A stretch of DNA of 64,000 bases from a phage. Numbering within the stretch: the stretch's first letter is position 1; each line of letters starts with the position of its first letter. The stretch lies in assembly GCA_025829515.1 (NCBI GenBank), contig GCA_025829515.1_4865.1, one strand, 5' to 3'. The position numbers were made by a program, and so were the translations under genes. Of the stretch, positions 1 to 64,000 are shown piece after piece. Under the pieces are notes generated by a model. The model saw nothing but the letters and a program-made list of their open reading frames with translations. It made no database searches and had not been told where the DNA came from.

Positions 1-55
1 ATGATACGATTATGAAACGTATTGAGTACGCTTATAGAGCCCGAGGAGGTCGCTA

Positions 56-1369
56 ATGTCGTTTGGTCGGTTACAACAGATGGCGAACGGTCACATCGCT
101 AATGCTCGGGGGTTACCGGCTATCGACTACGGGATATTCCTCACGGTACACGGTGCCCCAGTGACGGTGTTGAAGATGCTGTCTATCATTCACACCGGTC
201 ACTTTACGCGTGATATCTGTTTATTGACACATCTCACCTTGGCTATACCCTACAGCCACATGCGAATGATCACGTCGTCCGCAGAAGGGGATTTGAAGGT
301 AAAGCTGTTATTGCGTCGTGGACAGAAAATCGCGGGGGTCTTTAACTACCGCGGCATCGTGATAAATAACCGCGACCACAACGCGGAATCACCAACGATG
401 TTCTTGAGTCAGTCTGATGAGAAATCTATCGCTTTGGTAACATTGGAGCTGATGGATGAGTCGATGTGGTTCCTGCGTAATCGTCAAGTGGGCGGCATCT
501 ACCACGAAACAGATGGGTTAACAGTGGCACGCTCGATACTGGCGGATACGTTACCGGAAGGGGTGGCTGCAGAGGGGCAGTTGAAAGGGATTGAATACGA
601 TGAAGAAGAACAGCAGGCATATCGGGACATCGTTATACCAGACTCTGAAGACTTCTTAAGCGTGTTTGATTATCTGCAGAACCATTACGGTGTTTACAGC
701 AAAGGTATTGGGGTCTTCCAATACCTACAACGATGGTATCTGTATCGACCTTGGGACTCGTTGAAGTTTAATAACACAACGAAGCCTAAACTGGTCATCT
801 ATAATCTGCCTCGTGAACAGGCTGCTCACATTGACCGCACCACCGATATCGCGGGTAATGTTATCTATCTGATTTGTGGCGGCGACACCAGTAGTTTGGA
901 ATACCGTGACCAGGCCGCGCTTAACCATGGTACGGGTTACCGGGTAGGGTCTGTACGTGTGTTGGATGGGCGTAGTAGTTCATTTACGCCTGGCGACATC
1001 AGTATGACCACACCTGATAAGTTTGTGGCGCAGGCCGACCCTGCTGCGTATCCAGGCGGCGTGGTTAACGCACCAATCGATCCTGATAAGCACTTTAGCG
1101 ATACCGATAAACCGCAGCGGTCTAAACTGGAGATGAGTCTGGGTACGATTGTGCAAACAACCTGGAACCGTTCAACGCACGGCATCCTATATCCCGGTAT
1201 GCCGGTAAAATACGTTTTTGCCAACGAGTATGGGGTCTATACCCGCTACGGCACGTTGGTGGGTGAAGTGTTCCAGTCTGCTGTCGACGGTCAAACGATG
1301 GCATCAGGACGCTATAACACCCAATCACAACTGAGTCTTTGGCTCAAAGATGAAAAATTTACAGCTTAG
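56..1369 (+). CDS. hypothetical protein (437 aa)
   Basis: Long ORF; SD GAGGAGG at 43-49, 6 nt before ATG. No recognisable motif. Confidence 0.75.
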   Translation: MSFGRLQQMANGHIANARGLPAIDYGIFLTVHGAPVTVLKMLSIIHTGHFTRDICLLTHLTLAIPYSHMRMITSSAEGDLKVKLLLRRGQKIAGVFNYRGIVINNRDHNAESPTMFLSQSDEKSIALVTLELMDESMWFLRNRQVGGIYHETDGLTVARSILADTLPEGVAAEGQLKGIEYDEEEQQAYRDIVIPDSEDFLSVFDYLQNHYGVYSKGIGVFQYLQRWYLYRPWDSLKFNNTTKPKLVIYNLPREQAAHIDRTTDIAGNVIYLICGGDTSSLEYRDQAALNHGTGYRVGSVRVLDGRSSSFTPGDISMTTPDKFVAQADPAAYPGGVVNAPIDPDKHFSDTDKPQRSKLEMSLGTIVQTTWNRSTHGILYPGMPVKYVFANEYGVYTRYGTLVGEVFQSAVDGQTMASGRYNTQSQLSLWLKDEKFTA

Positions 1370-1412
1370 TCATCTAGTATGACCCGTAAGTAACCTTAAG
1401 GAAAATATTGCA

Positions 1413-2210
1413 ATGAAAGCGATTCACACCTTTCGCATGACCGGCCAAACTGTTCTCGACATTGATGCGTACGAAGCCGCTAACTTCACCAAACCGACCA
1501 AGCTCTGGGATCGCCTGGTTAAGGTACTACCGCAAAGCGGTGAGGTGCAGTTGGATTTTGTCATGGCATCGACGTTGGATAAAACAGTGGCAGTTATTTA
1601 TACTGCTGACGGTGTGCAGAGTAAGAAGGACCTGGCAATCGAAGATAAAGGCGGGCTGGGTTATCACTTGTTCCTGCACTGCGTAACCACTGCACCGATT
1701 TCAGCTGCGCTGGCGGGACAGTACGGTTTCGCGAATGCGTATTTCCTGGCACAGAAACTCGCCGTGAATGTTATTCCGGGTGACGTGACCACTTACCCTG
1801 AATACGTACAGCGTATCCTGCCAGAGCACTTCGCTGCAGACGACTACGATTTCAACGTGTTCCGTTTCGCATTGATCGGCGAATCGCGCGATCCAGAATA
1901 CACCGTTGGCTTGCGTGCCTGTCTGCGTCACTCCGTTATCTCTTCGGATGAAGGGATGTCGAATAACGTGAACGAAGTGTTCCCGATGATGCAAGTCGGT
2001 CCGTATATCACTTTCAACTCGTACATTCCGTTCCCGGCACAGATTCTGCCGCCGCAGAACGATAACAGTGTACTGCCAATCGCCGACAAGTATTCACTGC
2101 GTGCGAGCGAAGCAGTTGAAGTGATTAACGATCGTCGCTTTACATTGTCAGTGACCAGCGGCATCAGTGAACCGGAAGTTGCGGTCTCTCAGAGCCTGGA
2201 TTTGATGTAA
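1413..2210 (+). CDS. hypothetical protein (265 aa)
   Basis: Long ORF with AAGGA upstream; followed by strong terminator. Confidence 0.75.
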   Translation: MKAIHTFRMTGQTVLDIDAYEAANFTKPTKLWDRLVKVLPQSGEVQLDFVMASTLDKTVAVIYTADGVQSKKDLAIEDKGGLGYHLFLHCVTTAPISAALAGQYGFANAYFLAQKLAVNVIPGDVTTYPEYVQRILPEHFAADDYDFNVFRFALIGESRDPEYTVGLRACLRHSVISSDEGMSNNVNEVFPMMQVGPYITFNSYIPFPAQILPPQNDNSVLPIADKYSLRASEAVEVINDRRFTLSVTSGISEPEVAVSQSLDLM

Positions 2211-2217
2211 ATGTGTG

Positions 2218-2252
2218 CCTGGTCTCCTTGTGAGACCAGGTCTCTTTATTTT
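2218..2252 (+). terminator. rho-independent terminator
   Basis: Perfect 9 bp stem cctggtctc/gagaccagg, loop cttgt, then tctctttatttt. Confidence 0.8.
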
Positions 2253-2304
2253 AGCCCTCTAAACGCACTCACAACCTTCTAAAGCCACTCTAACGGTAGA
2301 ACGA

Positions 2305-2356
2305 CCCTCTATAGTGATAAAAGCTCTCAAAACGCGTTTGAGAGCGTTATAGAGGG
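2305..2356. repeat. imperfect nested palindrome (structured element upstream of promoter-like motif)
   Basis: ccctctata...tatagaggg outer arms with inner gctctcaaaacg/cgtttgagagc arms; sits between terminator and promoter motif. Confidence 0.5.
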
Positions 2357-2376
2357 TGTACTCTGAATAAAAATAA

Positions 2377-2400
2377 TTTCAGATATATATTACCTAGGTG
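2377..2400 (+). promoter_or_regulatory. conserved promoter-like motif, copy 1 (TTTCAGATATATATTACCTAGGTG)
   Basis: One of three near-identical copies (also 30881, 49652), each after a terminator and before a conserved leader ending in AAGGAG-ATG; contains TATATTAC. Confidence 0.55.
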
Positions 2401-2452
2401 ATAGAAGACAATCTATCAACTCAATCGACTATTAATCTAAAGGAGTATTGCC

Positions 2453-2596
2453 ATGTTAACTCGTAACCATAAACGTGCCATCTTTGCCATCGTTGCTGTT
2501 GTTGCTTTCGCGGTACTGTCTATCACTGTAACTCAAGATTACAATAAGTGTATCGATAACGGTAACTCTGTTGCCATGTGTACAGGTCGCGGCTAA
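2453..2596 (+). CDS. small membrane protein (47 aa, one TM helix)
   Basis: Not in ORF track (<60 aa). AAGGAG 8 nt before ATG; hydrophobic core AIFAIVAVVAFAVLSITV; stop overlaps next start (TAATG). Confidence 0.6.
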   Translation: MLTRNHKRAIFAIVAVVAFAVLSITVTQDYNKCIDNGNSVAMCTGRG

Positions 2597-2778
2597 TGGA
2601 CTTTTCTGATGCGCAGTTTGCCGAGTTCTTATCTCACCCGCGTGTTAAACGTGAGTGGGATAATCTCACTAACAGTGTTCGTCGTCAGGACGAAGAAGAA
2701 ATCGTTCACGTTACCGCACAAGTCTTACTCGTCTCACCGACAGGTAATGTGTTTCCAATGCAGCAGGAGATTTACTAA
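2596..2778 (+). CDS. hypothetical small protein (60 aa)
   Basis: ATG overlapping upstream stop (TAATG); same frame as track ORF 2578-2778, whose annotated start is GTG. Confidence 0.55.
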   Translation: MDFSDAQFAEFLSHPRVKREWDNLTNSVRRQDEEEIVHVTAQVLLVSPTGNVFPMQQEIY

Positions 2779-2966
2779 TGGGTGTTTTAGTTAATTACGA
2801 TGGTAAAAACGGAATCGTGCTTCGTGAAGTGGAAGATAACGAAGCAGTAGAGGTGAATCCGCAAACCTCAGAACGCACATTTATCGTGGGGCCGAAAAGC
2901 GCACTACCGAAGCCGGACTGGAAAGAAGAGCTGGCGAAGTTCCGTGGGGAACTCGGGAAGAAGTAG
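2778..2966 (+). CDS. hypothetical small protein (62 aa)
   Basis: ORF with TAATG start overlap; followed by terminator. Confidence 0.6.
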   Translation: MGVLVNYDGKNGIVLREVEDNEAVEVNPQTSERTFIVGPKSALPKPDWKEELAKFRGELGKK

Positions 2967-2978
2967 TATAGCTAATTT

Positions 2979-3007
2979 AATACCACCTACGGGTGGTATT
3001 ATTTTTT
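2979..3007 (+). terminator. rho-independent terminator
   Basis: Stem aataccacc/ggtggtatt, loop tacg, then T-run. Confidence 0.75.
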
Positions 3008-3025
3008 GCCTAAGGAACGTGAAAA

Positions 3026-3442
3026 ATGATTAATGAGAAGCTCCAAAAGTATTTAAAGAATGACACCGACTGGATGGTCCTTGACCAGTACGGACGATTT
3101 GTTCCGCTATCCAAGGATTCCCCTATACCCCGTGACAAGGCGATTTATATTCCTGACGGTAAGGGCGGTTATCGTTTCTGGGAAGGCCAGGAAGTAAAAG
3201 AGGAAATGTTCTACATGGAGCCGAAGTTCCGTGCGGCGTTCCCATCGAAAAATATCAACGGCTATGTTTACAACGCAATTCCGCCAATTACGCATCCTAA
3301 CTTTGAGGTTGTGAACTACCCCGCAACTGTTCTGGATTGGCAACGTGCCATTAGTGAACACTACACGATCCCGCTTGAAGGTGTTTACTTCCCATTCCGT
3401 GATATTAGTTTAGATGACTTTATTAACTCTCTTAAGGACTAA
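3026..3442 (+). CDS. hypothetical protein (138 aa)
   Basis: ORF with AAGGA upstream. Confidence 0.7.
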   Translation: MINEKLQKYLKNDTDWMVLDQYGRFVPLSKDSPIPRDKAIYIPDGKGGYRFWEGQEVKEEMFYMEPKFRAAFPSKNINGYVYNAIPPITHPNFEVVNYPATVLDWQRAISEHYTIPLEGVYFPFRDISLDDFINSLKD

Positions 3443-3444
3443 AA

Positions 3445-4305
3445 ATGTACAGCATTACTGATTTCATCAAAAGTTCAGATTTCCCCCTACCTCCCGACCA
3501 CGAAGTATTGGCTAGCGATCCGTTAACCGATGCGGCCATTGTCCAGCTGGACCGCGACAAACGTCGTACTTACGTCGTGTTGGTCGAAGGGCAGAGCTAC
3601 GGCCTGTCTTCTTACGACCTGGAGCAGCAGGAGCGTTTCCTCGATGAAAACCGCAAAACGTCAATGTATAGCGCTATCTCGCGTGCGCTGTGCAAGGTAA
3701 TGGCAACCGTTACAGACAGCAAAAAGCGTATCGCTGTGTTACAGGGTATCAATGCACTAACGACCAAAATCCAACAACTTGAAGGTTTCCATTGCCCGCG
3801 ATTGGAAGCCGCACAGAAGGATGCTAAGGGCGATGAGGCCATGGCACTGTTTGAAGGCAATACTGTCTTTGCAACAGCTGAAGCTTGTTATCTCACCTAT
3901 CCAACTTTTAACTATACGCCAATCAGCGACACCGTAGACGGGATTAAAGTAGAGAACGTCGTGCAATGGGGTCGTGCAAATCTCAAGTTTGTGATGTCCC
4001 ATGAAGAAGAAAATCAAGATGGCCTTGGGCAGAAGATTCAACGTTGGTTCACGGCGCGTTTGGACGCCGACTGGGAAGCGCATGTTAACGCAGAGCTTCG
4101 TAAATTTCACGCGGTAGTCGCATTGTTAAAAGAAGACGCTCCCGCCCCGAAACAATCGAAGGCACCAGTGGTTGGCTGGACGTGTTCCGGCTGTAACCGC
4201 AACCATGTCGCTACAGTACCGAGAACTCATCGCTACACTTCGCAGACGATGAACATTGCTTGCCCGGCTTGCGGTAAGATCAACGAAGTTGATTATAAAC
4301 CGTAG
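3445..4305 (+). CDS. hypothetical protein with C-terminal zinc-ribbon-like CxxC...CxxC (286 aa)
   Basis: C-terminus CSGCNRNH...CPACGKINEV; coupled to upstream gene. Confidence 0.7.
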   Translation: MYSITDFIKSSDFPLPPDHEVLASDPLTDAAIVQLDRDKRRTYVVLVEGQSYGLSSYDLEQQERFLDENRKTSMYSAISRALCKVMATVTDSKKRIAVLQGINALTTKIQQLEGFHCPRLEAAQKDAKGDEAMALFEGNTVFATAEACYLTYPTFNYTPISDTVDGIKVENVVQWGRANLKFVMSHEEENQDGLGQKIQRWFTARLDADWEAHVNAELRKFHAVVALLKEDAPAPKQSKAPVVGWTCSGCNRNHVATVPRTHRYTSQTMNIACPACGKINEVDYKP

Positions 4306-4312
4306 TAGTACC

Positions 4313-4351
4313 CCCTCTTACCTTCGGGTAAGAGGGTTTTATATTTATTTT
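4313..4351 (+). terminator. rho-independent terminator (UUCG tetraloop)
   Basis: ccctcttacc-ttcg-ggtaagaggg plus ttttatatttatttt; hairpin identical to the one at 30800-30823. A second hairpin gctctctcc-cgaa-ggagagagc follows at 4372-4393. Confidence 0.8.
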
Positions 4352-4419
4352 CCGAAAAGAAAATAAAAGGCGCTCTCTCCCGAAGGAGAGAGCTTATTCA
4401 CATCCACTTAGAGGTTAAC

Positions 4420-4566
4420 ATGAATACCTTTATACAACAACTGCGTCAGCAACAGCTGAAACAAGTCGCTTTTCAACAACGTCTGCAAGAGGTTAGCCGC
4501 CAACCGCAGACTTCCACCCGTACCATTAAAGGACTAGGAGGTGACATCATCTTCAATAAGAAGTAA
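4420..4566 (+). CDS. small Gln-rich protein, paralog 1 (48 aa)
   Basis: Not in track (<60 aa). GAGG 5 nt before ATG; same length and about 40% identity to 4679-4825 with shared C-terminal IKGLGG(D/E)I motif; own terminator. Confidence 0.55.
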   Translation: MNTFIQQLRQQQLKQVAFQQRLQEVSRQPQTSTRTIKGLGGDIIFNKK

Positions 4567-4575
4567 CACTAACCA

Positions 4576-4597
4576 GGGGTGCTCGAACACCCCTTTT
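4576..4597 (+). terminator. terminator hairpin
   Basis: ggggtg-ctcgaa-cacccc followed by tttt. Confidence 0.6.
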
Positions 4598-4678
4598 AAC
4601 TCCCGTGACAGTATATCAGTGCATTGTGTACCACCACAGCGCAGCGATATATTAACAACCTGCCTAAGGAGGCACTAC

Positions 4679-4825
4679 ATGGAACAACTACGTTCGCAAA
4701 TACTTAACCATTACGTTAAGCAAACCCAATTCAACCAACGTGTACAACAGTTGACTGCGCCCAAGCAGAACACTGTTCGTCGTATCAAGGGTTTAGGAGG
4801 TGAAATACTACTAAACAAAAGTTAA
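4679..4825 (+). CDS. small Gln-rich protein, paralog 2 (48 aa)
   Basis: AAGGAGG 6 nt before ATG; the track ORF 4541-4825 is a read-through extension across the terminator. Synonymous third-position differences relative to paralog 1 (att/atc, aaa/aag, gga/ggt). Confidence 0.6.
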   Translation: MEQLRSQILNHYVKQTQFNQRVQQLTAPKQNTVRRIKGLGGEILLNKS

Positions 4826-4838
4826 CATGAAATAACTC

Positions 4839-4866
4839 TTACCCGAGTGTTCCAGCACTCGGGTAA
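4839..4866 (+). terminator. hairpin, probable terminator
   Basis: 11 bp stem ttacccgagtg/cactcgggtaa; T-run lies about 27 nt downstream (4894-4901), so efficiency is uncertain. Confidence 0.45.
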
Positions 4867-4957
4867 TTCCATGCATATAAATAGTTCGTCGTATTTTTTT
4901 TGATCTTGGCAGGACGCATAAACTGCCCGTAGGGGAGCCTAAGCTCCCCAGTGTTCG

Positions 4958-6520
4958 TTAGAACAAATCATCACCCATTCCACCGGTGAAGAAGTTGATA
5001 GACGACGCTGTTACGGTTTCTTCTTTATCACAATCCCAAGGCAGGATGCCAACATCCTGGAAAGGTATCACTGTGTAGTGATAAGATTCTTTAGTATCGA
5101 TAATGGTGCGGTGCTTACCGCGTTGAACTTCTAAGAAGCTATGGCCGTTGACCACACGCTTGTTAAAATACATTTCACCATCGGCCTCGTTATCAAGGCT
5201 CGAACAACTATCGTAAAGACCACGACCAGGTAAGTTCTTACAGAAACCTACCGGGTCTAACGCTTTTAAGCGCTTACCTTCTGGGGAAATCTGGTGTGGG
5301 GCAATTAAGAACCCACGGTTGCGTACCACTTGAATGTTACGAGCAATACGATAAATTTCTTTGATATCACTCCCGGCAATGCCGTTGCCGTGTCCTGCTT
5401 TGCTGATTGTGCCTAAGTAGTCTGCGCGAATGCCAACAACATGATAACCGCGACGACGTAAGTCGAGAATAAGGTCGTTGATGTAGTGCACTTTAAAATC
5501 GGAGTTGGTGTGCTTTTGGAAAACGTAGTCCCAACCGTTTGCGCGAATCTTACCACAGAGGTAATCAGACATTGCTGTTGTGTGTGCTAACTTCTCTTCA
5601 GCGGTCGCATCTTGGGCAATGGTCATCTGTGGAACTTGTCCTTCAAAATGACCGTACAGTGCTTGATAGCCGTAAGCTAAGTTAACGTCGAGTTCGTTTT
5701 CTAAACTCAAGTCAAGAATAATTGGTTGCAGTGTGCCCTTCACATCCGCCATTACTTTCTCAGGCGTGTTGAAGATAGGAATCGACAAGCTCAGTAAGAG
5801 ACTGAACAAAGACTTACAGTTAAAAGGTAACGCCGGCATTAGCCACAGTTCTTCGGTAATCCCTTTGTTACAACCGAGCATTTGGTTAATGGCTTTCCAG
5901 CCCGTCTGCAAACCATTACCTGCTGCTTTCTTGTTAATCGAGTCGAACACTTTAACAAACGGAGCACGATTATCCGTAACCAGCTCACCAACCAGTGATG
6001 GAATCTTATTATGAGAGCGTTCACCGAACGTAGATAGCGCCTCTTTGAGTTCGAGCACTGCGGTGTTCAGATCAACACGTGTCTCAGTTCCATTCAATGC
6101 TCCGAACGCGCGACCCATTTTTGTTTTGAGTTCGACGCTCTGTAAACATTGACGTAATTGGAAATAATATTGAGACAGTTGTCGATTAAGATGCTCGGTA
6201 CGTTTGTCTTCTTCCTCGGGCAAATCGTCTTCGAGGAATTTGGTAATCGTATCGTATAGAGGACGTACTTGAGTGGTGGCCAGCTTCAAGCGCTTCATAA
6301 CGCTCGCGTGGTCGTATTCCATGCCGCCGTCTATGATAGATGTGATAATGTCCTTGATCTCGATGAGTGCAAAGCGCTCTTCGCCATCTTCCGCATATTC
6401 CGGAAGCTTGATCTGCATCAGAACTTTTCTTATGACATCATGATCCTTGCTAGGGTCCGTCAGCATAGATTCTGTATACAGTGCGGCTAAGGCGGTTATC
6501 AACATCATTTTACTATTCAT
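4958..6520 (-). CDS. hypothetical protein (520 aa), hydrophobic N-terminus
   Basis: Long - strand ORF; AAGGA 6 nt before ATG on - strand; N-terminus MNSKMMLITALAALYTESMLT is signal-peptide-like; hairpin 4932-4949 at 3' end. Confidence 0.75.
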   Translation of the reverse strand: MNSKMMLITALAALYTESMLTDPSKDHDVIRKVLMQIKLPEYAEDGEERFALIEIKDIITSIIDGGMEYDHASVMKRLKLATTQVRPLYDTITKFLEDDLPEEEDKRTEHLNRQLSQYYFQLRQCLQSVELKTKMGRAFGALNGTETRVDLNTAVLELKEALSTFGERSHNKIPSLVGELVTDNRAPFVKVFDSINKKAAGNGLQTGWKAINQMLGCNKGITEELWLMPALPFNCKSLFSLLLSLSIPIFNTPEKVMADVKGTLQPIILDLSLENELDVNLAYGYQALYGHFEGQVPQMTIAQDATAEEKLAHTTAMSDYLCGKIRANGWDYVFQKHTNSDFKVHYINDLILDLRRRGYHVVGIRADYLGTISKAGHGNGIAGSDIKEIYRIARNIQVVRNRGFLIAPHQISPEGKRLKALDPVGFCKNLPGRGLYDSCSSLDNEADGEMYFNKRVVNGHSFLEVQRGKHRTIIDTKESYHYTVIPFQDVGILPWDCDKEETVTASSINFFTGGMGDDLF

Positions 6521-6534
6521 GGAGCATCCTTAAA

Positions 6535-7059
6535 ATGCAAATTCGTTTTAGTCCACCGTGGGAAGTTCAATCTAACATAGATAAAGGGGCTGGCGTTAAA
6601 AAGTTGGAGGAACTCCAAGCAAGCTTCTTTAACTGGTTATATGACTGCTCGTCGGGCTTTAGTTCCATCATACTGCCAGTGAGTGACCCTATTTCGATTT
6701 ATAAATCGATTATGGCACCACCTGCACTTCCGACTCTTTATTATGACCAGGTCTTAAACCTGGTTGAGAAAGGTACGAATGAAACCCTTGCTGATTTATA
6801 TGGGGAATCATTCGACGGTCGTTTACGTTGGGTGTTCTCACAACGTGGCGATGTTGTTGTGGCGTCTTTTGCAGAAGCTAAATCCGGACCGGGTTTTTCT
6901 TTAAGTGAAGACCACGCTGCGAAAAAGATGTTCTGCGCAGAACTTTTTAAATATATGCGTCCCAAGACTCGTGTCGTGGATGATACGTTCAGTACGTCGA
7001 CGCAGTTTGCTGCGCACGAAGTGCTGACGCAGTTGTACGCATGTCATTTATCTAAATAA
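6535..7059 (+). CDS. hypothetical protein (174 aa)
   Basis: ATG at 6535 preferred over track start 6481, which would overlap the divergent - strand gene; GGAG at 6521-6524. Confidence 0.6.
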   Translation: MQIRFSPPWEVQSNIDKGAGVKKLEELQASFFNWLYDCSSGFSSIILPVSDPISIYKSIMAPPALPTLYYDQVLNLVEKGTNETLADLYGESFDGRLRWVFSQRGDVVVASFAEAKSGPGFSLSEDHAAKKMFCAELFKYMRPKTRVVDDTFSTSTQFAAHEVLTQLYACHLSK

Positions 7060-7071
7060 GGTAAACTTGAA

Positions 7072-9369
7072 ATGAAAGATACCCGTATCGCTAGTCTGGA
7101 CCAGCTGGTTCAGCAGGGCAATGCTCTGGTCGCTGCTGCCAAGGCAGGCTCTTCCGCTAATGACGTATGGCAAACCGTAGCCGTTGGCGAATCTGTACGT
7201 AAAAATGCTGCCGGCTTCACCAACCTGCGTGACACTGCTCAGCAGCACTACGAAGCTGTAAACCCTGGCAAAACCATGAGCCACGCTGCTCAGGTTGCTT
7301 CTGCGATGATTCTGGCTGCTGCCGGTCACGAAGATGACTTCATGACCCGTGTTGCTGCTGAGAGCGCGAAGCCGGAATATGCCAGCTACATGCCGATCGC
7401 TATTTCTGGTGCAGCATCTCTGGCTGCTGACTACGGTAAAACTCCGCTGGTCGCAACCGAATACTACACCAACAAAGACCTGGACAAAAACCTGGGTCTG
7501 ACCTGGACGCTGAACGTGCGTGCTCTGGAAACTCAATCCAAGTTTGCAGAAACCCTGTTCCCGACCATCACTGTGGACACCAACGACGTCGGCATCACCG
7601 TTCGTACCAAAGTTACTACTGTAACTCGCGGTATCCTGAACGCCCTGCTGACCAAAGACGTGGTTGAAGACAACCGTCAGCCGCTGCATAACGCGCTGTC
7701 TAACCACAAAGTCCTGCAGGACGATGCTATCCGTATCGTACCTTACGTGATGGAAACCGGTGAGAACGCGAAGTTCTTCGTATCCGAAGACATCATCGAA
7801 AACGAAAACGTTCAGCTGGGTCGTGTGCCGGCGTATCCGACCAACTACCTGAGCTTCTCTGAACGTCGTCTGAACCTGTTCCAGCTGTCTGCCCATCCGG
7901 GTATCGTGCAGGAAGGTTACGATGAAACCGACGAAATCGCACCGGGTGCGGCGCTGGGTAGCCTGCTGCTGTCTGTGCGTAAGCCGACTGAAGAAGCGAA
8001 AGATGGCGCGCTGATCAAACTGAACGTACGCGACATGCAGTTCGCTACCTTCCAGCGTCCTCCTGAAGGTGATGGCCGTGAGCTGGTCCTGCAGTTCCGT
8101 CGCACTGTGTTCTCCCTGAACGCCAAGTCTCTGGACTGGAAAGGTGCTGAAATCCCGGCACTGGCCGCTCTGGCACAGAACGATTACACCATTCGTTATT
8201 CCATGAACATCAGCATGTCTCTGTTCACCAACGGTCAGTTCTCTGGTCGTGTTGACGTGACTGCACCGTCTCTGGAAATCGAAGGTCTGTACGACGCAAC
8301 TGGTACTGCTGTTGATATCGAAAGCGGCACCGGCAAAGTCATCATCGACAACCTGAAACTGGAGCTGCTGGGCTGGCGCTTCGACGGTACTCGTACCAAC
8401 GAGAACCGGAGAACCCAGGGCCTTCTGCTCGACCCGATTTGGGAACAAGAGAACTACAAACTGCAGTACGGTTCTCCGATCATGACCAAATCTCCGGTTG
8501 GCGTTGAATACGACGACACCGAACGTCTGGACGACCTCGTTTCTGCGGTTAACATCCGTAACGAAATGCTGGCTATCACTCAGACTCTGTCTTACACCGA
8601 AGCGGTTAAGAACGCAGCTGCGTCCATGATCACTCCGTGGGACAAACCTGCTATCCGCGGCCTGGGCCGTCACTGGGTTGCTCCGTGGTACAGCGAAAGC
8701 GACTACGAAGTGGACAAAGTGATCCAGTCTCTGGATACCAAAGATGCGCTCATCAACGCCCGTCAGGGTCTGGTACAGCGTATCGGCGACCAGGTAACTC
8801 GTGCTATCCAGGATTCTCGTTTCATGCCGGCTCTGCGCCTGCTGACTGCGGACCCGAACGCACTGCCGAAAGTTGTTATCGCAACTGACGAACCGACTGC
8901 TGCAATGCTGCTGCTGGTTCAGGGTGACCAGCGTCTGCTGGGCGATCGCTACGAGTACGAAGTTATCACCACCAACGATGACCGCTGGCGTGTGAAGAAC
9001 GAAGCTGACGGCAGCTGGACTCGCCGCCTGCAGTGGGTTCTGAAAGTTCCAACCGCTGATGATGGTTCTTACTGTGTTCTGAACTGGGGTAACCACTTCT
9101 GGTCTCCGATCATGGTAACCAACATCAACATCCAGCGTAACGGCGCTACCAGCAAAGAGCTGGCAGTACAGCCTCGTAACGCGCACATCTGCCACTGCCC
9201 GATCACTGGTCTGATCTGGATTAAAGGTATCACCAAGTTCGTGGAAGAGAAACTGGCGTTCAACGTCACTACTACTTCCAACGGTACCGGCGGTACTGAC
9301 GGTGGTAATGCTGGTGATGTTGGCGGCGGTACCCAGCCAGGTACTGGCGGTGAAGGCGCTGGCGGCTAA
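7072..9369 (+). CDS. major structural protein, candidate major capsid protein (765 aa)
   Basis: Strongest high-expression codon bias in the window (CTG, CGT, GGT, ACC; antisense frame stop-free); size fits large-phage capsid/sheath proteins; Gly-rich C-terminal tail. Capsid vs sheath vs other abundant protein is not resolved. Confidence 0.45.
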   Translation: MKDTRIASLDQLVQQGNALVAAAKAGSSANDVWQTVAVGESVRKNAAGFTNLRDTAQQHYEAVNPGKTMSHAAQVASAMILAAAGHEDDFMTRVAAESAKPEYASYMPIAISGAASLAADYGKTPLVATEYYTNKDLDKNLGLTWTLNVRALETQSKFAETLFPTITVDTNDVGITVRTKVTTVTRGILNALLTKDVVEDNRQPLHNALSNHKVLQDDAIRIVPYVMETGENAKFFVSEDIIENENVQLGRVPAYPTNYLSFSERRLNLFQLSAHPGIVQEGYDETDEIAPGAALGSLLLSVRKPTEEAKDGALIKLNVRDMQFATFQRPPEGDGRELVLQFRRTVFSLNAKSLDWKGAEIPALAALAQNDYTIRYSMNISMSLFTNGQFSGRVDVTAPSLEIEGLYDATGTAVDIESGTGKVIIDNLKLELLGWRFDGTRTNENRRTQGLLLDPIWEQENYKLQYGSPIMTKSPVGVEYDDTERLDDLVSAVNIRNEMLAITQTLSYTEAVKNAAASMITPWDKPAIRGLGRHWVAPWYSESDYEVDKVIQSLDTKDALINARQGLVQRIGDQVTRAIQDSRFMPALRLLTADPNALPKVVIATDEPTAAMLLLVQGDQRLLGDRYEYEVITTNDDRWRVKNEADGSWTRRLQWVLKVPTADDGSYCVLNWGNHFWSPIMVTNINIQRNGATSKELAVQPRNAHICHCPITGLIWIKGITKFVEEKLAFNVTTTSNGTGGTDGGNAGDVGGGTQPGTGGEGAGG

Positions 9370-9400
9370 TAATCCGTAAGGATTACGTTGCCTAAGATTA

Positions 9401-9438
9401 GCTTACTCCCTTCGGGGAGTAAGCTTTTTCTTTTTTTC
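9401..9438 (+). terminator. rho-independent terminator (UUCG tetraloop)
   Basis: gcttactccc-ttcg-gggagtaagc plus tttttctttttttc. Confidence 0.85.
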
Positions 9439-9444
9439 TAAAAA

Positions 9445-9469
9445 TTTATAGATAGATATTATCTTAGGG
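9445..9469 (+). promoter_or_regulatory. promoter-like motif variant (TTTATAGATAGATATTATCTTAGGG)
   Basis: Shares the AGATA-N-ATATTA core with the three-copy motif; sits between terminator and AAGGAG-ATG of the next gene. Confidence 0.4.
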
Positions 9470-9504
9470 AGAGAGTCGTTCGGTTTTAACTTAAGGAGAC
9501 AGTA

Positions 9505-10203
9505 ATGGTAATCAATTTAGAAAAATCAAGATTAGTTGCGCCTATGTTCGACGGCAGAGGATTTATGGCAGCCGGCTTTTTTGCATCGGAATGCTCTGTT
9601 CCCTTCCGTGAAAATTCTGAAGAACCTACTAATTTTTATCTCAGTCACGATGCGGTAAGTGCGATATTGCAGTGGGTGAGGATGTGGGAACTTCATTTAC
9701 AAGGTGATGATAGTCTGCGGATGGATTATCCGCAGTTAAATATAAACGGTGTTGTGTTCACTCTATATTCCATCGCCGACTACGACTACAATGAGCTGAA
9801 AAATATACACCCTAGCCAGGCAACGCAAATATTCGACACCATACGTCAGAACTTCGCGACTGGGTTTACTGAACGGAAAGATTTGTGGGAAAAAGCCAAT
9901 CACCCATTTGGTAGTTATTCTGCGGAGTCGTTTAACGTTCTCGGCAGAAGGATGGAGTTTGACTACGATAACGCCGCAGTGCGTTATAATTACCAAATCG
10001 TGAATCAGCCGATCCCCGCCCCGTATGCGTCTCTCGAGTTAACGATGGTAAAGATAGCCGATGCACTCCTCTCAGTAGCAAACACGAACACGTATCCGCA
10101 AGCTGGATACGAGCTGGGTCTGAAGTTGGGCTTCGGCGACCAGAAGTTGGCCGATTTAACCCGCGACCAACTCCGCGAAATAGCCCAACGCCTAATACCC
10201 TAA
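9505..10203 (+). CDS. hypothetical protein (232 aa)
   Basis: ORF with AAGGAG 6 nt before ATG. Confidence 0.75.
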   Translation: MVINLEKSRLVAPMFDGRGFMAAGFFASECSVPFRENSEEPTNFYLSHDAVSAILQWVRMWELHLQGDDSLRMDYPQLNINGVVFTLYSIADYDYNELKNIHPSQATQIFDTIRQNFATGFTERKDLWEKANHPFGSYSAESFNVLGRRMEFDYDNAAVRYNYQIVNQPIPAPYASLELTMVKIADALLSVANTNTYPQAGYELGLKLGFGDQKLADLTRDQLREIAQRLIP

Positions 10204-10250
10204 AGTTTTTTACGTTACGGGCACTGGGTATGAACCCGTGCCCAAAGTAA

Positions 10251-10276
10251 TCTGAGATAGATATTATCTACGTGAA
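10251..10276 (+). promoter_or_regulatory. promoter-like motif variant (TCTGAGATAGATATTATCTACGTG)
   Basis: Same AGATAGATATTATCT core as 9451; preceded by hairpin 10219-10243. Confidence 0.4.
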
Positions 10277-10308
10277 TAATTCTTTTGGTATTATTACTGG
10301 GATGCTCA

Positions 10309-11313
10309 ATGAACCGTTATGATTTAGACGTTCAGCCAACGCTAACCCAGCGGCCCATGCACCGTGGTGCCGTGTCGAAGACTATCACGTACGAAAATAA
10401 TACCGGGTTTCCCATTTACGTCACTGAACTCAGTGGCGGGCATTTTGTTTTAGCCCCGTCGTCCACCACAGCGGCGGAATTTGGGATTGTTATTTACGTG
10501 ACCTATACGGTGTTTGCGAACGGTGCTAACCTATCTGGTTTGCGCGACGCACATTCGCCAAAGCAGTATGCGCAGATATGTAAGGAATTAACTACGAACG
10601 GCGAAACAACGCTGATGTATGTAGTTGATGATATCGGTGCATTAATGCGAGGCGACTTGGTGGTGTTGAAGAAGCTAGGAATGGCTTTCTCTACCCAACC
10701 AGTAAAACTCGATTCTGAGGTTATTGGTAAGCCTGGAGGGGATCGTAAAGAATTTGCCTTGGGCGTGGTAGTTGTGCAGAAGTACGAAGACCCAGCACCT
10801 TTAAAGTGGCTGAGGTTCTATACAACGATGTTGGAAGTCGAACCGATTCGATCGAAGTATTACGACGAGGGTATTTACATGGTAATCGGTGGTGCGGAGT
10901 GTGTCGAAGGGGGTAAGATGATAATGTACGCTTTCGATGACCCGATGTCCCCGTTCCGGGCGTTTGCATCTGAAGATGAAGCGAGGCGTTATCGGTGGCT
11001 CGATAACATTCCAGAGTTGCGAGATGTTCGTGCGAAGCTGGAAGCCACGTATCAGGCCAAGTTGCAAGATCTCGATGAGAAAAAGAATCGGCAAGACCTC
11101 GATTATCGTACGCAACTTAATAATCTGGCGCTGGAGAAGGAGAGGATTAACACCCTTAACGCAATCCAGACGAATGAGCTTAAGTTGCGTTCCGATGTTC
11201 GTAAAGACCAATACGAGTCCCGAGCTTATCAGCGAAAAGATAGCTCGGAGTTCTTGAAATCCATTCCCGCGTATTTGGCTGCAGGGGTAGCACTCGTTGG
11301 GATGATTCTCTGA
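10309..11313 (+). CDS. hypothetical protein with C-terminal coiled coil and TM anchor (334 aa)
   Basis: In-frame ATG at 10309 (track start 10285 is TTG); C-terminal heptad-like region ending in hydrophobic AYLAAGVALVGMIL. Confidence 0.65.
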   Translation: MNRYDLDVQPTLTQRPMHRGAVSKTITYENNTGFPIYVTELSGGHFVLAPSSTTAAEFGIVIYVTYTVFANGANLSGLRDAHSPKQYAQICKELTTNGETTLMYVVDDIGALMRGDLVVLKKLGMAFSTQPVKLDSEVIGKPGGDRKEFALGVVVVQKYEDPAPLKWLRFYTTMLEVEPIRSKYYDEGIYMVIGGAECVEGGKMIMYAFDDPMSPFRAFASEDEARRYRWLDNIPELRDVRAKLEATYQAKLQDLDEKKNRQDLDYRTQLNNLALEKERINTLNAIQTNELKLRSDVRKDQYESRAYQRKDSSEFLKSIPAYLAAGVALVGMIL

Positions 11314-11324
11314 GGGAGGCCGGT

Positions 11325-13103
11325 GTGTTTAAAGATGCGATTAGGAAGATTAAAGAGGCAGGCGAAATAGTGCCTTTTAATCGTGCAATTGCAGAAGGAG
11401 TTGGGTACACACAAGCTAAAGATGGGATACATGATCGTGTGGCAACCATTCTACGTCGTGAGTTGACGTATGATGAAATCGATAACCCGAAATTACCAGA
11501 AGGGTTAACGGTGTTAGGCTGCCGTCAGATGTCCCCGTTTGAAGCTTTTATCTTTAAGTTATCGAAGTCGGATAACAATTCACGAAACAATCGTGGCCGG
11601 TCAATTATTAACATCTCATCCACTGACACGTATATGGTAATGGCCTCGTTCCGAGTTCCAGGCGATCCTCGCCCGGTGCAACGACCAATGAGCCTGCCGT
11701 TTATTCGTCGTGGCGGCTTAATGAACTACTACGGTACAACGTACCACGTAGCACCTGTAATCCACCAACCTGGTATTTGTCGTGAGCACGGTGGTATCTT
11801 TATTAACTTTGACTTCACACGCAAGGTGTCTATCAAGTTCTGTAAGAAACCAACGAAGATTCTGGTGAATGGTCGCCCTGAGCAGCTGTTCTTGCCAGGT
11901 ACATCGAATCTGTTTGTCTCAACTGGACAGATTGGACACGACACCGATGAGAAGCCACTGATGTATTGGCTCTTTGGGCGTTATGGCTTTAAACAAGCCG
12001 TGAAGCGTTATGCGGGCGTTGATGTGACGATTTGGCCAGCGATTAAAGTACGTGATGTGGACTTAACGAAGTATGTGGTGATTCAATCTGGTGAGCCACA
12101 ACTCGCGAAGACCATCCAGTACGTACTGTTGGTTAAACGTGAAGATATGCCTAACACCGATGCAGGGCGTTGGGATCAAAACGAACATCTGTTGCTGGTA
12201 GCGACTGCCGCATTCTTCAAAGCGGCGCACTATTACGCAGGTAAACAGAACAGTAAGAACGGTCGTGCACCAACACTGCCGGGGCTGTTTACACAGATTA
12301 ACGAAATGGCAATGGACGAAGATATTGCGAACCTCAATTCTGCAGCCTCCTGGCGCGAAGTGTTGGGTCGTAGTATTCGCGGACTGAAGCCTTCGGATAT
12401 CGAACTGAGTCGCAGTATGGACAGCCACTTCCAGGAATGTGAACGCTATGTCAACAGCACCTTCCGTGGTGAGCTGATGGCAAACGATCCGTCCATCCCT
12501 GATGATTTGGATATGTTTGATTTCCTCTGGTACACCACGCAGCTGATGGTGCGTACTCGTCTTACCAAACAAGATGATATTCCGTCTATGTACGGAAAAC
12601 GTCTCACGGTAACCGATTACTTACTGTTGGGCCAACGTGGCTTTACCACAACGATCTCGAAAATACGTTGGAAGCTGGGGCAGTTGGAACATCGGACTCC
12701 AGAGACAGCGGCGAAGTCTATTCGAGACGCACTGAACAAACAGATCGTGCTCAATCTGGTGATGCGCACCATTACGAGCAACGGCGGTATCAGTTTCTTC
12801 AATGCCTCTACAGAATCAATGGTATTGGCAGTGTCTACGCACGCCATCGGTCAAACCGAAACCGATGCTAAGCGTTCGAAGAAAGGAGGCAAGACCGTTA
12901 ACTTGAACGACCGTACTAAGCACGCATCTGCGTCGCATCTGGAATGTGGTAACGTCTACTATATTCCTAAGTCGGCACCGTTTAAGGCGAACATCCTCAA
13001 CCCGTACATGAAGACCAACCCAAGTTTGGTAATGATGCGGAATCCTAAACTGGACCCGTACATCAGACCGACCGAAGAAGACATTGCTAAAATCGGCCGC
13101 TAA
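11325..13103 (+). CDS. hypothetical protein (592 aa)
   Basis: GTG start with GGGAGG 5 nt upstream, immediately after upstream stop. Confidence 0.75.
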   Translation: MFKDAIRKIKEAGEIVPFNRAIAEGVGYTQAKDGIHDRVATILRRELTYDEIDNPKLPEGLTVLGCRQMSPFEAFIFKLSKSDNNSRNNRGRSIINISSTDTYMVMASFRVPGDPRPVQRPMSLPFIRRGGLMNYYGTTYHVAPVIHQPGICREHGGIFINFDFTRKVSIKFCKKPTKILVNGRPEQLFLPGTSNLFVSTGQIGHDTDEKPLMYWLFGRYGFKQAVKRYAGVDVTIWPAIKVRDVDLTKYVVIQSGEPQLAKTIQYVLLVKREDMPNTDAGRWDQNEHLLLVATAAFFKAAHYYAGKQNSKNGRAPTLPGLFTQINEMAMDEDIANLNSAASWREVLGRSIRGLKPSDIELSRSMDSHFQECERYVNSTFRGELMANDPSIPDDLDMFDFLWYTTQLMVRTRLTKQDDIPSMYGKRLTVTDYLLLGQRGFTTTISKIRWKLGQLEHRTPETAAKSIRDALNKQIVLNLVMRTITSNGGISFFNASTESMVLAVSTHAIGQTETDAKRSKKGGKTVNLNDRTKHASASHLECGNVYYIPKSAPFKANILNPYMKTNPSLVMMRNPKLDPYIRPTEEDIAKIGR

Positions 13104-13134
13104 TTATTACATCTCTTAAGGAGTATTATTTACA

Positions 13135-14805
13135 ATGAGCATTACTGTTGAACAAATCAAAAACGTCATCGTTAAACATCTCGATCAGGACGCGGTACTG
13201 TCGCAGTTGAATAACGTGATGCGTAGTCGTAGCATTCCGCCAGATCAGGCGTTAAAGATTGCGACGTATGTTGCGGCATGGGCAGCATCCAAAGGGGGTA
13301 GTGAAGCACAGGTTATCGCATATGCAGTCGATGCGTATAAAGCAGCTGCCTATCAGCAAGTGCATAACGCAGGCGACGCGTATAACGACGATCGTCACAC
13401 CAAACTGGTTAATGCTTGGGAACAAGTCGGTAAGATTCTTGCCGAAATTCGTTCTCAGCAGTCCGGCGGTTTGGGTGGCAGTGGTGGTTTAGGTGGTGGT
13501 AGCAACGCAGGCGGGTTACTGGGCGGTAACAGTTCTGGCGGTGTGCGTGTTACTGACGGCTTGACTATGTCTTCTGCGCCATCCGGTGGTGTTAAGATTG
13601 GTAACACAGATGCGGCACTAACCGTGATTGCTGGCGGTGCAGGTCTTAACCTGGTCAGTGATCCTATTCTGAACCCACAGCCAGCGCAAGTAGCCCCAGC
13701 ACAACAGCCCCAGCCTGAACCAGCACCGGTGCCTGTACAACCAATGCCGGTGTCTAATGCTACAGTTAATAACCCAGTGCTTTCCCCACTCGGCGCAACA
13801 GAAGAAACCGAGAAGGACACTACCAATGGCCCAATTAACAACATTCTGCAGGAGATTGATTTGATGGAAGACTACGCACTTCACGAGCTGAAAACCCCCG
13901 AGCTTAAAATGTCGATTCCAGCGAAGGAAGCTAACAGTCGCATTAAGCAATCTGTTTACGCGGAAACGCGTGATTGGGCTACACCGTTGCAAGATATCTT
14001 TAACGGTAATGAAGAGGTTGTTTTCTACGACGGGGCTGACCTGATTGTGCGTGCACGGGATAGTTATCGCGCGTATCTGGTTGGTGTTAACACTGATATG
14101 TGCGAACGCATGAAGCAATTTGTTGCTAAGCACGACGCACTGAAATCCGATCTCGACAGCCTGGCGCTGGTAGAAGATGTTGAAACTATCATGGCTAAGG
14201 TGAAACGTACGATCGATGAGCTGCGTAAGAACACGAAAGAACTGCACGATTATGCGATTGCGAACAGCAGCGAAGCAGAAGTGGTTATCAGTGAGATTTC
14301 TCGCTTTGCTAACGCGTATCTGGCGAACATCACGTTCTTGGTACATAACGCGCTGTCGCTGGGCACTAAGCGTGGTAAAGATGTGCCGAAGTTCAAAGCC
14401 ATCGATTTCGAACGGAAAATCAGCGATATTGATTTCTTCGTAAAAGATCTGTTCACTGCAACCGCTGGCGACAATGGCGTAAGTGAATATGAAGATTGGT
14501 TCCGTGACCTGTTCCTGATGGTGGCGAACTCTCTGCGCAAACTGACTATCAAGCTGAGCGATTCTGGCAAGGTGGTTAATCTGATTCAGAGCCAGTTCAC
14601 CATCGTGATTCCAGGCATGTACCATTCTGTTGATAAACACGACGTAGTTACGGTAGCGTCTCTGGGCAATACCGCAGACCCGGTTGTGTCTATCTACGAA
14701 GCAGTACAGGAAAACGTGCCACATGCAATTGTATTGATGCAGCTGCCGCAGCACACTTACTTGCTTCTGAGCAATGGTGAGAAAACTGCACCAGTGTTGT
14801 ACTAA
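13135..14805 (+). CDS. hypothetical protein with Gly-rich and Pro/Gln-rich linkers (556 aa)
   Basis: AAGGAG upstream; low-complexity GGLGGSGGLGGG and PQPAQVAPAQQPQPEPAPVPV segments; terminator follows. Confidence 0.75.
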   Translation: MSITVEQIKNVIVKHLDQDAVLSQLNNVMRSRSIPPDQALKIATYVAAWAASKGGSEAQVIAYAVDAYKAAAYQQVHNAGDAYNDDRHTKLVNAWEQVGKILAEIRSQQSGGLGGSGGLGGGSNAGGLLGGNSSGGVRVTDGLTMSSAPSGGVKIGNTDAALTVIAGGAGLNLVSDPILNPQPAQVAPAQQPQPEPAPVPVQPMPVSNATVNNPVLSPLGATEETEKDTTNGPINNILQEIDLMEDYALHELKTPELKMSIPAKEANSRIKQSVYAETRDWATPLQDIFNGNEEVVFYDGADLIVRARDSYRAYLVGVNTDMCERMKQFVAKHDALKSDLDSLALVEDVETIMAKVKRTIDELRKNTKELHDYAIANSSEAEVVISEISRFANAYLANITFLVHNALSLGTKRGKDVPKFKAIDFERKISDIDFFVKDLFTATAGDNGVSEYEDWFRDLFLMVANSLRKLTIKLSDSGKVVNLIQSQFTIVIPGMYHSVDKHDVVTVASLGNTADPVVSIYEAVQENVPHAIVLMQLPQHTYLLLSNGEKTAPVLY

Positions 14806-14812
14806 GTAATAC

Positions 14813-14848
14813 GGAGACCTTCGGGTCTCCTATTATTATTTTTTATTC
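14813..14848 (+). terminator. rho-independent terminator (UUCG tetraloop)
   Basis: ggagacc-ttcg-ggtctcc followed by T-rich run. Confidence 0.8.
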
Positions 14849-14870
14849 TATCGTGAAAAGGAGTATTAAA

Positions 14871-15137
14871 ATGTCTAGTGTTGAAGCAGTAATCTATTTT
14901 GAAAACGATGGGGTCGCAGGGTGCGGCTTCCCGAAGACAGCTGGGGTTAAATCTCTGTTGGCAAAGTATAAAGAAGAGCTTAAGAAAACGGCAGGGCAGA
15001 ACCCTGGCGTGCCACTGCGTAGTGTTTTTCCTGAGATGGAGAAGGCTGCAAAAGTTGATCCGGTGTTGGGTATGTTCTGCGGGATGATCAAAGAGCGATT
15101 CCCTGACATTGATAAGTACCACATTACGCTGGTGTAA
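14871..15137 (+). CDS. hypothetical protein (88 aa)
   Basis: ATG at 14871 with AAAAGGAG 7 nt upstream (track start 14853 is GTG inside the terminator tail). Confidence 0.65.
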   Translation: MSSVEAVIYFENDGVAGCGFPKTAGVKSLLAKYKEELKKTAGQNPGVPLRSVFPEMEKAAKVDPVLGMFCGMIKERFPDIDKYHITLV

Positions 15138-15139
15138 TT

Positions 15140-15160
15140 ATTATAGAGTAGCTCTATAAT
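15140..15160. promoter_or_regulatory. perfect 9 bp inverted repeat, operator-like
   Basis: attatagag-tag-ctctataat immediately before the SD/ATG of 15172. Confidence 0.3.
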
Positions 15161-15171
15161 GAGGTTCGAGC

Positions 15172-15474
15172 ATGGTAAAGTTCATTGTTGTCAATATGGA
15201 TTTTGAGCGTAGTGTGCGTTTTCGCTTTGAGTTACCTGAAAACAAAGCGACTGAAGCTTTCTTAGCCGACTTCCACAAAGCCAAAACTGCGATCAGTCAT
15301 GGACGTCGCTGGCAAATCTTCTATAACGCCCGTAAAGGCCTCCTGAAGGCGTTAAAAGCAGCAAAGGATACAAAGGTATTGGAAAAGCTAGAACCTTTCC
15401 AGAACGACCCTCTGGCGATTGGTATCATGCTCGACGAATTGGTTAATAAACCTAAAGCTGCTACAGAAGATTAA
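15172..15474 (+). CDS. hypothetical protein (100 aa)
   Basis: ORF with GAGG upstream; ends at the bidirectional terminator. Confidence 0.65.
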   Translation: MVKFIVVNMDFERSVRFRFELPENKATEAFLADFHKAKTAISHGRRWQIFYNARKGLLKALKAAKDTKVLEKLEPFQNDPLAIGIMLDELVNKPKAATED

Positions 15475-15539
15475 AAAAAAAGAAAAGGTACCTCTCCCCG
15501 AAGGGAGAGGTAAACCTTATTTCTTTTTCTTTTTTTGTT
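15474..15539. terminator. bidirectional terminator between convergent genes
   Basis: Hairpin cctctccc-cgaa-gggagagg (15491-15510) flanked by an A-run upstream and a T-run downstream. Confidence 0.75.
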
Positions 15540-18283
15540 TAGAGGACGTTGTCTGGGTTGTCGTCGGTAGTTCCTTCACCGCCTTCTGTGCCTTCCGTTC
15601 CCTCGGTAGTTGTTTCCGTGGTTTCGGTCGACTCAGTAGTTTCCTCTGTACTATCGCCACCGGTGCCGTTATCCGTATCGAGATCGAGGTCTAAATCATC
15701 GTCACCCCCACCGCCGAGATCCCCATCATCACCACCAGTGTCACCGCCCGCATCAAAACCACCACCGAATCCGCCGGAAGCATCATTAGGATCAAGGTCG
15801 GCATTCTTCGCTAACGTTTCCAGTCGTCCGGTGAAACGTTTCGCCAATTGAATCAGCGTTTTCGAAGCAGCCATCGCTTCATCAGTCATCATGGTGATGT
15901 TGTCCTGACGAGAATCATCGTCGTAAACCAGATCGAAGAAGTCGGTTTCAATACCTTGTTTACGCAGCCAGTTGCGCGTATAGAAGGACTTGATCATCGT
16001 CTTCAGATCGTTCGGGTCCATCGAGATGCCTTCTTGCTGGAGTTGCGCAGCAATGTCATCCGTTACAACCAGATCAGCCAGCTTCTCAAAGAACTCCGTA
16101 CGTTTATCGAACAGCTCCATCTGCGAAGCTGCTGCCGATGTGTCGGGTGGTGGTAAGGTTACTTTCATACCGTTGATAAACGCAGCCAGATACTCAGAGA
16201 CCTTTTTCGTAATCTGGTCAGTAGTCATCCCATTGCCGTTAGCATTGATGTACTCTGCAATGATTTTAATCATCGCTGATTGCAACGACGGAGAGGCCAA
16301 CATCCCATTAACTACGTAACGTGTCAGTGGCTTAGAGAGAATCTCTTGCTTCTTAACAACCTGCTGGGTGACCAGTAACGATTTAGAGAAGATCTGTGAA
16401 GCAAACTCGATGTTCTCGGGGGTCATTACCAGGTCAGGGTCAACACCTGCGATGTGACAAGTGCGACGTAACAGACCTTCGTCGAAATCCTTATCCGGGT
16501 ATTTATAATCCGGCGTAGTGTCCGACACAGACACTTTGGTACTACCGTAGTAGTCGTTACCAATAACGTTAAACGCAATACCTGCGTTTGTCGTCATTGC
16601 CCAGGTGTCGTTCATGTCCCCCCACATCGGTTGACGACGGTTATAGGAGTTCATGATGTCTGTTTTCAGCTGGTCAATTGTTTTCTGACCGTTCATGTCG
16701 TCTGGTGCCAACTCAATGTCGTACTGCATGTGACGTGCAGAGTTCAGCACCGCAGAGTTCATGGTAGCGAACAACAGCGCCATACGGACAGTAGAGATAA
16801 CGAACGAGCGTTCGGTAATAGATACACCGATACCATCTTCATCAAAGTCCGTGGCAAAATAGCAAAGGTTTTCCGCAGGAATATAAATAACCTGCGTATG
16901 ACGTTTTGCCAGATGGCGCGCCAGCATGATACGGCTGAACGTTTCGGTTACTGTCATGCTAATCTCAGCACCACCCAACGCCTCACCCAACGCTTTTGTC
17001 AGCTGGTCTTCAGCAATCTCACCATAACGCGCTGTTAAGCGGTTAGCAATGTCTGGTGTGATTCGGGTTGTGTTGCCCATCCCCAGATTCGCGCGGTTGA
17101 TTGTCGAATCTACCATACCGTCGTTGTTCAGGTAGTTCATGAAGTTCGCATCCCCGTAAAGTGTGGAACGCGAGTTAATGAAGTTACCCATTTCGTCAAC
17201 GATGGCCAGATAACCTATGGGGTTACGAACATCGTCTCCGATAACGAGTGGGAGTGTGGACTCTGCTGGCAGTAATCGTTCCGTGTATTCGATTTTGTTG
17301 GCATCGGAGAAACTCATCTTCGGTACTTCGCCGTAAAGCTTTTGCTCAGGCGTTTTCTGGTACGCTTCGTTGAGGTCGCCGATGTTGATTAAACCGAGTT
17401 TTGCCTTCTCTTGTTCGCTGTCTGTGAACTGGTCAGCGTTATACTCTGACGCACCTGTCGGCGTAGAAGGTTGTTCATATGCGTACTGCTCTAACTGACC
17501 GAACAGGCCGGTGCGAGCATTCTCCTGTGCCACACGGCGATAAGCCTCTGGTAGCAGGGTAATACGCGGGTTGTCGGTGATAACGATATCCAGGGAAGCT
17601 AACATACCGTCTGCTTTAAACGGACTGTTAGGGGCTGCTGCAAAGTTAAGTTTAATGGTTTGTGGCTTGGTGGGCTTGTCAGCGCCACGTGCACGACCCA
17701 GAATACTTTCTACGCCAACCTTCGGTTTGTTTTCACCGCCAATCTTGCCCAGGATACCCAACTGACGTTCAAAGAAGTCAGATTGGCTACGGCGCAACGA
17801 TTCGGTTGCAACAGACGGCTTTAAGCCGAAGAGTTCATCGAATCCGGTATCTGAAATCAGCAACACCGGGCTCGCGCCTTTGGATTTCAGTGCATCGTAA
17901 ATCCACTGATACAGTTTGTTGGGTAACTGGCGCGTGTGGTCATGGAATTCACGCACAGGTTCCAATAACTGCTGACGCAGGTCGATCGGGATATCAGCCA
18001 CGTTGTCGTAAATCAGCGTGGTGTTAATCAAATCTTTTGTGGACAGGAGCGAGGAGGTCGCGATGGTAACAATGACCTCTAACTCAGGGAGCGCATCAAA
18101 GATACGTTCGGCATTTTTAACGGTGCGAATGCGGCTACTCGCAATGCCCGTGAGTTCTGTACGGGTTGGTGTAACGCCGCCATCTTCACGCTTACCGCGT
18201 TGCTGCTGAGCCGACGGGCTCGTGGACTTACGCAGTATGGCAGCTACCGCGGGGTCGCCCGTTAATTTACTAATATCTTCCAT
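15539..18283 (-). CDS. large virion-type protein with acidic disordered C-terminal tail, candidate portal (914 aa)
   Basis: Long - strand ORF; GGAGA 6 nt before ATG; C-terminal about 80 aa low-complexity acidic (DLDLDLD, TEETTESTETTETTTEGTEG). Portal assignment is inference from size and composition only. Confidence 0.3.
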   Translation of the reverse strand: MEDISKLTGDPAVAAILRKSTSPSAQQQRGKREDGGVTPTRTELTGIASSRIRTVKNAERIFDALPELEVIVTIATSSLLSTKDLINTTLIYDNVADIPIDLRQQLLEPVREFHDHTRQLPNKLYQWIYDALKSKGASPVLLISDTGFDELFGLKPSVATESLRRSQSDFFERQLGILGKIGGENKPKVGVESILGRARGADKPTKPQTIKLNFAAAPNSPFKADGMLASLDIVITDNPRITLLPEAYRRVAQENARTGLFGQLEQYAYEQPSTPTGASEYNADQFTDSEQEKAKLGLINIGDLNEAYQKTPEQKLYGEVPKMSFSDANKIEYTERLLPAESTLPLVIGDDVRNPIGYLAIVDEMGNFINSRSTLYGDANFMNYLNNDGMVDSTINRANLGMGNTTRITPDIANRLTARYGEIAEDQLTKALGEALGGAEISMTVTETFSRIMLARHLAKRHTQVIYIPAENLCYFATDFDEDGIGVSITERSFVISTVRMALLFATMNSAVLNSARHMQYDIELAPDDMNGQKTIDQLKTDIMNSYNRRQPMWGDMNDTWAMTTNAGIAFNVIGNDYYGSTKVSVSDTTPDYKYPDKDFDEGLLRRTCHIAGVDPDLVMTPENIEFASQIFSKSLLVTQQVVKKQEILSKPLTRYVVNGMLASPSLQSAMIKIIAEYINANGNGMTTDQITKKVSEYLAAFINGMKVTLPPPDTSAAASQMELFDKRTEFFEKLADLVVTDDIAAQLQQEGISMDPNDLKTMIKSFYTRNWLRKQGIETDFFDLVYDDDSRQDNITMMTDEAMAASKTLIQLAKRFTGRLETLAKNADLDPNDASGGFGGGFDAGGDTGGDDGDLGGGGDDDLDLDLDTDNGTGGDSTEETTESTETTETTTEGTEGTEGGEGTTDDNPDNVL

Positions 18284-18294
18284 TGGGGTCTCCG

Positions 18295-20478
18295 ATGCAG
18301 AGATTTAACATTTTTCGTGACCAGGCTATCCAGTTAGCGAAATCCCTGATTGTCAAATCAGAGAGCATCGCACAACAGATGAACCTGGCAATAACCAAAA
18401 ACGGCGGTTTCGTTTCCGAGAACCGTGAGACGTGGCGGTATTACCTACACTTAGCAGGTAAACGACATGCAATCGACAAGCCGATATACATTACGTCACT
18501 CGACACGCAAGAGCAGATAGAGTTAACGACGCAGAACCTCTCCCGTCATAAAAAGACCTCAAACGTATATCGTTCTAACCCGGAGTATATCGACGACTTA
18601 ATCGCCGAGTATCCGGACTACGCAGTATACATTCGCGGTACTTTCAATCCGATTGATATTGCATACGCGATACGTGTCGATGACTGCTCAATTTTGTATT
18701 ACGATCCTGCTTTAGTTGAACCGCAGGAGACGTCGTTAATTACACATATTGAGAACTTTATTCGTGCAGCACATGTGCGTTTCATGGCTGATGGCTGGAA
18801 AGTTCACAACGACTGTTTCGTACTGGCCTTTTACATGCAGCAGTACCCGGTGTGGCCGGGGCTTATCATGTACATCCGCAAACGGTTACAGTTTACGACC
18901 GAAACGCACTCCTACTACGTGACCGAGTTCTTGGCTTCGCACCAAGAACTGCACGAGTTCATGCCGTACCTGACCCTCAAGCAGAAATTCACACTGTATC
19001 GCAATATCCGTTACTGGGAACGTAACTCTGGTAAGGAAGAAATCTTTACCTGGATGATTGACACCCTGCTGACGGGTTGGGGTATGCCTGCTGTTGGATA
19101 TAAGGTCGCCCAGCAGATTCACGACCCGACGACGGGCAGTGACGATGACCTGACACCACTCCCGATCGGCTACCAGTCATCGCTTAACTATACTGAACGT
19201 GACTCGGGCCGTGACCTGGACATTGTTAGCACAACTGACATCATCCAGAAAGAAATCAATCTGGCGTACAATAACCCAGTGCACGAACCTGACTATCAGG
19301 AAGACCTCGATCGGCGTTTGAGCTTGACGCAGTATCCGAACCTGCCAACGAAGTTAGTTGAGGTAACGGCGATTGACCCAGAGGCCATCGAACGTTGGGA
19401 ATTTATGCATGGCTTGTTCAACGAGTGGATGCATATCGTGGCACGTGGACAGTACAACATTTACCACGAAATTCTTAACCCAACGAACGGGGATACGCTA
19501 AAGCTCACTTCAAAAGAGCTGCTGGCACTGTTCTTGTATGCGAGCTTCAAAGGTTATTCTGGCGTAGCACTGGATAAAATCCCGGTGTGGAATGTGTTTG
19601 GTGTGTTAATCAAACGCTGGGTTGGTTTTGATGAGATGGTGCAGCATCTGCCAAGCTCATGGCCCGGCCGTTTTAATGCGCTGATTAACTATTACACGGA
19701 CACGCATCATGAAGTTATCGGTAATTTGATGTCTGCAGATGAGTTGTACGATGAAATCAGCGAAATCATGGTGCAGAAGCGTCGTCGTTACCGTTACTCG
19801 TATAATCGACACAAGCTAGCCGACCGTGCTGCCGGCACAATGCTGTTTACCTACCATTACCGTGACTATAAGTGCGATCTTGACCTACCTTACCGCGATT
19901 ACGACGAGTTCTTCAAAACGTTTGGTTTTGATTACGAGTTAGTCTCCGCGGAAACCTGGCAGGACATCGCCACCGACGCTTTAAACGTGGCCACTAATCT
20001 GGAAACACGTGCGTCTGTCTCACAAGCTGAAATACAACGCGCGATGGTGCGGTTAATGACGAAACTCTCGTCGTATACTGTCCATTTTGCCGCACGTATG
20101 GGTTCTGACACCTACGATGTCACCGACCCAGTCATCCCGATTCTGGATGATATTCTCGCAGAGGCTGCCGATACAACAAATATCATTTACCCTCTGACAG
20201 ACGTGCAGCGCGTGAGCCGTAGTTCATTCATGACGACGGATAAACCCATCCCTGTCGCTCCCGTGATAAAGGAAATGGCAATCCCGCAACGTATTAAGTT
20301 GCGGATGAATGTCTACCCTGGTATCCGTGTGAAGGTCGAGCAGGATGTTGTGGTCGATACGGTACAACCGCCTATCGACGTTGTCCGTGTGCGGACGTCA
20401 TTTGAGGAGTGGACGCTTGCCGAGCGCGTGGCCGACCGTGACATGGATGGCTTCCGGCTAGACCAATTACCAAAGTGA
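18295..20478 (+). CDS. hypothetical protein (727 aa)
   Basis: ATG at 18295 (track start 18283 is TTG coinciding with the divergent gene start); no Walker A, so not a terminase large subunit. Confidence 0.7.
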   Translation: MQRFNIFRDQAIQLAKSLIVKSESIAQQMNLAITKNGGFVSENRETWRYYLHLAGKRHAIDKPIYITSLDTQEQIELTTQNLSRHKKTSNVYRSNPEYIDDLIAEYPDYAVYIRGTFNPIDIAYAIRVDDCSILYYDPALVEPQETSLITHIENFIRAAHVRFMADGWKVHNDCFVLAFYMQQYPVWPGLIMYIRKRLQFTTETHSYYVTEFLASHQELHEFMPYLTLKQKFTLYRNIRYWERNSGKEEIFTWMIDTLLTGWGMPAVGYKVAQQIHDPTTGSDDDLTPLPIGYQSSLNYTERDSGRDLDIVSTTDIIQKEINLAYNNPVHEPDYQEDLDRRLSLTQYPNLPTKLVEVTAIDPEAIERWEFMHGLFNEWMHIVARGQYNIYHEILNPTNGDTLKLTSKELLALFLYASFKGYSGVALDKIPVWNVFGVLIKRWVGFDEMVQHLPSSWPGRFNALINYYTDTHHEVIGNLMSADELYDEISEIMVQKRRRYRYSYNRHKLADRAAGTMLFTYHYRDYKCDLDLPYRDYDEFFKTFGFDYELVSAETWQDIATDALNVATNLETRASVSQAEIQRAMVRLMTKLSSYTVHFAARMGSDTYDVTDPVIPILDDILAEAADTTNIIYPLTDVQRVSRSSFMTTDKPIPVAPVIKEMAIPQRIKLRMNVYPGIRVKVEQDVVVDTVQPPIDVVRVRTSFEEWTLAERVADRDMDGFRLDQLPK

Positions 20479-20485
20479 GAGACTT

Positions 20486-21013
20486 ATGGGATACCGTATA
20501 GATTTATCAAAAACCCCGAAACAGATTCTGGTTGAGAGAATCAATTACGTTTTTAAGTTATCGTATAGTGAAAATAACTACGAGTTTAACCCACGTGGGG
20601 TGTGGCCGCTAACCCAAGCAGAGCGACGCGCTAAAGGTGTGGAGTCTAAAGTTGCGGCGCGCTTTGTAAATGGGGTACACGGCACTCAAGAGTTTTACCT
20701 GACTCGTGCGGACTTAAACAAGTTACTTAAAGACGTAACGGTTGAAGTCCCGAAGGGTGCGGCAGAATGGAGCCATGAATTAGTTCCGTATATTGTCGAT
20801 GAGCTGGGTCTCCAGCTTGACACCTACGATATCATGGTTGAACCGATTACCCCAGAAATGGAATCGTATGAGGCGCGCTTAATCCCGCACCATCTATCTT
20901 TCAAAGGCACGATTGCGATTACTTTTGTTGACCCAACTCCCCGTAAGCTGGCGCAGCTGGTAACTAAACGGGCACTCGACGGGTTTCGCCCAGGAGAATT
21001 TTTAAATGGCTAA
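20486..21013 (+). CDS. hypothetical protein (175 aa)
   Basis: ORF overlapping the next gene start by 8 nt. Confidence 0.7.
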   Translation: MGYRIDLSKTPKQILVERINYVFKLSYSENNYEFNPRGVWPLTQAERRAKGVESKVAARFVNGVHGTQEFYLTRADLNKLLKDVTVEVPKGAAEWSHELVPYIVDELGLQLDTYDIMVEPITPEMESYEARLIPHHLSFKGTIAITFVDPTPRKLAQLVTKRALDGFRPGEFLNG

Positions 21014-21893
21014 CACCAAAGTTTACGATGGTAAACTGTCAACAGTGACTCTTAACGCGATGCGACTTACGACCGCGTTATTGACAGGTGCTGACGTGCA
21101 GTACCCACAGAAATCCACGATGAACGAGTTTTATAAACTCATGACCTCGAAAGTTCCCGATGGCGCTACACGTCCGCATTTAGGATACATGTGCGTGGGT
21201 AACCGTGGTCACATCGTTGATCAGTCTGATGTTGTGGCAGACGTTGTTCCCGTCGCGAAATCCCCGATTGCGTCAGGGATGTTCTCGCGCGTTCCATTGG
21301 TACTGCGTACGTTGGATAATGACTTGTCTGATGAGCAACGTAAACAGTACGCTTTCCGTACTCGTGAAACTATCGGCGCGCGGGATTACTGGGCGTATTA
21401 TCTGAAACGTATCGACATGCGCGCAGTGAAGACCACTGACCTGGATATCACTCGCGAAAACGGTGTTGAAACCGTCAAAGATTTCGTCTATACCGATGCG
21501 GAACTGAACCCGGTACCGAAAGAACTCCCAGACTACGATTACGACGATGACGGCACTGTAGAGATCCCCGACGGTCGTTATGTTGAATCGGGCGCAGACC
21601 TGGTGATTCCATGGACTGAGTTTGATGTTCAGGAATACATGAACGTGACGGCGATTCTACGTGGTACGCCACGCAGTTCGATTATCTCTGAAATTGCGCT
21701 GTGCTCTGGCGTTGATACCCCTGAAACGGGTGAGTCGGCTACCGGTTCACAGTTCAGCTACGACGAAGCTATCGGTGTGCAGGCGTTGTACTACATCTCC
21801 CTGTTCACTAACCTGGCACAGACCAACGATCGTCTGTCACTGACCATCCGTATCGGCCAGCCGGCACCGTGGTTCTTAGGGACAGCTAACTGA
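21006..21893 (+). CDS. hypothetical protein (295 aa)
   Basis: ORF; stop overlaps next start (TGATG). Confidence 0.7.
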   Translation: MANTKVYDGKLSTVTLNAMRLTTALLTGADVQYPQKSTMNEFYKLMTSKVPDGATRPHLGYMCVGNRGHIVDQSDVVADVVPVAKSPIASGMFSRVPLVLRTLDNDLSDEQRKQYAFRTRETIGARDYWAYYLKRIDMRAVKTTDLDITRENGVETVKDFVYTDAELNPVPKELPDYDYDDDGTVEIPDGRYVESGADLVIPWTEFDVQEYMNVTAILRGTPRSSIISEIALCSGVDTPETGESATGSQFSYDEAIGVQALYYISLFTNLAQTNDRLSLTIRIGQPAPWFLGTAN

Positions 21894-22543
21894 TGCTGAT
21901 TCCCGAGCCGAGGTTACCCGACAGTATGGTGAGGATTGCGGCTGTTGACCCCGGTACTGCCCATCTTGGGATGGCGGTTATCGACTGGGAATTTGGCCAA
22001 CCTCAAGGTGAAGTTGTCTGGGCGGGCACGGCTCATGTTGCGGACCCTACGCACAATGGCTCTTTTGGTGAGTGCGTAGGGAAACGCGATGCGCGTTTGG
22101 TAGAATTAGAAGAACGCTTTCGTGAGTTTTTAAAACTGGCAAGGCCGACTTTTGTCGCTACCGAAACTCCGTTCATGCGAAGAGCTAAGCTCTCAGCGTA
22201 CGAATCTGGGGTGGAATTGCAACTGATGTTGCGGCGAACGCTTTGGGACGTGTTTCCCGAAAAATATCTCCATGGGTTTAATCCTATTATTGTGAAGTCG
22301 TACGTTGGTGTGGAAGCAAAGGGTACAGATAAATCGCATATGCAACAAGCGGTGACCAAACTCTACGCGAACCATACCCGGTGCGACTTATCGGTATTGG
22401 ATGAACACAGTATCGATGCCGTGGCGGTGGGTAATATCTTCGTCAGGGTCAACTTATTAAACCTAAATAGTCTTCTTCCGCCCAAGGTTAAAGTTCCTAA
22501 AGCTAAGGCCGGTAAGCAGAAAGGAAGACGCCGGAGGAAATAG
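21893..22543 (+). CDS. RuvC-like Holliday junction resolvase (216 aa)
   Basis: N-terminal VRIAAVDPGTAHLGMAV resembles the RuvC first catalytic Asp strand; later VATETPF and DEHSIDAVAVG resemble the Glu and Asp/His motifs; basic C-terminal tail. Confidence 0.5.
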   Translation: MLIPEPRLPDSMVRIAAVDPGTAHLGMAVIDWEFGQPQGEVVWAGTAHVADPTHNGSFGECVGKRDARLVELEERFREFLKLARPTFVATETPFMRRAKLSAYESGVELQLMLRRTLWDVFPEKYLHGFNPIIVKSYVGVEAKGTDKSHMQQAVTKLYANHTRCDLSVLDEHSIDAVAVGNIFVRVNLLNLNSLLPPKVKVPKAKAGKQKGRRRRK

Positions 22544-22545
22544 CG

Positions 22546-23118
22546 ATGTCGCAGTCTTTGCAAGAAGCCTCGACGGATGTGTTGGATGTTCTTATCCAGG
22601 CGGGCACCAATAAATTAAGCCTGGAAGAGAGTAACCGACTAAAAACAGCCGCCCAGACCGCTTTGGGAAGTGATGTTGAAATTGATGTCACTAAACCTGC
22701 TAACGTGATTCTTACTTCTTTACGCCCCCTCATTCTTGAGCAGGTGGGGAACATGGCGAAAACGTTTGAATCGCAAGCAAAAGCCGCTGTAGAAAGCATG
22801 GATGAAAAGCTCGCCAAAGAAACGTTATTGACCCTGTGGCCAAATTTGAAAGGTCCGCAGAAAGTCCTTATCGTTTTGTTGGTGCTGACCACTGTGGTGA
22901 TTACTGGCGCGATGGCCTGGGACACGCACCTGCATTATCCACAGGAGTTAACGGATGTGCTGATTGTGGCGCTCTTACCTTTGTTTGCTCAGGCCGTGTT
23001 CTTTACATGGCCGATTAAGACGCTTGCTTACAATTCGATGGCCATTGGTGCCAAGGTTGTTGAATACAAGCTGAATAAGAGCAACGCGAAGCAACAGACT
23101 ACCGCACCTAAAGAGTAA
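22546..23118 (+). CDS. membrane protein (190 aa)
   Basis: GGAGG upstream; two hydrophobic segments (VLIVLLVLTTVVITGAMAW, VLIVALLPLFAQAVFF). Confidence 0.7.
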   Translation: MSQSLQEASTDVLDVLIQAGTNKLSLEESNRLKTAAQTALGSDVEIDVTKPANVILTSLRPLILEQVGNMAKTFESQAKAAVESMDEKLAKETLLTLWPNLKGPQKVLIVLLVLTTVVITGAMAWDTHLHYPQELTDVLIVALLPLFAQAVFFTWPIKTLAYNSMAIGAKVVEYKLNKSNAKQQTTAPKE

Positions 23119-23122
23119 TTAA

Positions 23123-23167
23123 GCCCTCTTCTCCTCCTGGAGAAGAGGCTTCTTATTTTTTTTTATT
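23123..23167 (+). terminator. rho-independent terminator
   Basis: cctcttctcc-tcct-ggagaagagg followed by a long T-run. Confidence 0.8.
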
Positions 23168-23215
23168 ACGTCTACGTAAATTACTGTGTAAGCACGGCCC
23201 AAAAGGAATATAAAA

Positions 23216-23854
23216 ATGCAATTACAATTTCGTCAACGGTCTGTACTACTACCGTTTAGCGCTATATTAGGTTCGTTTACCAAAATGCTGTCTGTGGATT
23301 TTACTGCAGCTGAGAAAGAAGCGCTGTTATTGGCGGCAGTCGAAGAAGTATTGTGGGAGGCGTTTTACGTAGTGCCGTTTCGTAGATGCTTAAACGCCCC
23401 GTATGTTGAAGGGCAGTTTGTCAGCGCGCTTTCCGCTGCGATTACCAAACGTAAACTAAATGCCATGGCGCATGTCAAAGAGATCACCGCGCAACGAGGA
23501 CGGATATTCGCTACCATCAGAAATGTGTTAATTAAAGAAGGGTTTCTTGCAGATGCGTTAGGTCCCGAGGTTCCTTGGGAACCGGGTCATCCACCGCGTC
23601 AGTTTGACCACGGGTACAAGTTAAGTATAATTATGCCACGCGGTAAGCGTGACGTCTCATTGGGGAAATGGTTACAGATAAGTTGGGTTCGTCCTACTAT
23701 CGATTGGCAAGAAATGTCGGTCAATCGCTATCTGGAACACCTGGCAAAAACACCGGCACAGTTTCACCGTTCAACAATCCTGCCGCTACACTTGCTGTTA
23801 AAACCGTCCCTGTCATTGGCAGAAGCCAGATACCTGCTTAGTGGAGAGAAGTGA
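23216..23854 (+). CDS. hypothetical protein (212 aa), coupled to downstream GNAT
   Basis: AAGGA upstream; stop overlaps the GNAT start (ATGA). Confidence 0.7.
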   Translation: MQLQFRQRSVLLPFSAILGSFTKMLSVDFTAAEKEALLLAAVEEVLWEAFYVVPFRRCLNAPYVEGQFVSALSAAITKRKLNAMAHVKEITAQRGRIFATIRNVLIKEGFLADALGPEVPWEPGHPPRQFDHGYKLSIIMPRGKRDVSLGKWLQISWVRPTIDWQEMSVNRYLEHLAKTPAQFHRSTILPLHLLLKPSLSLAEARYLLSGEK

Positions 23855-24336
23855 TGCTTGTTATTAATGTGGTCGAGGATAAGATTCCCGCGAATGTTTA
23901 TCCTGAACTGGTTGAATGGGTACGCGACTTAAACAGTATTCGCGAGGAGCCTATTAAACTCACGATGTTTGTTGAGGATGATATCGTGCGGGGAATCATG
24001 GCATGGGAACCTGGCCATTTGGTCTATATGGTTGTGCCCGAAGAATCGCGGCGGGGCGGTGTCGGCAGATTTATGCTTAAGTATCTTCAGCAGAACTCCG
24101 ATCGTAAACACATCAGCTGTCGTGTTCACCCGACCAACATTCCCGCGCTAGGATTCTTTCACCAACAAGGCTTCCAGATTGACCGATGGTATATTGCTGC
24201 TGACGGCCAACGGTATTTTCGTATGACGAACTACAATGTTATTTCGTCACACACGCCGCCGGAGGAAAAGCTTTTAACTCATTACGCTGAAAGCGTTCCC
24301 ATTTTTCTTTCGATGGCAGAAGGTCATTTCGTCTAA
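23851..24336 (+). CDS. GNAT-family N-acetyltransferase (161 aa)
   Basis: Acetyl-CoA loop-like RRGGVGRFML and C-terminal GFFHQQGFQI. Confidence 0.65.
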   Translation: MMLVINVVEDKIPANVYPELVEWVRDLNSIREEPIKLTMFVEDDIVRGIMAWEPGHLVYMVVPEESRRGGVGRFMLKYLQQNSDRKHISCRVHPTNIPALGFFHQQGFQIDRWYIAADGQRYFRMTNYNVISSHTPPEEKLLTHYAESVPIFLSMAEGHFV

Positions 24337-24353
24337 ACGAGCGAGAGTGTATA

Positions 24354-24830
24354 ATGATACGTGTTGCTTACGAAACACGAGATACGGATGGAACCCGTAT
24401 AAACGTCATCCGCCGTGTGGAGCTTGTTCCTCAGCATGAACTGAATATTGCAGACAGTTCGCTTAGGGGCACTCCTGTTAAGATTCTGAATCTTACGAGA
24501 TGTTCTTTTCATCACAGTAAGACATCACCAGCAATACGGTCCAGTAAAAGAAAAAGTTATGCCGATTTAAAACGTCGGTTGTCCCGGCATTTTCGTCGGA
24601 GTGCCTGGAAGGCTTTAGTTGAGGTTTTGGTCGACGAGCACCTTATCCAGAGGTTGGAGTGGGAAGAAGTTCTCAGGGAAGCGGGCTATCCAACAAAACC
24701 TTTCTCTTATCACTGGCATCACTTCAAAAAACAGTTCCATGATGCCTTACAGGTATCGCCAAACACTCGCAACATGATTCACCGTTTGGAGAAAATGGAC
24801 TGGCTTCTACCCTATCTGGAAGAGGACTAG
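24354..24830 (+). CDS. hypothetical protein (158 aa)
   Basis: ORF in operon context. Confidence 0.65.
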   Translation: MIRVAYETRDTDGTRINVIRRVELVPQHELNIADSSLRGTPVKILNLTRCSFHHSKTSPAIRSSKRKSYADLKRRLSRHFRRSAWKALVEVLVDEHLIQRLEWEEVLREAGYPTKPFSYHWHHFKKQFHDALQVSPNTRNMIHRLEKMDWLLPYLEED

Positions 24831-24832
24831 AT

Positions 24833-25222
24833 ATGATGCGTGCTGTATTAGCTGTGTTTATAGTCTGCGTTACTGCGCCAGTAAACGCCTTTACCATTCA
24901 GGACTTCCCGCAGTATAAACCGATGTGGGAAACTGACGCACCTGTGAAATTCAGCGACAAAGATGAACCAGTCGTGACGGTGGAAAATGGTGAGTTTGCC
25001 GTGGTTAACTACGGACGTTCTGAACTGTGTCCAGGCGGTGGCTTTTATCTCGTTAACACAAAGCGCAAGACGTACCAGCCAATAGATGCGGGTACGTGTT
25101 CGTCGAAAGTTAAAGCGACAATTGCCCCGTCAGTACGAACACACTGCAGAGTTAATAACCTACGGTTAACTTTTTGGGTAGGTAAAGAAATTTCCGCACG
25201 GTATCCTTTGTACGATTATTAA
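24833..25222 (+). CDS. predicted secreted/periplasmic small protein (129 aa)
   Basis: Signal-peptide-like N-terminus MMRAVLAVFIVCVTAPVNA; terminator follows. Confidence 0.65.
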   Translation: MMRAVLAVFIVCVTAPVNAFTIQDFPQYKPMWETDAPVKFSDKDEPVVTVENGEFAVVNYGRSELCPGGGFYLVNTKRKTYQPIDAGTCSSKVKATIAPSVRTHCRVNNLRLTFWVGKEISARYPLYDY

Positions 25223-25229
25223 ACACAGC

Positions 25230-25268
25230 GTATAGGGGCTTCGGCCCCTATACTGTTTATTATTTTCC
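25230..25268 (+). terminator. rho-independent terminator (UUCG tetraloop)
   Basis: gtataggggc-ttcg-gcccctatac plus T-rich run. Confidence 0.8.
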
Positions 25269-25313
25269 TGTGAAGTATTATGACCCCCCTTAATCAAATA
25301 CCAGGAGCGAGGC

Positions 25314-25931
25314 ATGTCTTTTGTTATTGACTTTAACCACCATCATAGTCAAACCTTGCTCGATTTAGTCAATGCTTTTAATGCTGAAACCGTTTATACG
25401 CCCCTGACCACAGAACGTATCCGTGTGGAGAGTTATGGTCCACCGGAACCGGACGGTCGTGTAAGTGCTTTGCTGACTAATAAGAGTAAGCCAGATGACT
25501 ATGTGGTTGTGCGTTACCGCAAATTGAGCTTAAATGATATAATCACATTGGGACCTGAACATCTCACGTGGTTTGATTTGTCGAAAGGTAAACCGGCCGA
25601 TTTGCGCGTATGGTCTGAACCTGCAATGGCCAGTTTTGAATCGGCGTGTGCAGAACGCGGCATCGTTGTAAGTAAGGCGTGGGAAAACCCCGCGCAATGC
25701 CACGTAGAGTACGACATCCTGACCGATCGATATATCCTCGTCTATGAATGTGAATCGTTTGTTTACGAATCACGCACACGTATTACGCTACCGTACCATA
25801 TCGGCCAAGACTTAACCAAGACAACGCTGCCTGGTCTGGAATACGACTTGGCTGGTTTCTGGGGGCGTAAGCTGTTAGAAGAAGTGACTATCACGAAGCT
25901 TAACGGTTTTCGTTATCGTGTGTTTGTTTAA
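25314..25931 (+). CDS. hypothetical protein (205 aa)
   Basis: ORF with AGGAG upstream; flanked by terminators. Confidence 0.7.
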   Translation: MSFVIDFNHHHSQTLLDLVNAFNAETVYTPLTTERIRVESYGPPEPDGRVSALLTNKSKPDDYVVVRYRKLSLNDIITLGPEHLTWFDLSKGKPADLRVWSEPAMASFESACAERGIVVSKAWENPAQCHVEYDILTDRYILVYECESFVYESRTRITLPYHIGQDLTKTTLPGLEYDLAGFWGRKLLEEVTITKLNGFRYRVFV

Positions 25932-25936
25932 GACAC

Positions 25937-25978
25937 TACCCTCGCCCGTTTAGCGAGGGTAGGTATTTATTTTTTTCT
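25937..25978 (+). terminator. rho-independent terminator
   Basis: taccctcgc / gcgagggta stem followed by atttatttttttc. Confidence 0.75.
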
Positions 25979-26012
25979 TACGAATCGTCCACTCCGTATA
26001 GGAGGTAAGTCC

Positions 26013-26612
26013 ATGAAAAAGATTTATAAAATTGCGGTAATCGGTTCTCGGAAGACTGATGAAGATACCATGTCTGAAATGTACATGCGATTGTTACGTG
26101 GGTTTAATGCGCTGCACGCCAAAGATTACACGATTCATTTTTCCTCTGGCGGCTGCTGGTGTGGTCCAGACCAATTGCAATTCCGATTTGCCCGACAGTG
26201 GGCGAATACAATCGACCAAGATACCGGCAAGAAAGTGGTGTGGGATGATGAGTTCATTTGTTACCTACCCGATGAGAAAAAGCTCTGGCTCAAGAAACAG
26301 AATCCCAACGTAGAGTTCCGTGTAATCCCTCAGGATGACCGCTATCGTGAGATAGTAGGTAAGCTTCATCCCGCGCCAGAAAAGCTCCAGGAGTTCGCCT
26401 GGGCGCTTCATGGCCGTAATCTGAATATAATTATGGGCGATGATTTAGCAACGCCTGTAGACGCAGTTTATTACTCTGCGCCTTTAGATAAACAAGGTAA
26501 TCCGACCGGCGGTACTGCCATGGGCGTGAAATACGCTAAGCAGTGTGGTATTCCTTGTTACCACCATGCGCTTGAAGGACATCTGTGGCTTGAGAGCTTG
26601 TGCTTATTATGA
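26013..26612 (+). CDS. SLOG/DprA-like Rossmann-fold protein, putative (199 aa)
   Basis: AGGAGG upstream; pattern IAVIGSRK ... SSGGCWCGPD ... TGGTAMGVKYAKQCGIPCY resembles the Gly-rich loops of the DprA/LOG (SLOG) superfamily. Motif-level only. Confidence 0.35.
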   Translation: MKKIYKIAVIGSRKTDEDTMSEMYMRLLRGFNALHAKDYTIHFSSGGCWCGPDQLQFRFARQWANTIDQDTGKKVVWDDEFICYLPDEKKLWLKKQNPNVEFRVIPQDDRYREIVGKLHPAPEKLQEFAWALHGRNLNIIMGDDLATPVDAVYYSAPLDKQGNPTGGTAMGVKYAKQCGIPCYHHALEGHLWLESLCLL

Positions 26613-26642
26613 CCACGTTGCCTTTAATCAGAGGTCGCTATT

Positions 26643-26915
26643 ATGCAAACTACCAGTTTAGCTCGTCGTTTGTGGGAAGCATTCTTCCCTACGCCGTCAA
26701 AACCGATTAAGAAGGTGACTAGCCTTCGCTTGTTCCCAGGCTCCGAGGATGAGTTCTTCGATTACCTGGAACGCCACGGTTTTGATTCGAAAGTCGCACC
26801 ACAAGAAAATGACCCAATTCAGACAGTTTACACCACGCCGGATACGGGAGAGATATTTGCCTTGTGTGTTCGATGGCCACATCGCAACTACTACTATACT
26901 TTGACGCAGATGTAA
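26643..26915 (+). CDS. hypothetical protein (90 aa)
   Basis: ORF with GAGG upstream. Confidence 0.6.
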   Translation: MQTTSLARRLWEAFFPTPSKPIKKVTSLRLFPGSEDEFFDYLERHGFDSKVAPQENDPIQTVYTTPDTGEIFALCVRWPHRNYYYTLTQM

Positions 26916-26925
26916 GGAGCAGGGG

Positions 26926-28059
26926 ATGTCGACGCTCGATTTAGATTTAGAAGTCCTGACTGACGACTACGATCGCCTGGTCGCACTCGAAGGTCTGGGA
27001 GTTAAGCCCGACTTCCCTGCGGTTTGCGCGATCCGTCAGCGTTGGTGCTTAACCGACGACGGTGAAGATATGTTGGTTGCTCGTGAATCGCGCGAAGCGA
27101 TGGAGCGTGCTCAGTTTATGACTGATACTGACCCGCGGGCTGGCATCCATCGCGCAGCAGGGCGCATTACTGCGAAAGCTGTTAAAGGTACTGGAAAGTT
27201 AGTGGGTGCTGGACTAGGTGCAACCGCAAAGGGCGCGGGTAAACTCTCGAAAAAGCTCGCATTACGCTTTTACGATTTCGCGGAAGCGCTAGCGAAAGAA
27301 CAAGCCGACCGTTTGAAAGAAATAACTTCGAAAGCTGCTTTCATGGAACGTAAGCTCAATAAGCTTAAAACGCGAATGTCACTGCTAGATGACCACAAAA
27401 CACTCGCTGCGGTCGACGTTCACACGAGTAGCTGGACGTCTAAAATTTGCTTTGAAGATCGACCCGATTTTGAAGCGTGTGTTAAGTTTTCTAAACAAAC
27501 AAATGCGTACGAAGGCGTCGTGCAAAAGTACACGGTTTACACACGCACCGCTCTGAAGAAAAGCAAAGCATTCGAAGGGCCGGGCTTAAAACAAATCAGC
27601 AAGTCCACGAACTGGGCAGTTAAGCGTGCTGCTGGGTTGCTTGGCATCATCGATCCCTTTAAAAAGGTGGAAGCTTTTCCTGTCCCTGGAAATATCGTTG
27701 TGGTTGAGCACCATAGTGGTAAGGTCAGTTGGGCAATTGCGCGTGACGGTGAGTATGGTGAAACCATTAAATCGCTGGATATGCATCAGTGTGGGAAAGC
27801 AATAGAGGCTGTGGAAGCACTTATCAAATCTATTGCTGCACGTGGAACAAAGAACCGTGTTGTGGGCTACACCGGCATTTACGAAGAAGTGGAAGCGATG
27901 AAGTCCGAGCTTAAGAACCTAGAAGGGGATGAGCTGAAGGAGGCCACGTTACGTTACCGTAATGCAATGGCGATGGAAGACGCTTTCACCACGGCGTTGG
28001 TACGTGTGGCGGAGGGTCTAATGGAGTGGACGAAGCAATCGTTGGCTGAGGTGAAATGA
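26926..28059 (+). CDS. hypothetical protein (377 aa), coupled to downstream GNAT
   Basis: AAGGAG upstream; stop overlaps the GNAT start (ATGA). Confidence 0.7.
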   Translation: MSTLDLDLEVLTDDYDRLVALEGLGVKPDFPAVCAIRQRWCLTDDGEDMLVARESREAMERAQFMTDTDPRAGIHRAAGRITAKAVKGTGKLVGAGLGATAKGAGKLSKKLALRFYDFAEALAKEQADRLKEITSKAAFMERKLNKLKTRMSLLDDHKTLAAVDVHTSSWTSKICFEDRPDFEACVKFSKQTNAYEGVVQKYTVYTRTALKKSKAFEGPGLKQISKSTNWAVKRAAGLLGIIDPFKKVEAFPVPGNIVVVEHHSGKVSWAIARDGEYGETIKSLDMHQCGKAIEAVEALIKSIAARGTKNRVVGYTGIYEEVEAMKSELKNLEGDELKEATLRYRNAMAMEDAFTTALVRVAEGLMEWTKQSLAEVK

Positions 28060-28523
28060 TGAAAATTGTTTTTGTCACCAAGCCCAACTCTCCGTATGGA
28101 AAGAAATATTACGCCGACTTGTTAGGACTACACAACAAGTTATACGACGATCAGAAAATAAAACTTGCCGACTTAAACGGTCGTGAAGGGTTTAATCAAA
28201 TCTCAAAACTGGAGGAGGTTTGGGGTGAAGGTACGCTGTGCGCTTGCGCCGTTGATGACCGTGGTGTGGCTGTTGGCTTCATCACCTTTGGCTACACCAA
28301 AAAGGGACAACGTTTCCTCTGGGTATATAACTTTTTTGTAGATGAATCGGTTCGTTCACAAGGCGTTGGTCATGAACTGATCGAAGCCGTAGAGAACTAT
28401 GGCAAATCAAAAGGTTGCGCGTGGATGCAGCTTAACGTGCTCGGTAATAACGACCGTGCTATTGCGTTTTATGAACGTTTCGGATTCCGAACTGAATACC
28501 AGGATATGGTAAAGGAGCTTTAA
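28056..28523 (+). CDS. GNAT-family N-acetyltransferase (155 aa)
   Basis: VRSQGVGHELIEAV acetyl-CoA loop and C-terminal AIAFYERFGF. Confidence 0.7.
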   Translation: MMKIVFVTKPNSPYGKKYYADLLGLHNKLYDDQKIKLADLNGREGFNQISKLEEVWGEGTLCACAVDDRGVAVGFITFGYTKKGQRFLWVYNFFVDESVRSQGVGHELIEAVENYGKSKGCAWMQLNVLGNNDRAIAFYERFGFRTEYQDMVKEL

Positions 28524-28524
28524 C

Positions 28525-29133
28525 ATGGTAGCTGTCCGCAGCGTGCCACATCAGACTGGCTCGCGATATACTTTTTGTGTAAAGCGTTTTGGGGCAAGAA
28601 ATCGCCCTGGTTGGAAGGTGGTACGTGCGATGGGACAGTTCTGGCAATTACCGCCCGGCACGTTAAAATATTTTTCAGTAGACAGAATAACCCGGTTCTT
28701 AAATGCGGCTGACCCAAGTCAACGGTCCAGTTTTATAGCAGGGGTTGTTTGTCGTCCCGATGGGAAAACACGCGATGCAACCACACGTGGAATTTACTGG
28801 ACAGGACAGAACGCGTTTCAGGTTGGCTTACCTTGCCTGAAGTGTGAAGTGACGCCGTTTAATGGCCCCTATGCCGATGCGTACTTCACCGGTATCTTTG
28901 TGTCGTTCCCAGACGACCCGTCTTTAAACTACTTTCTATCGGTAGACAAAGACGTCAGTATTGATACCTTCTACAAATACTTGTTGTTTTACAGCCGGTA
29001 TATCCGCGTGACTCCTGTGCATGAAGATTGGTATTATAAAAATCCCTTGAACTATGGGAGGGACAGGAGACTAGAAGGATGTTCTATCGAGAGCTTCAAC
29101 TCTGTACCGCAGCGCTCCATGGCGCTAATGTGA
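28525..29133 (+). CDS. hypothetical protein (202 aa)
   Basis: ORF immediately after the GNAT gene; 3' end overlaps the next ORF by about 55 nt. Confidence 0.6.
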   Translation: MVAVRSVPHQTGSRYTFCVKRFGARNRPGWKVVRAMGQFWQLPPGTLKYFSVDRITRFLNAADPSQRSSFIAGVVCRPDGKTRDATTRGIYWTGQNAFQVGLPCLKCEVTPFNGPYADAYFTGIFVSFPDDPSLNYFLSVDKDVSIDTFYKYLLFYSRYIRVTPVHEDWYYKNPLNYGRDRRLEGCSIESFNSVPQRSMALM

Positions 29134-29450
29134 GCAAGAACGGGGACCTGGAAGACGTCGCGCAAGCCTTACGGACTGTGTCGGAGGTTGACCAGGTCGA
29201 TATCGACGCTAAGTATTTAGGCGGCGGTGTAAAGCGTATTCAGTTGACCGTGCGAGCCAAACATGGCAGCTGCTCGTTACATTTTCGAGTCAGTGCGGAT
29301 TATTTCCTGGTACTGCGCTCCACATTCAGTCACGATGGTCGGACTCACCGGGTTCGGTGGATGCACGACATTACTAAATTTGGCTACCCGCTTGCAGAAC
29401 AACGTAAAGTCGTGCATGACTTTATGGCTGCAGTCGTTGCGGGGTTTTAA
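29079..29450 (+). CDS. hypothetical protein (123 aa)
   Basis: ORF with GAAGG upstream; overlaps the previous gene in a different frame. Confidence 0.5.
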   Translation: MFYRELQLCTAALHGANVSKNGDLEDVAQALRTVSEVDQVDIDAKYLGGGVKRIQLTVRAKHGSCSLHFRVSADYFLVLRSTFSHDGRTHRVRWMHDITKFGYPLAEQRKVVHDFMAAVVAGF

Positions 29451-29462
29451 GGGGAGACTGTG

Positions 29463-30059
29463 ATGTCTGAGATGATTCTCGATTCGCTGTTTTTGATTAC
29501 GGTTGCAAACATCAATAAAAACGGCAATCTTCCAGAATACGTAGACATAAGTCGTCATGGCTTTAAGCGTCGTTATCAAATCGGTAAGGTACTAGAGATT
29601 GCCTGTTTAGTAACGAACATGCGTAGACCGGTGGAAGGCTGTAGCGTTAAACATGCACAGATGATACTCGGGCGTGCTATTTCAGAAGTACGTCGTAAGC
29701 GTCGTCGCGCACCGTATCGCTTTTATCCTAACTCCACCAAACAGGTGGTCGGTGAGGGGGAAGGTGTGGTTGATTTGCGTGAGGCCAGTTGCAATGTAGG
29801 TGGTATTGCACGTGACTGGTTAATGAGCATTATCAGTAAGCATCCACGTACGCCTACACCGCAAGAAGGGCAGGCGGTACTCGCACTTATGCGTAAGACC
29901 CATTTGGTGATTACTGACACACCAAACCAGGCAGCACGAATGCAGCACTATTTAGCATGTCGTGGATTTACCACACTTGCAGTACCTTCAGAATACGCAG
30001 CTGATATTAAACTTCCGACAGTTCCCGAGTGGTCTGAACCGAAAGTTGATCATCAGTGA
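29463..30059 (+). CDS. hypothetical protein (198 aa)
   Basis: ATG at 29463 with AAGGGGAG 6 nt upstream (track start 29460 is GTG). Confidence 0.65.
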   Translation: MSEMILDSLFLITVANINKNGNLPEYVDISRHGFKRRYQIGKVLEIACLVTNMRRPVEGCSVKHAQMILGRAISEVRRKRRRAPYRFYPNSTKQVVGEGEGVVDLREASCNVGGIARDWLMSIISKHPRTPTPQEGQAVLALMRKTHLVITDTPNQAARMQHYLACRGFTTLAVPSEYAADIKLPTVPEWSEPKVDHQ

Positions 30060-30065
30060 GTTATA

Positions 30066-30109
30066 CCCACTCCTTCGGGAGTGGGTCGACTCTATTCTTT
30101 TTTTTCTTT
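30066..30109 (+). terminator. rho-independent terminator (UUCG tetraloop)
   Basis: cccactcc-ttcg-ggagtggg plus a T-run. Confidence 0.8.
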
Positions 30110-30169
30110 ACGTCTGGTCGCTATATTGTGACACCACTACAATTAATTAAACTTTTGGGGAAGAATAAA

Positions 30170-30793
30170 ATGTTAAACTCAGTGGCGCTGGATGGTCCAG
30201 ATTTTTCTGGCAAATCAACACTCGCTATAACGATTCAAGCGATGTTGCGCTCCGCTGGCGTTAATGCCATCATCGTCAATCACCCGACGAATACCACTGA
30301 AGCCGGTATTAGTGCACGCTCTCTGGTTATCCAGCACGCCTCTAATGAACGTATTGCCAAAGCGATGTGTCTGGATTTCCAATACACGATGGATTTCGTT
30401 GTACCAGAGCACGATGTCGTTATTTTTGACCGTTTTTGTCAATCGACTATTGTCTACCAGGGCGTAGATGGTAAAGGGGAAGTTTTCCGTTCGCGGGTAT
30501 TAGACCACATTAACGCACCAAAGCTTTACGTGGCAACCGATGTATCTTACGAAACCGCCACAGAACGCTTTAAGAAGCGCGTAGAAGCACAAGGTAAGCA
30601 CTGGGATGATGAGGTACTGACAGCGAAGTATCTGCGCACACAGACCGATTGGGACGCCTTACGCGACCATTACCGTTTTGCGTTCCACATCACTACAGAC
30701 GGTGGTGATAAGTTTCCACTGATGCGAATTACAGCAGACGACGATATGGCGTTACAAGCCGCCCGTATCGTTGAACGTATTCTGGCAGGTTAG
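30170..30793 (+). CDS. tmk: thymidylate kinase-like nucleoside monophosphate kinase (207 aa)
   Basis: P-loop LDGPDFSGKST near the N-terminus and DRFCQSTIVYQG matching the Tmk DR(H/Y)xxSxxAYQG motif; internal ATG 30170 chosen because track start 30056 lies inside the terminator. Confidence 0.6.
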   Translation: MLNSVALDGPDFSGKSTLAITIQAMLRSAGVNAIIVNHPTNTTEAGISARSLVIQHASNERIAKAMCLDFQYTMDFVVPEHDVVIFDRFCQSTIVYQGVDGKGEVFRSRVLDHINAPKLYVATDVSYETATERFKKRVEAQGKHWDDEVLTAKYLRTQTDWDALRDHYRFAFHITTDGGDKFPLMRITADDDMALQAARIVERILAG

Positions 30794-30798
30794 TTGTA

Positions 30799-30836
30799 CC
30801 CCTCTTACCTTCGGGTAAGAGGGCATTGTCTTTTTT
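30799..30836 (+). terminator. rho-independent terminator (UUCG tetraloop)
   Basis: ccctcttacc-ttcg-ggtaagaggg, identical 24-nt hairpin to 4313-4336, then a T-run. Confidence 0.8.
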
Positions 30837-30880
30837 ACAGATCAGAACAGTCCTATGCTTTTTGCTTCCAGTCCACTAAA

Positions 30881-30908
30881 TTTCAGATATATATTACCTT
30901 AGTGAGAG
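30881..30908 (+). promoter_or_regulatory. conserved promoter-like motif, copy 2
   Basis: TTTCAGATATATATTACCTTAGTGAGAG; same downstream leader (aatcgactattaatctaaaggagtatt) as copy 1. Confidence 0.55.
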
Positions 30909-30955
30909 TTGTCGTTAAACTCTCTAATCGACTATTAATCTAAAGGAGTATTCTA

Positions 30956-31321
30956 ATGCGTTTTAAACATCAAACCGTTGTGTTGGCAAAGAAAGCATTT
31001 CTGGTTCGTCTCTCTTACATTATTACTCGTGTCACTGCGAAGGATGTTACGCAGAAAGACATTGCATTGTTGGTAGGCTGCTCACCGTCACAAATCTCTG
31101 CGATTAAAAATGAACGCGAGAAAGCCGTGACTATCGAAACTCTGATGCGTGTTGCCGATACACTGCGCCTGAATTACGAAATCGTTTACCGTTCCATCAA
31201 CGGCAAATGCCGCCATAGCTTCAAAATTGAATCCTGCATCGACTACATGAACAACTGTCCTATCCGGGTACGAGAAACAGGACTTAAAGTCATGGCACGT
31301 AAACCTTCTGCAGTGATGTAA
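30956..31321 (+). CDS. XRE-type helix-turn-helix DNA-binding protein (121 aa)
   Basis: QKDIALLVGCSPSQISAIKNE matches the HTH_XRE pattern; first gene after promoter cassette copy 2. Confidence 0.55.
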   Translation: MRFKHQTVVLAKKAFLVRLSYIITRVTAKDVTQKDIALLVGCSPSQISAIKNEREKAVTIETLMRVADTLRLNYEIVYRSINGKCRHSFKIESCIDYMNNCPIRVRETGLKVMARKPSAVM

Positions 31322-31358
31322 ATTAAGGAGCATTTATGAACATAGATGAGGGCTTCGA

Positions 31359-31748
31359 ATGAACTGGTATGTGAGCGGTATCACCCGTCGTGTAATGACG
31401 GAAGAGGATGATCGATGTAAACATCTTAAAGTGGGGTCTATAGCTCCACGTTATACGGCAGAGTGCGACCCATGGGGCCGCGAAACGTATTACATGTGCG
31501 AGAACTGCTGGGAAAAGCTGCAGGCTGAAATTGCAGCTGAAGAAGTGGTCTGCGACGATTGCAAAGGTACCTTCCCGAAACGGGATACTGTTGAGTGGAA
31601 ATGGCACGACTTTGACCCCAGTCAAGGGGATAAAGGACTTTGTATCTGTAATAACTGCGTGTCTTTACCGACACATTTAAACCGTGTAGAGAATGACCGT
31701 CGGGCATTTGAACACGACTGTCCAGAAGCAGCTTTCTGGGATAACTAG
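31359..31748 (+). CDS. Cys-rich zinc-finger-like protein (129 aa)
   Basis: Paired cysteines CENCW, CDDCKG, CICNNC; preceded by an 8-codon micro-ORF (31336-31362) that carries the strong SD and overlaps the start as ATGA. Confidence 0.6.
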   Translation: MNWYVSGITRRVMTEEDDRCKHLKVGSIAPRYTAECDPWGRETYYMCENCWEKLQAEIAAEEVVCDDCKGTFPKRDTVEWKWHDFDPSQGDKGLCICNNCVSLPTHLNRVENDRRAFEHDCPEAAFWDN

Positions 31749-31770
31749 TATAACCCTTAAGGAGTATATC

Positions 31771-32427
31771 ATGGCGAAGGCCCCTAAAACTGTAGCAAAA
31801 GATTCAATGGCAAGCAACGCGATTAAAGCCACAAAAACGCGTACTACCGAATCTCCACGCTCACCTACCATTCCTAAACCGGATGTAATTGTACCAATCA
31901 GTGAACGTCTGAAAACAATTCACATCGAGCGCGAATATCCGATTGACCTTGGTCAGGAAATCGTTGCGGTTAACCTTGGTAGCGACGTACGCTTTACCAT
32001 CTATAAAGGCGCGCATCTGAACAACATGGTGCTAACCCGCGGTGATGAAGTTATCGGTCTGTCTCGTTACGACACGCAAATCGAAAACATCTATCCGGTG
32101 TTTGCAGTAGCGATGTTGCGTTTGTTCATGCAGGATAAAGCCGACCTTTGTGGTCAGCTTGCGGGTATGGCGGATCGTGTTGGTCATATTCTGCCGACGC
32201 TGGTGAAACTGTACCCAGTTACGATTGACGTGGCGTTTACTACTGTAGACAACAACCACGGTTATATCGTGCTGACCAAAGACGGTAAAGTTATCGCTGG
32301 TAATCTGACTGATAACGAAGTGCAGAAGCATATGGACAAATTTGCGTTCATGGTGAATCGCTTGGCGCACGTCAGTGTCAAACATTCTGAAACTTGGACG
32401 ACGCTTGTCTCCAAACCTGAACTGTAA
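31771..32427 (+). CDS. hypothetical protein (218 aa)
   Basis: ATG at 31771 with AAGGAG upstream (track start 31693 is upstream in frame); terminator follows. Confidence 0.7.
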   Translation: MAKAPKTVAKDSMASNAIKATKTRTTESPRSPTIPKPDVIVPISERLKTIHIEREYPIDLGQEIVAVNLGSDVRFTIYKGAHLNNMVLTRGDEVIGLSRYDTQIENIYPVFAVAMLRLFMQDKADLCGQLAGMADRVGHILPTLVKLYPVTIDVAFTTVDNNHGYIVLTKDGKVIAGNLTDNEVQKHMDKFAFMVNRLAHVSVKHSETWTTLVSKPEL

Positions 32428-32430
32428 TCA

Positions 32431-32468
32431 TTAAGGGGTCTTCGGACCCCTTAATTTTTTGTCTTTTT
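32431..32468 (+). terminator. rho-independent terminator (UUCG tetraloop)
   Basis: ttaaggggtc-ttcg-gaccccttaa plus ttttttgtcttttt. Confidence 0.85.
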
Positions 32469-32516
32469 ACGCGTTATCCTCATGTTGTGACAGCATTACC
32501 TTTTGAGGGCATTACA

Positions 32517-33518
32517 ATGAAAACTGTGGCTAAATTGTTCCGCAGCAGCATTCGCTCTGCCGAGTTCCAAAATAACGTCGGTACCGATACTGTACGAGCA
32601 CGCCGCCTAAAAGAGTTTCTAAAGGACGAGACTTATTCTGTTTACGTGGTCCGGAATAAAGAAACCTGGGAGGGTTATTTAGTGGCCACCTATCGACACG
32701 GTGACCCTACACTAACCTGTCACTATTTTGAGGAGTTTGTACCTGGGGCGTTCGATAAAGTTGGTTTGGCCCTTGTGCTCGACCATACCGGATTCGAATA
32801 TATGTCGTGCCCAGCACCTACTGACGATGTTGAACAAAAACTGGTCGAAAAAGGGTTTGTTCTTTCAGATATCGTTTGGGCATGTCATTCTAAACTGTTT
32901 GACAAAGTAATCACCGCATCAGAAATCAAGATTATTTCTGGTGATGCATACGCAGAACTTACCAAGGAAGATAAAGACGTTATCCTGAATTTGATTAGCG
33001 GTGCAATTTGCGAAGAGTTAGAGTACGATGTGCGCGGCTACTATACACACATTGGTCCGTTAGCAGAAACAGTAATAGCAAGAATTCAGCACGCTAATGT
33101 GGAGACTGCAATTTGGCGAGACGGTCATGATATCGTCGGTATTGCCCAGATGCGCTTGGTTACACCAGGCGTCGTTGAACTTTCTGGTTTAACCGTTGCA
33201 CCTACGCACCGTAAACGTGGCATTGGTCGCCGGCTAATGGGCGCGCTATTCGATTTCGCACAACGTCATTCCGACCAAGTCTATATTGAAACAGCTGCTG
33301 ATAATAATCCAGCAAATCACCTGTACGGCAACATCTTACGTTGCAAGCAGGTACTGCGTACACTAACGTTGAAACGCGATCCTGAACTTATTAGCTGGAA
33401 ACGGGTGAATGGGAACCGCGCCGATCGAGTGCTGAAAGAAGAACCTAGCATTCCGGTGGAGACTACAACCAGGCTGACTATCAGTGATATGTTTCAATCT
33501 GGCATGAGAGGATGTTAA
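32517..33518 (+). CDS. two-domain protein with C-terminal GNAT acetyltransferase domain (333 aa)
   Basis: C-terminal VELSGLTVAPTHRKRGIGRRLMGALFDFA is a GNAT acetyl-CoA-binding motif; N-terminal about 200 aa unassigned. Confidence 0.6.
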   Translation: MKTVAKLFRSSIRSAEFQNNVGTDTVRARRLKEFLKDETYSVYVVRNKETWEGYLVATYRHGDPTLTCHYFEEFVPGAFDKVGLALVLDHTGFEYMSCPAPTDDVEQKLVEKGFVLSDIVWACHSKLFDKVITASEIKIISGDAYAELTKEDKDVILNLISGAICEELEYDVRGYYTHIGPLAETVIARIQHANVETAIWRDGHDIVGIAQMRLVTPGVVELSGLTVAPTHRKRGIGRRLMGALFDFAQRHSDQVYIETAADNNPANHLYGNILRCKQVLRTLTLKRDPELISWKRVNGNRADRVLKEEPSIPVETTTRLTISDMFQSGMRGC

Positions 33519-33521
33519 CGG

Positions 33522-34340
33522 GTGATAAAACCAATTTTAAAATGGATGGGTGGTAAGAGTCGTGTACTGCCCGAGCTGCTACAGGTGTTTCCGGATGCTG
33601 AGTATTTCGTTGAACCTTTTGTGGGCGCAGGGTCAGTGTTTTTAAACACTAAATACCCGAACTATATTCTCGGCGACACGAACCCGGACTTAATCGAGTT
33701 ACTGACCATGGCGCGCGATCGTCCGGAAGCGCTGATTCTGGAAGCAAAGGCGCTCTTTGCAAATGGGACGGACCGCGGTCTCTACATGGAACGGCGCGAG
33801 GGATTTAACAGCGAAGCAACCACGGGGAAACCTAATCTCCAGCGCGCCGCGATGTTCCTGTATCTTACACGTCATGGTTACAATGGTTTGTGCAGATACA
33901 ATCAGTCGGGTGGGTTTAACGTGCCCTATGGTCAACACCCGAACGGTGTCTATTTCCCTGAAGAGGAAATTCTGGCGTGGGCAAAACGTTGTTCGGAAAC
34001 CAACGTCGAGCTGCTCTGCGCGGACTTCCGCGACATCCTAAATAAGTGCCCATCTAACGCTGTGATATACGCCGACCCGCCCTACATCCCACTTTCGGAT
34101 ACGGCTAAACATGCGCAGTATCACAGCAAAGAATTTTCACAAGCTGACCACCGCGAGTTAGCGAAACTTTTAAAACAACAAGCTGCCGATGGCAATAAGG
34201 TCGTTCTGTCAAACGCAGATACGTTACTCACACGTGACATCTACTACGGTTTTACCTGGCGTGAAGTTCAGGTGGGCCGATATATGTCCGCCGATGCGAA
34301 TAAACGTAAAGCGGTGACAGAGCTAATCGGCACCTTATAA
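33522..34340 (+). CDS. dam: Dam-type DNA N6-adenine methyltransferase (272 aa)
   Basis: Dam signature blocks LKWMGGK, VEPFVGAGSVFLNT, LYLTRHGYNGLCRYN, FNVPYG and catalytic DPPY; GTG start. Confidence 0.92.
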   Translation: MIKPILKWMGGKSRVLPELLQVFPDAEYFVEPFVGAGSVFLNTKYPNYILGDTNPDLIELLTMARDRPEALILEAKALFANGTDRGLYMERREGFNSEATTGKPNLQRAAMFLYLTRHGYNGLCRYNQSGGFNVPYGQHPNGVYFPEEEILAWAKRCSETNVELLCADFRDILNKCPSNAVIYADPPYIPLSDTAKHAQYHSKEFSQADHRELAKLLKQQAADGNKVVLSNADTLLTRDIYYGFTWREVQVGRYMSADANKRKAVTELIGTL

Positions 34341-34349
34341 GGTACCAAC

Positions 34350-35153
34350 ATGCAACTATTTAATCTATACGGTATGGACAAAAATGACCTGACCGTAGAG
34401 TTTAGTGGTCGATTGACCACCTTGGGGCAACTCCGTGAACGGATTCAAGATTTGCGACCCGTCGCAGACCAAGAAGACGATCATTGGTTAGTGTTGAGCA
34501 ATAGCGGTCGTGCGCAAATGTATTTTCGTGGATGTCGTTCAGGTATTGTTTACTACATCTACGAGTTGCACGTGCTTTCCGAGCCCCTGTTCCACGAGTG
34601 GAAGCGTTTAACGCGACTCCTGGAAGTGCAGATGCTTGATATCACCTGTTTTCCGCATGACACCGAACATGCGGCATTGTACCAACGTCTGGGGTTCGAA
34701 GCTGTAACGAAGCGTGTGGAGATTACTGTCAGTCCGAAATACGGTTTTACGTCAGACCCATCGGTTGTCCCGTTGGAGACATTGTCATTAGAACAAACCC
34801 AAGATGTTTGCTATCTAATGCGACCTACGCTAAAAGACGCAGGAACGCGTGAGATGTTGGGTGAATTAGCAAATGGTTTTGTCTCTGCGTTCGTGGGGCT
34901 GCACGGCCAGAAACCGTTTTCATTAATGCTTTATAAGGAGTTCCCGAAGAGCATCATTACTGAGCAATTCTGCTGCCAAACTTTTGACCCGGTTGCTTAC
35001 TCGGTAGAGTTTCTAAAACACTACCACGCCATTTTGCATTTGGCGGGACAGAAAGGTAAGAAGGTCAACATGGGCGTTGCGATAGAGCACGAGTTTCCTT
35101 CTATCGAAGGGTTAGAGTATCGTGTAATCACGCATCACTACACCCTTGCGTAA
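34350..35153 (+). CDS. hypothetical protein (267 aa)
   Basis: ORF in operon; contains AALYQRLGFE, weakly GNAT-like. Confidence 0.65.
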   Translation: MQLFNLYGMDKNDLTVEFSGRLTTLGQLRERIQDLRPVADQEDDHWLVLSNSGRAQMYFRGCRSGIVYYIYELHVLSEPLFHEWKRLTRLLEVQMLDITCFPHDTEHAALYQRLGFEAVTKRVEITVSPKYGFTSDPSVVPLETLSLEQTQDVCYLMRPTLKDAGTREMLGELANGFVSAFVGLHGQKPFSLMLYKEFPKSIITEQFCCQTFDPVAYSVEFLKHYHAILHLAGQKGKKVNMGVAIEHEFPSIEGLEYRVITHHYTLA

Positions 35154-35162
35154 GGAGAGAAT

Positions 35163-35975
35163 ATGCTGAGAGTTATCGAACGCACGGAGAGGATTCTGGA
35201 CCGAACGTGGTTGGAAGACCGTAAAGCGTTATCGTTGTTAAACGATATCGATCCTTCCACGTTACAAGATGAACGTCGTCTTTACTACCGAATCTTTGAA
35301 GTTTTCAGTCGGGACACAGTTGCGCCCGACGCGATCGTGCTCTGTCTGGACCACGGATACATGTTAGAAGTTATCAACATGGTTCGTGCTTTAGACGCCC
35401 AGTTAACCTCGCTTGCGGATGCTTTACTCCGCTCAGCGGGGTGTAACTACGCGATGCATTTTACTCGTTCGGAAGGGGACGAATATGCTCGCATGGGCTT
35501 TTGTTGCGAAACGATAAACTACCGCAAAATTAATACATCGGTGCCAAGTCACGATGAGGATTTCTGTGGGGATGTCAGTTCGCTGTTCGATAGTAAGAAA
35601 GCGTTCTTGGATTGGGTTAGAATGCTTTACGGTACAAGCTCTATCTACTCAACGCTCGTCATGGGCGGGAGGATGATGTCATGGCGGAGCAGCGATAGTT
35701 ACAAACTGACAGTGCTCTCACATCGTGGACAACGCTGGGTTATTGGTGGATGGTTTACCGCAGAAGGGGTGGTTACCCTAAGCCGTGAGGAGTTCGGACT
35801 GTTGATGCACTGTATCCAGTCTGAATTACCGGTGGGGGATGAATTAGTTTACACTTACCACCAATATACTGGGGGACCAGCCGCAATGTGGTTATTAGAA
35901 AACGGTTGGCTACCCGAAAGTTATGTGTACGGACGTGCCCTGAAAACTACTAATGGAGAAAATAATGCAAATTAA
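35163..35975 (+). CDS. hypothetical protein (270 aa)
   Basis: ORF with AAGGAG upstream. Confidence 0.65.
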   Translation: MLRVIERTERILDRTWLEDRKALSLLNDIDPSTLQDERRLYYRIFEVFSRDTVAPDAIVLCLDHGYMLEVINMVRALDAQLTSLADALLRSAGCNYAMHFTRSEGDEYARMGFCCETINYRKINTSVPSHDEDFCGDVSSLFDSKKAFLDWVRMLYGTSSIYSTLVMGGRMMSWRSSDSYKLTVLSHRGQRWVIGGWFTAEGVVTLSREEFGLLMHCIQSELPVGDELVYTYHQYTGGPAAMWLLENGWLPESYVYGRALKTTNGENNAN

Positions 35976-36243
35976 TCGTACAGTGTCGAAGTCTAAAGAA
36001 GTCGTTTACAACGTTGAGGACGGCGACGTAATGCAGTTCCGTGCCGTTATTGACGAACAGCACGTACTCCAAGTTGTTTATTCGAAAGAAGAGATGACTC
36101 GTGCACATAGTCGCGTGTTGGAAAAGCTCGTCGCGAAAGCCAAACAACGCGACGGCATTAAATCCTACAACGTTATGTACGGTTATCAGTTACGTGAGGT
36201 GGAAGGGGAGCTGTTAATCACCCCTGTTCCGGTAACGGCGTAA
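35965..36243 (+). CDS. hypothetical protein (92 aa)
   Basis: ATG at 35965 with GGAG upstream (alternative in-frame ATG at 35953). Confidence 0.55.
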   Translation: MQINRTVSKSKEVVYNVEDGDVMQFRAVIDEQHVLQVVYSKEEMTRAHSRVLEKLVAKAKQRDGIKSYNVMYGYQLREVEGELLITPVPVTA

Positions 36244-36283
36244 TTCGCCATTGTATGACCCTTAAACACCGTTGAGGTTAACT

Positions 36284-36766
36284 ATGGATATGATCGAATT
36301 AGGTCAGCTCCCTCAGCACGATTTCGATTTAGGCGTGCGCCATGAGGAAGGGGCCGACGCGAACACACTAATGGCCCGCTACTACGAGCTACTGACCGGT
36401 CAACCGTTGGACGATGAACACATCAACCGTTTTGAAAAACTGTTGGCACAACTCATCACCTCTAACGCAGAACGCATTGGCATGTTGAACGAAATGAACT
36501 TTGCCGATGTAGAGCCGTCTGACGCTCAGAAGATTCTTATCGATGGCCCTGTGCCAAGCGATGAAGTACAAGACCTTCTGGCAGGTATCCGTGCAGGCTT
36601 CGATGAAGCTGCTGAGAAATACGCGGAAGAGCTGGCAGATGTCGATTTGGCTGCGCCGGTTGACCCGAATCCATCTGCAGAGGAGACTGCAGCTGCGAAA
36701 TTGAAACTCGCACGCTTTATCTGTGCTGCTGTCTTGACAGACGACCGTGAAGAAAACCAACTGTAA
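36284..36766 (+). CDS. acidic hypothetical protein (160 aa)
   Basis: ATG at 36284 with GAGG 6 nt upstream (track start 36272 is TTG); Asp/Glu-rich. Confidence 0.6.
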   Translation: MDMIELGQLPQHDFDLGVRHEEGADANTLMARYYELLTGQPLDDEHINRFEKLLAQLITSNAERIGMLNEMNFADVEPSDAQKILIDGPVPSDEVQDLLAGIRAGFDEAAEKYAEELADVDLAAPVDPNPSAEETAAAKLKLARFICAAVLTDDREENQL

Positions 36767-36809
36767 GGCCCGCCTCCTTGCCCACGGGTGAGGAGGTCCC
36801 TTTTTATTT
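36767..36809 (+). terminator. rho-independent terminator
   Basis: cctcct ... aggagg stem with GC-rich loop, then tccctttttattt. Confidence 0.7.
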
Positions 36810-36862
36810 ACATCAGTCCACTAACTTATGTGAAACAACCCACGTAATGAGGAATTAAGAGA

Positions 36863-37180
36863 ATGTGGTTAAGTGCTATTCATCGTGACCTGCCAAAACG
36901 TGAAGTGACTCTTTCTGTCGATGCGGAACCGATTACCGTTGGTGTCGCTAACTTCGACCGTATGGAAGAAGGGCAGTATGTCGTGGTGGACAACGATGAA
37001 AACGAATTCATGTTATTCCATCCCGAAGTTGATGCGTCTGAAATCCGCGAGGGTTCTATCTTGTTTTCTTGGCAAGACAAAGAAACTAAACAGTGGATGT
37101 GGTGCGTTGCTAACACAACCAATGAAAAAGGTACCGCGTATGCCCCAGGACAGCTTCATGTCGAACCTAAACCCCATTGA
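36863..37180 (+). CDS. hypothetical protein (105 aa)
   Basis: ORF with GAGG upstream. Confidence 0.6.
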   Translation: MWLSAIHRDLPKREVTLSVDAEPITVGVANFDRMEEGQYVVVDNDENEFMLFHPEVDASEIREGSILFSWQDKETKQWMWCVANTTNEKGTAYAPGQLHVEPKPH

Positions 37181-37472
37181 GCCCACACTGACGCACCAGG
37201 AACTGCACGTCCGTTTTATTCGGGCGTTCACACCCCCGTTAGGTGGTGAGGTACACGATCGTTCCGTGGTTGCAGAAGTTAAAGGTATCGGCGAAGAACT
37301 AATGACACTGTCTAATATTGTGACGGGTGTTGAGTTCACGTTACCGTTAAACGTATTTCGGTTTATTCCGCGCGTAAACGAAACGCTGCTCATCGACCGT
37401 GTACATCATCGGATTATGGCGCAGGTACATCCTAGCCGTAAAGAGTATGTGCGCTTAGAGATGATGGTCTAA
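37140..37472 (+). CDS. hypothetical protein (110 aa)
   Basis: Internal ATG of track ORF 36921-37472, chosen to minimise overlap with 36863-37180; start uncertain (alternative ATG at 37158). Confidence 0.45.
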   Translation: MPQDSFMSNLNPIEPTLTHQELHVRFIRAFTPPLGGEVHDRSVVAEVKGIGEELMTLSNIVTGVEFTLPLNVFRFIPRVNETLLIDRVHHRIMAQVHPSRKEYVRLEMMV

Positions 37473-37480
37473 CGCACGAC

Positions 37481-37510
37481 TTTTCAGATAGATGTTATTT
37501 TACTGAACCT
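37481..37510 (+). promoter_or_regulatory. promoter-like motif variant (TTTTCAGATAGATGTTATTTTACTGAACC)
   Basis: Shares TTTCAGATAGATGTTAT-N-TGAACC with the copy at 45886; lies just upstream of the 37535 gene. Confidence 0.4.
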
Positions 37511-37534
37511 AACTGTAAAGAAAGGAAAAAGTAG

Positions 37535-37840
37535 ATGGCTAAACAATACACAATTGTTAAACGCGCAGGTACGACTCTGCTGTACGTGGAGAAAGGTTGT
37601 GAGAACACTGCAACCGCCAAGAAACTGAACCTGCAAGGGTTTCTGTATCAAGGTCTCCGCGCGGGTTTGACCATCACTTTCAAAGGCTTACCACAGGCGA
37701 AGAATCTGCGCGTCGTGCGTGCAGACGGTGTAGAGCGTGCCTTGGTAGCCGACACCCCGGTTGATACTATCCCTGCCACTAAGAAGGCAGCGAAAGCAAC
37801 CAAGAAAGTCGTCGATAAACGCAAACGCGCTGTCGCTTAA
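37535..37840 (+). CDS. small basic protein, possibly nucleic-acid binding (101 aa)
   Basis: Lys-rich C-terminal tail KKAAKATKKVVDKRKRAVA; terminator follows. Confidence 0.6.
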   Translation: MAKQYTIVKRAGTTLLYVEKGCENTATAKKLNLQGFLYQGLRAGLTITFKGLPQAKNLRVVRADGVERALVADTPVDTIPATKKAAKATKKVVDKRKRAVA

Positions 37841-37845
37841 GTAGT

Positions 37846-37888
37846 CCCCTACCTAACTTCGGTTAGGTAGGGCTCTTTTTATTTTTAA
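37846..37888 (+). terminator. rho-independent terminator (UUCG tetraloop)
   Basis: ccctacctaac-ttcg-gttaggtaggg plus ctctttttattttt. Confidence 0.85.
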
Positions 37889-37906
37889 CCCTCTGGGGGA
37901 TATACC

Positions 37907-38359
37907 ATGTTTCAATGTTCAGTCGTCAATGATGCGGAATTGGCCGTGTACAAGCAGCGCACAATCCGGGCGCTGGATGCTGAAAAACCAGTCGATGTTA
38001 AAACGCGTGCAATCATTAGGGCATTTAGCGAATGGCCGAATATCGCAACCGTTTGGGCATTCACGGGAGAAGTTCGCAAAGACGGAGACAAGCTTCGTAC
38101 ACGTAGACACCACAGCTTAACATTTGTGGCAACCGAGGCGGGTCTTAAAGACATTAATCATTTATTAGAAGGATGGCAGCCGCACGAATACGGGAAACGT
38201 TTTCAGTTAAACTTTACTTGGCTGCGTCAAGAAGGCAACGCGAATCTCTGTTATCCAAGCTGGACGTTTAGACTCAACTATCGACCTGACCCAGATGTGA
38301 TGGAAAGAGTGATGGAGCACTGGCTCGCACTCGCAATTTTTACAGAACACAACCATTAA
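37907..38359 (+). CDS. hypothetical protein (150 aa)
   Basis: ORF after terminator. Confidence 0.65.
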   Translation: MFQCSVVNDAELAVYKQRTIRALDAEKPVDVKTRAIIRAFSEWPNIATVWAFTGEVRKDGDKLRTRRHHSLTFVATEAGLKDINHLLEGWQPHEYGKRFQLNFTWLRQEGNANLCYPSWTFRLNYRPDPDVMERVMEHWLALAIFTEHNH

Positions 38360-38387
38360 ATGAAGACACCCTTAAGGAGAATTAAAG

Positions 38388-38858
38388 ATGCCAGTTTTAT
38401 ACGGTGGTGTGGATCTGAAAGTTTTGGATCGGTTTAAACTACGGGCATCCGAAGCGCTCGTAAACGGTTGGGTCGAGCGTGGGGTACGGGATGCGTGTGA
38501 AGTTATTTGCCGTTACCCCGGCGCGACGACAATGTGGTCATGTCATGGACACGGACCATATTCTAAAAAGAACTCGCCAGGGGAGTTCCATGTAGTGTTT
38601 GTTCTTGGTGTTGGCTTTGAGCACAAAGCGCATGAGCTAGTTGCTGAGTTAATGAAAGCGGATATTCCACCGTTGTGGGATTTATCCATGGCGAGACTCA
38701 TGTACCCTGATGATGATTTCGTTTATGACCTCAGCGAAATCACCCTGAAAAACACGTATAACGCGTGGAAGATAACGTATCGTTATCTGCACACCGAACA
38801 ATCCCTTCGTGAAATTCGTAAAGTATTCCACACAGTTTGCAAAAAGGTTTTTAACTAA
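38388..38858 (+). CDS. hypothetical protein (156 aa)
   Basis: AAGGAG upstream; TAATG coupling to next gene. Confidence 0.7.
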   Translation: MPVLYGGVDLKVLDRFKLRASEALVNGWVERGVRDACEVICRYPGATTMWSCHGHGPYSKKNSPGEFHVVFVLGVGFEHKAHELVAELMKADIPPLWDLSMARLMYPDDDFVYDLSEITLKNTYNAWKITYRYLHTEQSLREIRKVFHTVCKKVFN

Positions 38859-39556
38859 TGGCTAAGCAAAAGAAACCCCGTAACAAAAAGTATAACCCGA
38901 AAGTTGCCACAGAACGTACGGCACACACCGTCGCTGAAAACGCTCTGAATCGTATCACGTTTATCGGCAGTTCGATTCGTCGCCTCGGGCCGTACGCGGG
39001 CCGTGGTTTTCACTTTACGGCAAGTCCTCGTATTCGTGCTATCGCCACAGATATGTTAGTCGGTGGGCTGTTCGACCAACCGCGACCATGGCATCTTTGG
39101 GTGATGCACCTCACTGAACTCGACACCGGTGAAATTGTAACAGAAACCGCAGTTGCCACACTCGACGATTATACTTTGGCGGACTTCTGTGAACACGCTG
39201 AGAAGTTAGTTAAATCGTTACGCCCTGAACAGGAAGAGGGGAAGTATTTCGGTTATGCATTTGTGGCCGCCCCGAACGAGCGGTACGACTTCAAAGCGGA
39301 AGAAGACCAACTCATTGAAAACTTCATGCATTCTGGACTACTTGATACGTCGTTACATCTGTCGGAAGAGCAACAGTTCGTTAGTCGTGCAGAAATGGCC
39401 AACCTGCTCGTTGGTTATACTCGGAAGTTTGACGTGACCGTTGAACATGTCAAAGAAGTACCAGAGATTGTGAGCAAGAAAGACGAGGTGGTGCTTCCGG
39501 TTGACGAGGTTGTCAGTAAAGTAGCGACTGCGATAGGGGCAACGGGGGATTACTGA
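38858..39556 (+). CDS. hypothetical protein (232 aa)
   Basis: ORF in coupled operon. Confidence 0.7.
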   Translation: MAKQKKPRNKKYNPKVATERTAHTVAENALNRITFIGSSIRRLGPYAGRGFHFTASPRIRAIATDMLVGGLFDQPRPWHLWVMHLTELDTGEIVTETAVATLDDYTLADFCEHAEKLVKSLRPEQEEGKYFGYAFVAAPNERYDFKAEEDQLIENFMHSGLLDTSLHLSEEQQFVSRAEMANLLVGYTRKFDVTVEHVKEVPEIVSKKDEVVLPVDEVVSKVATAIGATGDY

Positions 39557-39765
39557 TGAATCTACGTTGGCCGATCGTGGCTGCTGTGTTGTTTTGTATT
39601 TATATCGCCATCAGCACCAGTACCCGCACTGCAGAACGTCGCGAGACCGCAACCAGTACGTTCAGAATGTGCATTGACCGCATAGACCCGAACAGCACCA
39701 CTTATCCTGACGCGGTGAATGCGTGCCGTAAAGCAGTTGCTGAGATATTGAAAGAGGAAAATTAA
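39556..39765 (+). CDS. small membrane protein (69 aa)
   Basis: TGATG coupling; N-terminal TM helix WPIVAAVLFCIYIAIS. Confidence 0.6.
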   Translation: MNLRWPIVAAVLFCIYIAISTSTRTAERRETATSTFRMCIDRIDPNSTTYPDAVNACRKAVAEILKEEN

Positions 39766-39992
39766 TGGAAAACCTCACACCGATTGAGATAGTGTCGCCA
39801 TTCGACCGTTACGTATATGGACAAACGCAAGCAAAGAAAATGCTGGCGATTGCGCTACGTAATCGATATCGTGCCAACAAACTCAACGTAGTGGACCGTA
39901 TGTCGGTCCACAAACAGAACCTTTTAATAGAAGGTCCAACAGGCACGGGTAAAATGGCGCTGATGCGTGAAGAAAAACAGAAACAAAAGTGA
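39765..39992 (+). CDS. truncated HslU-like AAA+ ATPase N-terminal fragment (75 aa)
   Basis: Aligns by eye to the first about 70 residues of HslU as recalled ([32 protein letters not shown] ... ILMIGPTGVGKT versus PIEIVSPFDRYVYGQTQAKKMLAIALRNRYRA ... LLIEGPTGTGKM); ORF stops right after the degenerate P-loop; TAATG-coupled. Confidence 0.6.
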   Translation: MENLTPIEIVSPFDRYVYGQTQAKKMLAIALRNRYRANKLNVVDRMSVHKQNLLIEGPTGTGKMALMREEKQKQK

Positions 39993-40000
39993 GGTAAAGG

Positions 40001-41008
40001 ATGGCGAAGCTCGTTTCGTTTTCAGCAGGGTTGGATTCCACCTGGATAATGTATCAGCTGCTATGCAAAGCACCGGCCAATGAAGCACGACATGTCCGTC
40101 CTGCGTATTTCTCCATGTGGAATGGAGGTAACGCGAACTTCATGGAAATTCTTTGTAGCGTGGCCATTGTTGAACGGTTGATGGATAGACACCATGCACA
40201 AACCGATCATGTTACATGGGCGGTGCTCGGGGAAGAGAACTTCCCGCCTGTCGTTAGCGCTGGATATGCTAACGGCTGGTCGCCTCTGGTTCAGCAGGGC
40301 AATGTTGTTAACGGTCTCGCTAAACTGATGTGTGGTATTACGCGCAAACAGCACCACGCCTATGCAGTTGTTGGTTGGAATAAGCTAGATGCGTTGGAGA
40401 ATAGTCTAGAGCTGGGAGATTGGACATTAGACGAGTACGCTCGCTTAAAGAACCTCTATAGCGAATTGATGTATTTCCAAGATCATGCCGGTCGCGTTCC
40501 ACCGCTTCTAACACCTGCGTGGGATAAAGAGAAACTGGAAATGTGGCAGGAGTTGCCGGAAGATATTCGTAGGTTGGTACAGGTCAGTAACTACAACAAC
40601 TACGAATTCGCGATAGACCGTGAGAATAACGTGCTCATCGTTTATGCCAATCCGTCAGCAAAGTCGCAGAATTATCGTAGTCTTGGTATTACACCGTCAG
40701 TGGGATGGGAGATTAAAATCAACGATGCTTACAGACGGGTATGGTGTTCTGCTCTTGGTAGTGCTATTTCTGCTATGGGTTTGGACGTGCCGGCTTTTGC
40801 TAACTTTAAGGACACGGAAAGAAACCACACGACCTTTACGGTAAGTGAAGATACTGACCGGTTATGTATCACATCGTTTACCGCGGAAGAGTGGTGCGAG
40901 TATGCGCCACATTTTAAAGCGCTTCAGGAGAAAGAAAAAGAGATAGCGAAAAATGCCAAAGCAAGTAAAGCTGTGGACGCTCCAACTGGCGAAGTGGCGG
41001 ATAGCTGA
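40001..41008 (+). CDS. PP-loop ATP pyrophosphatase superfamily protein, QueC-like N-terminus (335 aa)
   Basis: N-terminal LVSFSAGLDSTW resembles the SGGxDS PP-loop (QueC VVVFSGGQDSTT); no QueC-type C-terminal Cys cluster seen. Confidence 0.4.
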   Translation: MAKLVSFSAGLDSTWIMYQLLCKAPANEARHVRPAYFSMWNGGNANFMEILCSVAIVERLMDRHHAQTDHVTWAVLGEENFPPVVSAGYANGWSPLVQQGNVVNGLAKLMCGITRKQHHAYAVVGWNKLDALENSLELGDWTLDEYARLKNLYSELMYFQDHAGRVPPLLTPAWDKEKLEMWQELPEDIRRLVQVSNYNNYEFAIDRENNVLIVYANPSAKSQNYRSLGITPSVGWEIKINDAYRRVWCSALGSAISAMGLDVPAFANFKDTERNHTTFTVSEDTDRLCITSFTAEEWCEYAPHFKALQEKEKEIAKNAKASKAVDAPTGEVADS

Positions 41009-41336
41009 AAAACGGAATTTGCCAAAGCTGGATATAACGGTTAAGTCGGGGCTGAAATATTTGGCACCCGACTGGGACTTTCTGATGGACTACAAGAAGT
41101 CTGACAAAGGCCCCGACGCAGAAGCTGCGTATACCAAACGCTACCTGCAGAAACTTAGTCGGTTGTTTGATGAAGACACTGATAAGTTGATAGAGATTCT
41201 CCGCCAGGGCGAGGTCGTACTAATGTGCTATTGCCCACCGGGGAAATTCTGTCATCGCCACTTGCTAGTTTCTTACCTTATTGAAATCGGTGAGTGGTTC
41301 GGTTATGAAGTAATTTACATGGGCGAATTATCGTAA
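40953..41336 (+). CDS. hypothetical protein with CYC-x6-CHRH motif, DUF488-like? (127 aa)
   Basis: Overlaps the 3' end of the PP-loop gene by 56 nt; motif VVLMCYCPPGKFCHRHLL. DUF488 attribution is from recollection and weak. Confidence 0.45.
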   Translation: MPKQVKLWTLQLAKWRIAEKRNLPKLDITVKSGLKYLAPDWDFLMDYKKSDKGPDAEAAYTKRYLQKLSRLFDEDTDKLIEILRQGEVVLMCYCPPGKFCHRHLLVSYLIEIGEWFGYEVIYMGELS

Positions 41337-41347
41337 GGAGAGTCCTC

Positions 41348-41743
41348 GTGAAATTGATTATGCCTAAAACAGTTCCTAATCAGGATATGGTTACGACTAC
41401 ACTGTTTTCTGAATCATTACGTAACTCTGTACGTCAGACCGCTTCACGTCTAGACGTAGCAGTTGAAGAACTCGACCCAGAAATCTTCATGAAGTATGCG
41501 TTTATTGCAGAAGGTTACGCGATCGCCCTGAGTTATGCGCGGTATGTCGATGACGTGACAGAAGCTAAACGTTATTTAGAAGGCTGTTGTCAAGTTTTCC
41601 GTGAAGAAATCACCGAGATGGAGATGGTTGACCGCGGCTTACCTGAATTTGTAAAGGTGGGTTACGATAAGCTGTTGCAATCCATCGCGGATGAAATCGG
41701 ACGTCGCGGGTTAACTGTAGTGCACAGCGCTACACTGCACTAA
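41348..41743 (+). CDS. hypothetical protein (131 aa)
   Basis: GTG start with AAGGAGAG 6 nt upstream; terminator follows. Confidence 0.6.
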   Translation: MKLIMPKTVPNQDMVTTTLFSESLRNSVRQTASRLDVAVEELDPEIFMKYAFIAEGYAIALSYARYVDDVTEAKRYLEGCCQVFREEITEMEMVDRGLPEFVKVGYDKLLQSIADEIGRRGLTVVHSATLH

Positions 41744-41756
41744 CACCGTACGAGTA

Positions 41757-41798
41757 GGCTACCACACGATCATATGTGTGGTAGCTTATTTTTTTTGT
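41757..41798 (+). terminator. rho-independent terminator
   Basis: ggctaccacac-gatcatat-gtgtggtagc plus ttattttttttg. Confidence 0.85.
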
Positions 41799-41812
41799 TT
41801 CTGGAGGCGTTA

Positions 41813-42346
41813 ATGGCAGACCGCTATCAGCCCGACCTAACACTCTCGTCGAAAGCGCTTGTCGTGGCGTTGATTAATCACGATAACGGCTTGTCATTAT
41901 CGCCTGACGAGATTGTGATAAGCGGGGTAGGGCCTATCGACTTAGGTGTTGAAAGTGCCCGTACCACGCAAGCGTACATTGCAAAAGCACGTAAACCTAA
42001 CGGTAAGAAGATTACCGTCTATTACGACCGTCTAGCTGCTAATAAGATTATCGACCCGCAAGGACCGATACTGGTTACTGTAGCTCCCGGCGACACCTAT
42101 GCTGATTTAGCGACAGTTGTAAACCAGTTGTGCGGTTTAAACTTGTCACGTGAGGACATCTCGACAGGGGTTATTACACCAACAAACGAGCCGTTGATTG
42201 CACCGATGAGTGACGATTCGCCGGCTTGGACGGCTACCTTTACATTCACGGCGTTTAATGAAAAAGAAGCTGTGGCAAGTCTGGATGAAGAAACTGTTTT
42301 ATGCATCGGTGATGATGCAGTGTTAACCTACGGAGACGATGCATAA
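41813..42346 (+). CDS. hypothetical protein (177 aa)
   Basis: ATG at 41813 with GGAGG 5 nt upstream (track start 41774 lies inside the terminator). Confidence 0.7.
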   Translation: MADRYQPDLTLSSKALVVALINHDNGLSLSPDEIVISGVGPIDLGVESARTTQAYIAKARKPNGKKITVYYDRLAANKIIDPQGPILVTVAPGDTYADLATVVNQLCGLNLSREDISTGVITPTNEPLIAPMSDDSPAWTATFTFTAFNEKEAVASLDEETVLCIGDDAVLTYGDDA

Positions 42347-42819
42347 TGGCAACTGTAGTCAAAAAGAAACGTTTGCATGAACTCGATTCTTACAACGGTG
42401 ATAAGTCGAGCGCAGTAGCGCTTATCAGCGTTGATGAAAAGGAGTACAAACTTCCTCTCAGTGAAATCGGCGGTGGTGGGGCAGATGCAAACCCTATCCA
42501 AAACTTATCCGGTGCTGACGGTGTCGTTGAAATAGATCCCAATATTGCGGACGACTTCATTATCCGTTTAGGTGACCCCACCACTGCGCTTTCTATCACA
42601 CCTATTACCGACCCGGTTCCGGGTACGCGATATGAGTTATTACTGACGCTACGTCAGGGTACCGGTGCAAACAAAATCACCTGGCCGGCTTCGGTTAAAT
42701 GGCCTAACGGTGCAGAACCTCCGTTATCGTACACGCTGGACGCCGAGGATGTGTTGTCTTTGTCATCTACGGATGGCGGCACAACCTGGAAAGGGGCCAT
42801 TTGCGGAACAGGATACTAA
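42346..42819 (+). CDS. hypothetical protein, possible virion component (157 aa)
   Basis: TAATG-coupled; Gly/Thr-rich; precedes the 1005 aa protein. Confidence 0.6.
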   Translation: MATVVKKKRLHELDSYNGDKSSAVALISVDEKEYKLPLSEIGGGGADANPIQNLSGADGVVEIDPNIADDFIIRLGDPTTALSITPITDPVPGTRYELLLTLRQGTGANKITWPASVKWPNGAEPPLSYTLDAEDVLSLSSTDGGTTWKGAICGTGY

Positions 42820-42822
42820 GCC

Positions 42823-45800
42823 ATGCGCAAATTTAAAATCTCTGCTAAACGACATGCGCTGAACTACGCACTGTCGCTGGCTTACGGACATCAGGACTTT
42901 GTTCGTCGAAACACCGGCTTAACTAACGACGCCCACAATGACCATTATCTGATTAACCCAGAAGGGGTGCTATCTAATAACCGGCATTTCATTGCTGACT
43001 CCATGGCAGTGTATCAACCTAATGGTGACGCCACCACAGAAGGTCAATCGTTGCTGATTATTGGCTACTGTCACATGTACATTGCTACCAAAAACCAGAT
43101 GTGGTTAGATGCGGCGATTCGTGCATGGGAAGCGTACGCTACCTACTATTACGCAGGTCAGGCCATTCCCGATTCACCACAACGTTGGATTTGTAACTGG
43201 CTAGTTAACGGTAAAGAGCCAGTGCTGGCAGACTATCCGGTGCATCCGACCGAGCCAACCCACGGTGGTTATAAGTGTGTACCGGTAACGTTTACGAACG
43301 GGCGTTGCCAGATACCCCAAGGCGCACCATTCTTTGGTGAATATCTGAACAATTTCTTTTCTGCGCATCGTGGCCATCCTACTTGGGGTGCGGTTAATGC
43401 CGACGTACAGAAAATTAAGGAATCGGAAGACGGGTTAATTGACTGGTCTAAAGTCCCTGATTACTTAATCGTCAATCCAGAGAAACCTTACGATGTAAAA
43501 GCGTGGGTGGACTGGAACACGATGCTAAACGACCCAACCGGATATACACCAATGTGGGGCGGTTCTACCTCGAAAGGTCCGCGGTACGAACCTGACTGGT
43601 TTGTTGTGTGGACGGGTGAGAAGGTTCAAGACGGCGATGTCATCGAATCCGGTTTACCTGATGCCCAGAAAGGAACCGTACAATTAAAGGACACTAGTAT
43701 TAACGGTGTATATTTGATTAACTACGCTTCCCAGGTACCTGTAGAGCACGGCGGATATTTGTTTGACCGCAATGAGCCGTGGCACAACCGTCCGGTTCAT
43801 ACCCCGTTAAAAGGGTCTGTTAACCAGATGGGTAACGCGGCAGATGCGGAAGTGTGGTTTATTGATGCCTGTTATCTGCTCTGGCGTATCACGGGTGAAC
43901 CGCGCTATAAAGCCGCATTAGACTCTGTGTTCTATACAGCGCACGAGTACACGTATATCGATGCGAAGGACAAGTTTTTCCGTCGTTCTAAGCTAGCCGA
44001 AACGCCATTTACAGATGGTATCTCGTACGACTATAAATACCCCAGCACTGTTGAGGTCGCTTACAGTCGTGATGAAAATGGTGATATTGTGTTCCGTTCT
44101 GAGGAAGCTGTGCAGAACTTTATGGAACAGCAAGCCGTGCGTTTCAGGATAAACAGTCAATCGAAGTTACGTGTGACATATGGCGGTGTTTGCGACAACG
44201 GTGATGCACTGGCGTGTAAAGTGATGGTGGATATTAACCCCGTCAAAGCGGATACTGAAGAAGTAAACTGGTACGGCTGTACGCTTCCGGGATCAACATC
44301 GATGGAAGTAGAACAGCATGACATCGATTTAGGGCATCTGGCCAGAATGACCAATCCGGCCAACGGCGAAGATTACATCATTGCCGATGCGCGAGCATGT
44401 TCGGACTACGGTGGGTGTACGTGGCAGGAGAAGTTTGAGAACAACATTTACGATGGTCGTTCAGGCACAATCGTAGAAGCGTTATTCCCGAACGACGATG
44501 CGGGTTTCATTATCGGTTTCTGGTTAACCGATGCCGGCGTTGCACCCCCGCAGTCAATTGTCTATCGTGCCGATGCTGATTTCAACTTCCGTTTCGAAGA
44601 TACCGACAAGTGGCGTTGGTGGTGGATGTTGCCCGCGACTAACGGGGAATGGAAACAGGTTATTATTCGCCCTGAAGACGCAACACTCTCGGGCTATCAA
44701 CCTGACCACGATACTGATGTCGAAACAAAACCGGCTGCGCCAAACTACACAACTATCGATCAGGTAACCATACTGCCCGATTCGGCTGTGGAGAATGCGC
44801 ACTTTAGCTGGTATTGCGTAAACGATGTTCCGCCACTGTTTAATGCAGATGATGGTTGGACGTTAACGTTCCGTATTGTAATTCGGGGAGGTTCTGCATT
44901 TACGGGTAAAGTGGGCGATTGTACGATAAAAGATTACCGTCTTGACTCGCTCGCGTATTGTCCAGGTACGATACCGTTCTCGAACATTTATTCGGAAGGA
45001 ACGTATCAGCTAGGTGCATGGCACGGGATGCCGTATCCCGGCTATCAGTATCCGTTTATGTACACCATACACACCGATGATCGCTACAAAGACTGGCTCT
45101 TAAATCAGATTCGGTTTATGCACGATTCACAAACCAACTACCAAACGCAGATAGGTGAGTTAGGTCCAGGTTGTGCGGCGTATATTTGGAACCGTTGGGA
45201 TAACTACTCTTACGGCCCGGCAGATACGTGGACAACGTTCCATTGGGGCGATGGACATCCGTGGGCAGGTTATCAGCCGCGCGCGTATAACGCCGCTGCG
45301 CGTTGTTGGTACGAATTAGTTGTGCGTGGTAAAGAGGTTCCACCTGAGCTAGTAGTGTACGTTGAAAATTGGGCTAAGTGGCTCGTAGGGTTCTTAGACC
45401 GCTTTGACAACCACACCCCGAATGAATTCCCTACGGCACCAAATAAACCGGTATGGGTAGAGAATGATTTCACAGCACATATGTGTGCGCTCTGGATAGC
45501 AGGCAGTGCTTACGCAGCAATGGCCGGCTGTACAGTGGAAGGGTTGAGCCGTATTATGGATATGGGGATGAAGGAGATGGGTGATAACTTCACCGTCACC
45601 GACATTCCAGGAAAAGCCATTAACGGTGCCTGGTCTCCGTGGGCAAATCCTACCACGGATAACGGTCAGGCTTTTGGGTTTTATACTGGAGAAGCGATGC
45701 GCGCCATCGGATTGTATCTCCTCTATAAAGAACACGGCCCAGGGCATGATATTTATCGTGACTTGGCAATCCCCGACCACACAACAGCCTCGCTCGATAT

Positions 45801-45840
45801 AACGTTTACTATCCCAGACGATCCGCTCGAAACTAATTAA
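42823..45840 (+). CDS. large Trp/Tyr-rich protein, possible tail-associated enzyme (1005 aa)
   Basis: Very long ORF rich in aromatic residues; N-terminal region loosely resembles alpha/alpha-toroid glycosidase-like folds. Function is speculative. Confidence 0.3.
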   Translation: MRKFKISAKRHALNYALSLAYGHQDFVRRNTGLTNDAHNDHYLINPEGVLSNNRHFIADSMAVYQPNGDATTEGQSLLIIGYCHMYIATKNQMWLDAAIRAWEAYATYYYAGQAIPDSPQRWICNWLVNGKEPVLADYPVHPTEPTHGGYKCVPVTFTNGRCQIPQGAPFFGEYLNNFFSAHRGHPTWGAVNADVQKIKESEDGLIDWSKVPDYLIVNPEKPYDVKAWVDWNTMLNDPTGYTPMWGGSTSKGPRYEPDWFVVWTGEKVQDGDVIESGLPDAQKGTVQLKDTSINGVYLINYASQVPVEHGGYLFDRNEPWHNRPVHTPLKGSVNQMGNAADAEVWFIDACYLLWRITGEPRYKAALDSVFYTAHEYTYIDAKDKFFRRSKLAETPFTDGISYDYKYPSTVEVAYSRDENGDIVFRSEEAVQNFMEQQAVRFRINSQSKLRVTYGGVCDNGDALACKVMVDINPVKADTEEVNWYGCTLPGSTSMEVEQHDIDLGHLARMTNPANGEDYIIADARACSDYGGCTWQEKFENNIYDGRSGTIVEALFPNDDAGFIIGFWLTDAGVAPPQSIVYRADADFNFRFEDTDKWRWWWMLPATNGEWKQVIIRPEDATLSGYQPDHDTDVETKPAAPNYTTIDQVTILPDSAVENAHFSWYCVNDVPPLFNADDGWTLTFRIVIRGGSAFTGKVGDCTIKDYRLDSLAYCPGTIPFSNIYSEGTYQLGAWHGMPYPGYQYPFMYTIHTDDRYKDWLLNQIRFMHDSQTNYQTQIGELGPGCAAYIWNRWDNYSYGPADTWTTFHWGDGHPWAGYQPRAYNAAARCWYELVVRGKEVPPELVVYVENWAKWLVGFLDRFDNHTPNEFPTAPNKPVWVENDFTAHMCALWIAGSAYAAMAGCTVEGLSRIMDMGMKEMGDNFTVTDIPGKAINGAWSPWANPTTDNGQAFGFYTGEAMRAIGLYLLYKEHGPGHDIYRDLAIPDHTTASLDITFTIPDDPLETN

Positions 45841-45845
45841 GTGTA

Positions 45846-45888
45846 TACCAGCTATCCTTCGGGGTGGCTGGTACGCTTTATTTTATTT
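45846..45888 (+). terminator. rho-independent terminator
   Basis: taccagc / gctggta stem enclosing a cc-ttcg-gg mini-hairpin, then tttattttattt. Confidence 0.7.
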
Positions 45889-45913
45889 CAGATAGATGTT
45901 ATCTCAGTGAACC
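45886..45913 (+). promoter_or_regulatory. promoter-like motif variant (TTTCAGATAGATGTTATCTCAGTGAACC)
   Basis: Matches 37481 variant; overlaps the terminator T-run; upstream of 45968 gene. Confidence 0.4.
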
Positions 45914-45967
45914 TCTGAAATTTACGTTTCAATCAGAGCTTATGTCATGTATTAAGGAGCACTTAAA

Positions 45968-46300
45968 ATGTCTAAAGTCTATCACATTGCGGTATTGCGT
46001 CAGGCAACTGACCTTGAAAGCGACGGTGAACTTCGAATGCAGGAAGCCATTCTGAGCACTGTTAAAGAACTTAACCAAGCAAACAATTTCGATGCACGCT
46101 TCGAAGCGCTGCCTGTAAGCCGTGGTGCTTTCTACGGCAGTCAAATACTGGCAACCCAGTATGCGATGGCGTTAAGTGAATTGCGTAATAACCCTAGCCC
46201 AGAGACCGCAGCGAAGATGAACAAGCTGTCGTTATGGATGAATAACCTGGATGTCCCCGCAGCATCCACTGTAAGTGGTTTGGGGGTGGTTAATGGGTAG
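45968..46300 (+). CDS. hypothetical protein (110 aa)
   Basis: AAGGAG upstream. Confidence 0.65.
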   Translation: MSKVYHIAVLRQATDLESDGELRMQEAILSTVKELNQANNFDARFEALPVSRGAFYGSQILATQYAMALSELRNNPSPETAAKMNKLSLWMNNLDVPAASTVSGLGVVNG

Positions 46301-46628
46301 AGTAATCGGTGTTGCCAGACCAATGCGTCTCAATAGGACACCGATGATAAAACGTGATATCGGTGAAGCTGTAAAACAGTTGTCGAATATCGACGGTTAC
46401 ACCTTTAAAGTGATAACACTGTACGACTACCCAGAAGGTAAAGTTCCGCAAGAGGCGCTGGATATATTCGTTAATGTATTAGACGATTGCCTTAAGAGTC
46501 CAACGGACGTAAATCTTATCAAACTAAACACCATGTCCCTTGAACTGTACCGGCTGCGTAAAATGGGCATTCATGCTCGCATCGGTAAAGGTGACCAAAC
46601 GTTAGCCGAATACTGGGCTAAACAGTAA
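46293..46628 (+). CDS. hypothetical protein (111 aa)
   Basis: ATG overlapping upstream stop by 8 nt (track start 46275 is GTG). Confidence 0.6.
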   Translation: MGRVIGVARPMRLNRTPMIKRDIGEAVKQLSNIDGYTFKVITLYDYPEGKVPQEALDIFVNVLDDCLKSPTDVNLIKLNTMSLELYRLRKMGIHARIGKGDQTLAEYWAKQ

Positions 46629-46655
46629 GCTATTTTAAATCCTAAGGAGCATTAA

Positions 46656-47174
46656 GTGAATATTATCATGAACCTGTATACCAAACGGGAACGTAACGTT
46701 TTAGAATCGGGCGTTGCCCCGGAAGTATTGGCTGCGGGGGATATTAGTATCGACCCATTGAAAGTGAAAGTCGCGGAACTGTTCCCTCGTGATGAATGGG
46801 ACATCTGGTATTTCCGTTGTTCGTCGGTATTAAATGCAATCAAGCAACTGTCTGATTATCAGCCTGGTCCGTATATCGGTACTTGGCACTGGTACGTTCC
46901 ACGCACACCAAACTTCCTTTACCTGCACGACGATGATAAACGTACTCATATTCGCACTGTAGCGACGCCTGCGCGTTTGGAGCGTTATCTGGAGCTAATC
47001 CACGACCGGCCTCGTAACGAGCTGCAGAGCATCGTAGAGGTGCTCAGACAGGTACCTTTAGACGGTATACTGGAACTGGACATGAAAATCGCCGATCGTC
47101 CGAGACATTACTGGGAATTTTCCTGGGTAGACGCGAAGTACGAAAACCATAACGTTATCTATCTGAAACGTTAA
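46656..47174 (+). CDS. hypothetical protein (172 aa)
   Basis: GTG start with AAGGAG 6 nt upstream (alternative ATG at 46668). Confidence 0.65.
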   Translation: MNIIMNLYTKRERNVLESGVAPEVLAAGDISIDPLKVKVAELFPRDEWDIWYFRCSSVLNAIKQLSDYQPGPYIGTWHWYVPRTPNFLYLHDDDKRTHIRTVATPARLERYLELIHDRPRNELQSIVEVLRQVPLDGILELDMKIADRPRHYWEFSWVDAKYENHNVIYLKR

Positions 47175-47184
47175 GGGGGACAGG

Positions 47185-47505
47185 ATGTTGAACTGGTTAC
47201 TTGCGCTGATTAACAAGCGACAAAAACAACTGTACGAAGAAAACCGAGAATTAGCTGCCGCTAACCGTCGTGTACAGGCCGATAACTTGCAGTTAAGACA
47301 CGACCTCGCGAAACTGGACGTTAATGCGAGTAGGCTCTGCACGCACATAAGTCGCTGTCACGACATTATCGAACGTATTGGGCACTACCATCTTACGTCC
47401 CCTGCGCGTCGTGCCTATGACGCGGCCGTTCAGGGATTAAAAGATACCAGGAGTGCGTACGACGAGATGTTAGAAGAATTTAGTAAACGTGAGGATAAAA
47501 ACTAA
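47185..47505 (+). CDS. coiled-coil protein (106 aa)
   Basis: N-terminal heptad-like region; TAATG coupling to the next gene. Confidence 0.6.
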   Translation: MLNWLLALINKRQKQLYEENRELAAANRRVQADNLQLRHDLAKLDVNASRLCTHISRCHDIIERIGHYHLTSPARRAYDAAVQGLKDTRSAYDEMLEEFSKREDKN

Positions 47506-47888
47506 TGGAAATGCCAATGAACACCGACTTAGCACTGGCAATCGAACACATGAAAAACCATCAGCTGACGTTACTGAATGCAAGCACAGACGGACAACGT
47601 CAAGGGTATGCACTCGTTGCAAAAGCAGCGTTAGAACTTAACAAAATCCTGCTCGCTAAACTCTACAGCCTGGAGAACAGCGTGCTTCACGCAACGCATC
47701 TGGGTGAGGCCAGCGAGCTGGTTACAGACGTGCGCCTATATGCATCGCGCGAAATGGAGCGCTTAGTCAACGAGTGGAACCTTCAGTGTAACAGTGAGCG
47801 TGCTGATAACGATCCACGTAAAGTTGCACTGACGCCAGGCGTGTATATCAAGGACGGTAGCATCAACGAATATACCGGATTTAACTGA
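47505..47888 (+). CDS. hypothetical protein (127 aa)
   Basis: Coupled ORF. Confidence 0.6.
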   Translation: MEMPMNTDLALAIEHMKNHQLTLLNASTDGQRQGYALVAKAALELNKILLAKLYSLENSVLHATHLGEASELVTDVRLYASREMERLVNEWNLQCNSERADNDPRKVALTPGVYIKDGSINEYTGFN

Positions 47889-47911
47889 TCGGTAGATAAG
47901 GGTGATTGTGA

Positions 47912-48337
47912 ATGGTAACCATAGACGTAGCTATCTCTATCGAGCTTCAACGCATCGGTGTAGGTACACTAAAACTTCGTTATCGCGATTTACCGCATTA
48001 CAACAAGATGTTTGATGTTGGGGTGATAAAGTTTTATAACCGGTACGGGCCAAGAGAACTATGTCTATGGTTTGTTGAGTTAGCGATAACCTACGGCGAG
48101 TTCTATCATCCTAACATACCACATGTCAGACATGTGTCAAGAGGGCACCTGGAAACTTCCAGAGAGTTCTGTCAGCGATTGTATAGCGCGATGGAGGAGT
48201 CCGCACCCATCGACTATGACGTGCCACCTGAACTGTTATTAATCGACCACGAAGGAGAAGCTGGTGTCTATTTCATTACGGGGACTGACTATTCACGAGA
48301 TTCAGAAATATTTACTCGAGGGCGGGAAACTGACTGA
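47912..48337 (+). CDS. hypothetical protein (141 aa)
   Basis: ORF; 3' end overlapped by the next ORF. Confidence 0.6.
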   Translation: MVTIDVAISIELQRIGVGTLKLRYRDLPHYNKMFDVGVIKFYNRYGPRELCLWFVELAITYGEFYHPNIPHVRHVSRGHLETSREFCQRLYSAMEESAPIDYDVPPELLLIDHEGEAGVYFITGTDYSRDSEIFTRGRETD

Positions 48338-48569
48338 CGACTATCAAACCGCAGATATGTTGCTACAGTCATTTGTACCGTTACGTGCTGAGTATTACGA
48401 AATCGCGTTCCTGGGCGATGAATATTGTGTCCGTACACAAGGTCGCGAGTACGAAGCAGTTCGCGTACCACGAACACTCGGCGGGGTGATGATACTTATC
48501 GCTAATATCGAAGCACTCAATGCGAAATGTGCGTTATACATCGCACATGGAGGTCGCAATGGATTTTAA
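48264..48569 (+). CDS. hypothetical protein (101 aa)
   Basis: GTG start with GGAG at 48254-48257; overlaps upstream gene by 74 nt in another frame. Confidence 0.45.
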   Translation: MSISLRGLTIHEIQKYLLEGGKLTDDYQTADMLLQSFVPLRAEYYEIAFLGDEYCVRTQGREYEAVRVPRTLGGVMILIANIEALNAKCALYIAHGGRNGF

Positions 48570-48634
48570 GTGGGAACCGTTAACGTTAGCAGAAATTCGT
48601 AACAGAATCGATAGAGCTATTGCAAGGAGAAAAC

Positions 48635-49036
48635 ATGTTCGGCCTGTTTCAGGAGAAAAAACAGTTGCGTCGCCAATTAGAAATACTGGAATTGGAACTC
48701 AGCCTATCAAAGACTGAGTTGGAAATTTCGAAAGAAGCGTGGAAAAGAAATCTTGATGAATCTTTCGAAGAACGCCGTAAGCTTACACGACTACTTTCTG
48801 AGGAACAGTCTAAGAACCGGAAACTCGAAGATGAGCTACGGGATGCCCGACGAGATGCGGATCTGCGTGACAAGATGTTAGGACGGAACCTGGGTGCCCT
48901 AATCTATTTCATAGAGCAACGTTGGGAACCAAAAACACTCCTTGAGTTGCTCTATGAAAAACTCTCCTGTGTAGGTAAACGTTCTGCGGCCATCGAGTAT
49001 TTCCGTAGTCACGGTTTCGAGGTAAAAGATGAGTAA
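48635..49036 (+). CDS. coiled-coil protein (133 aa)
   Basis: ATG at 48635 with AAGGAG 5 nt upstream (track start 48620 is TTG); charged heptad repeats. A competing 52 aa ORF (48559-48717, GGAGG SD) overlaps its start. Confidence 0.6.
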   Translation: MFGLFQEKKQLRRQLEILELELSLSKTELEISKEAWKRNLDESFEERRKLTRLLSEEQSKNRKLEDELRDARRDADLRDKMLGRNLGALIYFIEQRWEPKTLLELLYEKLSCVGKRSAAIEYFRSHGFEVKDE

Positions 49037-49113
49037 ATTAGAGGTTGGCAGGCTGTTCGTTAATCCTTAAAAGCAACAGTTTCAAATTAGTTACGACCAT
49101 AAGGAGTATTAAA

Positions 49114-49554
49114 ATGTTAAAGCCACGCAAACAGAAAAGATTACAGTTTGTCAAAATAGTACATCCGGAGTCCCGTCGTGTTACAGGTGGACGTCTCTAC
49201 GTGGGTAAACACCGTAGTCGTCTTATCAGCTGGTCGGCAATGGCCAACGTAGCCACCCAACTCCAGGCAATGGTTGAAGACCGTTGTCAGTTAAAAGGTG
49301 ATTTCTTTCAAGAGAAGAAACCCTATCGTGATATCTTCCGTACACTAAAAGCGTGCTGGGTACTCAGCTGGGTGCCTGGCCGCGAACAACTTTATTTTCT
49401 GCGTAAGTTCCCACGCCCTATGCCGAAGGAAAACATTAGCGTTTTCTTAGACAAACTAAAACGCTTTAATGACATCGGCATTAACGCTAATAAAGAGCAA
49501 GTTTCTGCTACAGTAGCAGCCCGGAAACTCTTACGCGATTACGTGGCCGATTGA
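49114..49554 (+). CDS. hypothetical basic protein (146 aa)
   Basis: ATG at 49114 with AAGGAG upstream (track start 49045 extended). Confidence 0.65.
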   Translation: MLKPRKQKRLQFVKIVHPESRRVTGGRLYVGKHRSRLISWSAMANVATQLQAMVEDRCQLKGDFFQEKKPYRDIFRTLKACWVLSWVPGREQLYFLRKFPRPMPKENISVFLDKLKRFNDIGINANKEQVSATVAARKLLRDYVAD

Positions 49555-49595
49555 CTTGAGAGGCACTTATCCCAAAAGAGGTCAATAAAGCAGCA

Positions 49596-49631
49596 CCCTA
49601 CTCCTTCGGGAGTAGGGTTTCTTCTTTTTTT
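49596..49631 (+). terminator. rho-independent terminator (UUCG tetraloop)
   Basis: ccctactcc-ttcg-ggagtaggg plus tttcttcttttttt. Confidence 0.85.
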
Positions 49632-49651
49632 GTCTAGTCCGATTACAATTA

Positions 49652-49680
49652 TTTTCAGATATATATTACTTAGGTGAGAG
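49652..49680 (+). promoter_or_regulatory. conserved promoter-like motif, copy 3
   Basis: TTTTCAGATATATATTACTTAGGTGAGAG; leader ctaatcgaccattatcttaaggag related to copies 1 and 2. Confidence 0.55.
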
Positions 49681-49729
49681 TTAACCATTAACTCTTATCT
49701 AATCGACCATTATCTTAAGGAGTTTTAAC

Positions 49730-50176
49730 ATGTACATTCTGAATAACGAACTTACTAAGTACGCTAGCAAAAACCCGATTATGATTTCTTTCCTAATCGT
49801 GATGGCGGCCAACAAACAAGACCCTAGCGAATTCACTACTGAGGACTTCGAAGAGATTATCGCTAACGCCAAAGAAGCCACGTTCCAGACCACAGAGCCT
49901 ACTCGCGACGAGTTCCCCCTAGGTGAAGCCGGCGATGTAATGTTTAACGACATGGTTGCTTCGTACTACATCAATAGACGTGGTATGGAAATCGAATACG
50001 ATGAACTTCCTACTAGCAGCTTTGCTGAAATGATTCGTGATTATCGTCGTCAAGTTGTCTCTGACGATATCGTAAAGAAATACATGGCACAAATCAGCCC
50101 ATTCAGTCTTGAATTCGAAAACCGCGCGGTTGCCTTAGCAACACATCGCCTGCGTTTAGAAAAAGAAGTACACTAA
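49730..50176 (+). CDS. hypothetical protein (148 aa)
   Basis: First gene after promoter cassette copy 3; AAGGAG upstream. Confidence 0.7.
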   Translation: MYILNNELTKYASKNPIMISFLIVMAANKQDPSEFTTEDFEEIIANAKEATFQTTEPTRDEFPLGEAGDVMFNDMVASYYINRRGMEIEYDELPTSSFAEMIRDYRRQVVSDDIVKKYMAQISPFSLEFENRAVALATHRLRLEKEVH

Positions 50177-50237
50177 TAATAACCCGGCGGGCAAAGTCCC
50201 GCCAATCAACCTGCAATCTACAAAAAAGGAATATCCC

Positions 50238-50456
50238 ATGCGCAACCTCTTCTCCAAATCTGAAATCAAACCTGTTGTTGAAACCACCGCCAAACGTAAG
50301 CCTGACATGATTGACCTGCTGCTGAAAATGTCTGCAGCAGAAGCCAAAGCTTTCATGAAAACAATGAAAGACGGCGATAAAATGATTGACAATGTTGAAG
50401 TAACCTACGGTGTTAAAGACCGCCCAAAGAATAACGGCCTCGTGTGGGTCTGTTAA
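50238..50456 (+). CDS. small protein, probably abundant (72 aa)
   Basis: AAAAGGA upstream; high-expression-type codon usage. Confidence 0.6.
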   Translation: MRNLFSKSEIKPVVETTAKRKPDMIDLLLKMSAAEAKAFMKTMKDGDKMIDNVEVTYGVKDRPKNNGLVWVC

Positions 50457-50477
50457 TCGACGATTGAGGATAAAGTC

Positions 50478-50909
50478 GTGAACGTAATCAAAAAGCTGAA
50501 CGGCGATACTTTCCATGCTCTGATGCCGAAGGGTGCACGTATTCGGATAAACAACAAAAACAAACCCTATAAGACGGACTACACGTTCGACACCACTGAC
50601 CACGCATTCGGTATCTGCGACGAAGGGACGAACGATGTCAAATGGATTATCGTGGTATACGAAACGTCTAGTGGGTATAAGTTCTGGGATGCCTATGAAC
50701 TGCAGAAGGGCTATTGGTGGTATGTCAGTTGGGAAGCTTTCAATGACAAGGTATCTTATTCGTGGAACGACTTCCCGCACTTTTGCTGGGATAGTTGGTT
50801 TCATGATTGCGGGGATAAGATTTCTGATCTTGTCCAGGAACTCTACAAACACTACAAAGAACACAATGGAAACTTCGTCTATCCTGAATGGGAACTGCCG
50901 AAGTCGTGA
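50478..50909 (+). CDS. Trp-rich hypothetical protein (143 aa)
   Basis: GTG start with GAGGA upstream; terminator follows. Confidence 0.6.
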   Translation: MNVIKKLNGDTFHALMPKGARIRINNKNKPYKTDYTFDTTDHAFGICDEGTNDVKWIIVVYETSSGYKFWDAYELQKGYWWYVSWEAFNDKVSYSWNDFPHFCWDSWFHDCGDKISDLVQELYKHYKEHNGNFVYPEWELPKS

Positions 50910-50914
50910 AGAAA

Positions 50915-50960
50915 AGGGAGCTTCGGCTCCCCTTCTTTTTTGTTTCCTTTTCTTTTTTTG
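50915..50960 (+). terminator. rho-independent terminator (UUCG tetraloop)
   Basis: gggagc-ttcg-gctccc followed by a very long T-rich run. Confidence 0.8.
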
Positions 50961-51062
50961 TTTGCTCTTGTTCGGATTCTGGTACGCACTACGCTTTTAA
51001 TATGCTGGCAGGGGGTCTAAAAATCTTACGACCTCAATAATCCCTTAACTCGAGTTAACGCG

Positions 51063-51860
51063 ATGTCTTTTACTTCAAAACAGAATCTGCTAAAACTCAT
51101 CAACGAAGAGAATAAGATAAGCCCACCGCTTACCTTTGACGATGTTGATATCGGACTGCCGGAGGTTGTGTCAGTAGACGGTCGTGATTCGGAGGTAGTC
51201 CTTACCTCGAAGATGCGCGGTGATGAAGGTACGCAAGTGATTGTGGACTACCATCGTCGCCCATTAGAGGACTACCTTACAGGCGATGTTGCCTTTGGAG
51301 ACGAGGACGTGCAAACCACGCACGACTTACTCGCGGCGATTAACGAGCGTTTTAATCTGTCTATCTTACCTGAGGATATCGAAGATAACCCCATTGATGG
51401 ACAGACGCACACAGTCGTTGCTGTTGAAACTTCCCACGAGTGGCGAAGTCAAGCGGTCATCGAGCTGAAACCTGCTACACCTCTGGCAGAAGTAGTAACC
51501 AATACAGAGTTGAGCGGTCTTCTGTACCCGGATCACCAGGACATCCAGTTGGGTCAGGCGTATATCTATTCGCGTGACATCGATTGTAGCCACATCTCTC
51601 GTTTCCTGAGCCTCTTAGCGGTCGGTATCGAGGTAGATGACACGGCGTTGGCAATCGAACTCAACAAATGTGTTCCTGAGATTTGGGTAGCTGAAGATAC
51701 CCCATCCCCGTATAACCTGCGTGGTGCCACTGTCGTATTCGACGGCGTACCTGCAGACTTGCCGGGAGCAAATACGGCGTTCGCGAATGTCGTGTCAGTG
51801 CAACTGACCGATAAATGTACGAACTTCCAGGGCAGCCTCAACCTACACTTTAACAACTAG
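51063..51860 (+). CDS. paralog family 1 member 1, virion/fibre-like (265 aa)
   Basis: Shares an N-terminal domain of about 90 aa (LL..IN..N ... NT ... YDR ... L) and a C-terminal LH(F/Y)N motif with six downstream paralogs. Confidence 0.7.
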   Translation: MSFTSKQNLLKLINEENKISPPLTFDDVDIGLPEVVSVDGRDSEVVLTSKMRGDEGTQVIVDYHRRPLEDYLTGDVAFGDEDVQTTHDLLAAINERFNLSILPEDIEDNPIDGQTHTVVAVETSHEWRSQAVIELKPATPLAEVVTNTELSGLLYPDHQDIQLGQAYIYSRDIDCSHISRFLSLLAVGIEVDDTALAIELNKCVPEIWVAEDTPSPYNLRGATVVFDGVPADLPGANTAFANVVSVQLTDKCTNFQGSLNLHFNN

Positions 51861-51870
51861 GAGGGTATAG

Positions 51871-52713
51871 GTGTCTATTTACGATAAGCCCTCGAAAGAG
51901 ATGTTGTTAGATGCTATTAACCGACAGAACGGATTAACGGCCAATCCACTCACATGGGAGCAGGTTGCAACTGGCTTCCCTGAGTCTGTCCAAACGCCTG
52001 GCGCTGACCGGAATACGCGTGTGCTCTTATACGGGTTGAACGGCAAGGGCTACAAAGGCAACGTTACGCTCGAATACGACCGTATCGAAATGGAAATTCT
52101 GTTCAGGAACGTAATACCGGTAGTCGTTGCCGACCCGGTAAATAAACTCTCTGAGTTGTTGCCGTTTCTGAATGCGAAATACGGCTTGTCTTTAGTTGCC
52201 GATGATATCGTTGACCAGTCAGTAAAAGATTTGGGAGAAAGCTGGTTAATCGATGTGACTATTAAGCCCGGTTGCTTGGCCTGGCAAGGTGGTTTCCGTT
52301 TACGCTTTGCGAAGTTCTTCCCGAACTTGGCGGATGTGGTGACGGATGTTGACCTCAGCGCAATAATCGCACCGTTCGTGGTTGCTAGTAAACCACAGGC
52401 CGAGTATGTGGCGTATGGTTACGATTGGACTGAACTGCAAAAACAGTTCACCACCGATTGGGTTTACAACCGTGCAATCACTGCAGCGGATGTTGAGTTG
52501 TTGAATGAAGTGGTGCCATTAAAGTTTGCATATGTGACGGGGGCGAATGCGCAACCTGAACAAATTGCACTCCAAGGTGCACGATTTATGGGGATAACTT
52601 CAGTCACACCGAACGATAGTTACAACCCCGATTATCAGCGTGTGGCGATTATCAAGCTAGCTGCGGACAGCAACTACGCCGGTAATCTCATCCTTCATTA
52701 TCTCCCGATATAA
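51871..52713 (+). CDS. paralog family 1 member 2 (280 aa)
   Basis: GTG start with GAGGG 5 nt upstream; family N-terminal domain; ends LHYLPI. Confidence 0.7.
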   Translation: MSIYDKPSKEMLLDAINRQNGLTANPLTWEQVATGFPESVQTPGADRNTRVLLYGLNGKGYKGNVTLEYDRIEMEILFRNVIPVVVADPVNKLSELLPFLNAKYGLSLVADDIVDQSVKDLGESWLIDVTIKPGCLAWQGGFRLRFAKFFPNLADVVTDVDLSAIIAPFVVASKPQAEYVAYGYDWTELQKQFTTDWVYNRAITAADVELLNEVVPLKFAYVTGANAQPEQIALQGARFMGITSVTPNDSYNPDYQRVAIIKLAADSNYAGNLILHYLPI

Positions 52714-52723
52714 GGATTTTGAC

Positions 52724-53569
52724 ATGCCACTTTTAGCCACAGCTGAAAAGATTATTATCGCGGAAGTTAACGTCGAAAACAATCTCGATTTAAAAGTCGA
52801 GGATGTTGTTTTTGGTGTCCCTGCGATTCCAACGTCTGACGAAGACTTGGCAAAAGCTAACGGTCACAACGCGATGGTGCGCATTCAGGCATTGGCCACG
52901 GCTAATGCTATCGGTGCCACTACCGTGTATTACGATCGTGTTGACTTCGCAGACATGTTTACCGATCCGGACGGGATTCAACCTTTACGTGTTCCTGCGC
53001 GTCTCGATGCTGTTTACCAGATGCATGACGTGGTCGGGTTAATTAACCAGTATTACGGTCTCAGCCTTAAACCTGCAGATGTGGTGAATACCGAAATCGA
53101 CAGGAAGACATGGCGTGTGGATCTGGTTGCCACGCCCACTTCTTTAGGTTGGATAGGGCAACAACAGGTACAGCTGTTACCAGGCGATGCCTTGCTTCCT
53201 GCAAACTTCGAACCGTTAACAGTGACACCTTACGAGTACCCGTATTTCAACATCAAGGTCGGTCAAGGTGCAGTTTATTCGTATCCCTGGCGCTTTGATA
53301 ATTTCGCGGAGGAATTTCAACGACTAGGTGCTGCGATAACCACAGAACGTCTGGCACAGATTCTCAAAACGGTCACCGGGGATAACTGGACAACGTACCG
53401 TAACCCTATCGACTTTAACCTTCGTGAAGCCGTCGTCGTCTATAACGGGCGTAACAAAGCGGAATTACCAACCAACCCAGCAGTCGACAACGTGCTGATT
53501 GTGGAGCTGTCGTTGTACTGTCTGAATTTTGGCGGGCGTTTGTATTTGCATTACAACGACCCTGATTAA
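52724..53569 (+). CDS. paralog family 1 member 3 (281 aa)
   Basis: Family member by position and C-terminal LHYN motif. Confidence 0.65.
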   Translation: MPLLATAEKIIIAEVNVENNLDLKVEDVVFGVPAIPTSDEDLAKANGHNAMVRIQALATANAIGATTVYYDRVDFADMFTDPDGIQPLRVPARLDAVYQMHDVVGLINQYYGLSLKPADVVNTEIDRKTWRVDLVATPTSLGWIGQQQVQLLPGDALLPANFEPLTVTPYEYPYFNIKVGQGAVYSYPWRFDNFAEEFQRLGAAITTERLAQILKTVTGDNWTTYRNPIDFNLREAVVVYNGRNKAELPTNPAVDNVLIVELSLYCLNFGGRLYLHYNDPD

Positions 53570-53590
53570 TCCTGAGTAAAGGAAGTAAGA

Positions 53591-54502
53591 ATGAAACCTT
53601 TAAACAAAACGTCCGATCAGCTGGTTCTGGATTTTATTAATGAGAAAAACCCAGACGCAGAACTGGAACTTTCTAAAATAACGCTCGGCACACCGACCCC
53701 TATTGTCGATGAAGGTGCCGATCGCAATACCAGCATGACCCTGACTGCGAAAAAGAACTCCGGGTACATCGGTACTCAGGACGTGACTTATAATCGCCTG
53801 GAAGGCGGTGCGCTGTTCCGTAATGTAACCGCATACCTCGACGTTAAACTGCCGAAAACCACCACCGACCTGCTGACGACCCTGAACACCCAATACGGAT
53901 TGAAGCTGACCGAAGACGATATCGTTCCGGCGGCTATTCCGGAAAATACCAACCCGCCGCTGACTAACCCGAACGATCCGGACCCAGCACCGGTTGACCA
54001 TGTCATTACCTTCAAAGAAGACTGCTACGCTTATCTGGGCAGCATCCCGGTTAAAATCGGTGCTAAGCCTCAGGTTGGTGAACGTCTGAGTCTGGTGGTA
54101 ACACAAACCAAGCTCGACGGCCTGGTTTACCCAGATGGTCCAAGCGAAGCGAAGGGTCAGGGCTACATCTACTCTTACGGTGTAGACTGCACAGCAATCG
54201 CAGCATTCCTGAAAGTACAGACGAAAGGTGTTATCGCTGGCGACTCTGCATTCCCGGTTGAGCTGAATAAAGTTGTGCCGGAACTGTGGGTTGCATCTGA
54301 TGAGCCTGCGGATTATAACCTGAAAGGTGCTAACGTGTTGTACGTTGGTTCTACTACTGACGATGGCACTGCTTCAGGCGACGATCCTAAGAAACCGGTT
54401 GAAGGTGCAAACACTGCTTACAACCAGGTTCTGCTGCTGCAGCTGGATGACACTCTGTGCACCAACTTCCAGGGCGTCATGTACCTGCACTTTAATGCCT
54501 AA
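53591..54502 (+). CDS. paralog family 1 member 4, codon-optimised and probably the abundant member (303 aa)
   Basis: Family N-terminal domain; markedly stronger high-expression codon bias than its neighbours; the only member followed directly by a terminator. Confidence 0.7.
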   Translation: MKPLNKTSDQLVLDFINEKNPDAELELSKITLGTPTPIVDEGADRNTSMTLTAKKNSGYIGTQDVTYNRLEGGALFRNVTAYLDVKLPKTTTDLLTTLNTQYGLKLTEDDIVPAAIPENTNPPLTNPNDPDPAPVDHVITFKEDCYAYLGSIPVKIGAKPQVGERLSLVVTQTKLDGLVYPDGPSEAKGQGYIYSYGVDCTAIAAFLKVQTKGVIAGDSAFPVELNKVVPELWVASDEPADYNLKGANVLYVGSTTDDGTASGDDPKKPVEGANTAYNQVLLLQLDDTLCTNFQGVMYLHFNA

Positions 54503-54514
54503 TTAGGCCTCGCT

Positions 54515-54556
54515 GGGAGGAGGAAATCCTCCTCCTGGCTACTCCTTTCTTTTTTG
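54515..54556 (+). terminator. rho-independent terminator inside the paralog array
   Basis: ggaggagg-aaat-cctcctcc plus T-rich run. Confidence 0.75.
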
Positions 54557-54571
54557 GCCGAGGAGGCTATT

Positions 54572-55411
54572 ATGGCTTTATATAGTCTGTCTCAGCGACA
54601 ATATCTGTACGATGCGATTAATGCCGAAAACCCGGATGCTGTTCTACCGATGGGTTTAGACAATGCTATCATCGGTACGCCGAAAGCAATCACACCGACA
54701 GCAAGCGGTGCCAATACTGAGATTATCATTCGTGGTCGTCAAGGTCGTGGCTATATCGGTCCTCAGACGTTCCGTTATAAGCGCTTGTCGCTGAACGACT
54801 TATTTAAGAACATGACACCTCAGGTAACTGCACCGAATGCCTACGGTTGGTTGAACGTGGAGTCGAAACGTACTGCGTTTGCGCAGAACCTGAACGGTCG
54901 TTATGGATTAAACCTGGTTGCAGACGATATCCCAGAACAATACGTTTATCTGAACGTAAACAACACGATGCGCATTAACGCTAGCTGTATCCAATACACT
55001 GGCAGCATCACCTTTATGTCTATCCGGGGTAAGAATAGTCTCGAAGACCTCGTGGTAAACGACATCTTGTTGGCTTTGAACCACCCTGCAGCAGCAAGCA
55101 CTGGTAAGAAATACATGGGCTTCTTGACGTACGGGGAAGACTTTACCGATGAAGTGCAGGTTATGGCCTCGTTTAAGAACGGGCGAATGGATGTAGGAAG
55201 TAACTTTGATTTGGGTTACACGTCCAATCTGATGGCCACATTGGTCGCACGTGGGGTACCGTCGTTTGATCCGACGAACTGCACAATTACCCGCTACAAA
55301 ACGAGTGAGTTGGCGACCGCCAATAAAGCGTACGATAACGTATTGCTGATTACCGGCATTCAGAACGACCCGAAAGTAATCGGCGAGTGTATGTTGCACT
55401 ACAACAACTAG
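54572..55411 (+). CDS. paralog family 1 member 5 (279 aa)
   Basis: ATG at 54572 with GAGGAGG upstream (track start 54554 is TTG inside the terminator tail). Confidence 0.7.
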   Translation: MALYSLSQRQYLYDAINAENPDAVLPMGLDNAIIGTPKAITPTASGANTEIIIRGRQGRGYIGPQTFRYKRLSLNDLFKNMTPQVTAPNAYGWLNVESKRTAFAQNLNGRYGLNLVADDIPEQYVYLNVNNTMRINASCIQYTGSITFMSIRGKNSLEDLVVNDILLALNHPAAASTGKKYMGFLTYGEDFTDEVQVMASFKNGRMDVGSNFDLGYTSNLMATLVARGVPSFDPTNCTITRYKTSELATANKAYDNVLLITGIQNDPKVIGECMLHYNN

Positions 55412-55421
55412 GAATTAGCGA

Positions 55422-56309
55422 ATGGCTATTTATCAACCTTCTAAAGACGTCCTGTTGGCAGCAGTGAACGCACAGAACTCGCTTGCTGTTAAGATGACTG
55501 ACATCATCTGGTCCTCGCCAAAGGACATCCGTGGTACGGAGAAGGAAACGCTGACTAACCGTAACACGCAAATTAAAATTACGGCAGATGGGGTAACGGG
55601 CTCTACCTGGTCGGGTAAGAAAAATGTCTTCTACAACCGCATGAAAGTCGAAGACTTGTTAGTGCTGATTGGTGACACGTTGGCGATCGGCCCATCCAAC
55701 GAAACCTTGTATGCGGCCATTCCTGGACTGAACCAACGTTACGGTTTTGTTCTGGAAGAAGCTGACCTGCAGGACGCAGATATCGAATGGAACGGTGATA
55801 AGACCGAAGGTACTGTGCGCGTTGTTGCACATCCGGAGTCTATCGGCTGGGTTGGACAGGCGACATTTAAAGTCGTGAAAGGCGATGAGTCGTTAGTCTC
55901 TGCGGTCACTACTAACGTCCTGACCGGTCTGAAATACCCGAACGGTCAGATGGGTTCCGAAACCGTTACTGCGGTCATTGCAGAGGTTTATTCCTACCCG
56001 TACAACTTCACCAAATACCGTGATGAGTTGCTGGCATACGTGCCGGGTATTCTGTCCGGGCAGCCGTTAACGGATATGGTTAACCTGCTGAAAGATATCA
56101 CGGGTACTGCATGGGTAGCGACCACCTCCGCTTCCTACGGTTTGGCGGGCGCGGAGGTTATCAGCGTTGGTCTGAATGACCCTGTTGCAATGCCGACAAA
56201 CGCGAAGTACAAGTATGCGCTGGTGTTGAAACTGCCTGTTACCTGTACCACCATCGTCGGAACGTTGTATCTCCAGTTCAACGATCTGGACGATCCAAGC
56301 GAGGTATAA
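55422..56309 (+). CDS. paralog family 1 member 6 (295 aa)
   Basis: Family N-terminal domain; ends LYLQFNDLDDPSEV. Confidence 0.7.
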   Translation: MAIYQPSKDVLLAAVNAQNSLAVKMTDIIWSSPKDIRGTEKETLTNRNTQIKITADGVTGSTWSGKKNVFYNRMKVEDLLVLIGDTLAIGPSNETLYAAIPGLNQRYGFVLEEADLQDADIEWNGDKTEGTVRVVAHPESIGWVGQATFKVVKGDESLVSAVTTNVLTGLKYPNGQMGSETVTAVIAEVYSYPYNFTKYRDELLAYVPGILSGQPLTDMVNLLKDITGTAWVATTSASYGLAGAEVISVGLNDPVAMPTNAKYKYALVLKLPVTCTTIVGTLYLQFNDLDDPSEV

Positions 56310-56312
56310 TTG

Positions 56313-57140
56313 ATGATCAACTATGCTAAGCCGTCAAACGAGTTGGTCTTTGACCTCATTAACCGGGATAACCCAAACCTACCTATTAAAGCGTCGCCGG
56401 CAAACTGCTACGTGGAGAAAGTGACACAGGTTCCCGTTAATGCAGCTTCCAACAACCGCAATACGTCGGCACGCTTGCGCGGTATTCAGGGTTCTGGATT
56501 TCGAGACGCAATCACCGTTTACTACGACCGTGTGAACTTAGCGCGGTTATTGCCGTGGGGGCCTTCCGTCCAGGCGCAGTTCGTCACGTTTGACGCACCC
56601 AACCTCCACTCAGCCTTTTCGGTGCTCTTGGATACCTACGGAGTAAACTTCTCCGCAATCGATATCCAAAACTACTCACTGTTTGGTGCCAATACCCCAA
56701 ATTACACCAATACACAGACCATTGCAGCGCTATCGACATCTCCGGCTTATATCGGTTCTGCGACGTTGCGTTATAACCGTGGTTTACCGGTACTAGACAC
56801 TTCGGTGAAATCGGATGTCTTGAATGCGATTCAAGAGCCTATTTCACCGTCTCTCGGTAAGAAGTGTATTGATTTGTTGACGTACGGTATTGACTTTACC
56901 GCGTATAAAAACCTACTGACAGTAGATGCTTCTGGCCTACCGCAGTGGGCTGGTTTGCGTAAGGTGTTGGATGACCTGGGTATTCCGAACTACGCGGGGC
57001 CACTGAACAGCAACACCGTTCAGGATGTGCCGACTTCCACCGCTCAGTTCGCTAACAAATCGTACGACCGCGTGGTTATCCAAACGGGTATCGATGAGGA
57101 AGGCGTGAAAGGCGTGGCGTACTACCACTATAACAGCTAA
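56313..57140 (+). CDS. paralog family 1 member 7 (275 aa)
   Basis: ATG at 56313 (track start 56310 is TTG); family N-terminal domain; ends YYHYNS; terminator follows. Confidence 0.7.
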   Translation: MINYAKPSNELVFDLINRDNPNLPIKASPANCYVEKVTQVPVNAASNNRNTSARLRGIQGSGFRDAITVYYDRVNLARLLPWGPSVQAQFVTFDAPNLHSAFSVLLDTYGVNFSAIDIQNYSLFGANTPNYTNTQTIAALSTSPAYIGSATLRYNRGLPVLDTSVKSDVLNAIQEPISPSLGKKCIDLLTYGIDFTAYKNLLTVDASGLPQWAGLRKVLDDLGIPNYAGPLNSNTVQDVPTSTAQFANKSYDRVVIQTGIDEEGVKGVAYYHYNS

Positions 57141-57145
57141 GTGTA

Positions 57146-57170
57146 GGGGCTCTTCGGAGCCCCATCTTTT
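57146..57170 (+). terminator. terminator hairpin (UUCG tetraloop)
   Basis: ggggctc-ttcg-gagcccc followed by atctttt. Confidence 0.7.
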
Positions 57171-57187
57171 GGCGATGCGGAGTCCCT

Positions 57188-58600
57188 ATGCTATTTTACT
57201 CGAAGGAGTCGGCACTGCTTGTATACGACCAAGTCAATCGGGATAACCCTGATTTAGTTATTAAGCTGACGCCGGCTATCGCTGCTTTAACCAGTGGCCC
57301 AACCTCAGTTACGTTAAACCAACGTAACACCAAAGCTGTTTTCACCGGGTATCCAGGGACAGGTGTACAAGGTAATGTTACCGTGTACTACGACCGGATT
57401 AACCTGGCCACCTTATTTAATTTTGTGCCGACTGTGGCTATCAAAGACACAGTCTTAACGGTACGAGACGCGTTACCTGCAATAAACGACGCATTAGGAC
57501 TTACATTAGTTGCTTCTGATTTGCAGTCACCTGACGCAAGTTTACCTAAACCGAGCGTTTCGCCGCAGACGTTGAAATTAAATATCTCAGGCAATTGCCC
57601 TGCGTTTACAGGCAGCTTAACGATACGTTATACCGTCCCGAGTGGTGCAATTTACCCCGATTCTGGACCTGGCCCTAAAACGTTGCTGCAAGGTAACACT
57701 ATCGCGGGTTATTTCGGAACAACCAGAACTGCAGAGTTGTTTACACACTCTCAACTTCTTAATGCCACTATATCGGCCGGTGCGTTACCACCGGTACATT
57801 CTGGTGCCGAAGGTTGGTACAAGTTCTTTTACCAGGGTAGGGTTATTTACCTCCCGATCAGTCCTGTCGCTGGCTCCATCTCCTGGAATACGTTATATAC
57901 AAACGGACTCGTTTACGGAACAGACGATAACGGTAAATACCCTGCAGCGACGCCCGTTAACCAGGGACGCATCATTAGCTTTACAGGCGCAGACAACAAA
58001 AGGTTTTACTTCCGTGTTCGTCTACCTAGTGCCGGGAAAGACCCATACGTCAGCGGCACCCCAACTGCCGCTGAGTTAGCAGGTAGTGAGTTTGAGATGT
58101 TCAACTTTCTGTATAATGGAACGTGGGACAAACCGATTAACAGTTACTGGACGCTGTTCTGTTTATTGAAAGATACACTGAAGACCAACGTCGCCCATCA
58201 TCGCATGGCGACGTTGTCTGGAGCAAGTTGGACAAACTTAGAAAAATCATCGAGTGCGGGCAACTACTACTGGTTCCCGGTGCTGGAGTTGGTGGATAAG
58301 TCCACAGTTACCTTGGGTTTAGAAGATATCCACGGTACGGCAGATTACAGTCTCCAACCGTGCAGCGTGTCCGCAGAAAACACATTTAGTCTCAAGCCGT
58401 TAGTGCTCGGTAATCCGGATACTACCGATTTCGAACCGGTAGTTGTTACTTCAGAAAACAGTTTCGCACTGCATCCGCCTGCTTTAATGCTGCCGAAGAC
58501 AGTCGACTTCCAACCTATTGCGGCTACCGCTGAAATGTATACGCCCCCTGACAAGACAACGTTAACGTCTCTTAACGGTGAACTGGACGGCTTTAAGTAG
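57188..58600 (+). CDS. cassette gene A1: family 1 N-terminal domain plus GPGP module, fibre/receptor-binding candidate (470 aa)
   Basis: N-terminus homologous to family 1; central GPGP...GYFG...ELF...YGTDD...RLP module; C-terminal NGELDGFK shared with A2. Confidence 0.7.
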   Translation: MLFYSKESALLVYDQVNRDNPDLVIKLTPAIAALTSGPTSVTLNQRNTKAVFTGYPGTGVQGNVTVYYDRINLATLFNFVPTVAIKDTVLTVRDALPAINDALGLTLVASDLQSPDASLPKPSVSPQTLKLNISGNCPAFTGSLTIRYTVPSGAIYPDSGPGPKTLLQGNTIAGYFGTTRTAELFTHSQLLNATISAGALPPVHSGAEGWYKFFYQGRVIYLPISPVAGSISWNTLYTNGLVYGTDDNGKYPAATPVNQGRIISFTGADNKRFYFRVRLPSAGKDPYVSGTPTAAELAGSEFEMFNFLYNGTWDKPINSYWTLFCLLKDTLKTNVAHHRMATLSGASWTNLEKSSSAGNYYWFPVLELVDKSTVTLGLEDIHGTADYSLQPCSVSAENTFSLKPLVLGNPDTTDFEPVVVTSENSFALHPPALMLPKTVDFQPIAATAEMYTPPDKTTLTSLNGELDGFK

Positions 58601-58611
58601 AGGTATCATCT

Positions 58612-59610
58612 ATGTCTTTTACTTTGCGTTGGAAAAATCCAAACGTAATCTCTACGGTAGTAAAAATCTACCGTGATGTTAAAGATATCACACCAAGCGC
58701 TTTGCCTGAACCGATTGCAACGCTCTCAAACGGCGAGACAGAATGGCGTGATACCACCGCCACACCAGGCGCAACCTATTATTACCTTCTGACGGTAACC
58801 GCCAACGGTAAAACAGTGGCATCGTCTAGCCAGAAATATACCATTGAACTGAAGCGGGGAATCGGTCCAATGACTATTCTAAACGGTGACGACCGTTTAG
58901 GGTTTATGGGTGCGGTTCCTTACGACGAACAGTGGCTTCCGTCGCAAATGCCACCTGCATTTTTGGCGATGTTCCCTAACCTACTAACCGATCGTGTGGC
59001 GTTGTATAAATTTACCCGAAACGGGAAGATCTATTACATGCTATCTAGCACGTCGCAGTTCCCGAATACGCCTGTGGACTGGGCTTCCCTCTATCAAGCT
59101 GGTTTAGTCTACGGTACAGGCGATGCTGGCCCAGAGAACGGCCATGGAACGCTACCGGCCACTCCACAAGACGCTAAGATAGTCCACAGAGGGGATACGT
59201 ACATTATGCGTCTTCCTCGCGGCCTGACGACGTCTAGCGAGTCTCCTGCGTATCCTTTCGTGGCTGACTACAATGGGAAAACCCACGATGAAATCGCTTC
59301 TCTAACCAACCCGTGCGAGTATAACGATTTACTTTACACGATGGTTAACGAGGTGCCGAAGAAACAACGTTGGGCTAACTGGGCAACAATCGGTTATACT
59401 TATCTGGGACAGGGTACTTTGGGAACCTTGGCACAGTATTTCGGCGGTGGTGTTCTCTGTATGGAACACGACACCGCGGAAGACCGTGTGCTCCATCGTG
59501 GTATTTTTAACAATGCCGGTGGAACACCCGTATCCACGATTCAGCGTATAAACTATTTATCACCCACCACGAAAGGGCGCTACTACCCTATCTTTGAACT
59601 GGTCGAGTAA
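58612..59610 (+). CDS. cassette gene B1: FN3/Ig-like N-terminal domain plus shared module (332 aa)
   Basis: FN3-like N-terminus (W..P ... KIYRD ... TYYY..TVTA); paralog of 61988-62974. Confidence 0.7.
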   Translation: MSFTLRWKNPNVISTVVKIYRDVKDITPSALPEPIATLSNGETEWRDTTATPGATYYYLLTVTANGKTVASSSQKYTIELKRGIGPMTILNGDDRLGFMGAVPYDEQWLPSQMPPAFLAMFPNLLTDRVALYKFTRNGKIYYMLSSTSQFPNTPVDWASLYQAGLVYGTGDAGPENGHGTLPATPQDAKIVHRGDTYIMRLPRGLTTSSESPAYPFVADYNGKTHDEIASLTNPCEYNDLLYTMVNEVPKKQRWANWATIGYTYLGQGTLGTLAQYFGGGVLCMEHDTAEDRVLHRGIFNNAGGTPVSTIQRINYLSPTTKGRYYPIFELVE

Positions 59611-59619
59611 GGGGCAGTC

Positions 59620-60543
59620 ATGACTATACGGTTAAGCTGGCCGTCCCAAGCCAGCAAAGGTCTTACCGCGATTGAAATCTACCGCAAGGAAGGATGGAAC
59701 GCAACAATCGACGTTTACAACCCAGGCACACCCCACGCCACCTTATCCGGTAGCGCGGTAGAGTTCGTAGATAATATCGATACCCTGACGAAGAATACAA
59801 CTTATCGTTACTGGGTAGCTGCTGTGAAAGATAATGAACGACTTATCGGCAATCCGATTACGCAAGGGTTCTATCCGGACACTGGACCGGGGCCACAAAC
59901 TATTTTGCGTGGCGATTGGGCGTCAGGCTATTTCGGTACGGTATCTAATACCGAGTTCTTTAATACTGCCGAGTTAAAACTCATGTTAACCGCGCAGCAG
60001 GGAAACATGTTTACTTACGACCCTCAGGAATGGCACAAGTTTATTTTCCGTGGGCGAATTGTCTTCTTCCCAGCGACGATGCATTCGAAAAGCAACTCGG
60101 TACAAATGGCGTATCAGTACGGCATGATGTACGGGACCGATGATGTCGGAAGTATTGTTCCGCAGGGAGCCACGGCGACTAAACAAGATTGTAAGGTCAC
60201 GAAGGATGGTCGTACGTACCGTATCCGATTACCTTACGCAGTCCCGTACGACGCGGCACTCTCAGGACAGGATTACAACAACGGTGAATGGCGAAACACA
60301 ATGGGCCGTTTGTATCCTGTCGGTGCACAGTACGCAGCCCTCGGTCTTGGTGCGATTGACTCACTTGAAAGACAAGGCGCGACTGCGCAGCCGAATGAGT
60401 CAGGTGCCGCTGTATTAGCTCCTTTGTGGAGCAACAACATATTCGCTTATGCGTATGGCACCGTGCCTATGGGGATTAGTAACACCGCAGGTGTCGGGAA
60501 CTCGGCCACGATATTCTTTGCTTTTGAATTAGTCTTACCGTAA
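59620..60543 (+). CDS. cassette gene C1: FN3/Ig-like N-terminal domain plus GPGP module (307 aa)
   Basis: IEIYRK ... TYRYWVAAVKD FN3-like; DTGPGPQ..GYFGTV..ELF module; paralog of 62977-63876; ends ELVLP. Confidence 0.7.
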   Translation: MTIRLSWPSQASKGLTAIEIYRKEGWNATIDVYNPGTPHATLSGSAVEFVDNIDTLTKNTTYRYWVAAVKDNERLIGNPITQGFYPDTGPGPQTILRGDWASGYFGTVSNTEFFNTAELKLMLTAQQGNMFTYDPQEWHKFIFRGRIVFFPATMHSKSNSVQMAYQYGMMYGTDDVGSIVPQGATATKQDCKVTKDGRTYRIRLPYAVPYDAALSGQDYNNGEWRNTMGRLYPVGAQYAALGLGAIDSLERQGATAQPNESGAAVLAPLWSNNIFAYAYGTVPMGISNTAGVGNSATIFFAFELVLP

Positions 60544-60556
60544 TGGAGTAAATACC

Positions 60557-61975
60557 ATGGGGTTGTATACAGAACCTTCAATGGAACTGCTCTGCCAACA
60601 AATTGTGCGTGACAATCCCGGTTTAGCAGGAAAAATCACCCCTGACTCCATTGGGGTCAGGGGTGTTCCTGTTGCGAAAAACGTTAACGGACGAAACACT
60701 CAGATTACGTTGGTAGGAAAACCCGGTAAAGGATTTGCTGGGGAAATAACGGTATATTACGACCGGTTGAATCTGGCCAGTCTATTTAAGTCTGGCCCGA
60801 ATATGGTGAGTATTCCACGTAGCGCACAAACCCATGCGGAAGCGTTACCGGCGTTCAATGAATTGAACGGGTTGAACTTAACCGCGAGTGACATCACCAG
60901 TCCAAACGTTGCATTAATGAAATACGCTACGCCGGAAACTGTAACTCTGACGGCGCACGCTAACTCCTTGTGTTATACCGGGTCATGCAAGATGACCTAT
61001 GTTTACGAACCGATTGCGATGTATCCGAAGTCGGGTCCTGGGCCAAAAGGATTAATGGCCGGTAATGAGTTATACGGATTCTTTGGGCTGGTAAGCGCGG
61101 AAGAGTTATTCACATCTGATGAAATGGTGTATGCCCTCTATAACGGCACCAACTGGCCTAACCGCTACGCTATCAAGTGGCTCAAATTCTTTCTGAATGG
61201 GGCGGTAGTGTTTGTTCCGACCCGTGCGATTTGCAACGTTACCTGGGCAGACCTGTACAACAAGGGTGCAATATTTGATTCCGGAGACGCAGGACCTCGC
61301 CCGAAGTCGACTTACACACCTGTCGATGTTGAACAGTTGAAATACATGGTAAAACGGGATGATGAAGGAACGCATTATTTCAGAATGTCTATCCCGTATT
61401 ACACCGAGAACGCCGCCGCGCCTGATTGGAGTAAACCGCCGTCAATCACCTCTATCCTGTCACTGACCAGCAAATTGGGGTCGGTGAACGTATATGGGGA
61501 GTGGGGAACTCTTAGCACGACTGATGCTAACTTCCTGGATTACGTGTGGTTACGACATCAGTTCGGTGCCGACCAAGCGTATTACCAGTCTATCAGTGGG
61601 AGCTATCGTTCATACACCTACATCTACACCTCTTCTGGCTTTTGGCCAATCCTGGAGATGTTTGATGTTGCCAATGAACCTGTGCCGTTGATTGACGAAG
61701 GTGCAGAGCTAACATGGGCACCGTCCGTGGTTACTCTGACGGACATCGACCAAAATGAATCGCTTCGTGTGGTGCCTATTACGGAAACCTCCGCTGCAGC
61801 GAATCCACGTCCTCTGCTTGCCGCGACGGACAATGATGAACGTGCATATTCCGTCGCGGTAACAGGCATGGCTAGCGTTAAGATTAGACCGATTATTCTC
61901 ACGACTGACCAAATCGCCCAACCTTCAAAAATTACTCTGGGCGATACTAACGGTGAGTTGGATGGATTCCAATAA
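60557..61975 (+). CDS. cassette gene A2 (472 aa)
   Basis: Paralog of A1 (shared N-terminal domain, GPGP module, C-terminal NGELDGFQ). Confidence 0.7.
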   Translation: MGLYTEPSMELLCQQIVRDNPGLAGKITPDSIGVRGVPVAKNVNGRNTQITLVGKPGKGFAGEITVYYDRLNLASLFKSGPNMVSIPRSAQTHAEALPAFNELNGLNLTASDITSPNVALMKYATPETVTLTAHANSLCYTGSCKMTYVYEPIAMYPKSGPGPKGLMAGNELYGFFGLVSAEELFTSDEMVYALYNGTNWPNRYAIKWLKFFLNGAVVFVPTRAICNVTWADLYNKGAIFDSGDAGPRPKSTYTPVDVEQLKYMVKRDDEGTHYFRMSIPYYTENAAAPDWSKPPSITSILSLTSKLGSVNVYGEWGTLSTTDANFLDYVWLRHQFGADQAYYQSISGSYRSYTYIYTSSGFWPILEMFDVANEPVPLIDEGAELTWAPSVVTLTDIDQNESLRVVPITETSAAANPRPLLAATDNDERAYSVAVTGMASVKIRPIILTTDQIAQPSKITLGDTNGELDGFQ

Positions 61976-61987
61976 GAGGTAACGACA

Positions 61988-62974
61988 ATGGCTTTTACAA
62001 TTCGTTGGACGAACAATAACCCTGGGGCTTCGACCGTGAAGCTGTACCGCGACACCAAACCTCTGGTGCGTACGGCATTACCTGAACCTCTGGCAACGTT
62101 CACTGACGGGGAAACTGAGTATACTGACCGAACGGCGATACTGGGGACAACGTATTACTACATGACCACCGTGACAGTGGGAAGCCGGACACTGTTCAGT
62201 CCGCAGAAATCAATTCTGATTCAGAACCGTCGCGGTATCGGCATCGTGGCTCCACAGTACGGTGATGACCGCTTTGCGTATTACGGGTATGTGGCGTACG
62301 GTGAATTACCTAGCGCGGGTGATTATCCGCCAGGGTTTGTGGCCCTTTCTGGATACGACCCAACTGTTAAGCCGGGCTTGATGAAGTTCCAGCTAGACGG
62401 TAAAATTCTGTATCTGTTTAGTGGTCTTCGTGTGAACGGCAACACGCTGTATAGCCGTGATGCGATTTATAACGCGGGTTTGCTGTACGGTGTGGCGGGA
62501 CCTGGTCCGGAAGGCGGTCATGGCGATTTACCTGACGTTGACCAGGCTGGGGAGTTTACGTGGTTGGGTGACCGCTATCGGATGCGCCTGCTGCGCGGTT
62601 TAACACTCGACAGTGAAAGCCCGGTCATGACACTCGATGCACAGTGGAACGGTAAACTCCATGACGCGTCACCGTATACTGCCGATAGCGAATACAACCG
62701 ACTCATCTATGGGATAAGTAGCTGGTTCCCAGAAAAGAAAAAAGTGATGTCCCTGATAAAGTGGTCGAACTCCAGCATATTCGGAAGTGGATCGCTGGTG
62801 GCAGGCCGTGGGGCGCATTGTCAGGAGTTTGACCCAGACCGTAAGTTGGGGCTGACGCGCGGATGGGCGGCGGCGGATTCCACTGATACCGTGGATAACC
62901 TCCAGCGTATACAACATGTCCCTGGTGCGACCGGCGGTATTTGGATTCCAGTAATCGAGCTTATCGAGGATTAA
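61988..62974 (+). CDS. cassette gene B2 (328 aa)
   Basis: Paralog of B1 (FN3-like N-terminus, GPGPEGGHG, ends IELIED). Confidence 0.7.
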   Translation: MAFTIRWTNNNPGASTVKLYRDTKPLVRTALPEPLATFTDGETEYTDRTAILGTTYYYMTTVTVGSRTLFSPQKSILIQNRRGIGIVAPQYGDDRFAYYGYVAYGELPSAGDYPPGFVALSGYDPTVKPGLMKFQLDGKILYLFSGLRVNGNTLYSRDAIYNAGLLYGVAGPGPEGGHGDLPDVDQAGEFTWLGDRYRMRLLRGLTLDSESPVMTLDAQWNGKLHDASPYTADSEYNRLIYGISSWFPEKKKVMSLIKWSNSSIFGSGSLVAGRGAHCQEFDPDRKLGLTRGWAAADSTDTVDNLQRIQHVPGATGGIWIPVIELIED

Positions 62975-62976
62975 TC

Positions 62977-63876
62977 ATGCCTATTACATTAAACTTTGCA
63001 CAACGGAAGCCACAGGCGCTCGATAACATTGAAATCTATCGCAAGACGCCGGGCAACGCCACCATTGATGTTAATGCACCGGGAACGCCTCTGGCAACCC
63101 TTCCGGGTGACGCTACATCGTACGAAGACAACGCTGTGGAAAACAACACCACTTACCGTTATTGGATTGCTGCGGTTAAAGACGGTGAGCGTGTCTTCAA
63201 CACCCCTACCGCCCAAGGGTTCTTTTTAGACACCGGGCCTGGCCCCCAGAAACTGTTATACGGCGACTGGCACGCTGGATACTTTGGAACAGTAACGCCA
63301 GCAGAGTTATTCACTAACGCGGAACTGAACAGCCTCGTGGTGAATATGTTCAGTTCCGCCGTTGGTGCCTGGCATAAGTTCATTTACAAAAACCGTATTC
63401 TGTTTATGTCCGATAACTCGATAATATACGCTAGCCCGCAGTTCATTTATAACCAGGGGCTGATGTACGGCCAGGATGGCAACGGATATGTGCCGAGCTG
63501 GGCTAGTGCACGTAACCAACGCCGCACGGTGACGAAAAACGGTTACGAATACGTGGTGCGCTTGCCGTATTTGTTCGACTACAAATACTGGACGTCTTTC
63601 GTTGGAGGCGGTAACACCGAGTTGTATCTCGACGGTGAGTGGTTTAACACCTTCGCGCGCCTGTACAACTACAGTGGGCAGTTTCCGCGCTTTGACGACC
63701 TTCCGGTCGGTTCAATCGATTCGGTTACTGCCCAACAATCTGCATTCTTTGCGGCTATGAATAACTCGTTCAGTCAGTGGTACAACCGTCCACCTTACCC
63801 AGAGTCGCCGACATGGAGTAACTACGGTACCACTACAGTGCGTTCTATTGCGGTACTTGAACTCGTTCTGCCTTAA
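62977..63876 (+). CDS. cassette gene C2 (299 aa)
   Basis: ATG at 62977 with GAGGA 6 nt upstream (track start 62941 is TTG inside B2); paralog of C1. Confidence 0.7.
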   Translation: MPITLNFAQRKPQALDNIEIYRKTPGNATIDVNAPGTPLATLPGDATSYEDNAVENNTTYRYWIAAVKDGERVFNTPTAQGFFLDTGPGPQKLLYGDWHAGYFGTVTPAELFTNAELNSLVVNMFSSAVGAWHKFIYKNRILFMSDNSIIYASPQFIYNQGLMYGQDGNGYVPSWASARNQRRTVTKNGYEYVVRLPYLFDYKYWTSFVGGGNTELYLDGEWFNTFARLYNYSGQFPRFDDLPVGSIDSVTAQQSAFFAAMNNSFSQWYNRPPYPESPTWSNYGTTTVRSIAVLELVLP

Positions 63877-63887
63877 CAGGAGACTTC

Positions 63888-64000
63888 ATGGGATTGTATA
63901 GCGCACCCGAACTGGAATTACTCTGCCAACAAGTCGTAAGGGATAACCCTGAACTCGCAGGAAGAATCAGCGCTGATTCGATTGGGGTGAGGGGTGTTCC
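63888..64000 (+). CDS. cassette gene A3, 5' partial (runs off the window)
   Basis: N-terminus MGLYSAPELELLCQQVVRDNPELAG is nearly identical in pattern to A2; GGAG upstream. Confidence 0.65.
   Translation, partial: MGLYSAPELELLCQQVVRDNPELAGRISADSIGVRGV

Follow-up and report, generated by a model that had tools for sequence, protein, structure and literature searches.

The region at 51063–57140 of the analyzed DNA (a stretch of 64,000 nucleotides, hereafter the window) raises the question of why a phage carries seven related genes in a row and where in the virion their products are placed. The window matched the Salmonella jumbo phage SPN3US at 98%, and the region itself aligned with SPN3US_0138–0144 over 100% of its length with 98.1% nucleotide identity and collinear gene order. 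Judged by this identity, the region encodes gp138–gp144 of SPN3US paralog family B (Pfam DUF7941); the two phages have these genes in common, with no substantive difference between them. Family B, the head-associated tandem paralogs gp138–gp154, has been described previously (Thomas et al. 2016, PMC5105663; Ali et al. 2017, PMC5694885; Scheuch et al. 2023, PMC10052503), and in the same reports gp141 (together with gp160) is abundant and gp143 is intermediate. The array of paralogs and its abundance pattern were already published in 2016–17, and the preliminary description of this DNA, made from its letters, was a correct rediscovery that adds little alone. The following points are additional to the published data: the correlation between codon bias and virion counts and its conservation in phages phiEaH2 and CR5, one-to-one orthology for each paralog, a conserved hairpin after gp141, and the tie of SPN3US family B to DUF7941, phiKZ gp127, and the work on phage Goslar. 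With about 20 paralogs, the family makes up roughly a tenth of virion protein species.

Seven consecutive plus-strand ORFs were found at the coordinates given in the preliminary description, and all of them belonged to DUF7941: gp138 (51063–51860, 265 aa, a minor virion protein; Pfam E-value 4.7e-68), gp139 (51871–52713, 280 aa, with a GTG start and an AGGAGG ribosome-binding site; matched from residue 1, 1.2e-70), gp140 (52724–53569, 281 aa; 3.8e-80), gp141 (53591–54502, 303 aa; 4.7e-85), gp142 (54572–55411, 279 aa from the ATG at 54572 or 285 aa from an upstream TTG, with a GAGGAGG ribosome-binding site 5 nt before the ATG; 1.7e-79), gp143 (55422–56309, 295 aa; 4.6e-82), and gp144 (56313–57140, 275/276 aa; 4e-87). 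All seven matched positions 1–276 of PF25613, i.e., the entire model, with scores of 230–293 bits (E-values from 5e-68 to 4e-87) against a gathering threshold of 27 bits. Pairwise BLASTP identities were 18–35%, with E-values down to 9e-40, and many of the alignments ran end to end. The similarity between the N-terminal regions claimed in the preliminary description is therefore significant on alignment, but it is not limited to a domain of about 90 aa: homology is whole-length by both PF25613 and BLASTP. The mean pairwise identity was 24–26% in the N-domain, linker, and C-domain alike; higher conservation of the N-domain than of the C-domain was rejected, both being about 25% identical among the seven. 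The C-terminal LH(F/Y)N motif was present as LHFN in gp138 and gp141 and as LHYN in gp140 and gp142, but was replaced by LHYL in gp139, LQFN in gp143, and YHYN in gp144; phiKZ gp127 also carries a C-terminal IHYN.

The AF2 model of gp141 (mean pLDDT 85.5) consisted of two globular halves—confident blocks of residues 1–165 and 186–303—joined by a low-confidence linker with pLDDT below 50 at residues 174–182, the same layout as described for Goslar gp22. This linker holds L166 and P181, both invariant among the paralogs, in which a conserved L...YP motif falls within the predicted flexible linker. A proline-rich insertion was found at residues 116–135 of gp141. Fold searches with gp141 matched only phiKZ gp127, and the fold gave no clue to function; the Ig-like domain fold, looked for in the DUF7941 proteins as a Hoc-like feature, was not found.

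Codon usage differed strongly between the seven genes. The codon adaptation index (CAI), calculated with E. coli weights, was 0.542 for gp141 and 0.256–0.412 for the other six (0.318 for gp138, 0.256 for gp139, 0.273 for gp140, 0.412 for gp143, and 0.296 for gp144), which placed gp141 second of the 72 window ORFs, behind the major capsid gene (0.718). The weights were those of the Sharp and Li 1987 table; a control that is independent of this table, with the window's capsid gene as the reference, gave the same ranking, gp141 being first of 71 (z = 4.0) and gp143 sixth. The opinion that the fourth gene alone is strongly codon-optimized was slightly overstated: its bias is the strongest, but gp143 is intermediate. 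Published spectrum counts in virions were 746 for gp141, 346 for gp143, 149 for gp144, 126 for gp142, 94 for gp138, 78 for gp139, and 67 for gp140 (Scheuch et al. 2023, Table S2, PMC10052503); the published sequence coverage of gp141 was 94%, and more than 300 copies of it per capsid were estimated (Ali et al. 2017, PMC5694885). The proposal of one abundant protein with minor variants was right and had already been measured: mass spectrometry data in the literature show that gp141 predominates with a few hundred copies, gp143 is the next, and the other five are present in roughly tens of copies. Codon bias correlated with the published counts (Spearman rho 0.86, n = 7, p = 0.014), and the same CAI peaks were found in phiEaH2 (0.58 and 0.44) and CR5 (0.51 and 0.38); the abundance hierarchy is mirrored by codon usage and conserved across three genera. 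The idea that gp141 owes its abundance to a strong ribosome-binding site was rejected because the sites of gp139 and gp142 were stronger than that of gp141.

The tandem arrangement, the low codon adaptation of five members, and the variable size of the family among phages (3 members in phiKZ, about 21 in SPN3US) could be explained by recent duplication, with gp141 being functional and the others being decaying or interchangeable copies. This explanation is highly improbable and already contradicted by the data: all ORFs are intact, all products were detected in virions, and the paralogs, only 18–35% identical to each other, have their own orthologues in another genus. In phiEaH2, there was one orthologue per paralog, with 57–76% identity on the diagonal of the comparison and 20–37% off it; in CR5, an orthologue was present for most of the seven. 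Therefore, the duplications predate these genera and every copy was kept. From the comparison of sequences, the seven genes are best explained as an old tandem array of individually conserved, full-length DUF7941 structural proteins.

A very stable 12-bp GC-rich hairpin (54512–54539, plus strand; −28 kcal/mol, z = −4.0), which may act as a terminator or a 3' stabilizer, was found just 3' of gp141. Hairpins with different stem sequences occupied the same position in phiEaH2 (z = −4.3) and CR5 (z = −4.2). A T-rich tract (54546–54555) starts 7 nt past the stem, its T6 run lying at 11 nt, and because of this distance the hairpin was not called by the consensus scan, which requires a U-run directly behind a GC-rich stem; the terminator attributed to this gene in the preliminary description is thus a strong, position-conserved candidate. 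The scan detected two other terminator-like hairpins with T-runs on the plus strand: one, closing the upstream unit 130 nt before gp138 (50916–50931), had 6 pairs (5 G–C) followed by CTTCTTTTTT, and the other, closing the seven-gene array (57146–57163), was the best-scoring site with 7 pairs (6 G–C). The consensus used was that of intrinsic (rho-independent) terminators and may not be the one recognized in these phages, which have their own RNA polymerases. The sigma-70 promoter scan of 50500–58000 gave 4 sites versus 8.0 expected by chance and was uninformative, which is not surprising for such a phage.

[quoted passage not shown] Reuse of the N-terminal domain in the downstream cassette genes, suggested in the preliminary description, was confirmed by the profile for gp145 and gp148 and by the start of gp151, although the module is longer than the 90 aa supposed. 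In gp145 (57188–58600, plus strand), the DUF7941 N-module (residues 1–150) is followed by a YPDSGPGP linker, a putative C-type-lectin-like domain, and a disordered tail (377–470); a PDB sequence search with gp145 gave no matches. The second copy of this architecture, gp148 (60557–61975, plus strand; E-value 4.3e-30), showed 30% full-length identity with gp145, the profile matches of the two spanning positions 1–148/153. The third cassette gene, gp151, starts at 63889 on the plus strand and runs past the window end at 64000; its start reads MGLYSAPELELLCQQVVRDNPEL and is similar to the gp148 N-terminus. The cassette partners gp146 and gp147 (58612–60543, plus strand) lack the N-module and have a gp145-type C-domain (phrog_1062; BLASTP E-values of 8e-8 and 1.6e-19, respectively, with gp145 residues 154–313). 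Two proteins consist of the N-module only: gp83 (20486–21013, plus strand; positions 4–170, E-value 3.5e-14) and gp122 (41774–42346, plus strand; 6.2e-18), which adjoins the tail genes gp123 and gp124. Published counts show that gp83 is head-associated (146 in virions, 125 in tailless heads; Scheuch et al. 2023, Table S2, PMC10052503), while those of gp122 were 7, 7, and 8 in virions and 0, 0, and 0 in tailless heads (PMC10052503). Among the 149 top representatives of the family, 24 had 2–3 consecutive units of N-module plus linker within a single polypeptide. Two further candidates were rejected: the ORF at 25314–25931 (E-value 1.3e-3 with our own profile, but no Pfam match) and, as a DUF7941 fusion, the 'EPS depolymerase' encoded directly upstream of the phiEaH2 array, which had no profile match.

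Evidence on the location of the family is in conflict: SPN3US genetics and mass spectrometry place it on the head, whereas phiKZ cryo-EM and the Goslar model place it on the baseplate. According to published mass spectrometry, all seven proteins are made, built into the particle, and retained on tailless DNA-filled heads: in tailless 255(am107) heads the counts of gp138–gp154 were at least equal to those of the wild type (PMC10052503), and in CsCl-purified tailless DNA-full heads gp138–gp154, gp83, and gp160 reached 1.1–1.7 times the wild-type normalized level, with tail proteins below 7% (PMC10052503). These data argue against the arrangement proposed in the Goslar preprint, in which long flexible DUF7941 filaments extend as a fibre cloud from six peripheral-baseplate sites and for which the array would supply major and minor subunits; free or tail-bound filaments should not band with DNA-filled heads, and the SPN3US data are not cited there. 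The baseplate arrangement draws on the filaments of gp22 and on a gp126–gp127 dimer fitted into leftover baseplate density (bioRxiv 10.64898/2026.04.21.720040), on the phiKZ gp127 N-domain modelled beside the outermost gp139 dimer of the baseplate, and on the phiKZ family genes adjoining the baseplate wedge gene gp128. In SPN3US, gp237 and gp122, the latter adjoining tail genes, act as tail-side members in proteomics (PMC10052503). As an explanation of the array, we regard the baseplate arrangement as unlikely.

Head association would also be expected if the proteins were packed in the capsid with DNA, as ejection proteins or vertex 'antler' complexes, with gp141 as the bulk component. The SPN3US group has tentatively used the labels 'Head ejection?', '?antler', and 'antler', bubblegrams reveal much internal protein, icosahedral maps of the phiKZ and Goslar capsids do not resolve the family, and DNA-free proheads prepared from protease mutants already contain its members. 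These preparations, however, also included flagella and tails and band at the density of protein, which makes co-purification weak evidence. [quoted passage not shown] Moreover, a homologue occupies the outside of the phiKZ baseplate, and the putative lectin-like domains here, like the glycoside hydrolase and LRR domains in Goslar, make sense only outside the particle. An internal position is, in our opinion, rather doubtful.

The reading that we prefer, to which we give about an even chance, is that the array encodes mixed head-to-tail chains on the outside of the capsid, with gp141 as the major subunit, specialized minor paralogs, and adhesive lectin-like members. In such chains, each subunit would accept, with its N-domain, the linker and C-domain of its neighbour; gp141 and the N-domain-only gp160 would form the bulk, while the minor full-length paralogs might serve as specialized subunits, e.g., starters, joints, or ends. 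Chain formation draws on the Goslar gp22 filaments and, indirectly, on the conserved L...YP motif of the predicted linker and on the natural proteins with serial N-modules. The N-module fusions gp145, gp148, and gp151 would hang their putative C-type-lectin-like binding domains on the chains. A plausible site of attachment to the capsid in this lineage would be the Hoc-like density at each of the 260 hexamer centres of the T=27 capsid, seen in mature and protease-mutant SPN3US capsids alike (Heymann 2020). In abundance, gp141 is similar to the sheath and tube proteins with their 264 copies (PMC5694885, PMC10052503); its match to 260 copies is loose, spectral counts being semi-quantitative. The chains may serve the first contact with the host or flagellum, flagella being the receptor of SPN3US. 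The preliminary description supposed that the variants attach through a common N-terminal anchor; the N-module is indeed a portable unit, but homology is whole-length and the sole experimental and modelling study of the family, that on Goslar, has head-to-tail chains, a geometry that differs from independent docking of each variant on a common platform.

Several points stand against capsid-borne chains. Filaments were documented for a single homologue, that of Goslar, in a preprint; the only direct density, that of phiKZ gp127, is on the baseplate, and the Goslar authors put the filaments on the peripheral baseplate. No DUF7941 protein is seen in the high-resolution phiKZ capsid, and none could be modelled in that of Goslar. 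For gp141, the tentative labels 'Head ejection?' and '?antler' imply internal sites (PMC5694885). A more specific version, which we consider unlikely, is that of heteropolymer fibres in which gp141 sits at, or starts from, the 260 hexamer centres, gp160 and gp141 form the shaft, the minor paralogs are position-specific starters, joints, and caps, and gp145, gp148, and gp151 are lectin-like adhesive tips catching the flagellum or cell surface. If true, a single virus family would have redeployed one module between the baseplate (phiKZ) and the capsid (SPN3US), and the baseplate model from Goslar would need revision. Taken together, per-paralog conservation, the conserved expression hierarchy, putative lectin-like cargo on the N-module, and serial N-modules in relatives make a testable hypothesis of a modular adhesion system movable between head and tail.

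Among known systems, Goslar gp22 and gp23 belong to the same Pfam family and have the same N-domain/linker/C-domain layout as the array; gp22 assembles into filaments when purified, with head-to-tail docking predicted by AlphaFold 3 (bioRxiv 10.64898/2026.04.21.720040, 2026 preprint). In both Goslar and SPN3US, the virion is dominated by one full-length and one N-domain-only member—gp22 (about 580 copies) and gp23 (about 2140) in Goslar, with gp141 and gp160 as SPN3US counterparts (bioRxiv 10.64898/2026.04.21.720040)—and each phage has further members in which binding domains are fused to the N-module. They differ in that Goslar has 10 members, mostly scattered, versus 17 in one tandem block here, and in that the filaments are baseplate-anchored in the Goslar model, whereas the proteomic data for SPN3US place the family on the head. 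In phiKZ, which has only three family members, gp127 (PDB 9XQD, chain 0; with gp126 and gp143) occupies the outer peripheral baseplate with about six copies per virion, and no abundant head-associated member was reported. T4 Hoc and other hexamer-centre decoration adhesins—non-essential, surface-exposed, one copy per hexamer centre—are a possible functional analogy. By analogy only, SPN3US may also be compared with the flagellotropic phages phiCbK and 7-7-1, with which it shares flagellum dependence and whose flexible head-borne filaments or fibres catch the rotating flagellum.

The interval 51063–57140 was filled by seven plus-strand ORFs of 265–303 aa in a row, in agreement with the preliminary description. 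They correspond to SPN3US_0138 to SPN3US_0144 (gp138–gp144) in the original SPN3US numbering and are followed by gp145–gp152. The 6 kb region had 98.1–98.7% identity over its full length with SPN3US and ~20 sister Seoulvirus genomes, 82% with STsAS/SPAsTU, and ~76% with Erwinia jumbo phages. All seven ORFs matched PF25613 (DUF7941) across the entire 276-position model (230–293 bits; Pfam cut-off of 27 bits) and also PHROG 1037 ("virion structural protein"). The feature had been published before (Thomas et al. 2016, PMC5105663), and Ali et al. 2017 (PMC5694885) gave it the name Paralog family B; this SPN3US family, which is DUF7941, has ~20 members: gp83, gp138–gp154, gp160/161, gp237, and the candidate gp122. 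From the gp124 region to gp138 (window ~42300–51000), the coordinate offset to SPN3US shifts by 327 bp, so an indel distinguishes the two phages within the small hypothetical genes gp125–gp137.

Similarity among the paralogs was far above chance by BLASTP and Pfam (all-against-all, 18–35% pairwise identity, E values down to 9e-40), but it was not confined to the N-terminal domain of ~90 aa described initially. End-to-end alignments, including gp138/gp141, gp140/gp143, and gp142/gp144, were obtained, and mean pairwise identity in the seven-way alignment was 26% for both the linker and the C-domain and 24% for the N-domain. The module recurring in other proteins (the N-module) was ~150–165 aa long, and it is in this form, rather than as ~90 aa, that it returned in the cassette genes gp145 and gp148, both matching profile positions 1–148/153 and continuing into an unlike C-terminal region. 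The third cassette gene starts at 63889, opens with MGLYSAPELELLCQQVVRDNPEL, and is truncated by the window end. Short N-module-only proteins, gp83 (20486–21013) and gp122 (41774–42346), were identified by both profile and Pfam. The expected LH(F/Y)N C-terminal motif was exact in four paralogs, with only variant forms in the other three; the C-terminal end of phiKZ gp127 also carries a motif of this type. The RefSeq and GenBank start of gp139 is the ATG equivalent to window 51901. An AGGAGG site lies 6 nt upstream of GTG 51871, which gives an N-terminus (MSIYDKPSKE...) in register with those of the other paralogs and with the first Pfam position; judging by this alignment, the annotated start is probably too short by 10 codons.

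Each of the seven paralogs had its own orthologue in Erwinia phage phiEaH2, with 57–76% identity against 20–37% to the other six. Most had one in Cronobacter phage CR5, where two additional members, of 339 and 297 aa (CR5 array sequence 5485–7412), lie between the gp141 and gp142 orthologues; array size therefore differs among genera. The match of CR5_138 was limited to profile positions 2–221. As far as sequence comparison tells, the array is an old one with selection acting on each copy, so that simple redundancy is excluded; an explanation of the seven genes as redundant duplicates is essentially ruled out. Directly upstream of the phiEaH2 array is a gene annotated as "EPS depolymerase" (46–1863 of the phiEaH2 array sequence), in which a profile search did not find the N-module; its place is taken by small hypothetical genes in the SPN3US-type window.

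The codon adaptation index (CAI), computed with E. coli weights, was 0.542 for the fourth gene, gp141 (53591–54502), and 0.256–0.412 for the other six, with a window mean of 0.30 ± 0.08 (72 ORFs); only the capsid gene was higher (0.718). In a control with the window's own capsid gene as the reference, gp141 came out top among 71 ORFs (z = 4.0), with gp143 in sixth place. Strong codon usage had been ascribed to gp141 alone; it is indeed top among the seven, but "alone" slightly overstates the case, gp143 being intermediate. The same two CAI peaks were present in the orthologous arrays of phiEaH2 (0.58 and 0.44) and CR5 (0.51 and 0.38). An antisense ORF of 715 aa (7048–9195, minus strand) covers nearly the entire major capsid gene, and shorter ones lie over gp141 (53600–54106) and gp142 (54908–55399); in all likelihood they are not genes but a side effect of strong codon bias on the sense strand.

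Published virion spectrum counts over replicates were 746 for gp141, 346 for gp143, 149 for gp144, 126 for gp142, 94 for gp138, 78 for gp139, and 67 for gp140 (Scheuch et al. 2023, PMC10052503), a protein range of roughly 10-fold. CAI correlated with the counts per kDa both for the seven paralogs (Spearman rho 0.86, p = 0.014) and for all 14 members of the family that the window contains (rho 0.64, p = 0.014). An earlier survey reported most of the family at low abundance, gp143 in the middle, and gp141 and the N-domain-only member gp160 high, the latter two at an estimated >300 copies each per capsid (Ali et al. 2017, PMC5694885). The proposed scheme of one abundant protein plus minor variants on a common N-terminal anchor is partly supported, with gp141 abundant, gp143 intermediate, and the others low. 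The initial observation is confirmed with corrections: homology over the whole length, an N-module of ~150 aa, and an intermediate gp143.

Since only 21 nt separate gp140 and gp141, any extra expression of gp141 must reflect translation, the stability of the mRNA, or a promoter within gp140. Ribosome-binding-site strength was rejected as its source, as it does not account for it. The candidate for the terminator attributed to gp141 is a stable GC-rich hairpin of 12 bp right after the stop codon (54512–54539; −28 kcal/mol, z = −4.0), followed by a T-rich tract (54546–54555), but the consensus scan did not call it because of the gap between stem and T-run. The scan did find canonical terminator-like sites on the upstream (50916–50931) and downstream (57146–57163) flanks of the array. 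Equally stable hairpins with other stem sequences occupy the same position in phiEaH2 (z = −4.3) and CR5 (z = −4.2); the element is therefore conserved as structure. The mechanical ORF of gp142 opens at TTG 54554, within the T-run; its likely start is ATG 54572, preceded by GAGGAGG, as in the SPN3US annotation.

In the AF2 model of gp141 (28 sequences; mean pLDDT of 85.5), both alpha/beta halves were predicted with confidence, whereas the linker at 174–182 had low confidence; the paralog-invariant residues L166 and P181 (L..L.YP) were located within the linker. The last 94 residues of gp145 (377–470; window 58318–58600) are predicted to be disordered (pLDDT 33–51), contain repeated ...F.L.P...P.T.DF.P... 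motifs, and terminate in NGELDGF, which is kept in gp148. Proteins gp146 (58612–59610), gp147 (59620–60543), gp149 (61988–62974), and gp150 (62941–63876) have a C-domain of the gp145 type with a YPD(S/T)GPGP linker in front of it. Their N-terminal domain of ~80 aa differs from that of gp145 and had no Pfam match; to the eye, it resembles a beta-sandwich of the fibronectin-III or Ig-like kind (…YYY.L.V…). The family profile search yielded 3,467 cluster representatives at E ≤ 1e-3, and 24 of the best 149 had two or three consecutive N-module-plus-linker units within a single polypeptide, lending Rosetta-stone-type support to a serial arrangement of N-domains. Such metagenomic relatives include P0100, P0104, P0119, P0217, and P0243; in some, a very long C-terminal region, which can reach 1,537 aa, comes after the units.

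It is established that the array codes for structural subunits whose expression hierarchy is fixed and conserved and which are all present in the particle and kept by tailless heads. We propose that mixed chains would form by head-to-tail joining of the subunits, gp141 and gp160 making up the bulk and the minor paralogs taking specialised positions; lectin-like binding domains would be put onto the chains through N-module fusions, and the chains would be attached to the capsid exterior in this lineage. We give this composite reading an even chance. In the DNA-filled tailless heads of mutant 255(am107), counts for gp138–gp144 were equal to or higher than those in virions, with bona fide tail proteins at <7% (Scheuch et al. 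2023, PMC10052503). Protease-null prohead preparations also hold family proteins (gp141-to-capsid-protein ratio ~0.3–0.6 of wild-type) but say little on location because tails and flagella are present and banding is at protein density. Heymann et al. 2020 described Hoc-like unassigned density at each of the 260 hexamer centres of mature and protease-mutant capsids. The sheath and tube proteins, at 264 copies, are close to gp141 in abundance. Flagella serve SPN3US as its receptor.

An internal, ejection, or "antler" role would match the tentative labels of the SPN3US group, including the "Head ejection?" with which the function was left open (Ali et al. 2017, PMC5694885), and the absence of ordered density on phiKZ and Goslar capsids. 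We nevertheless consider it improbable: phiKZ gp127 sits at the exterior, the family lacks protease processing, and its cargo domains are of the adhesin type.

In the 2026 phiKZ atlas, the N-domain of gp127 is docked in the peripheral baseplate at the outer tip of the gp139 spoke; phiKZ gp126 and gp143 are N-module-only relatives, and gp126–gp127 adjoin the baseplate wedge gene gp128. The Goslar preprint (bioRxiv 10.64898/2026.04.21.720040) reports DUF7941 as specific to chimalliviruses, with gp22 (~580 copies) and gp23 (~2140 copies; composed of just the N-domain and linker) ranking among the virion's most abundant proteins, and carbohydrate-binding, glycoside-hydrolase, or LRR domains behind the N-module in 3 of 10 members. 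Head-to-tail docking was predicted by AlphaFold 3, filaments formed from purified gp22, and the authors proposed a baseplate-anchored "fibre cloud"; the SPN3US work is not cited there. A fibre cloud restricted to the baseplate agrees with phiKZ and with this preprint, yet it is at odds with the SPN3US tailless-head data, and we regard it as unlikely for the present phage. The remaining interest lies in the location and function of the family, and in this unremarked conflict between SPN3US proteomics and the phiKZ/Goslar baseplate model.

Two members behave differently from the array in the tailless heads: gp237 counts fell from 91 in virions to 4, and those of gp122 from 7, 7, and 8 to 0, 0, and 0 (Scheuch et al. 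2023, PMC10052503). The gp122 counts are those expected of a tail protein present in few copies, although the authors listed gp122 as non-virion; its gene adjoins the tail genes gp123 and gp124. With gp122 and gp237 acting as tail-side members, SPN3US therefore seems to employ the module on both the head side and the tail side of the particle, and gp122 could correspond to the baseplate members of phiKZ.

Follow-up and report, generated by a model that had tools for sequence, protein, structure and literature searches.

The tandem repetition of a three-gene cassette (A-B-C) in a jumbo phage genome raises the question of what its products do in the virion, and whether the three gene types function together. 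The window, i.e., the entire 64,000-nucleotide stretch analyzed here, is from a Seoulvirus (SPN3US-type) jumbo Salmonella phage of the Chimalliviridae, and its DNA at this locus is 97.6–99.1% identical to that of SPN3US and Proteus phage 7. Positions 57188–64000 are the beginning of the cassette array and comprise two full cassettes (A1-B1-C1 and A2-B2-C2) plus 37 codons from the start of A3, all on the plus strand and separated by intergenic gaps of 2–13 nt. The genes from A1 through C3 are the equivalents of SPN3US gp145–153, with 94–99% protein identity. The first cassette is made up of A1 (gp145 homologue; 57188..58600; 470 aa), B1 (gp146 homologue; 58612..59610; 332 aa) and C1 (gp147 homologue; 59620..60543; 307 aa), and the second of A2 (gp148 homologue; 60557..61975; 472 aa), B2 (gp149 homologue; 61988..62974; 328 aa) and C2 (gp150 homologue; 62977..63876; 299 aa from an ATG). 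C2 has an alternative TTG start at 62941 that would give 311 aa; its relatives are annotated from the ATG. The 5′ end of A3 (gp151 homologue; 63890..64000) is interrupted by the window edge, and its N-terminus, MGLYSAPELELLCQQVVRDNPELAG, is identical to that of A3 from Proteus phage 7. The fixed order and sizes of these genes, as read in an earlier note made from the DNA alone, match the computed open reading frames, and its expectation that the array continues past the edge agrees with the closest genomes, which carry exactly three cassettes.

The cognate genes of successive cassettes are clearly homologous: BLASTP aligns A1 with A2 at 30% identity (E = 7e-62), B1 with B2 at 39% (E = 2e-63) and C1 with C2 at 43% (E = 7e-66). 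Thus, the 35–40% previously estimated by eye was slightly too high for A and slightly too low for C. The corresponding values between the second and third cassettes, the latter taken from Proteus phage 7 (99% identical to the window phage), are 38% for A, 47% for B and 44% for C. At the DNA level, the repetition is limited to a 114-nt stretch at the 5′ ends of A2 and A3, which is 75% identical; as almost no repeat is left in the DNA, the duplication is old and is visible in the proteins. This also rules out that the DNA was duplicated recently or that the repetition arose in assembly. Moreover, orthologues of the first cassette from other phage genera are 45–60% identical, i.e., closer than the paralogues within the array (30–43%), indicating an old duplication that has been maintained, as the earlier note had argued. 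Likewise, the common module that it had discerned in all three gene types is recovered by cross-type matches: residues 158–310 of A1 align with residues 85–231 of C2 at 35% identity (E = 1e-19), and significant matches also connect A1 with B1 (E = 1e-7) and B1 with C1 (E = 8e-14). A six-sequence alignment of the module has 13 invariant columns, including those of the GPGP, GYFG, KF and Y..G motifs, with the B copies being the most diverged (GIGP and GFMG variants).

The A proteins combine this module, of about 220 aa, with an N-terminal DUF7941 domain (PF25613), a tail of variable 26-aa repeats that is predicted to be disordered, and a C-terminal peptide. In A1 these elements, mapped with Pfam and custom HMMs, occupy residues 1–148 (57188–57631; DUF7941), 153–370 (57644–58297; the module, whose lectin-like fold is discussed below) and 377–470 (58316–58597; the tail, ending in KTTLTSLNGELDGFK), and in A2 residues 1–146, 153–370 and 375–472, with a tail terminating in TNGELDGFQ. 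The Pfam profile scores 110.6 bits against A1 and 105.5 bits against A2 (cutoff 27), the matches being confined to profile positions 1–153 of 276; the fold recovered for this N-terminal domain is that of phiKZ gp127. Immediately upstream of A1 lie seven further genes, F1–F7 (51063..57140, plus strand; SPN3US gp138–144), which match DUF7941 over its full length and show, in order, the N-terminal domain, a linker with a docking-type motif T-x-T-x-L-x-G-L and the DUF7941 C-terminal domain. The earlier proposal that A shares its N-terminal domain with these seven genes is therefore borne out over about 150 aa. The shared module itself is not a derivative of the DUF7941 C-terminal domain, a candidate origin ruled out by an hhalign probability of 0.1%. 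The gap between F7 and A1 harbors a GC-rich stem-loop (GGGGCTC-TTCG-GAGCCCC; 57146..57163, plus strand), picked up by a consensus scan, at which transcripts of the F block may be separated from those of the cassette array. As transcription in these phages relies on RNA polymerases of their own, a sigma-70 promoter scan, which returned fewer sites than shuffled sequences (9 versus 14.6), has no relevance here.

The C-terminal peptide of A has the form K-T-x-L-x-x-x-N-G-E-L-D-G-F. Its TNGELDGF core recurs in gp160 and has counterparts in the linkers of F1 (TNTELSGL) and F4 (TQTKLDGL), and an HMM of the A tail matches the C-termini of 175-aa proteins from SPN3US, phiEaH2, CR5 and Wellington that consist of the N-terminal domain only (E = 3e-7 to 1e-4). 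On the basis of these similarities, we infer that it is a docking peptide of the kind joining DUF7941 subunits head to tail, with F1–F7 presumed to be the filament subunits that accept the A proteins. The peptide is missing in 4 of the 28 A homologues and is, hence, not universal. The repeat number of the tail varies among orthologues, with lengths of 470 or 496 aa for A1 and 472 or 498 aa for A2; in the window phage A2 is without one 26-aa PRPL repeat unit that is present in SPN3US and Proteus phage 7 (498 aa). Given this variation within a single orthologue, the idea that B and C dock at fixed sites on the repeats was set aside.

The B and C proteins instead place the same module behind an FN3 domain: residues approximately 1–78 and 80–332 in B1, and 1–82 and 83–307 in C1, with the same two-part build in B2 and C2. 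While single B or C sequences fall below the Pfam fn3 level, and neither has a Pfam match of any kind, the FN3 beta-sandwich is recovered at their N-termini by fold comparison, and a profile of 86 homologues matches the FN3 domain of the pectate lyase Pel3 (4u49, E = 2.5e-5) and an “Fn3-like protein” (3mpc, E = 9e-4). The FN3 assignment made from the letters was thus genuine. As Pfam detects no DUF7941 in B and C, they belong to the wider family solely by virtue of the shared module. Between the window phage and SPN3US, they diverge 2–4 times more than F and A. The product names deposited for Proteus phage 7 and Salmonella phage MET_P1_082_240 would make B and C glycosyl hydrolases that degrade the host surface polysaccharide. 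These names are the sole point in favor of that function, which we consider exceedingly improbable: no glycoside hydrolase family was found by Pfam at E up to 1, among the 86 relatives or in PDB sequence searches, PHROGs names and fold searches returned none either, and the structural matches of B and C are to FN3 and, probably, C-type-lectin-like domains.

The module common to all three proteins probably adopts a C-type-lectin-like fold. It comprises a conserved scaffold interrupted by a hypervariable insert of 75–131 aa (entropy 3.2 bits versus 2.3 for the scaffold); in C1, the scaffold spans residues 83–205, the insert 206–295 and a conserved C-terminal strand 296–307. In some relatives the Mtd_N domain (the Pfam N-terminal domain of the major tropism determinant) lies directly N-terminal to the module, and in others several modules are combined with Laminin_G_3, Kelch or BspA-type repeats. 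The list from a fold search with the C1 model was dominated by FN3 matches. No match to Lectin_C, FGE-sulfatase or DUF1566 was obtained for the six window proteins (Pfam, E up to 1) or among the 86 relatives (E up to 0.1); PDB searches with the module profile and A1 queries returned nothing meaningful, the 86-sequence profile recovering FN3 domains only. We take the module to be the putative ligand-binding part. Its variability does not have the hallmark of a diversity-generating retroelement: the only direct repeat of at least 40 nt in positions 57000–64000 is the 5′ end shared by A2 and A3, with no template/variable repeat pair. Hence, it is the duplication of genes and the exchange of cassettes, not targeted hypermutation, that appear to generate the diversity.

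Are these proteins part of the virion? The cassette genes belong to the published paralog family B of SPN3US (gp83, gp138–154, gp160/161 and gp237; Thomas et al. 2016, 2017, 2023), a set of 20–21 members that corresponds to DUF7941. The earlier note had perceived paralogy within the phage but had not recognized membership in this virion family. The members gp138–154 were all found in SPN3US virions, and mass spectrometry detected each of gp145–153 (9/9; PMC5694885 Suppl. Table 1), so that the refuting outcome named in the earlier note, proteomics with none of these proteins in virions or expressed, did not occur. Their abundance is low to middling, at 0.48–2.15 spectral counts per kDa (SC/M), as against 0.93 for the 12-copy portal, with B2 and B3 appearing about twice as abundant as their own A and C partners (PMC5694885). 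An architecture with a DUF7941 or FN3 domain followed by a probably lectin-like module with a hypervariable insert suits binding proteins; thus, the idea of alternative receptor-binding or surface proteins gains from both virion presence and architecture, even as binding itself stays putative and the location of the proteins is contested. The reported receptor of SPN3US is the flagellum.

Comparison of relatives points to the cassette as the unit of inheritance. Among complete genomes, SPN3US and phiEaH2 have three cassettes, Wellington and SPLA3 two, and CR5 one; within Seoulvirus there are two or three, plus one swapped cassette, namely the third cassette of JN03, which is foreign and was replaced as a whole. 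The variation in copy number and alleles that had been proposed for related phages is therefore real. Every cassette examined, across four genera, has one each of A, B and C in that order, and the trees of the three genes are congruent (Mantel r = 0.82–0.83, p = 1e-4). A, B and C are thus inherited, duplicated, lost and exchanged as a single block, a congruence that is expected from linkage alone and is no proof of physical interaction. One could accordingly view the three as independent alternative binding proteins that form no complex, with the gene order a relic of block duplication and B and C attached elsewhere through their FN3 domains. The uneven spectral counts inside cassettes (B2 2.15 versus A2 0.99 and C2 0.86; PMC5694885) would fit this, as would the presence of FN3-plus-module proteins, counted as genes rather than cassettes, in many chimalliviruses, such as 201phi2-1, PhiPA3 and RSL2. 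However, the constant order and one-of-each composition, retained even in the wholesale replacement in JN03, and the want of a recognizable anchoring element in B and C speak against independence, which we regard as improbable. We favor instead a putative A-B-C complex, based on gene order, co-inheritance and the same lack of any other recognizable anchor in B and C.

Where on the particle such a complex would sit is contested, with the SPN3US literature placing the family on the head and the phiKZ and Goslar work pointing to the outer baseplate. The whole of paralog family B remains with purified heads in two different tailless SPN3US mutants, for which reason its discoverers name these head proteins (labelled “Head”), and gp160 and gp141 were given a queried head-ejection label in the proteomics. 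FN3 and Ig-like domains are frequent on capsid decoration proteins. It could thus be that the family comprises head proteins, either internal, ejected or decorating the capsid surface, that take no part in filaments of the tail or baseplate, B and C perhaps being Hoc-type Ig/FN3 decorations. Nevertheless, the N-terminal domain of A matches phiKZ gp127, which is modelled together with gp126 in the outer baseplate (PDB 9XQD; PMC13250141), and the DUF7941 protein gp22 of Goslar, once purified, self-assembles into long filaments seen by negative-stain EM, with head-to-tail docking via its linker predicted by AlphaFold (bioRxiv 10.64898/2026.04.21.720040); such filaments could simply co-purify with heads. 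Further, the published list of eight prohead protease substrates (gp45, 47, 50, 53, 54, 75, 81 and 245) includes no member of family B, and FN3 joined to a probably lectin-like module that carries a hypervariable insert is the build of an extracellular adhesin. Together, these points make an exclusive head role rather unlikely. The head location from the tailless mutants is at odds with a filament anchored at the baseplate alone. Fibres on the outside of the capsid or at the neck would reconcile the two data sets.

We return to a filament-based reading, to which we give about an even chance: each cassette supplies a distinct putative binding head for DUF7941 filaments. The A proteins would be built into, or cap, filaments whose abundant subunits are of the F and gp160 types. 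B and C, which have neither a DUF7941 domain nor a docking peptide, would be carried into the virion through attachment to their cognate A, with which they may form a head of three modules. Several diverged cassettes would let a single virion first meet its host with several binding specificities. More speculatively, and in our judgement rather doubtful as a whole, a heteromeric A-B-C lectin-like head, a universal C-terminal docking peptide, DUF7941 filaments and cassette exchange might constitute a plug-and-play adhesin system. Were this so, the targets to which the filament cloud sticks could be altered by adding, deleting or swapping whole cassettes, with diversification proceeding by exchange of gene blocks and not by point hypermutation.

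Chimalliviruses, among them phiKZ, SPN3US and Goslar, serve as leading models for the phage nucleus and are candidates for therapy, with host finding being poorly understood. The largest paralogue family of SPN3US has been without a function for a decade, its location disputed between the head and a baseplate filament cloud. If our reading holds, nine of its genes resolve into three units, each inherited together and bearing variable heads of lectin-like type, a testable model that predicts the carriers of specificity, the scaffold proteins and the peptide joining them. Natural variants are already at hand: SPLA3 has two cassettes, and the third cassette of JN03 is foreign. Should cassette content track adsorption or host range, the cassettes would be the obvious place to intervene when jumbo phages are engineered for other hosts.

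The searchable SPN3US literature groups the whole family as head proteins of unknown function without subdividing it, and makes no mention of the A-B-C periodicity, the FN3 and lectin-like domains, the docking-type peptide or the variation in cassette copy number. A close parallel is the “fiber cloud” of Goslar, in which the domains fused to DUF7941 are reported to be carbohydrate-binding, glycoside hydrolase or LRR/beta-helix domains (bioRxiv 10.64898/2026.04.21.720040). The system described here differs in that DUF7941 is followed by another module, probably C-type-lectin-like, and then by a spacer and a putative second docking peptide, and in that two partner genes with FN3 and the module accompany A; moreover, unlike in Goslar and phiKZ, the SPN3US proteomics puts the family with heads rather than tails. 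Receptor-binding domains with the C-type-lectin fold include Mtd of the Bordetella phage, Treponema TvpA, Thermus TaqVP, the Legionella Lcl-CTD (DUF1566), the fibre tip of Bdellovibrio Bd2740 and invasin/intimin, to none of which the module has a detectable sequence-profile relationship. All of these act as homotrimers or monomers, in contrast to the set of three paralogous genes that is kept together here.

By the ORF list, positions 57188-64000 contain six whole genes plus the beginning of another, each on the + strand and spaced 2-13 nt from its neighbour: A1 (57188-58600), B1 (58612-59610), C1 (59620-60543), A2 (60557-61975), B2 (61988-62974), C2 (62977-63876) and the beginning of A3 (from 63890), the letter denoting the gene type and the digit the cassette. 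Together with BLASTP, this list bears out the tandem A-B-C cassettes with a third A at the window edge described in the earlier note: pairwise identity between cognates is 30% for A1/A2, 39% for B1/B2 and 43% for C1/C2 (E about 1e-62 to 1e-66). The module said there to be common to all three types, with its GPGP and GYFG motifs, is likewise present in the alignment, and matches across types are significant (A1 vs C2, E 1e-19; B1 vs C1, 8e-14; A1 vs B1, 1e-7). Repetition at the DNA level is almost nil in the cassette region; hence, the repeat is old and seen in protein only. Near its 5' end, the coding sequence of A2 contains a 13-bp perfect-stem hairpin (CACCCCTGACTCC-ATT-GGGGTCAGGGGTG, 60637-60665), located in the sole stretch that is still A3-like at the DNA level.

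By megablast, 57188-64000 matches 38 phage records, best Proteus phage 7 (99.1%), with Salmonella phage SPN3US at 97.6%; these phages fall within or near the genus Seoulvirus of the Chimalliviridae jumbo phages (taxonomy as cited). SPN3US and Proteus phage 7 have exactly three A-B-C cassettes, the array in these closest genomes reaching past the part seen in the window. In both, the gene order is: F1-F7, seven full-length DUF7941 (PF25613) genes (here 51063..57140, +), the cassettes, X (439 aa) and Y (725 aa), and an endolysin. GC-rich stem-loops with T-rich runs, found just before F1 (50916-50931) and in the F7/A1 gap (57146-57163), suggest that the F block is transcribed separately from the cassette array. 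Further upstream, a 1005-aa ORF (42823-45840, +) with no Pfam match bears the annotation "tail protein" in SPN3US and "glycosyl hydrolase" in Proteus phage 7. Small ORFs spanning about 5 kb lie between this gene and F1, whereas the F block of phiEaH2 and of Wellington is directly preceded by an EPS depolymerase gene. X and Y of SPN3US (L001, 22318-25829), which lie beyond the window, both begin with the DUF7941 N-terminal domain and are related at the C-terminus over about 105 aa (28% identity); Y shows two N-terminal-domain matches and a glycine-rich centre. SPN3US and CR5 carry both proteins, which phiEaH2, Wellington and JN03 lack.

Pfam and custom HMMs built from the window sequences resolve the architectures. 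F1-F7 comprise the DUF7941 N-terminal half, a linker and the DUF7941 C-terminal domain. A combines the N-terminal half (aa 1-148) with the shared module (aa 153-370) and a tail of about 95 aa, whereas B and C, which have no Pfam family match, consist of an FN3 domain of about 80 aa followed by the module, with no C-terminal extra. The Pfam match of A is confined to its N-terminal 150 aa (profile positions 1-153 of 276), and hhalign finds the module unrelated to the DUF7941 C-terminal domain; thus, A is a domain-swapped DUF7941 protein. The A1 model, built with 28 homologues, has both globular parts at pLDDT 82-92 and a disordered stretch at residues 377-470 (pLDDT 30-45). The module's conserved R-L-P and downstream E-W are reminiscent of a signature, W-R-L-P-T-x-x-E-W, that characterizes FGE and DUF1566 domains. 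Provided that the fold assignment holds, a C-type-lectin-like fold would be new for this module.

Its pattern of variation gives the module the look of a binding domain. In a comparison of 86 diverse FN3-module proteins (C1 numbering), a scaffold at residues 83-205 (mean entropy 2.3 bits, 117-138 aa across relatives) is followed by an insert at 206-295 (3.2 bits, 75-131 aa) and a final strand, W.PVLEL, at 296-307 that is conserved again (2.0 bits). Protein identity to the SPN3US counterparts is 98.6-99.3% for F1-F6, 98.7% for A1, 95.5% for B1, 96.7% for C1, 97.9% for B2 and 95.7% for C2, and 12 of the 13 differences in C2 lie within residues 174-288. An exhaustive profile search yielded 1761 cluster representatives. 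Some large relatives have up to nine module-profile matches in a single protein, others, encoded on contigs of about 250-275 kb, join the module to Laminin_G_3, Kelch or BspA-type repeats, and three relatives place an Mtd_N domain directly N-terminal of it. A survey of 50,697 phage genomes recovers the module in only 115 records, at one to nine places each, and every one is a chimallivirus-type jumbo phage.

Comparison of relatives for copy-number and allele variation, as the earlier note advised, revealed one to three cassettes, with swap and loss inside Seoulvirus. Three are found in SPN3US, Proteus phage 7 (both Seoulvirus) and phiEaH2 (Erskinevirus), two in Wellington (Wellingtonvirus) and one in CR5 (Derbicusvirus). 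Within Seoulvirus, SPLA3 has two, the third being absent (L009, 12868-13946), and SPLA5c, which lacks C2 and A3, has a broken, split B2/B3 hybrid as well as a 91-aa DUF7941 remnant (L006, 13801-16068). The third cassette of JN03 (L007, 13860-15861) is of the phiEaH2-cassette-3 type, with A/B/C identities of 56/57/64% to that cassette versus 29/29/35% to the SPN3US third cassette, and a 77-aa A-gene remnant adjoins it. Cassette 1 predates the split of the SPN3US, phiEaH2, Wellington and CR5 genera, while SPN3US cassettes 2 and 3 are mutual closest relatives. Neighbour-joining trees of A, B and C show like groupings, and their identity matrices correlate (r 0.82-0.83, Mantel p 1e-4); as linkage alone accounts for this congruence, it speaks for block inheritance and not for physical interaction.

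The C-terminus of all three A proteins reads K-T/I-x-L-x-x-x-N-G-E-L-D/N-G-F, a putative docking peptide that we liken to the linker motifs of the presumed DUF7941 filament subunits (F1 TNTELSGL, F4 TQTKLDGL, F6 TTNVLTGL); 4 of 28 A homologues end before it. The A-type ending also terminates a 175-aa SPN3US protein, otherwise consisting of the N-terminal domain, which by size and abundance we equate with gp160, and its phiEaH2, CR5 and Wellington counterparts. The length of the tail spacer is polymorphic within the species: A2 is 498 aa in SPN3US and Proteus phage 7 but 472 aa here, where it lacks one 26-aa PRPL-type unit through a deletion around aa 416-417 flanked by two ...PRPL... direct repeats, and JN03 A1 (496 aa) has one extra 26-aa unit. 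As repeat number varies within one orthologue, the repeats appear to act as a spacer and not as fixed sites of binding. [quoted passage not shown] Given this predicted linker docking and the peptide shared with gp160-type proteins, A could both accept and donate the contact and hence be built into filaments.

Both the genes and their family have been described before: the Thomas laboratory numbers F1-F7 as gp138-144, the nine genes of the cassettes as gp145-153 and X as gp154. The 2017 SPN3US paper detected all 20 members of this "paralog family B" in purified virions and in a tailless mutant, and its authors therefore labelled them head proteins of unknown function; the 2023 paper retained the head assignment with a second tailless mutant. 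Apparently new are the organization in units of three genes, the combination of FN3 with a probably lectin-like module, the docking peptide as a shared element and the within-genus gain, loss and swap of cassettes, of which the literature searched makes no mention. Published mass spectrometry places gp145-153 in virions, so that the refuting outcome named in the earlier note, absence from virions, is not what proteomics shows; the proteins have spectral counts per kDa (SC/M) of 0.48-2.15, against 0.93 for the portal (12 copies) and 8.84 for the tail sheath (about 264 copies) (PMC5694885). Our own arithmetic on these values gives roughly 6-60 copies per virion for each of gp145-153, and 100-280 each for gp141 (F4) and the 18.5-kDa gp160. 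The earlier note's observation is confirmed, and its interpretation as alternative receptor-binding or surface-decoration proteins is, as a whole, partly supported. Elsewhere in the window, distant from the main array, two short DUF7941 genes (20486-21013, +, 175 aa, Pfam E 3.5e-14, with the docking-type C-terminus ...VTKRALDGFRPGEFLNG; 41774-42346, +, 190 aa, E 6.2e-18) probably encode scattered family B members (gp83, gp237 and the like). A 205-aa ORF (25314-25931, +) with no Pfam match, an N-terminus resembling the DUF7941 pattern and a docking-type ending, ...TITKLNGFRYRVFV, may be gp122 of the SPN3US papers, a divergent candidate member.

SPN3US proteomics locates the family with heads; in the phiKZ cryo-EM work and the Goslar model, by contrast, DUF7941 proteins sit at the outer baseplate (PMC13250141; bioRxiv 10.64898/2026.04.21.720040). 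It is possible that self-assembled filaments co-purify with heads, and also conceivable that there are further attachment sites on the capsid or neck. Flagella are the reported SPN3US receptor, and a flexible cloud of filaments bearing several kinds of lectin-like heads would be suited to catching a flagellum or surface glycan at first contact. As B and C occur in virions yet lack both the DUF7941 domain and the docking peptide, the simplest route by which they would reach the particle is through the cognate A, though this recruitment is the least secure step of our proposal. The contact with A might be made via FN3; alternatively, it might be made by the shared module's conserved face, in which case the three modules would form one head comparable to the trimeric lectin-fold tips of Mtd, Lcl and Bd2740.
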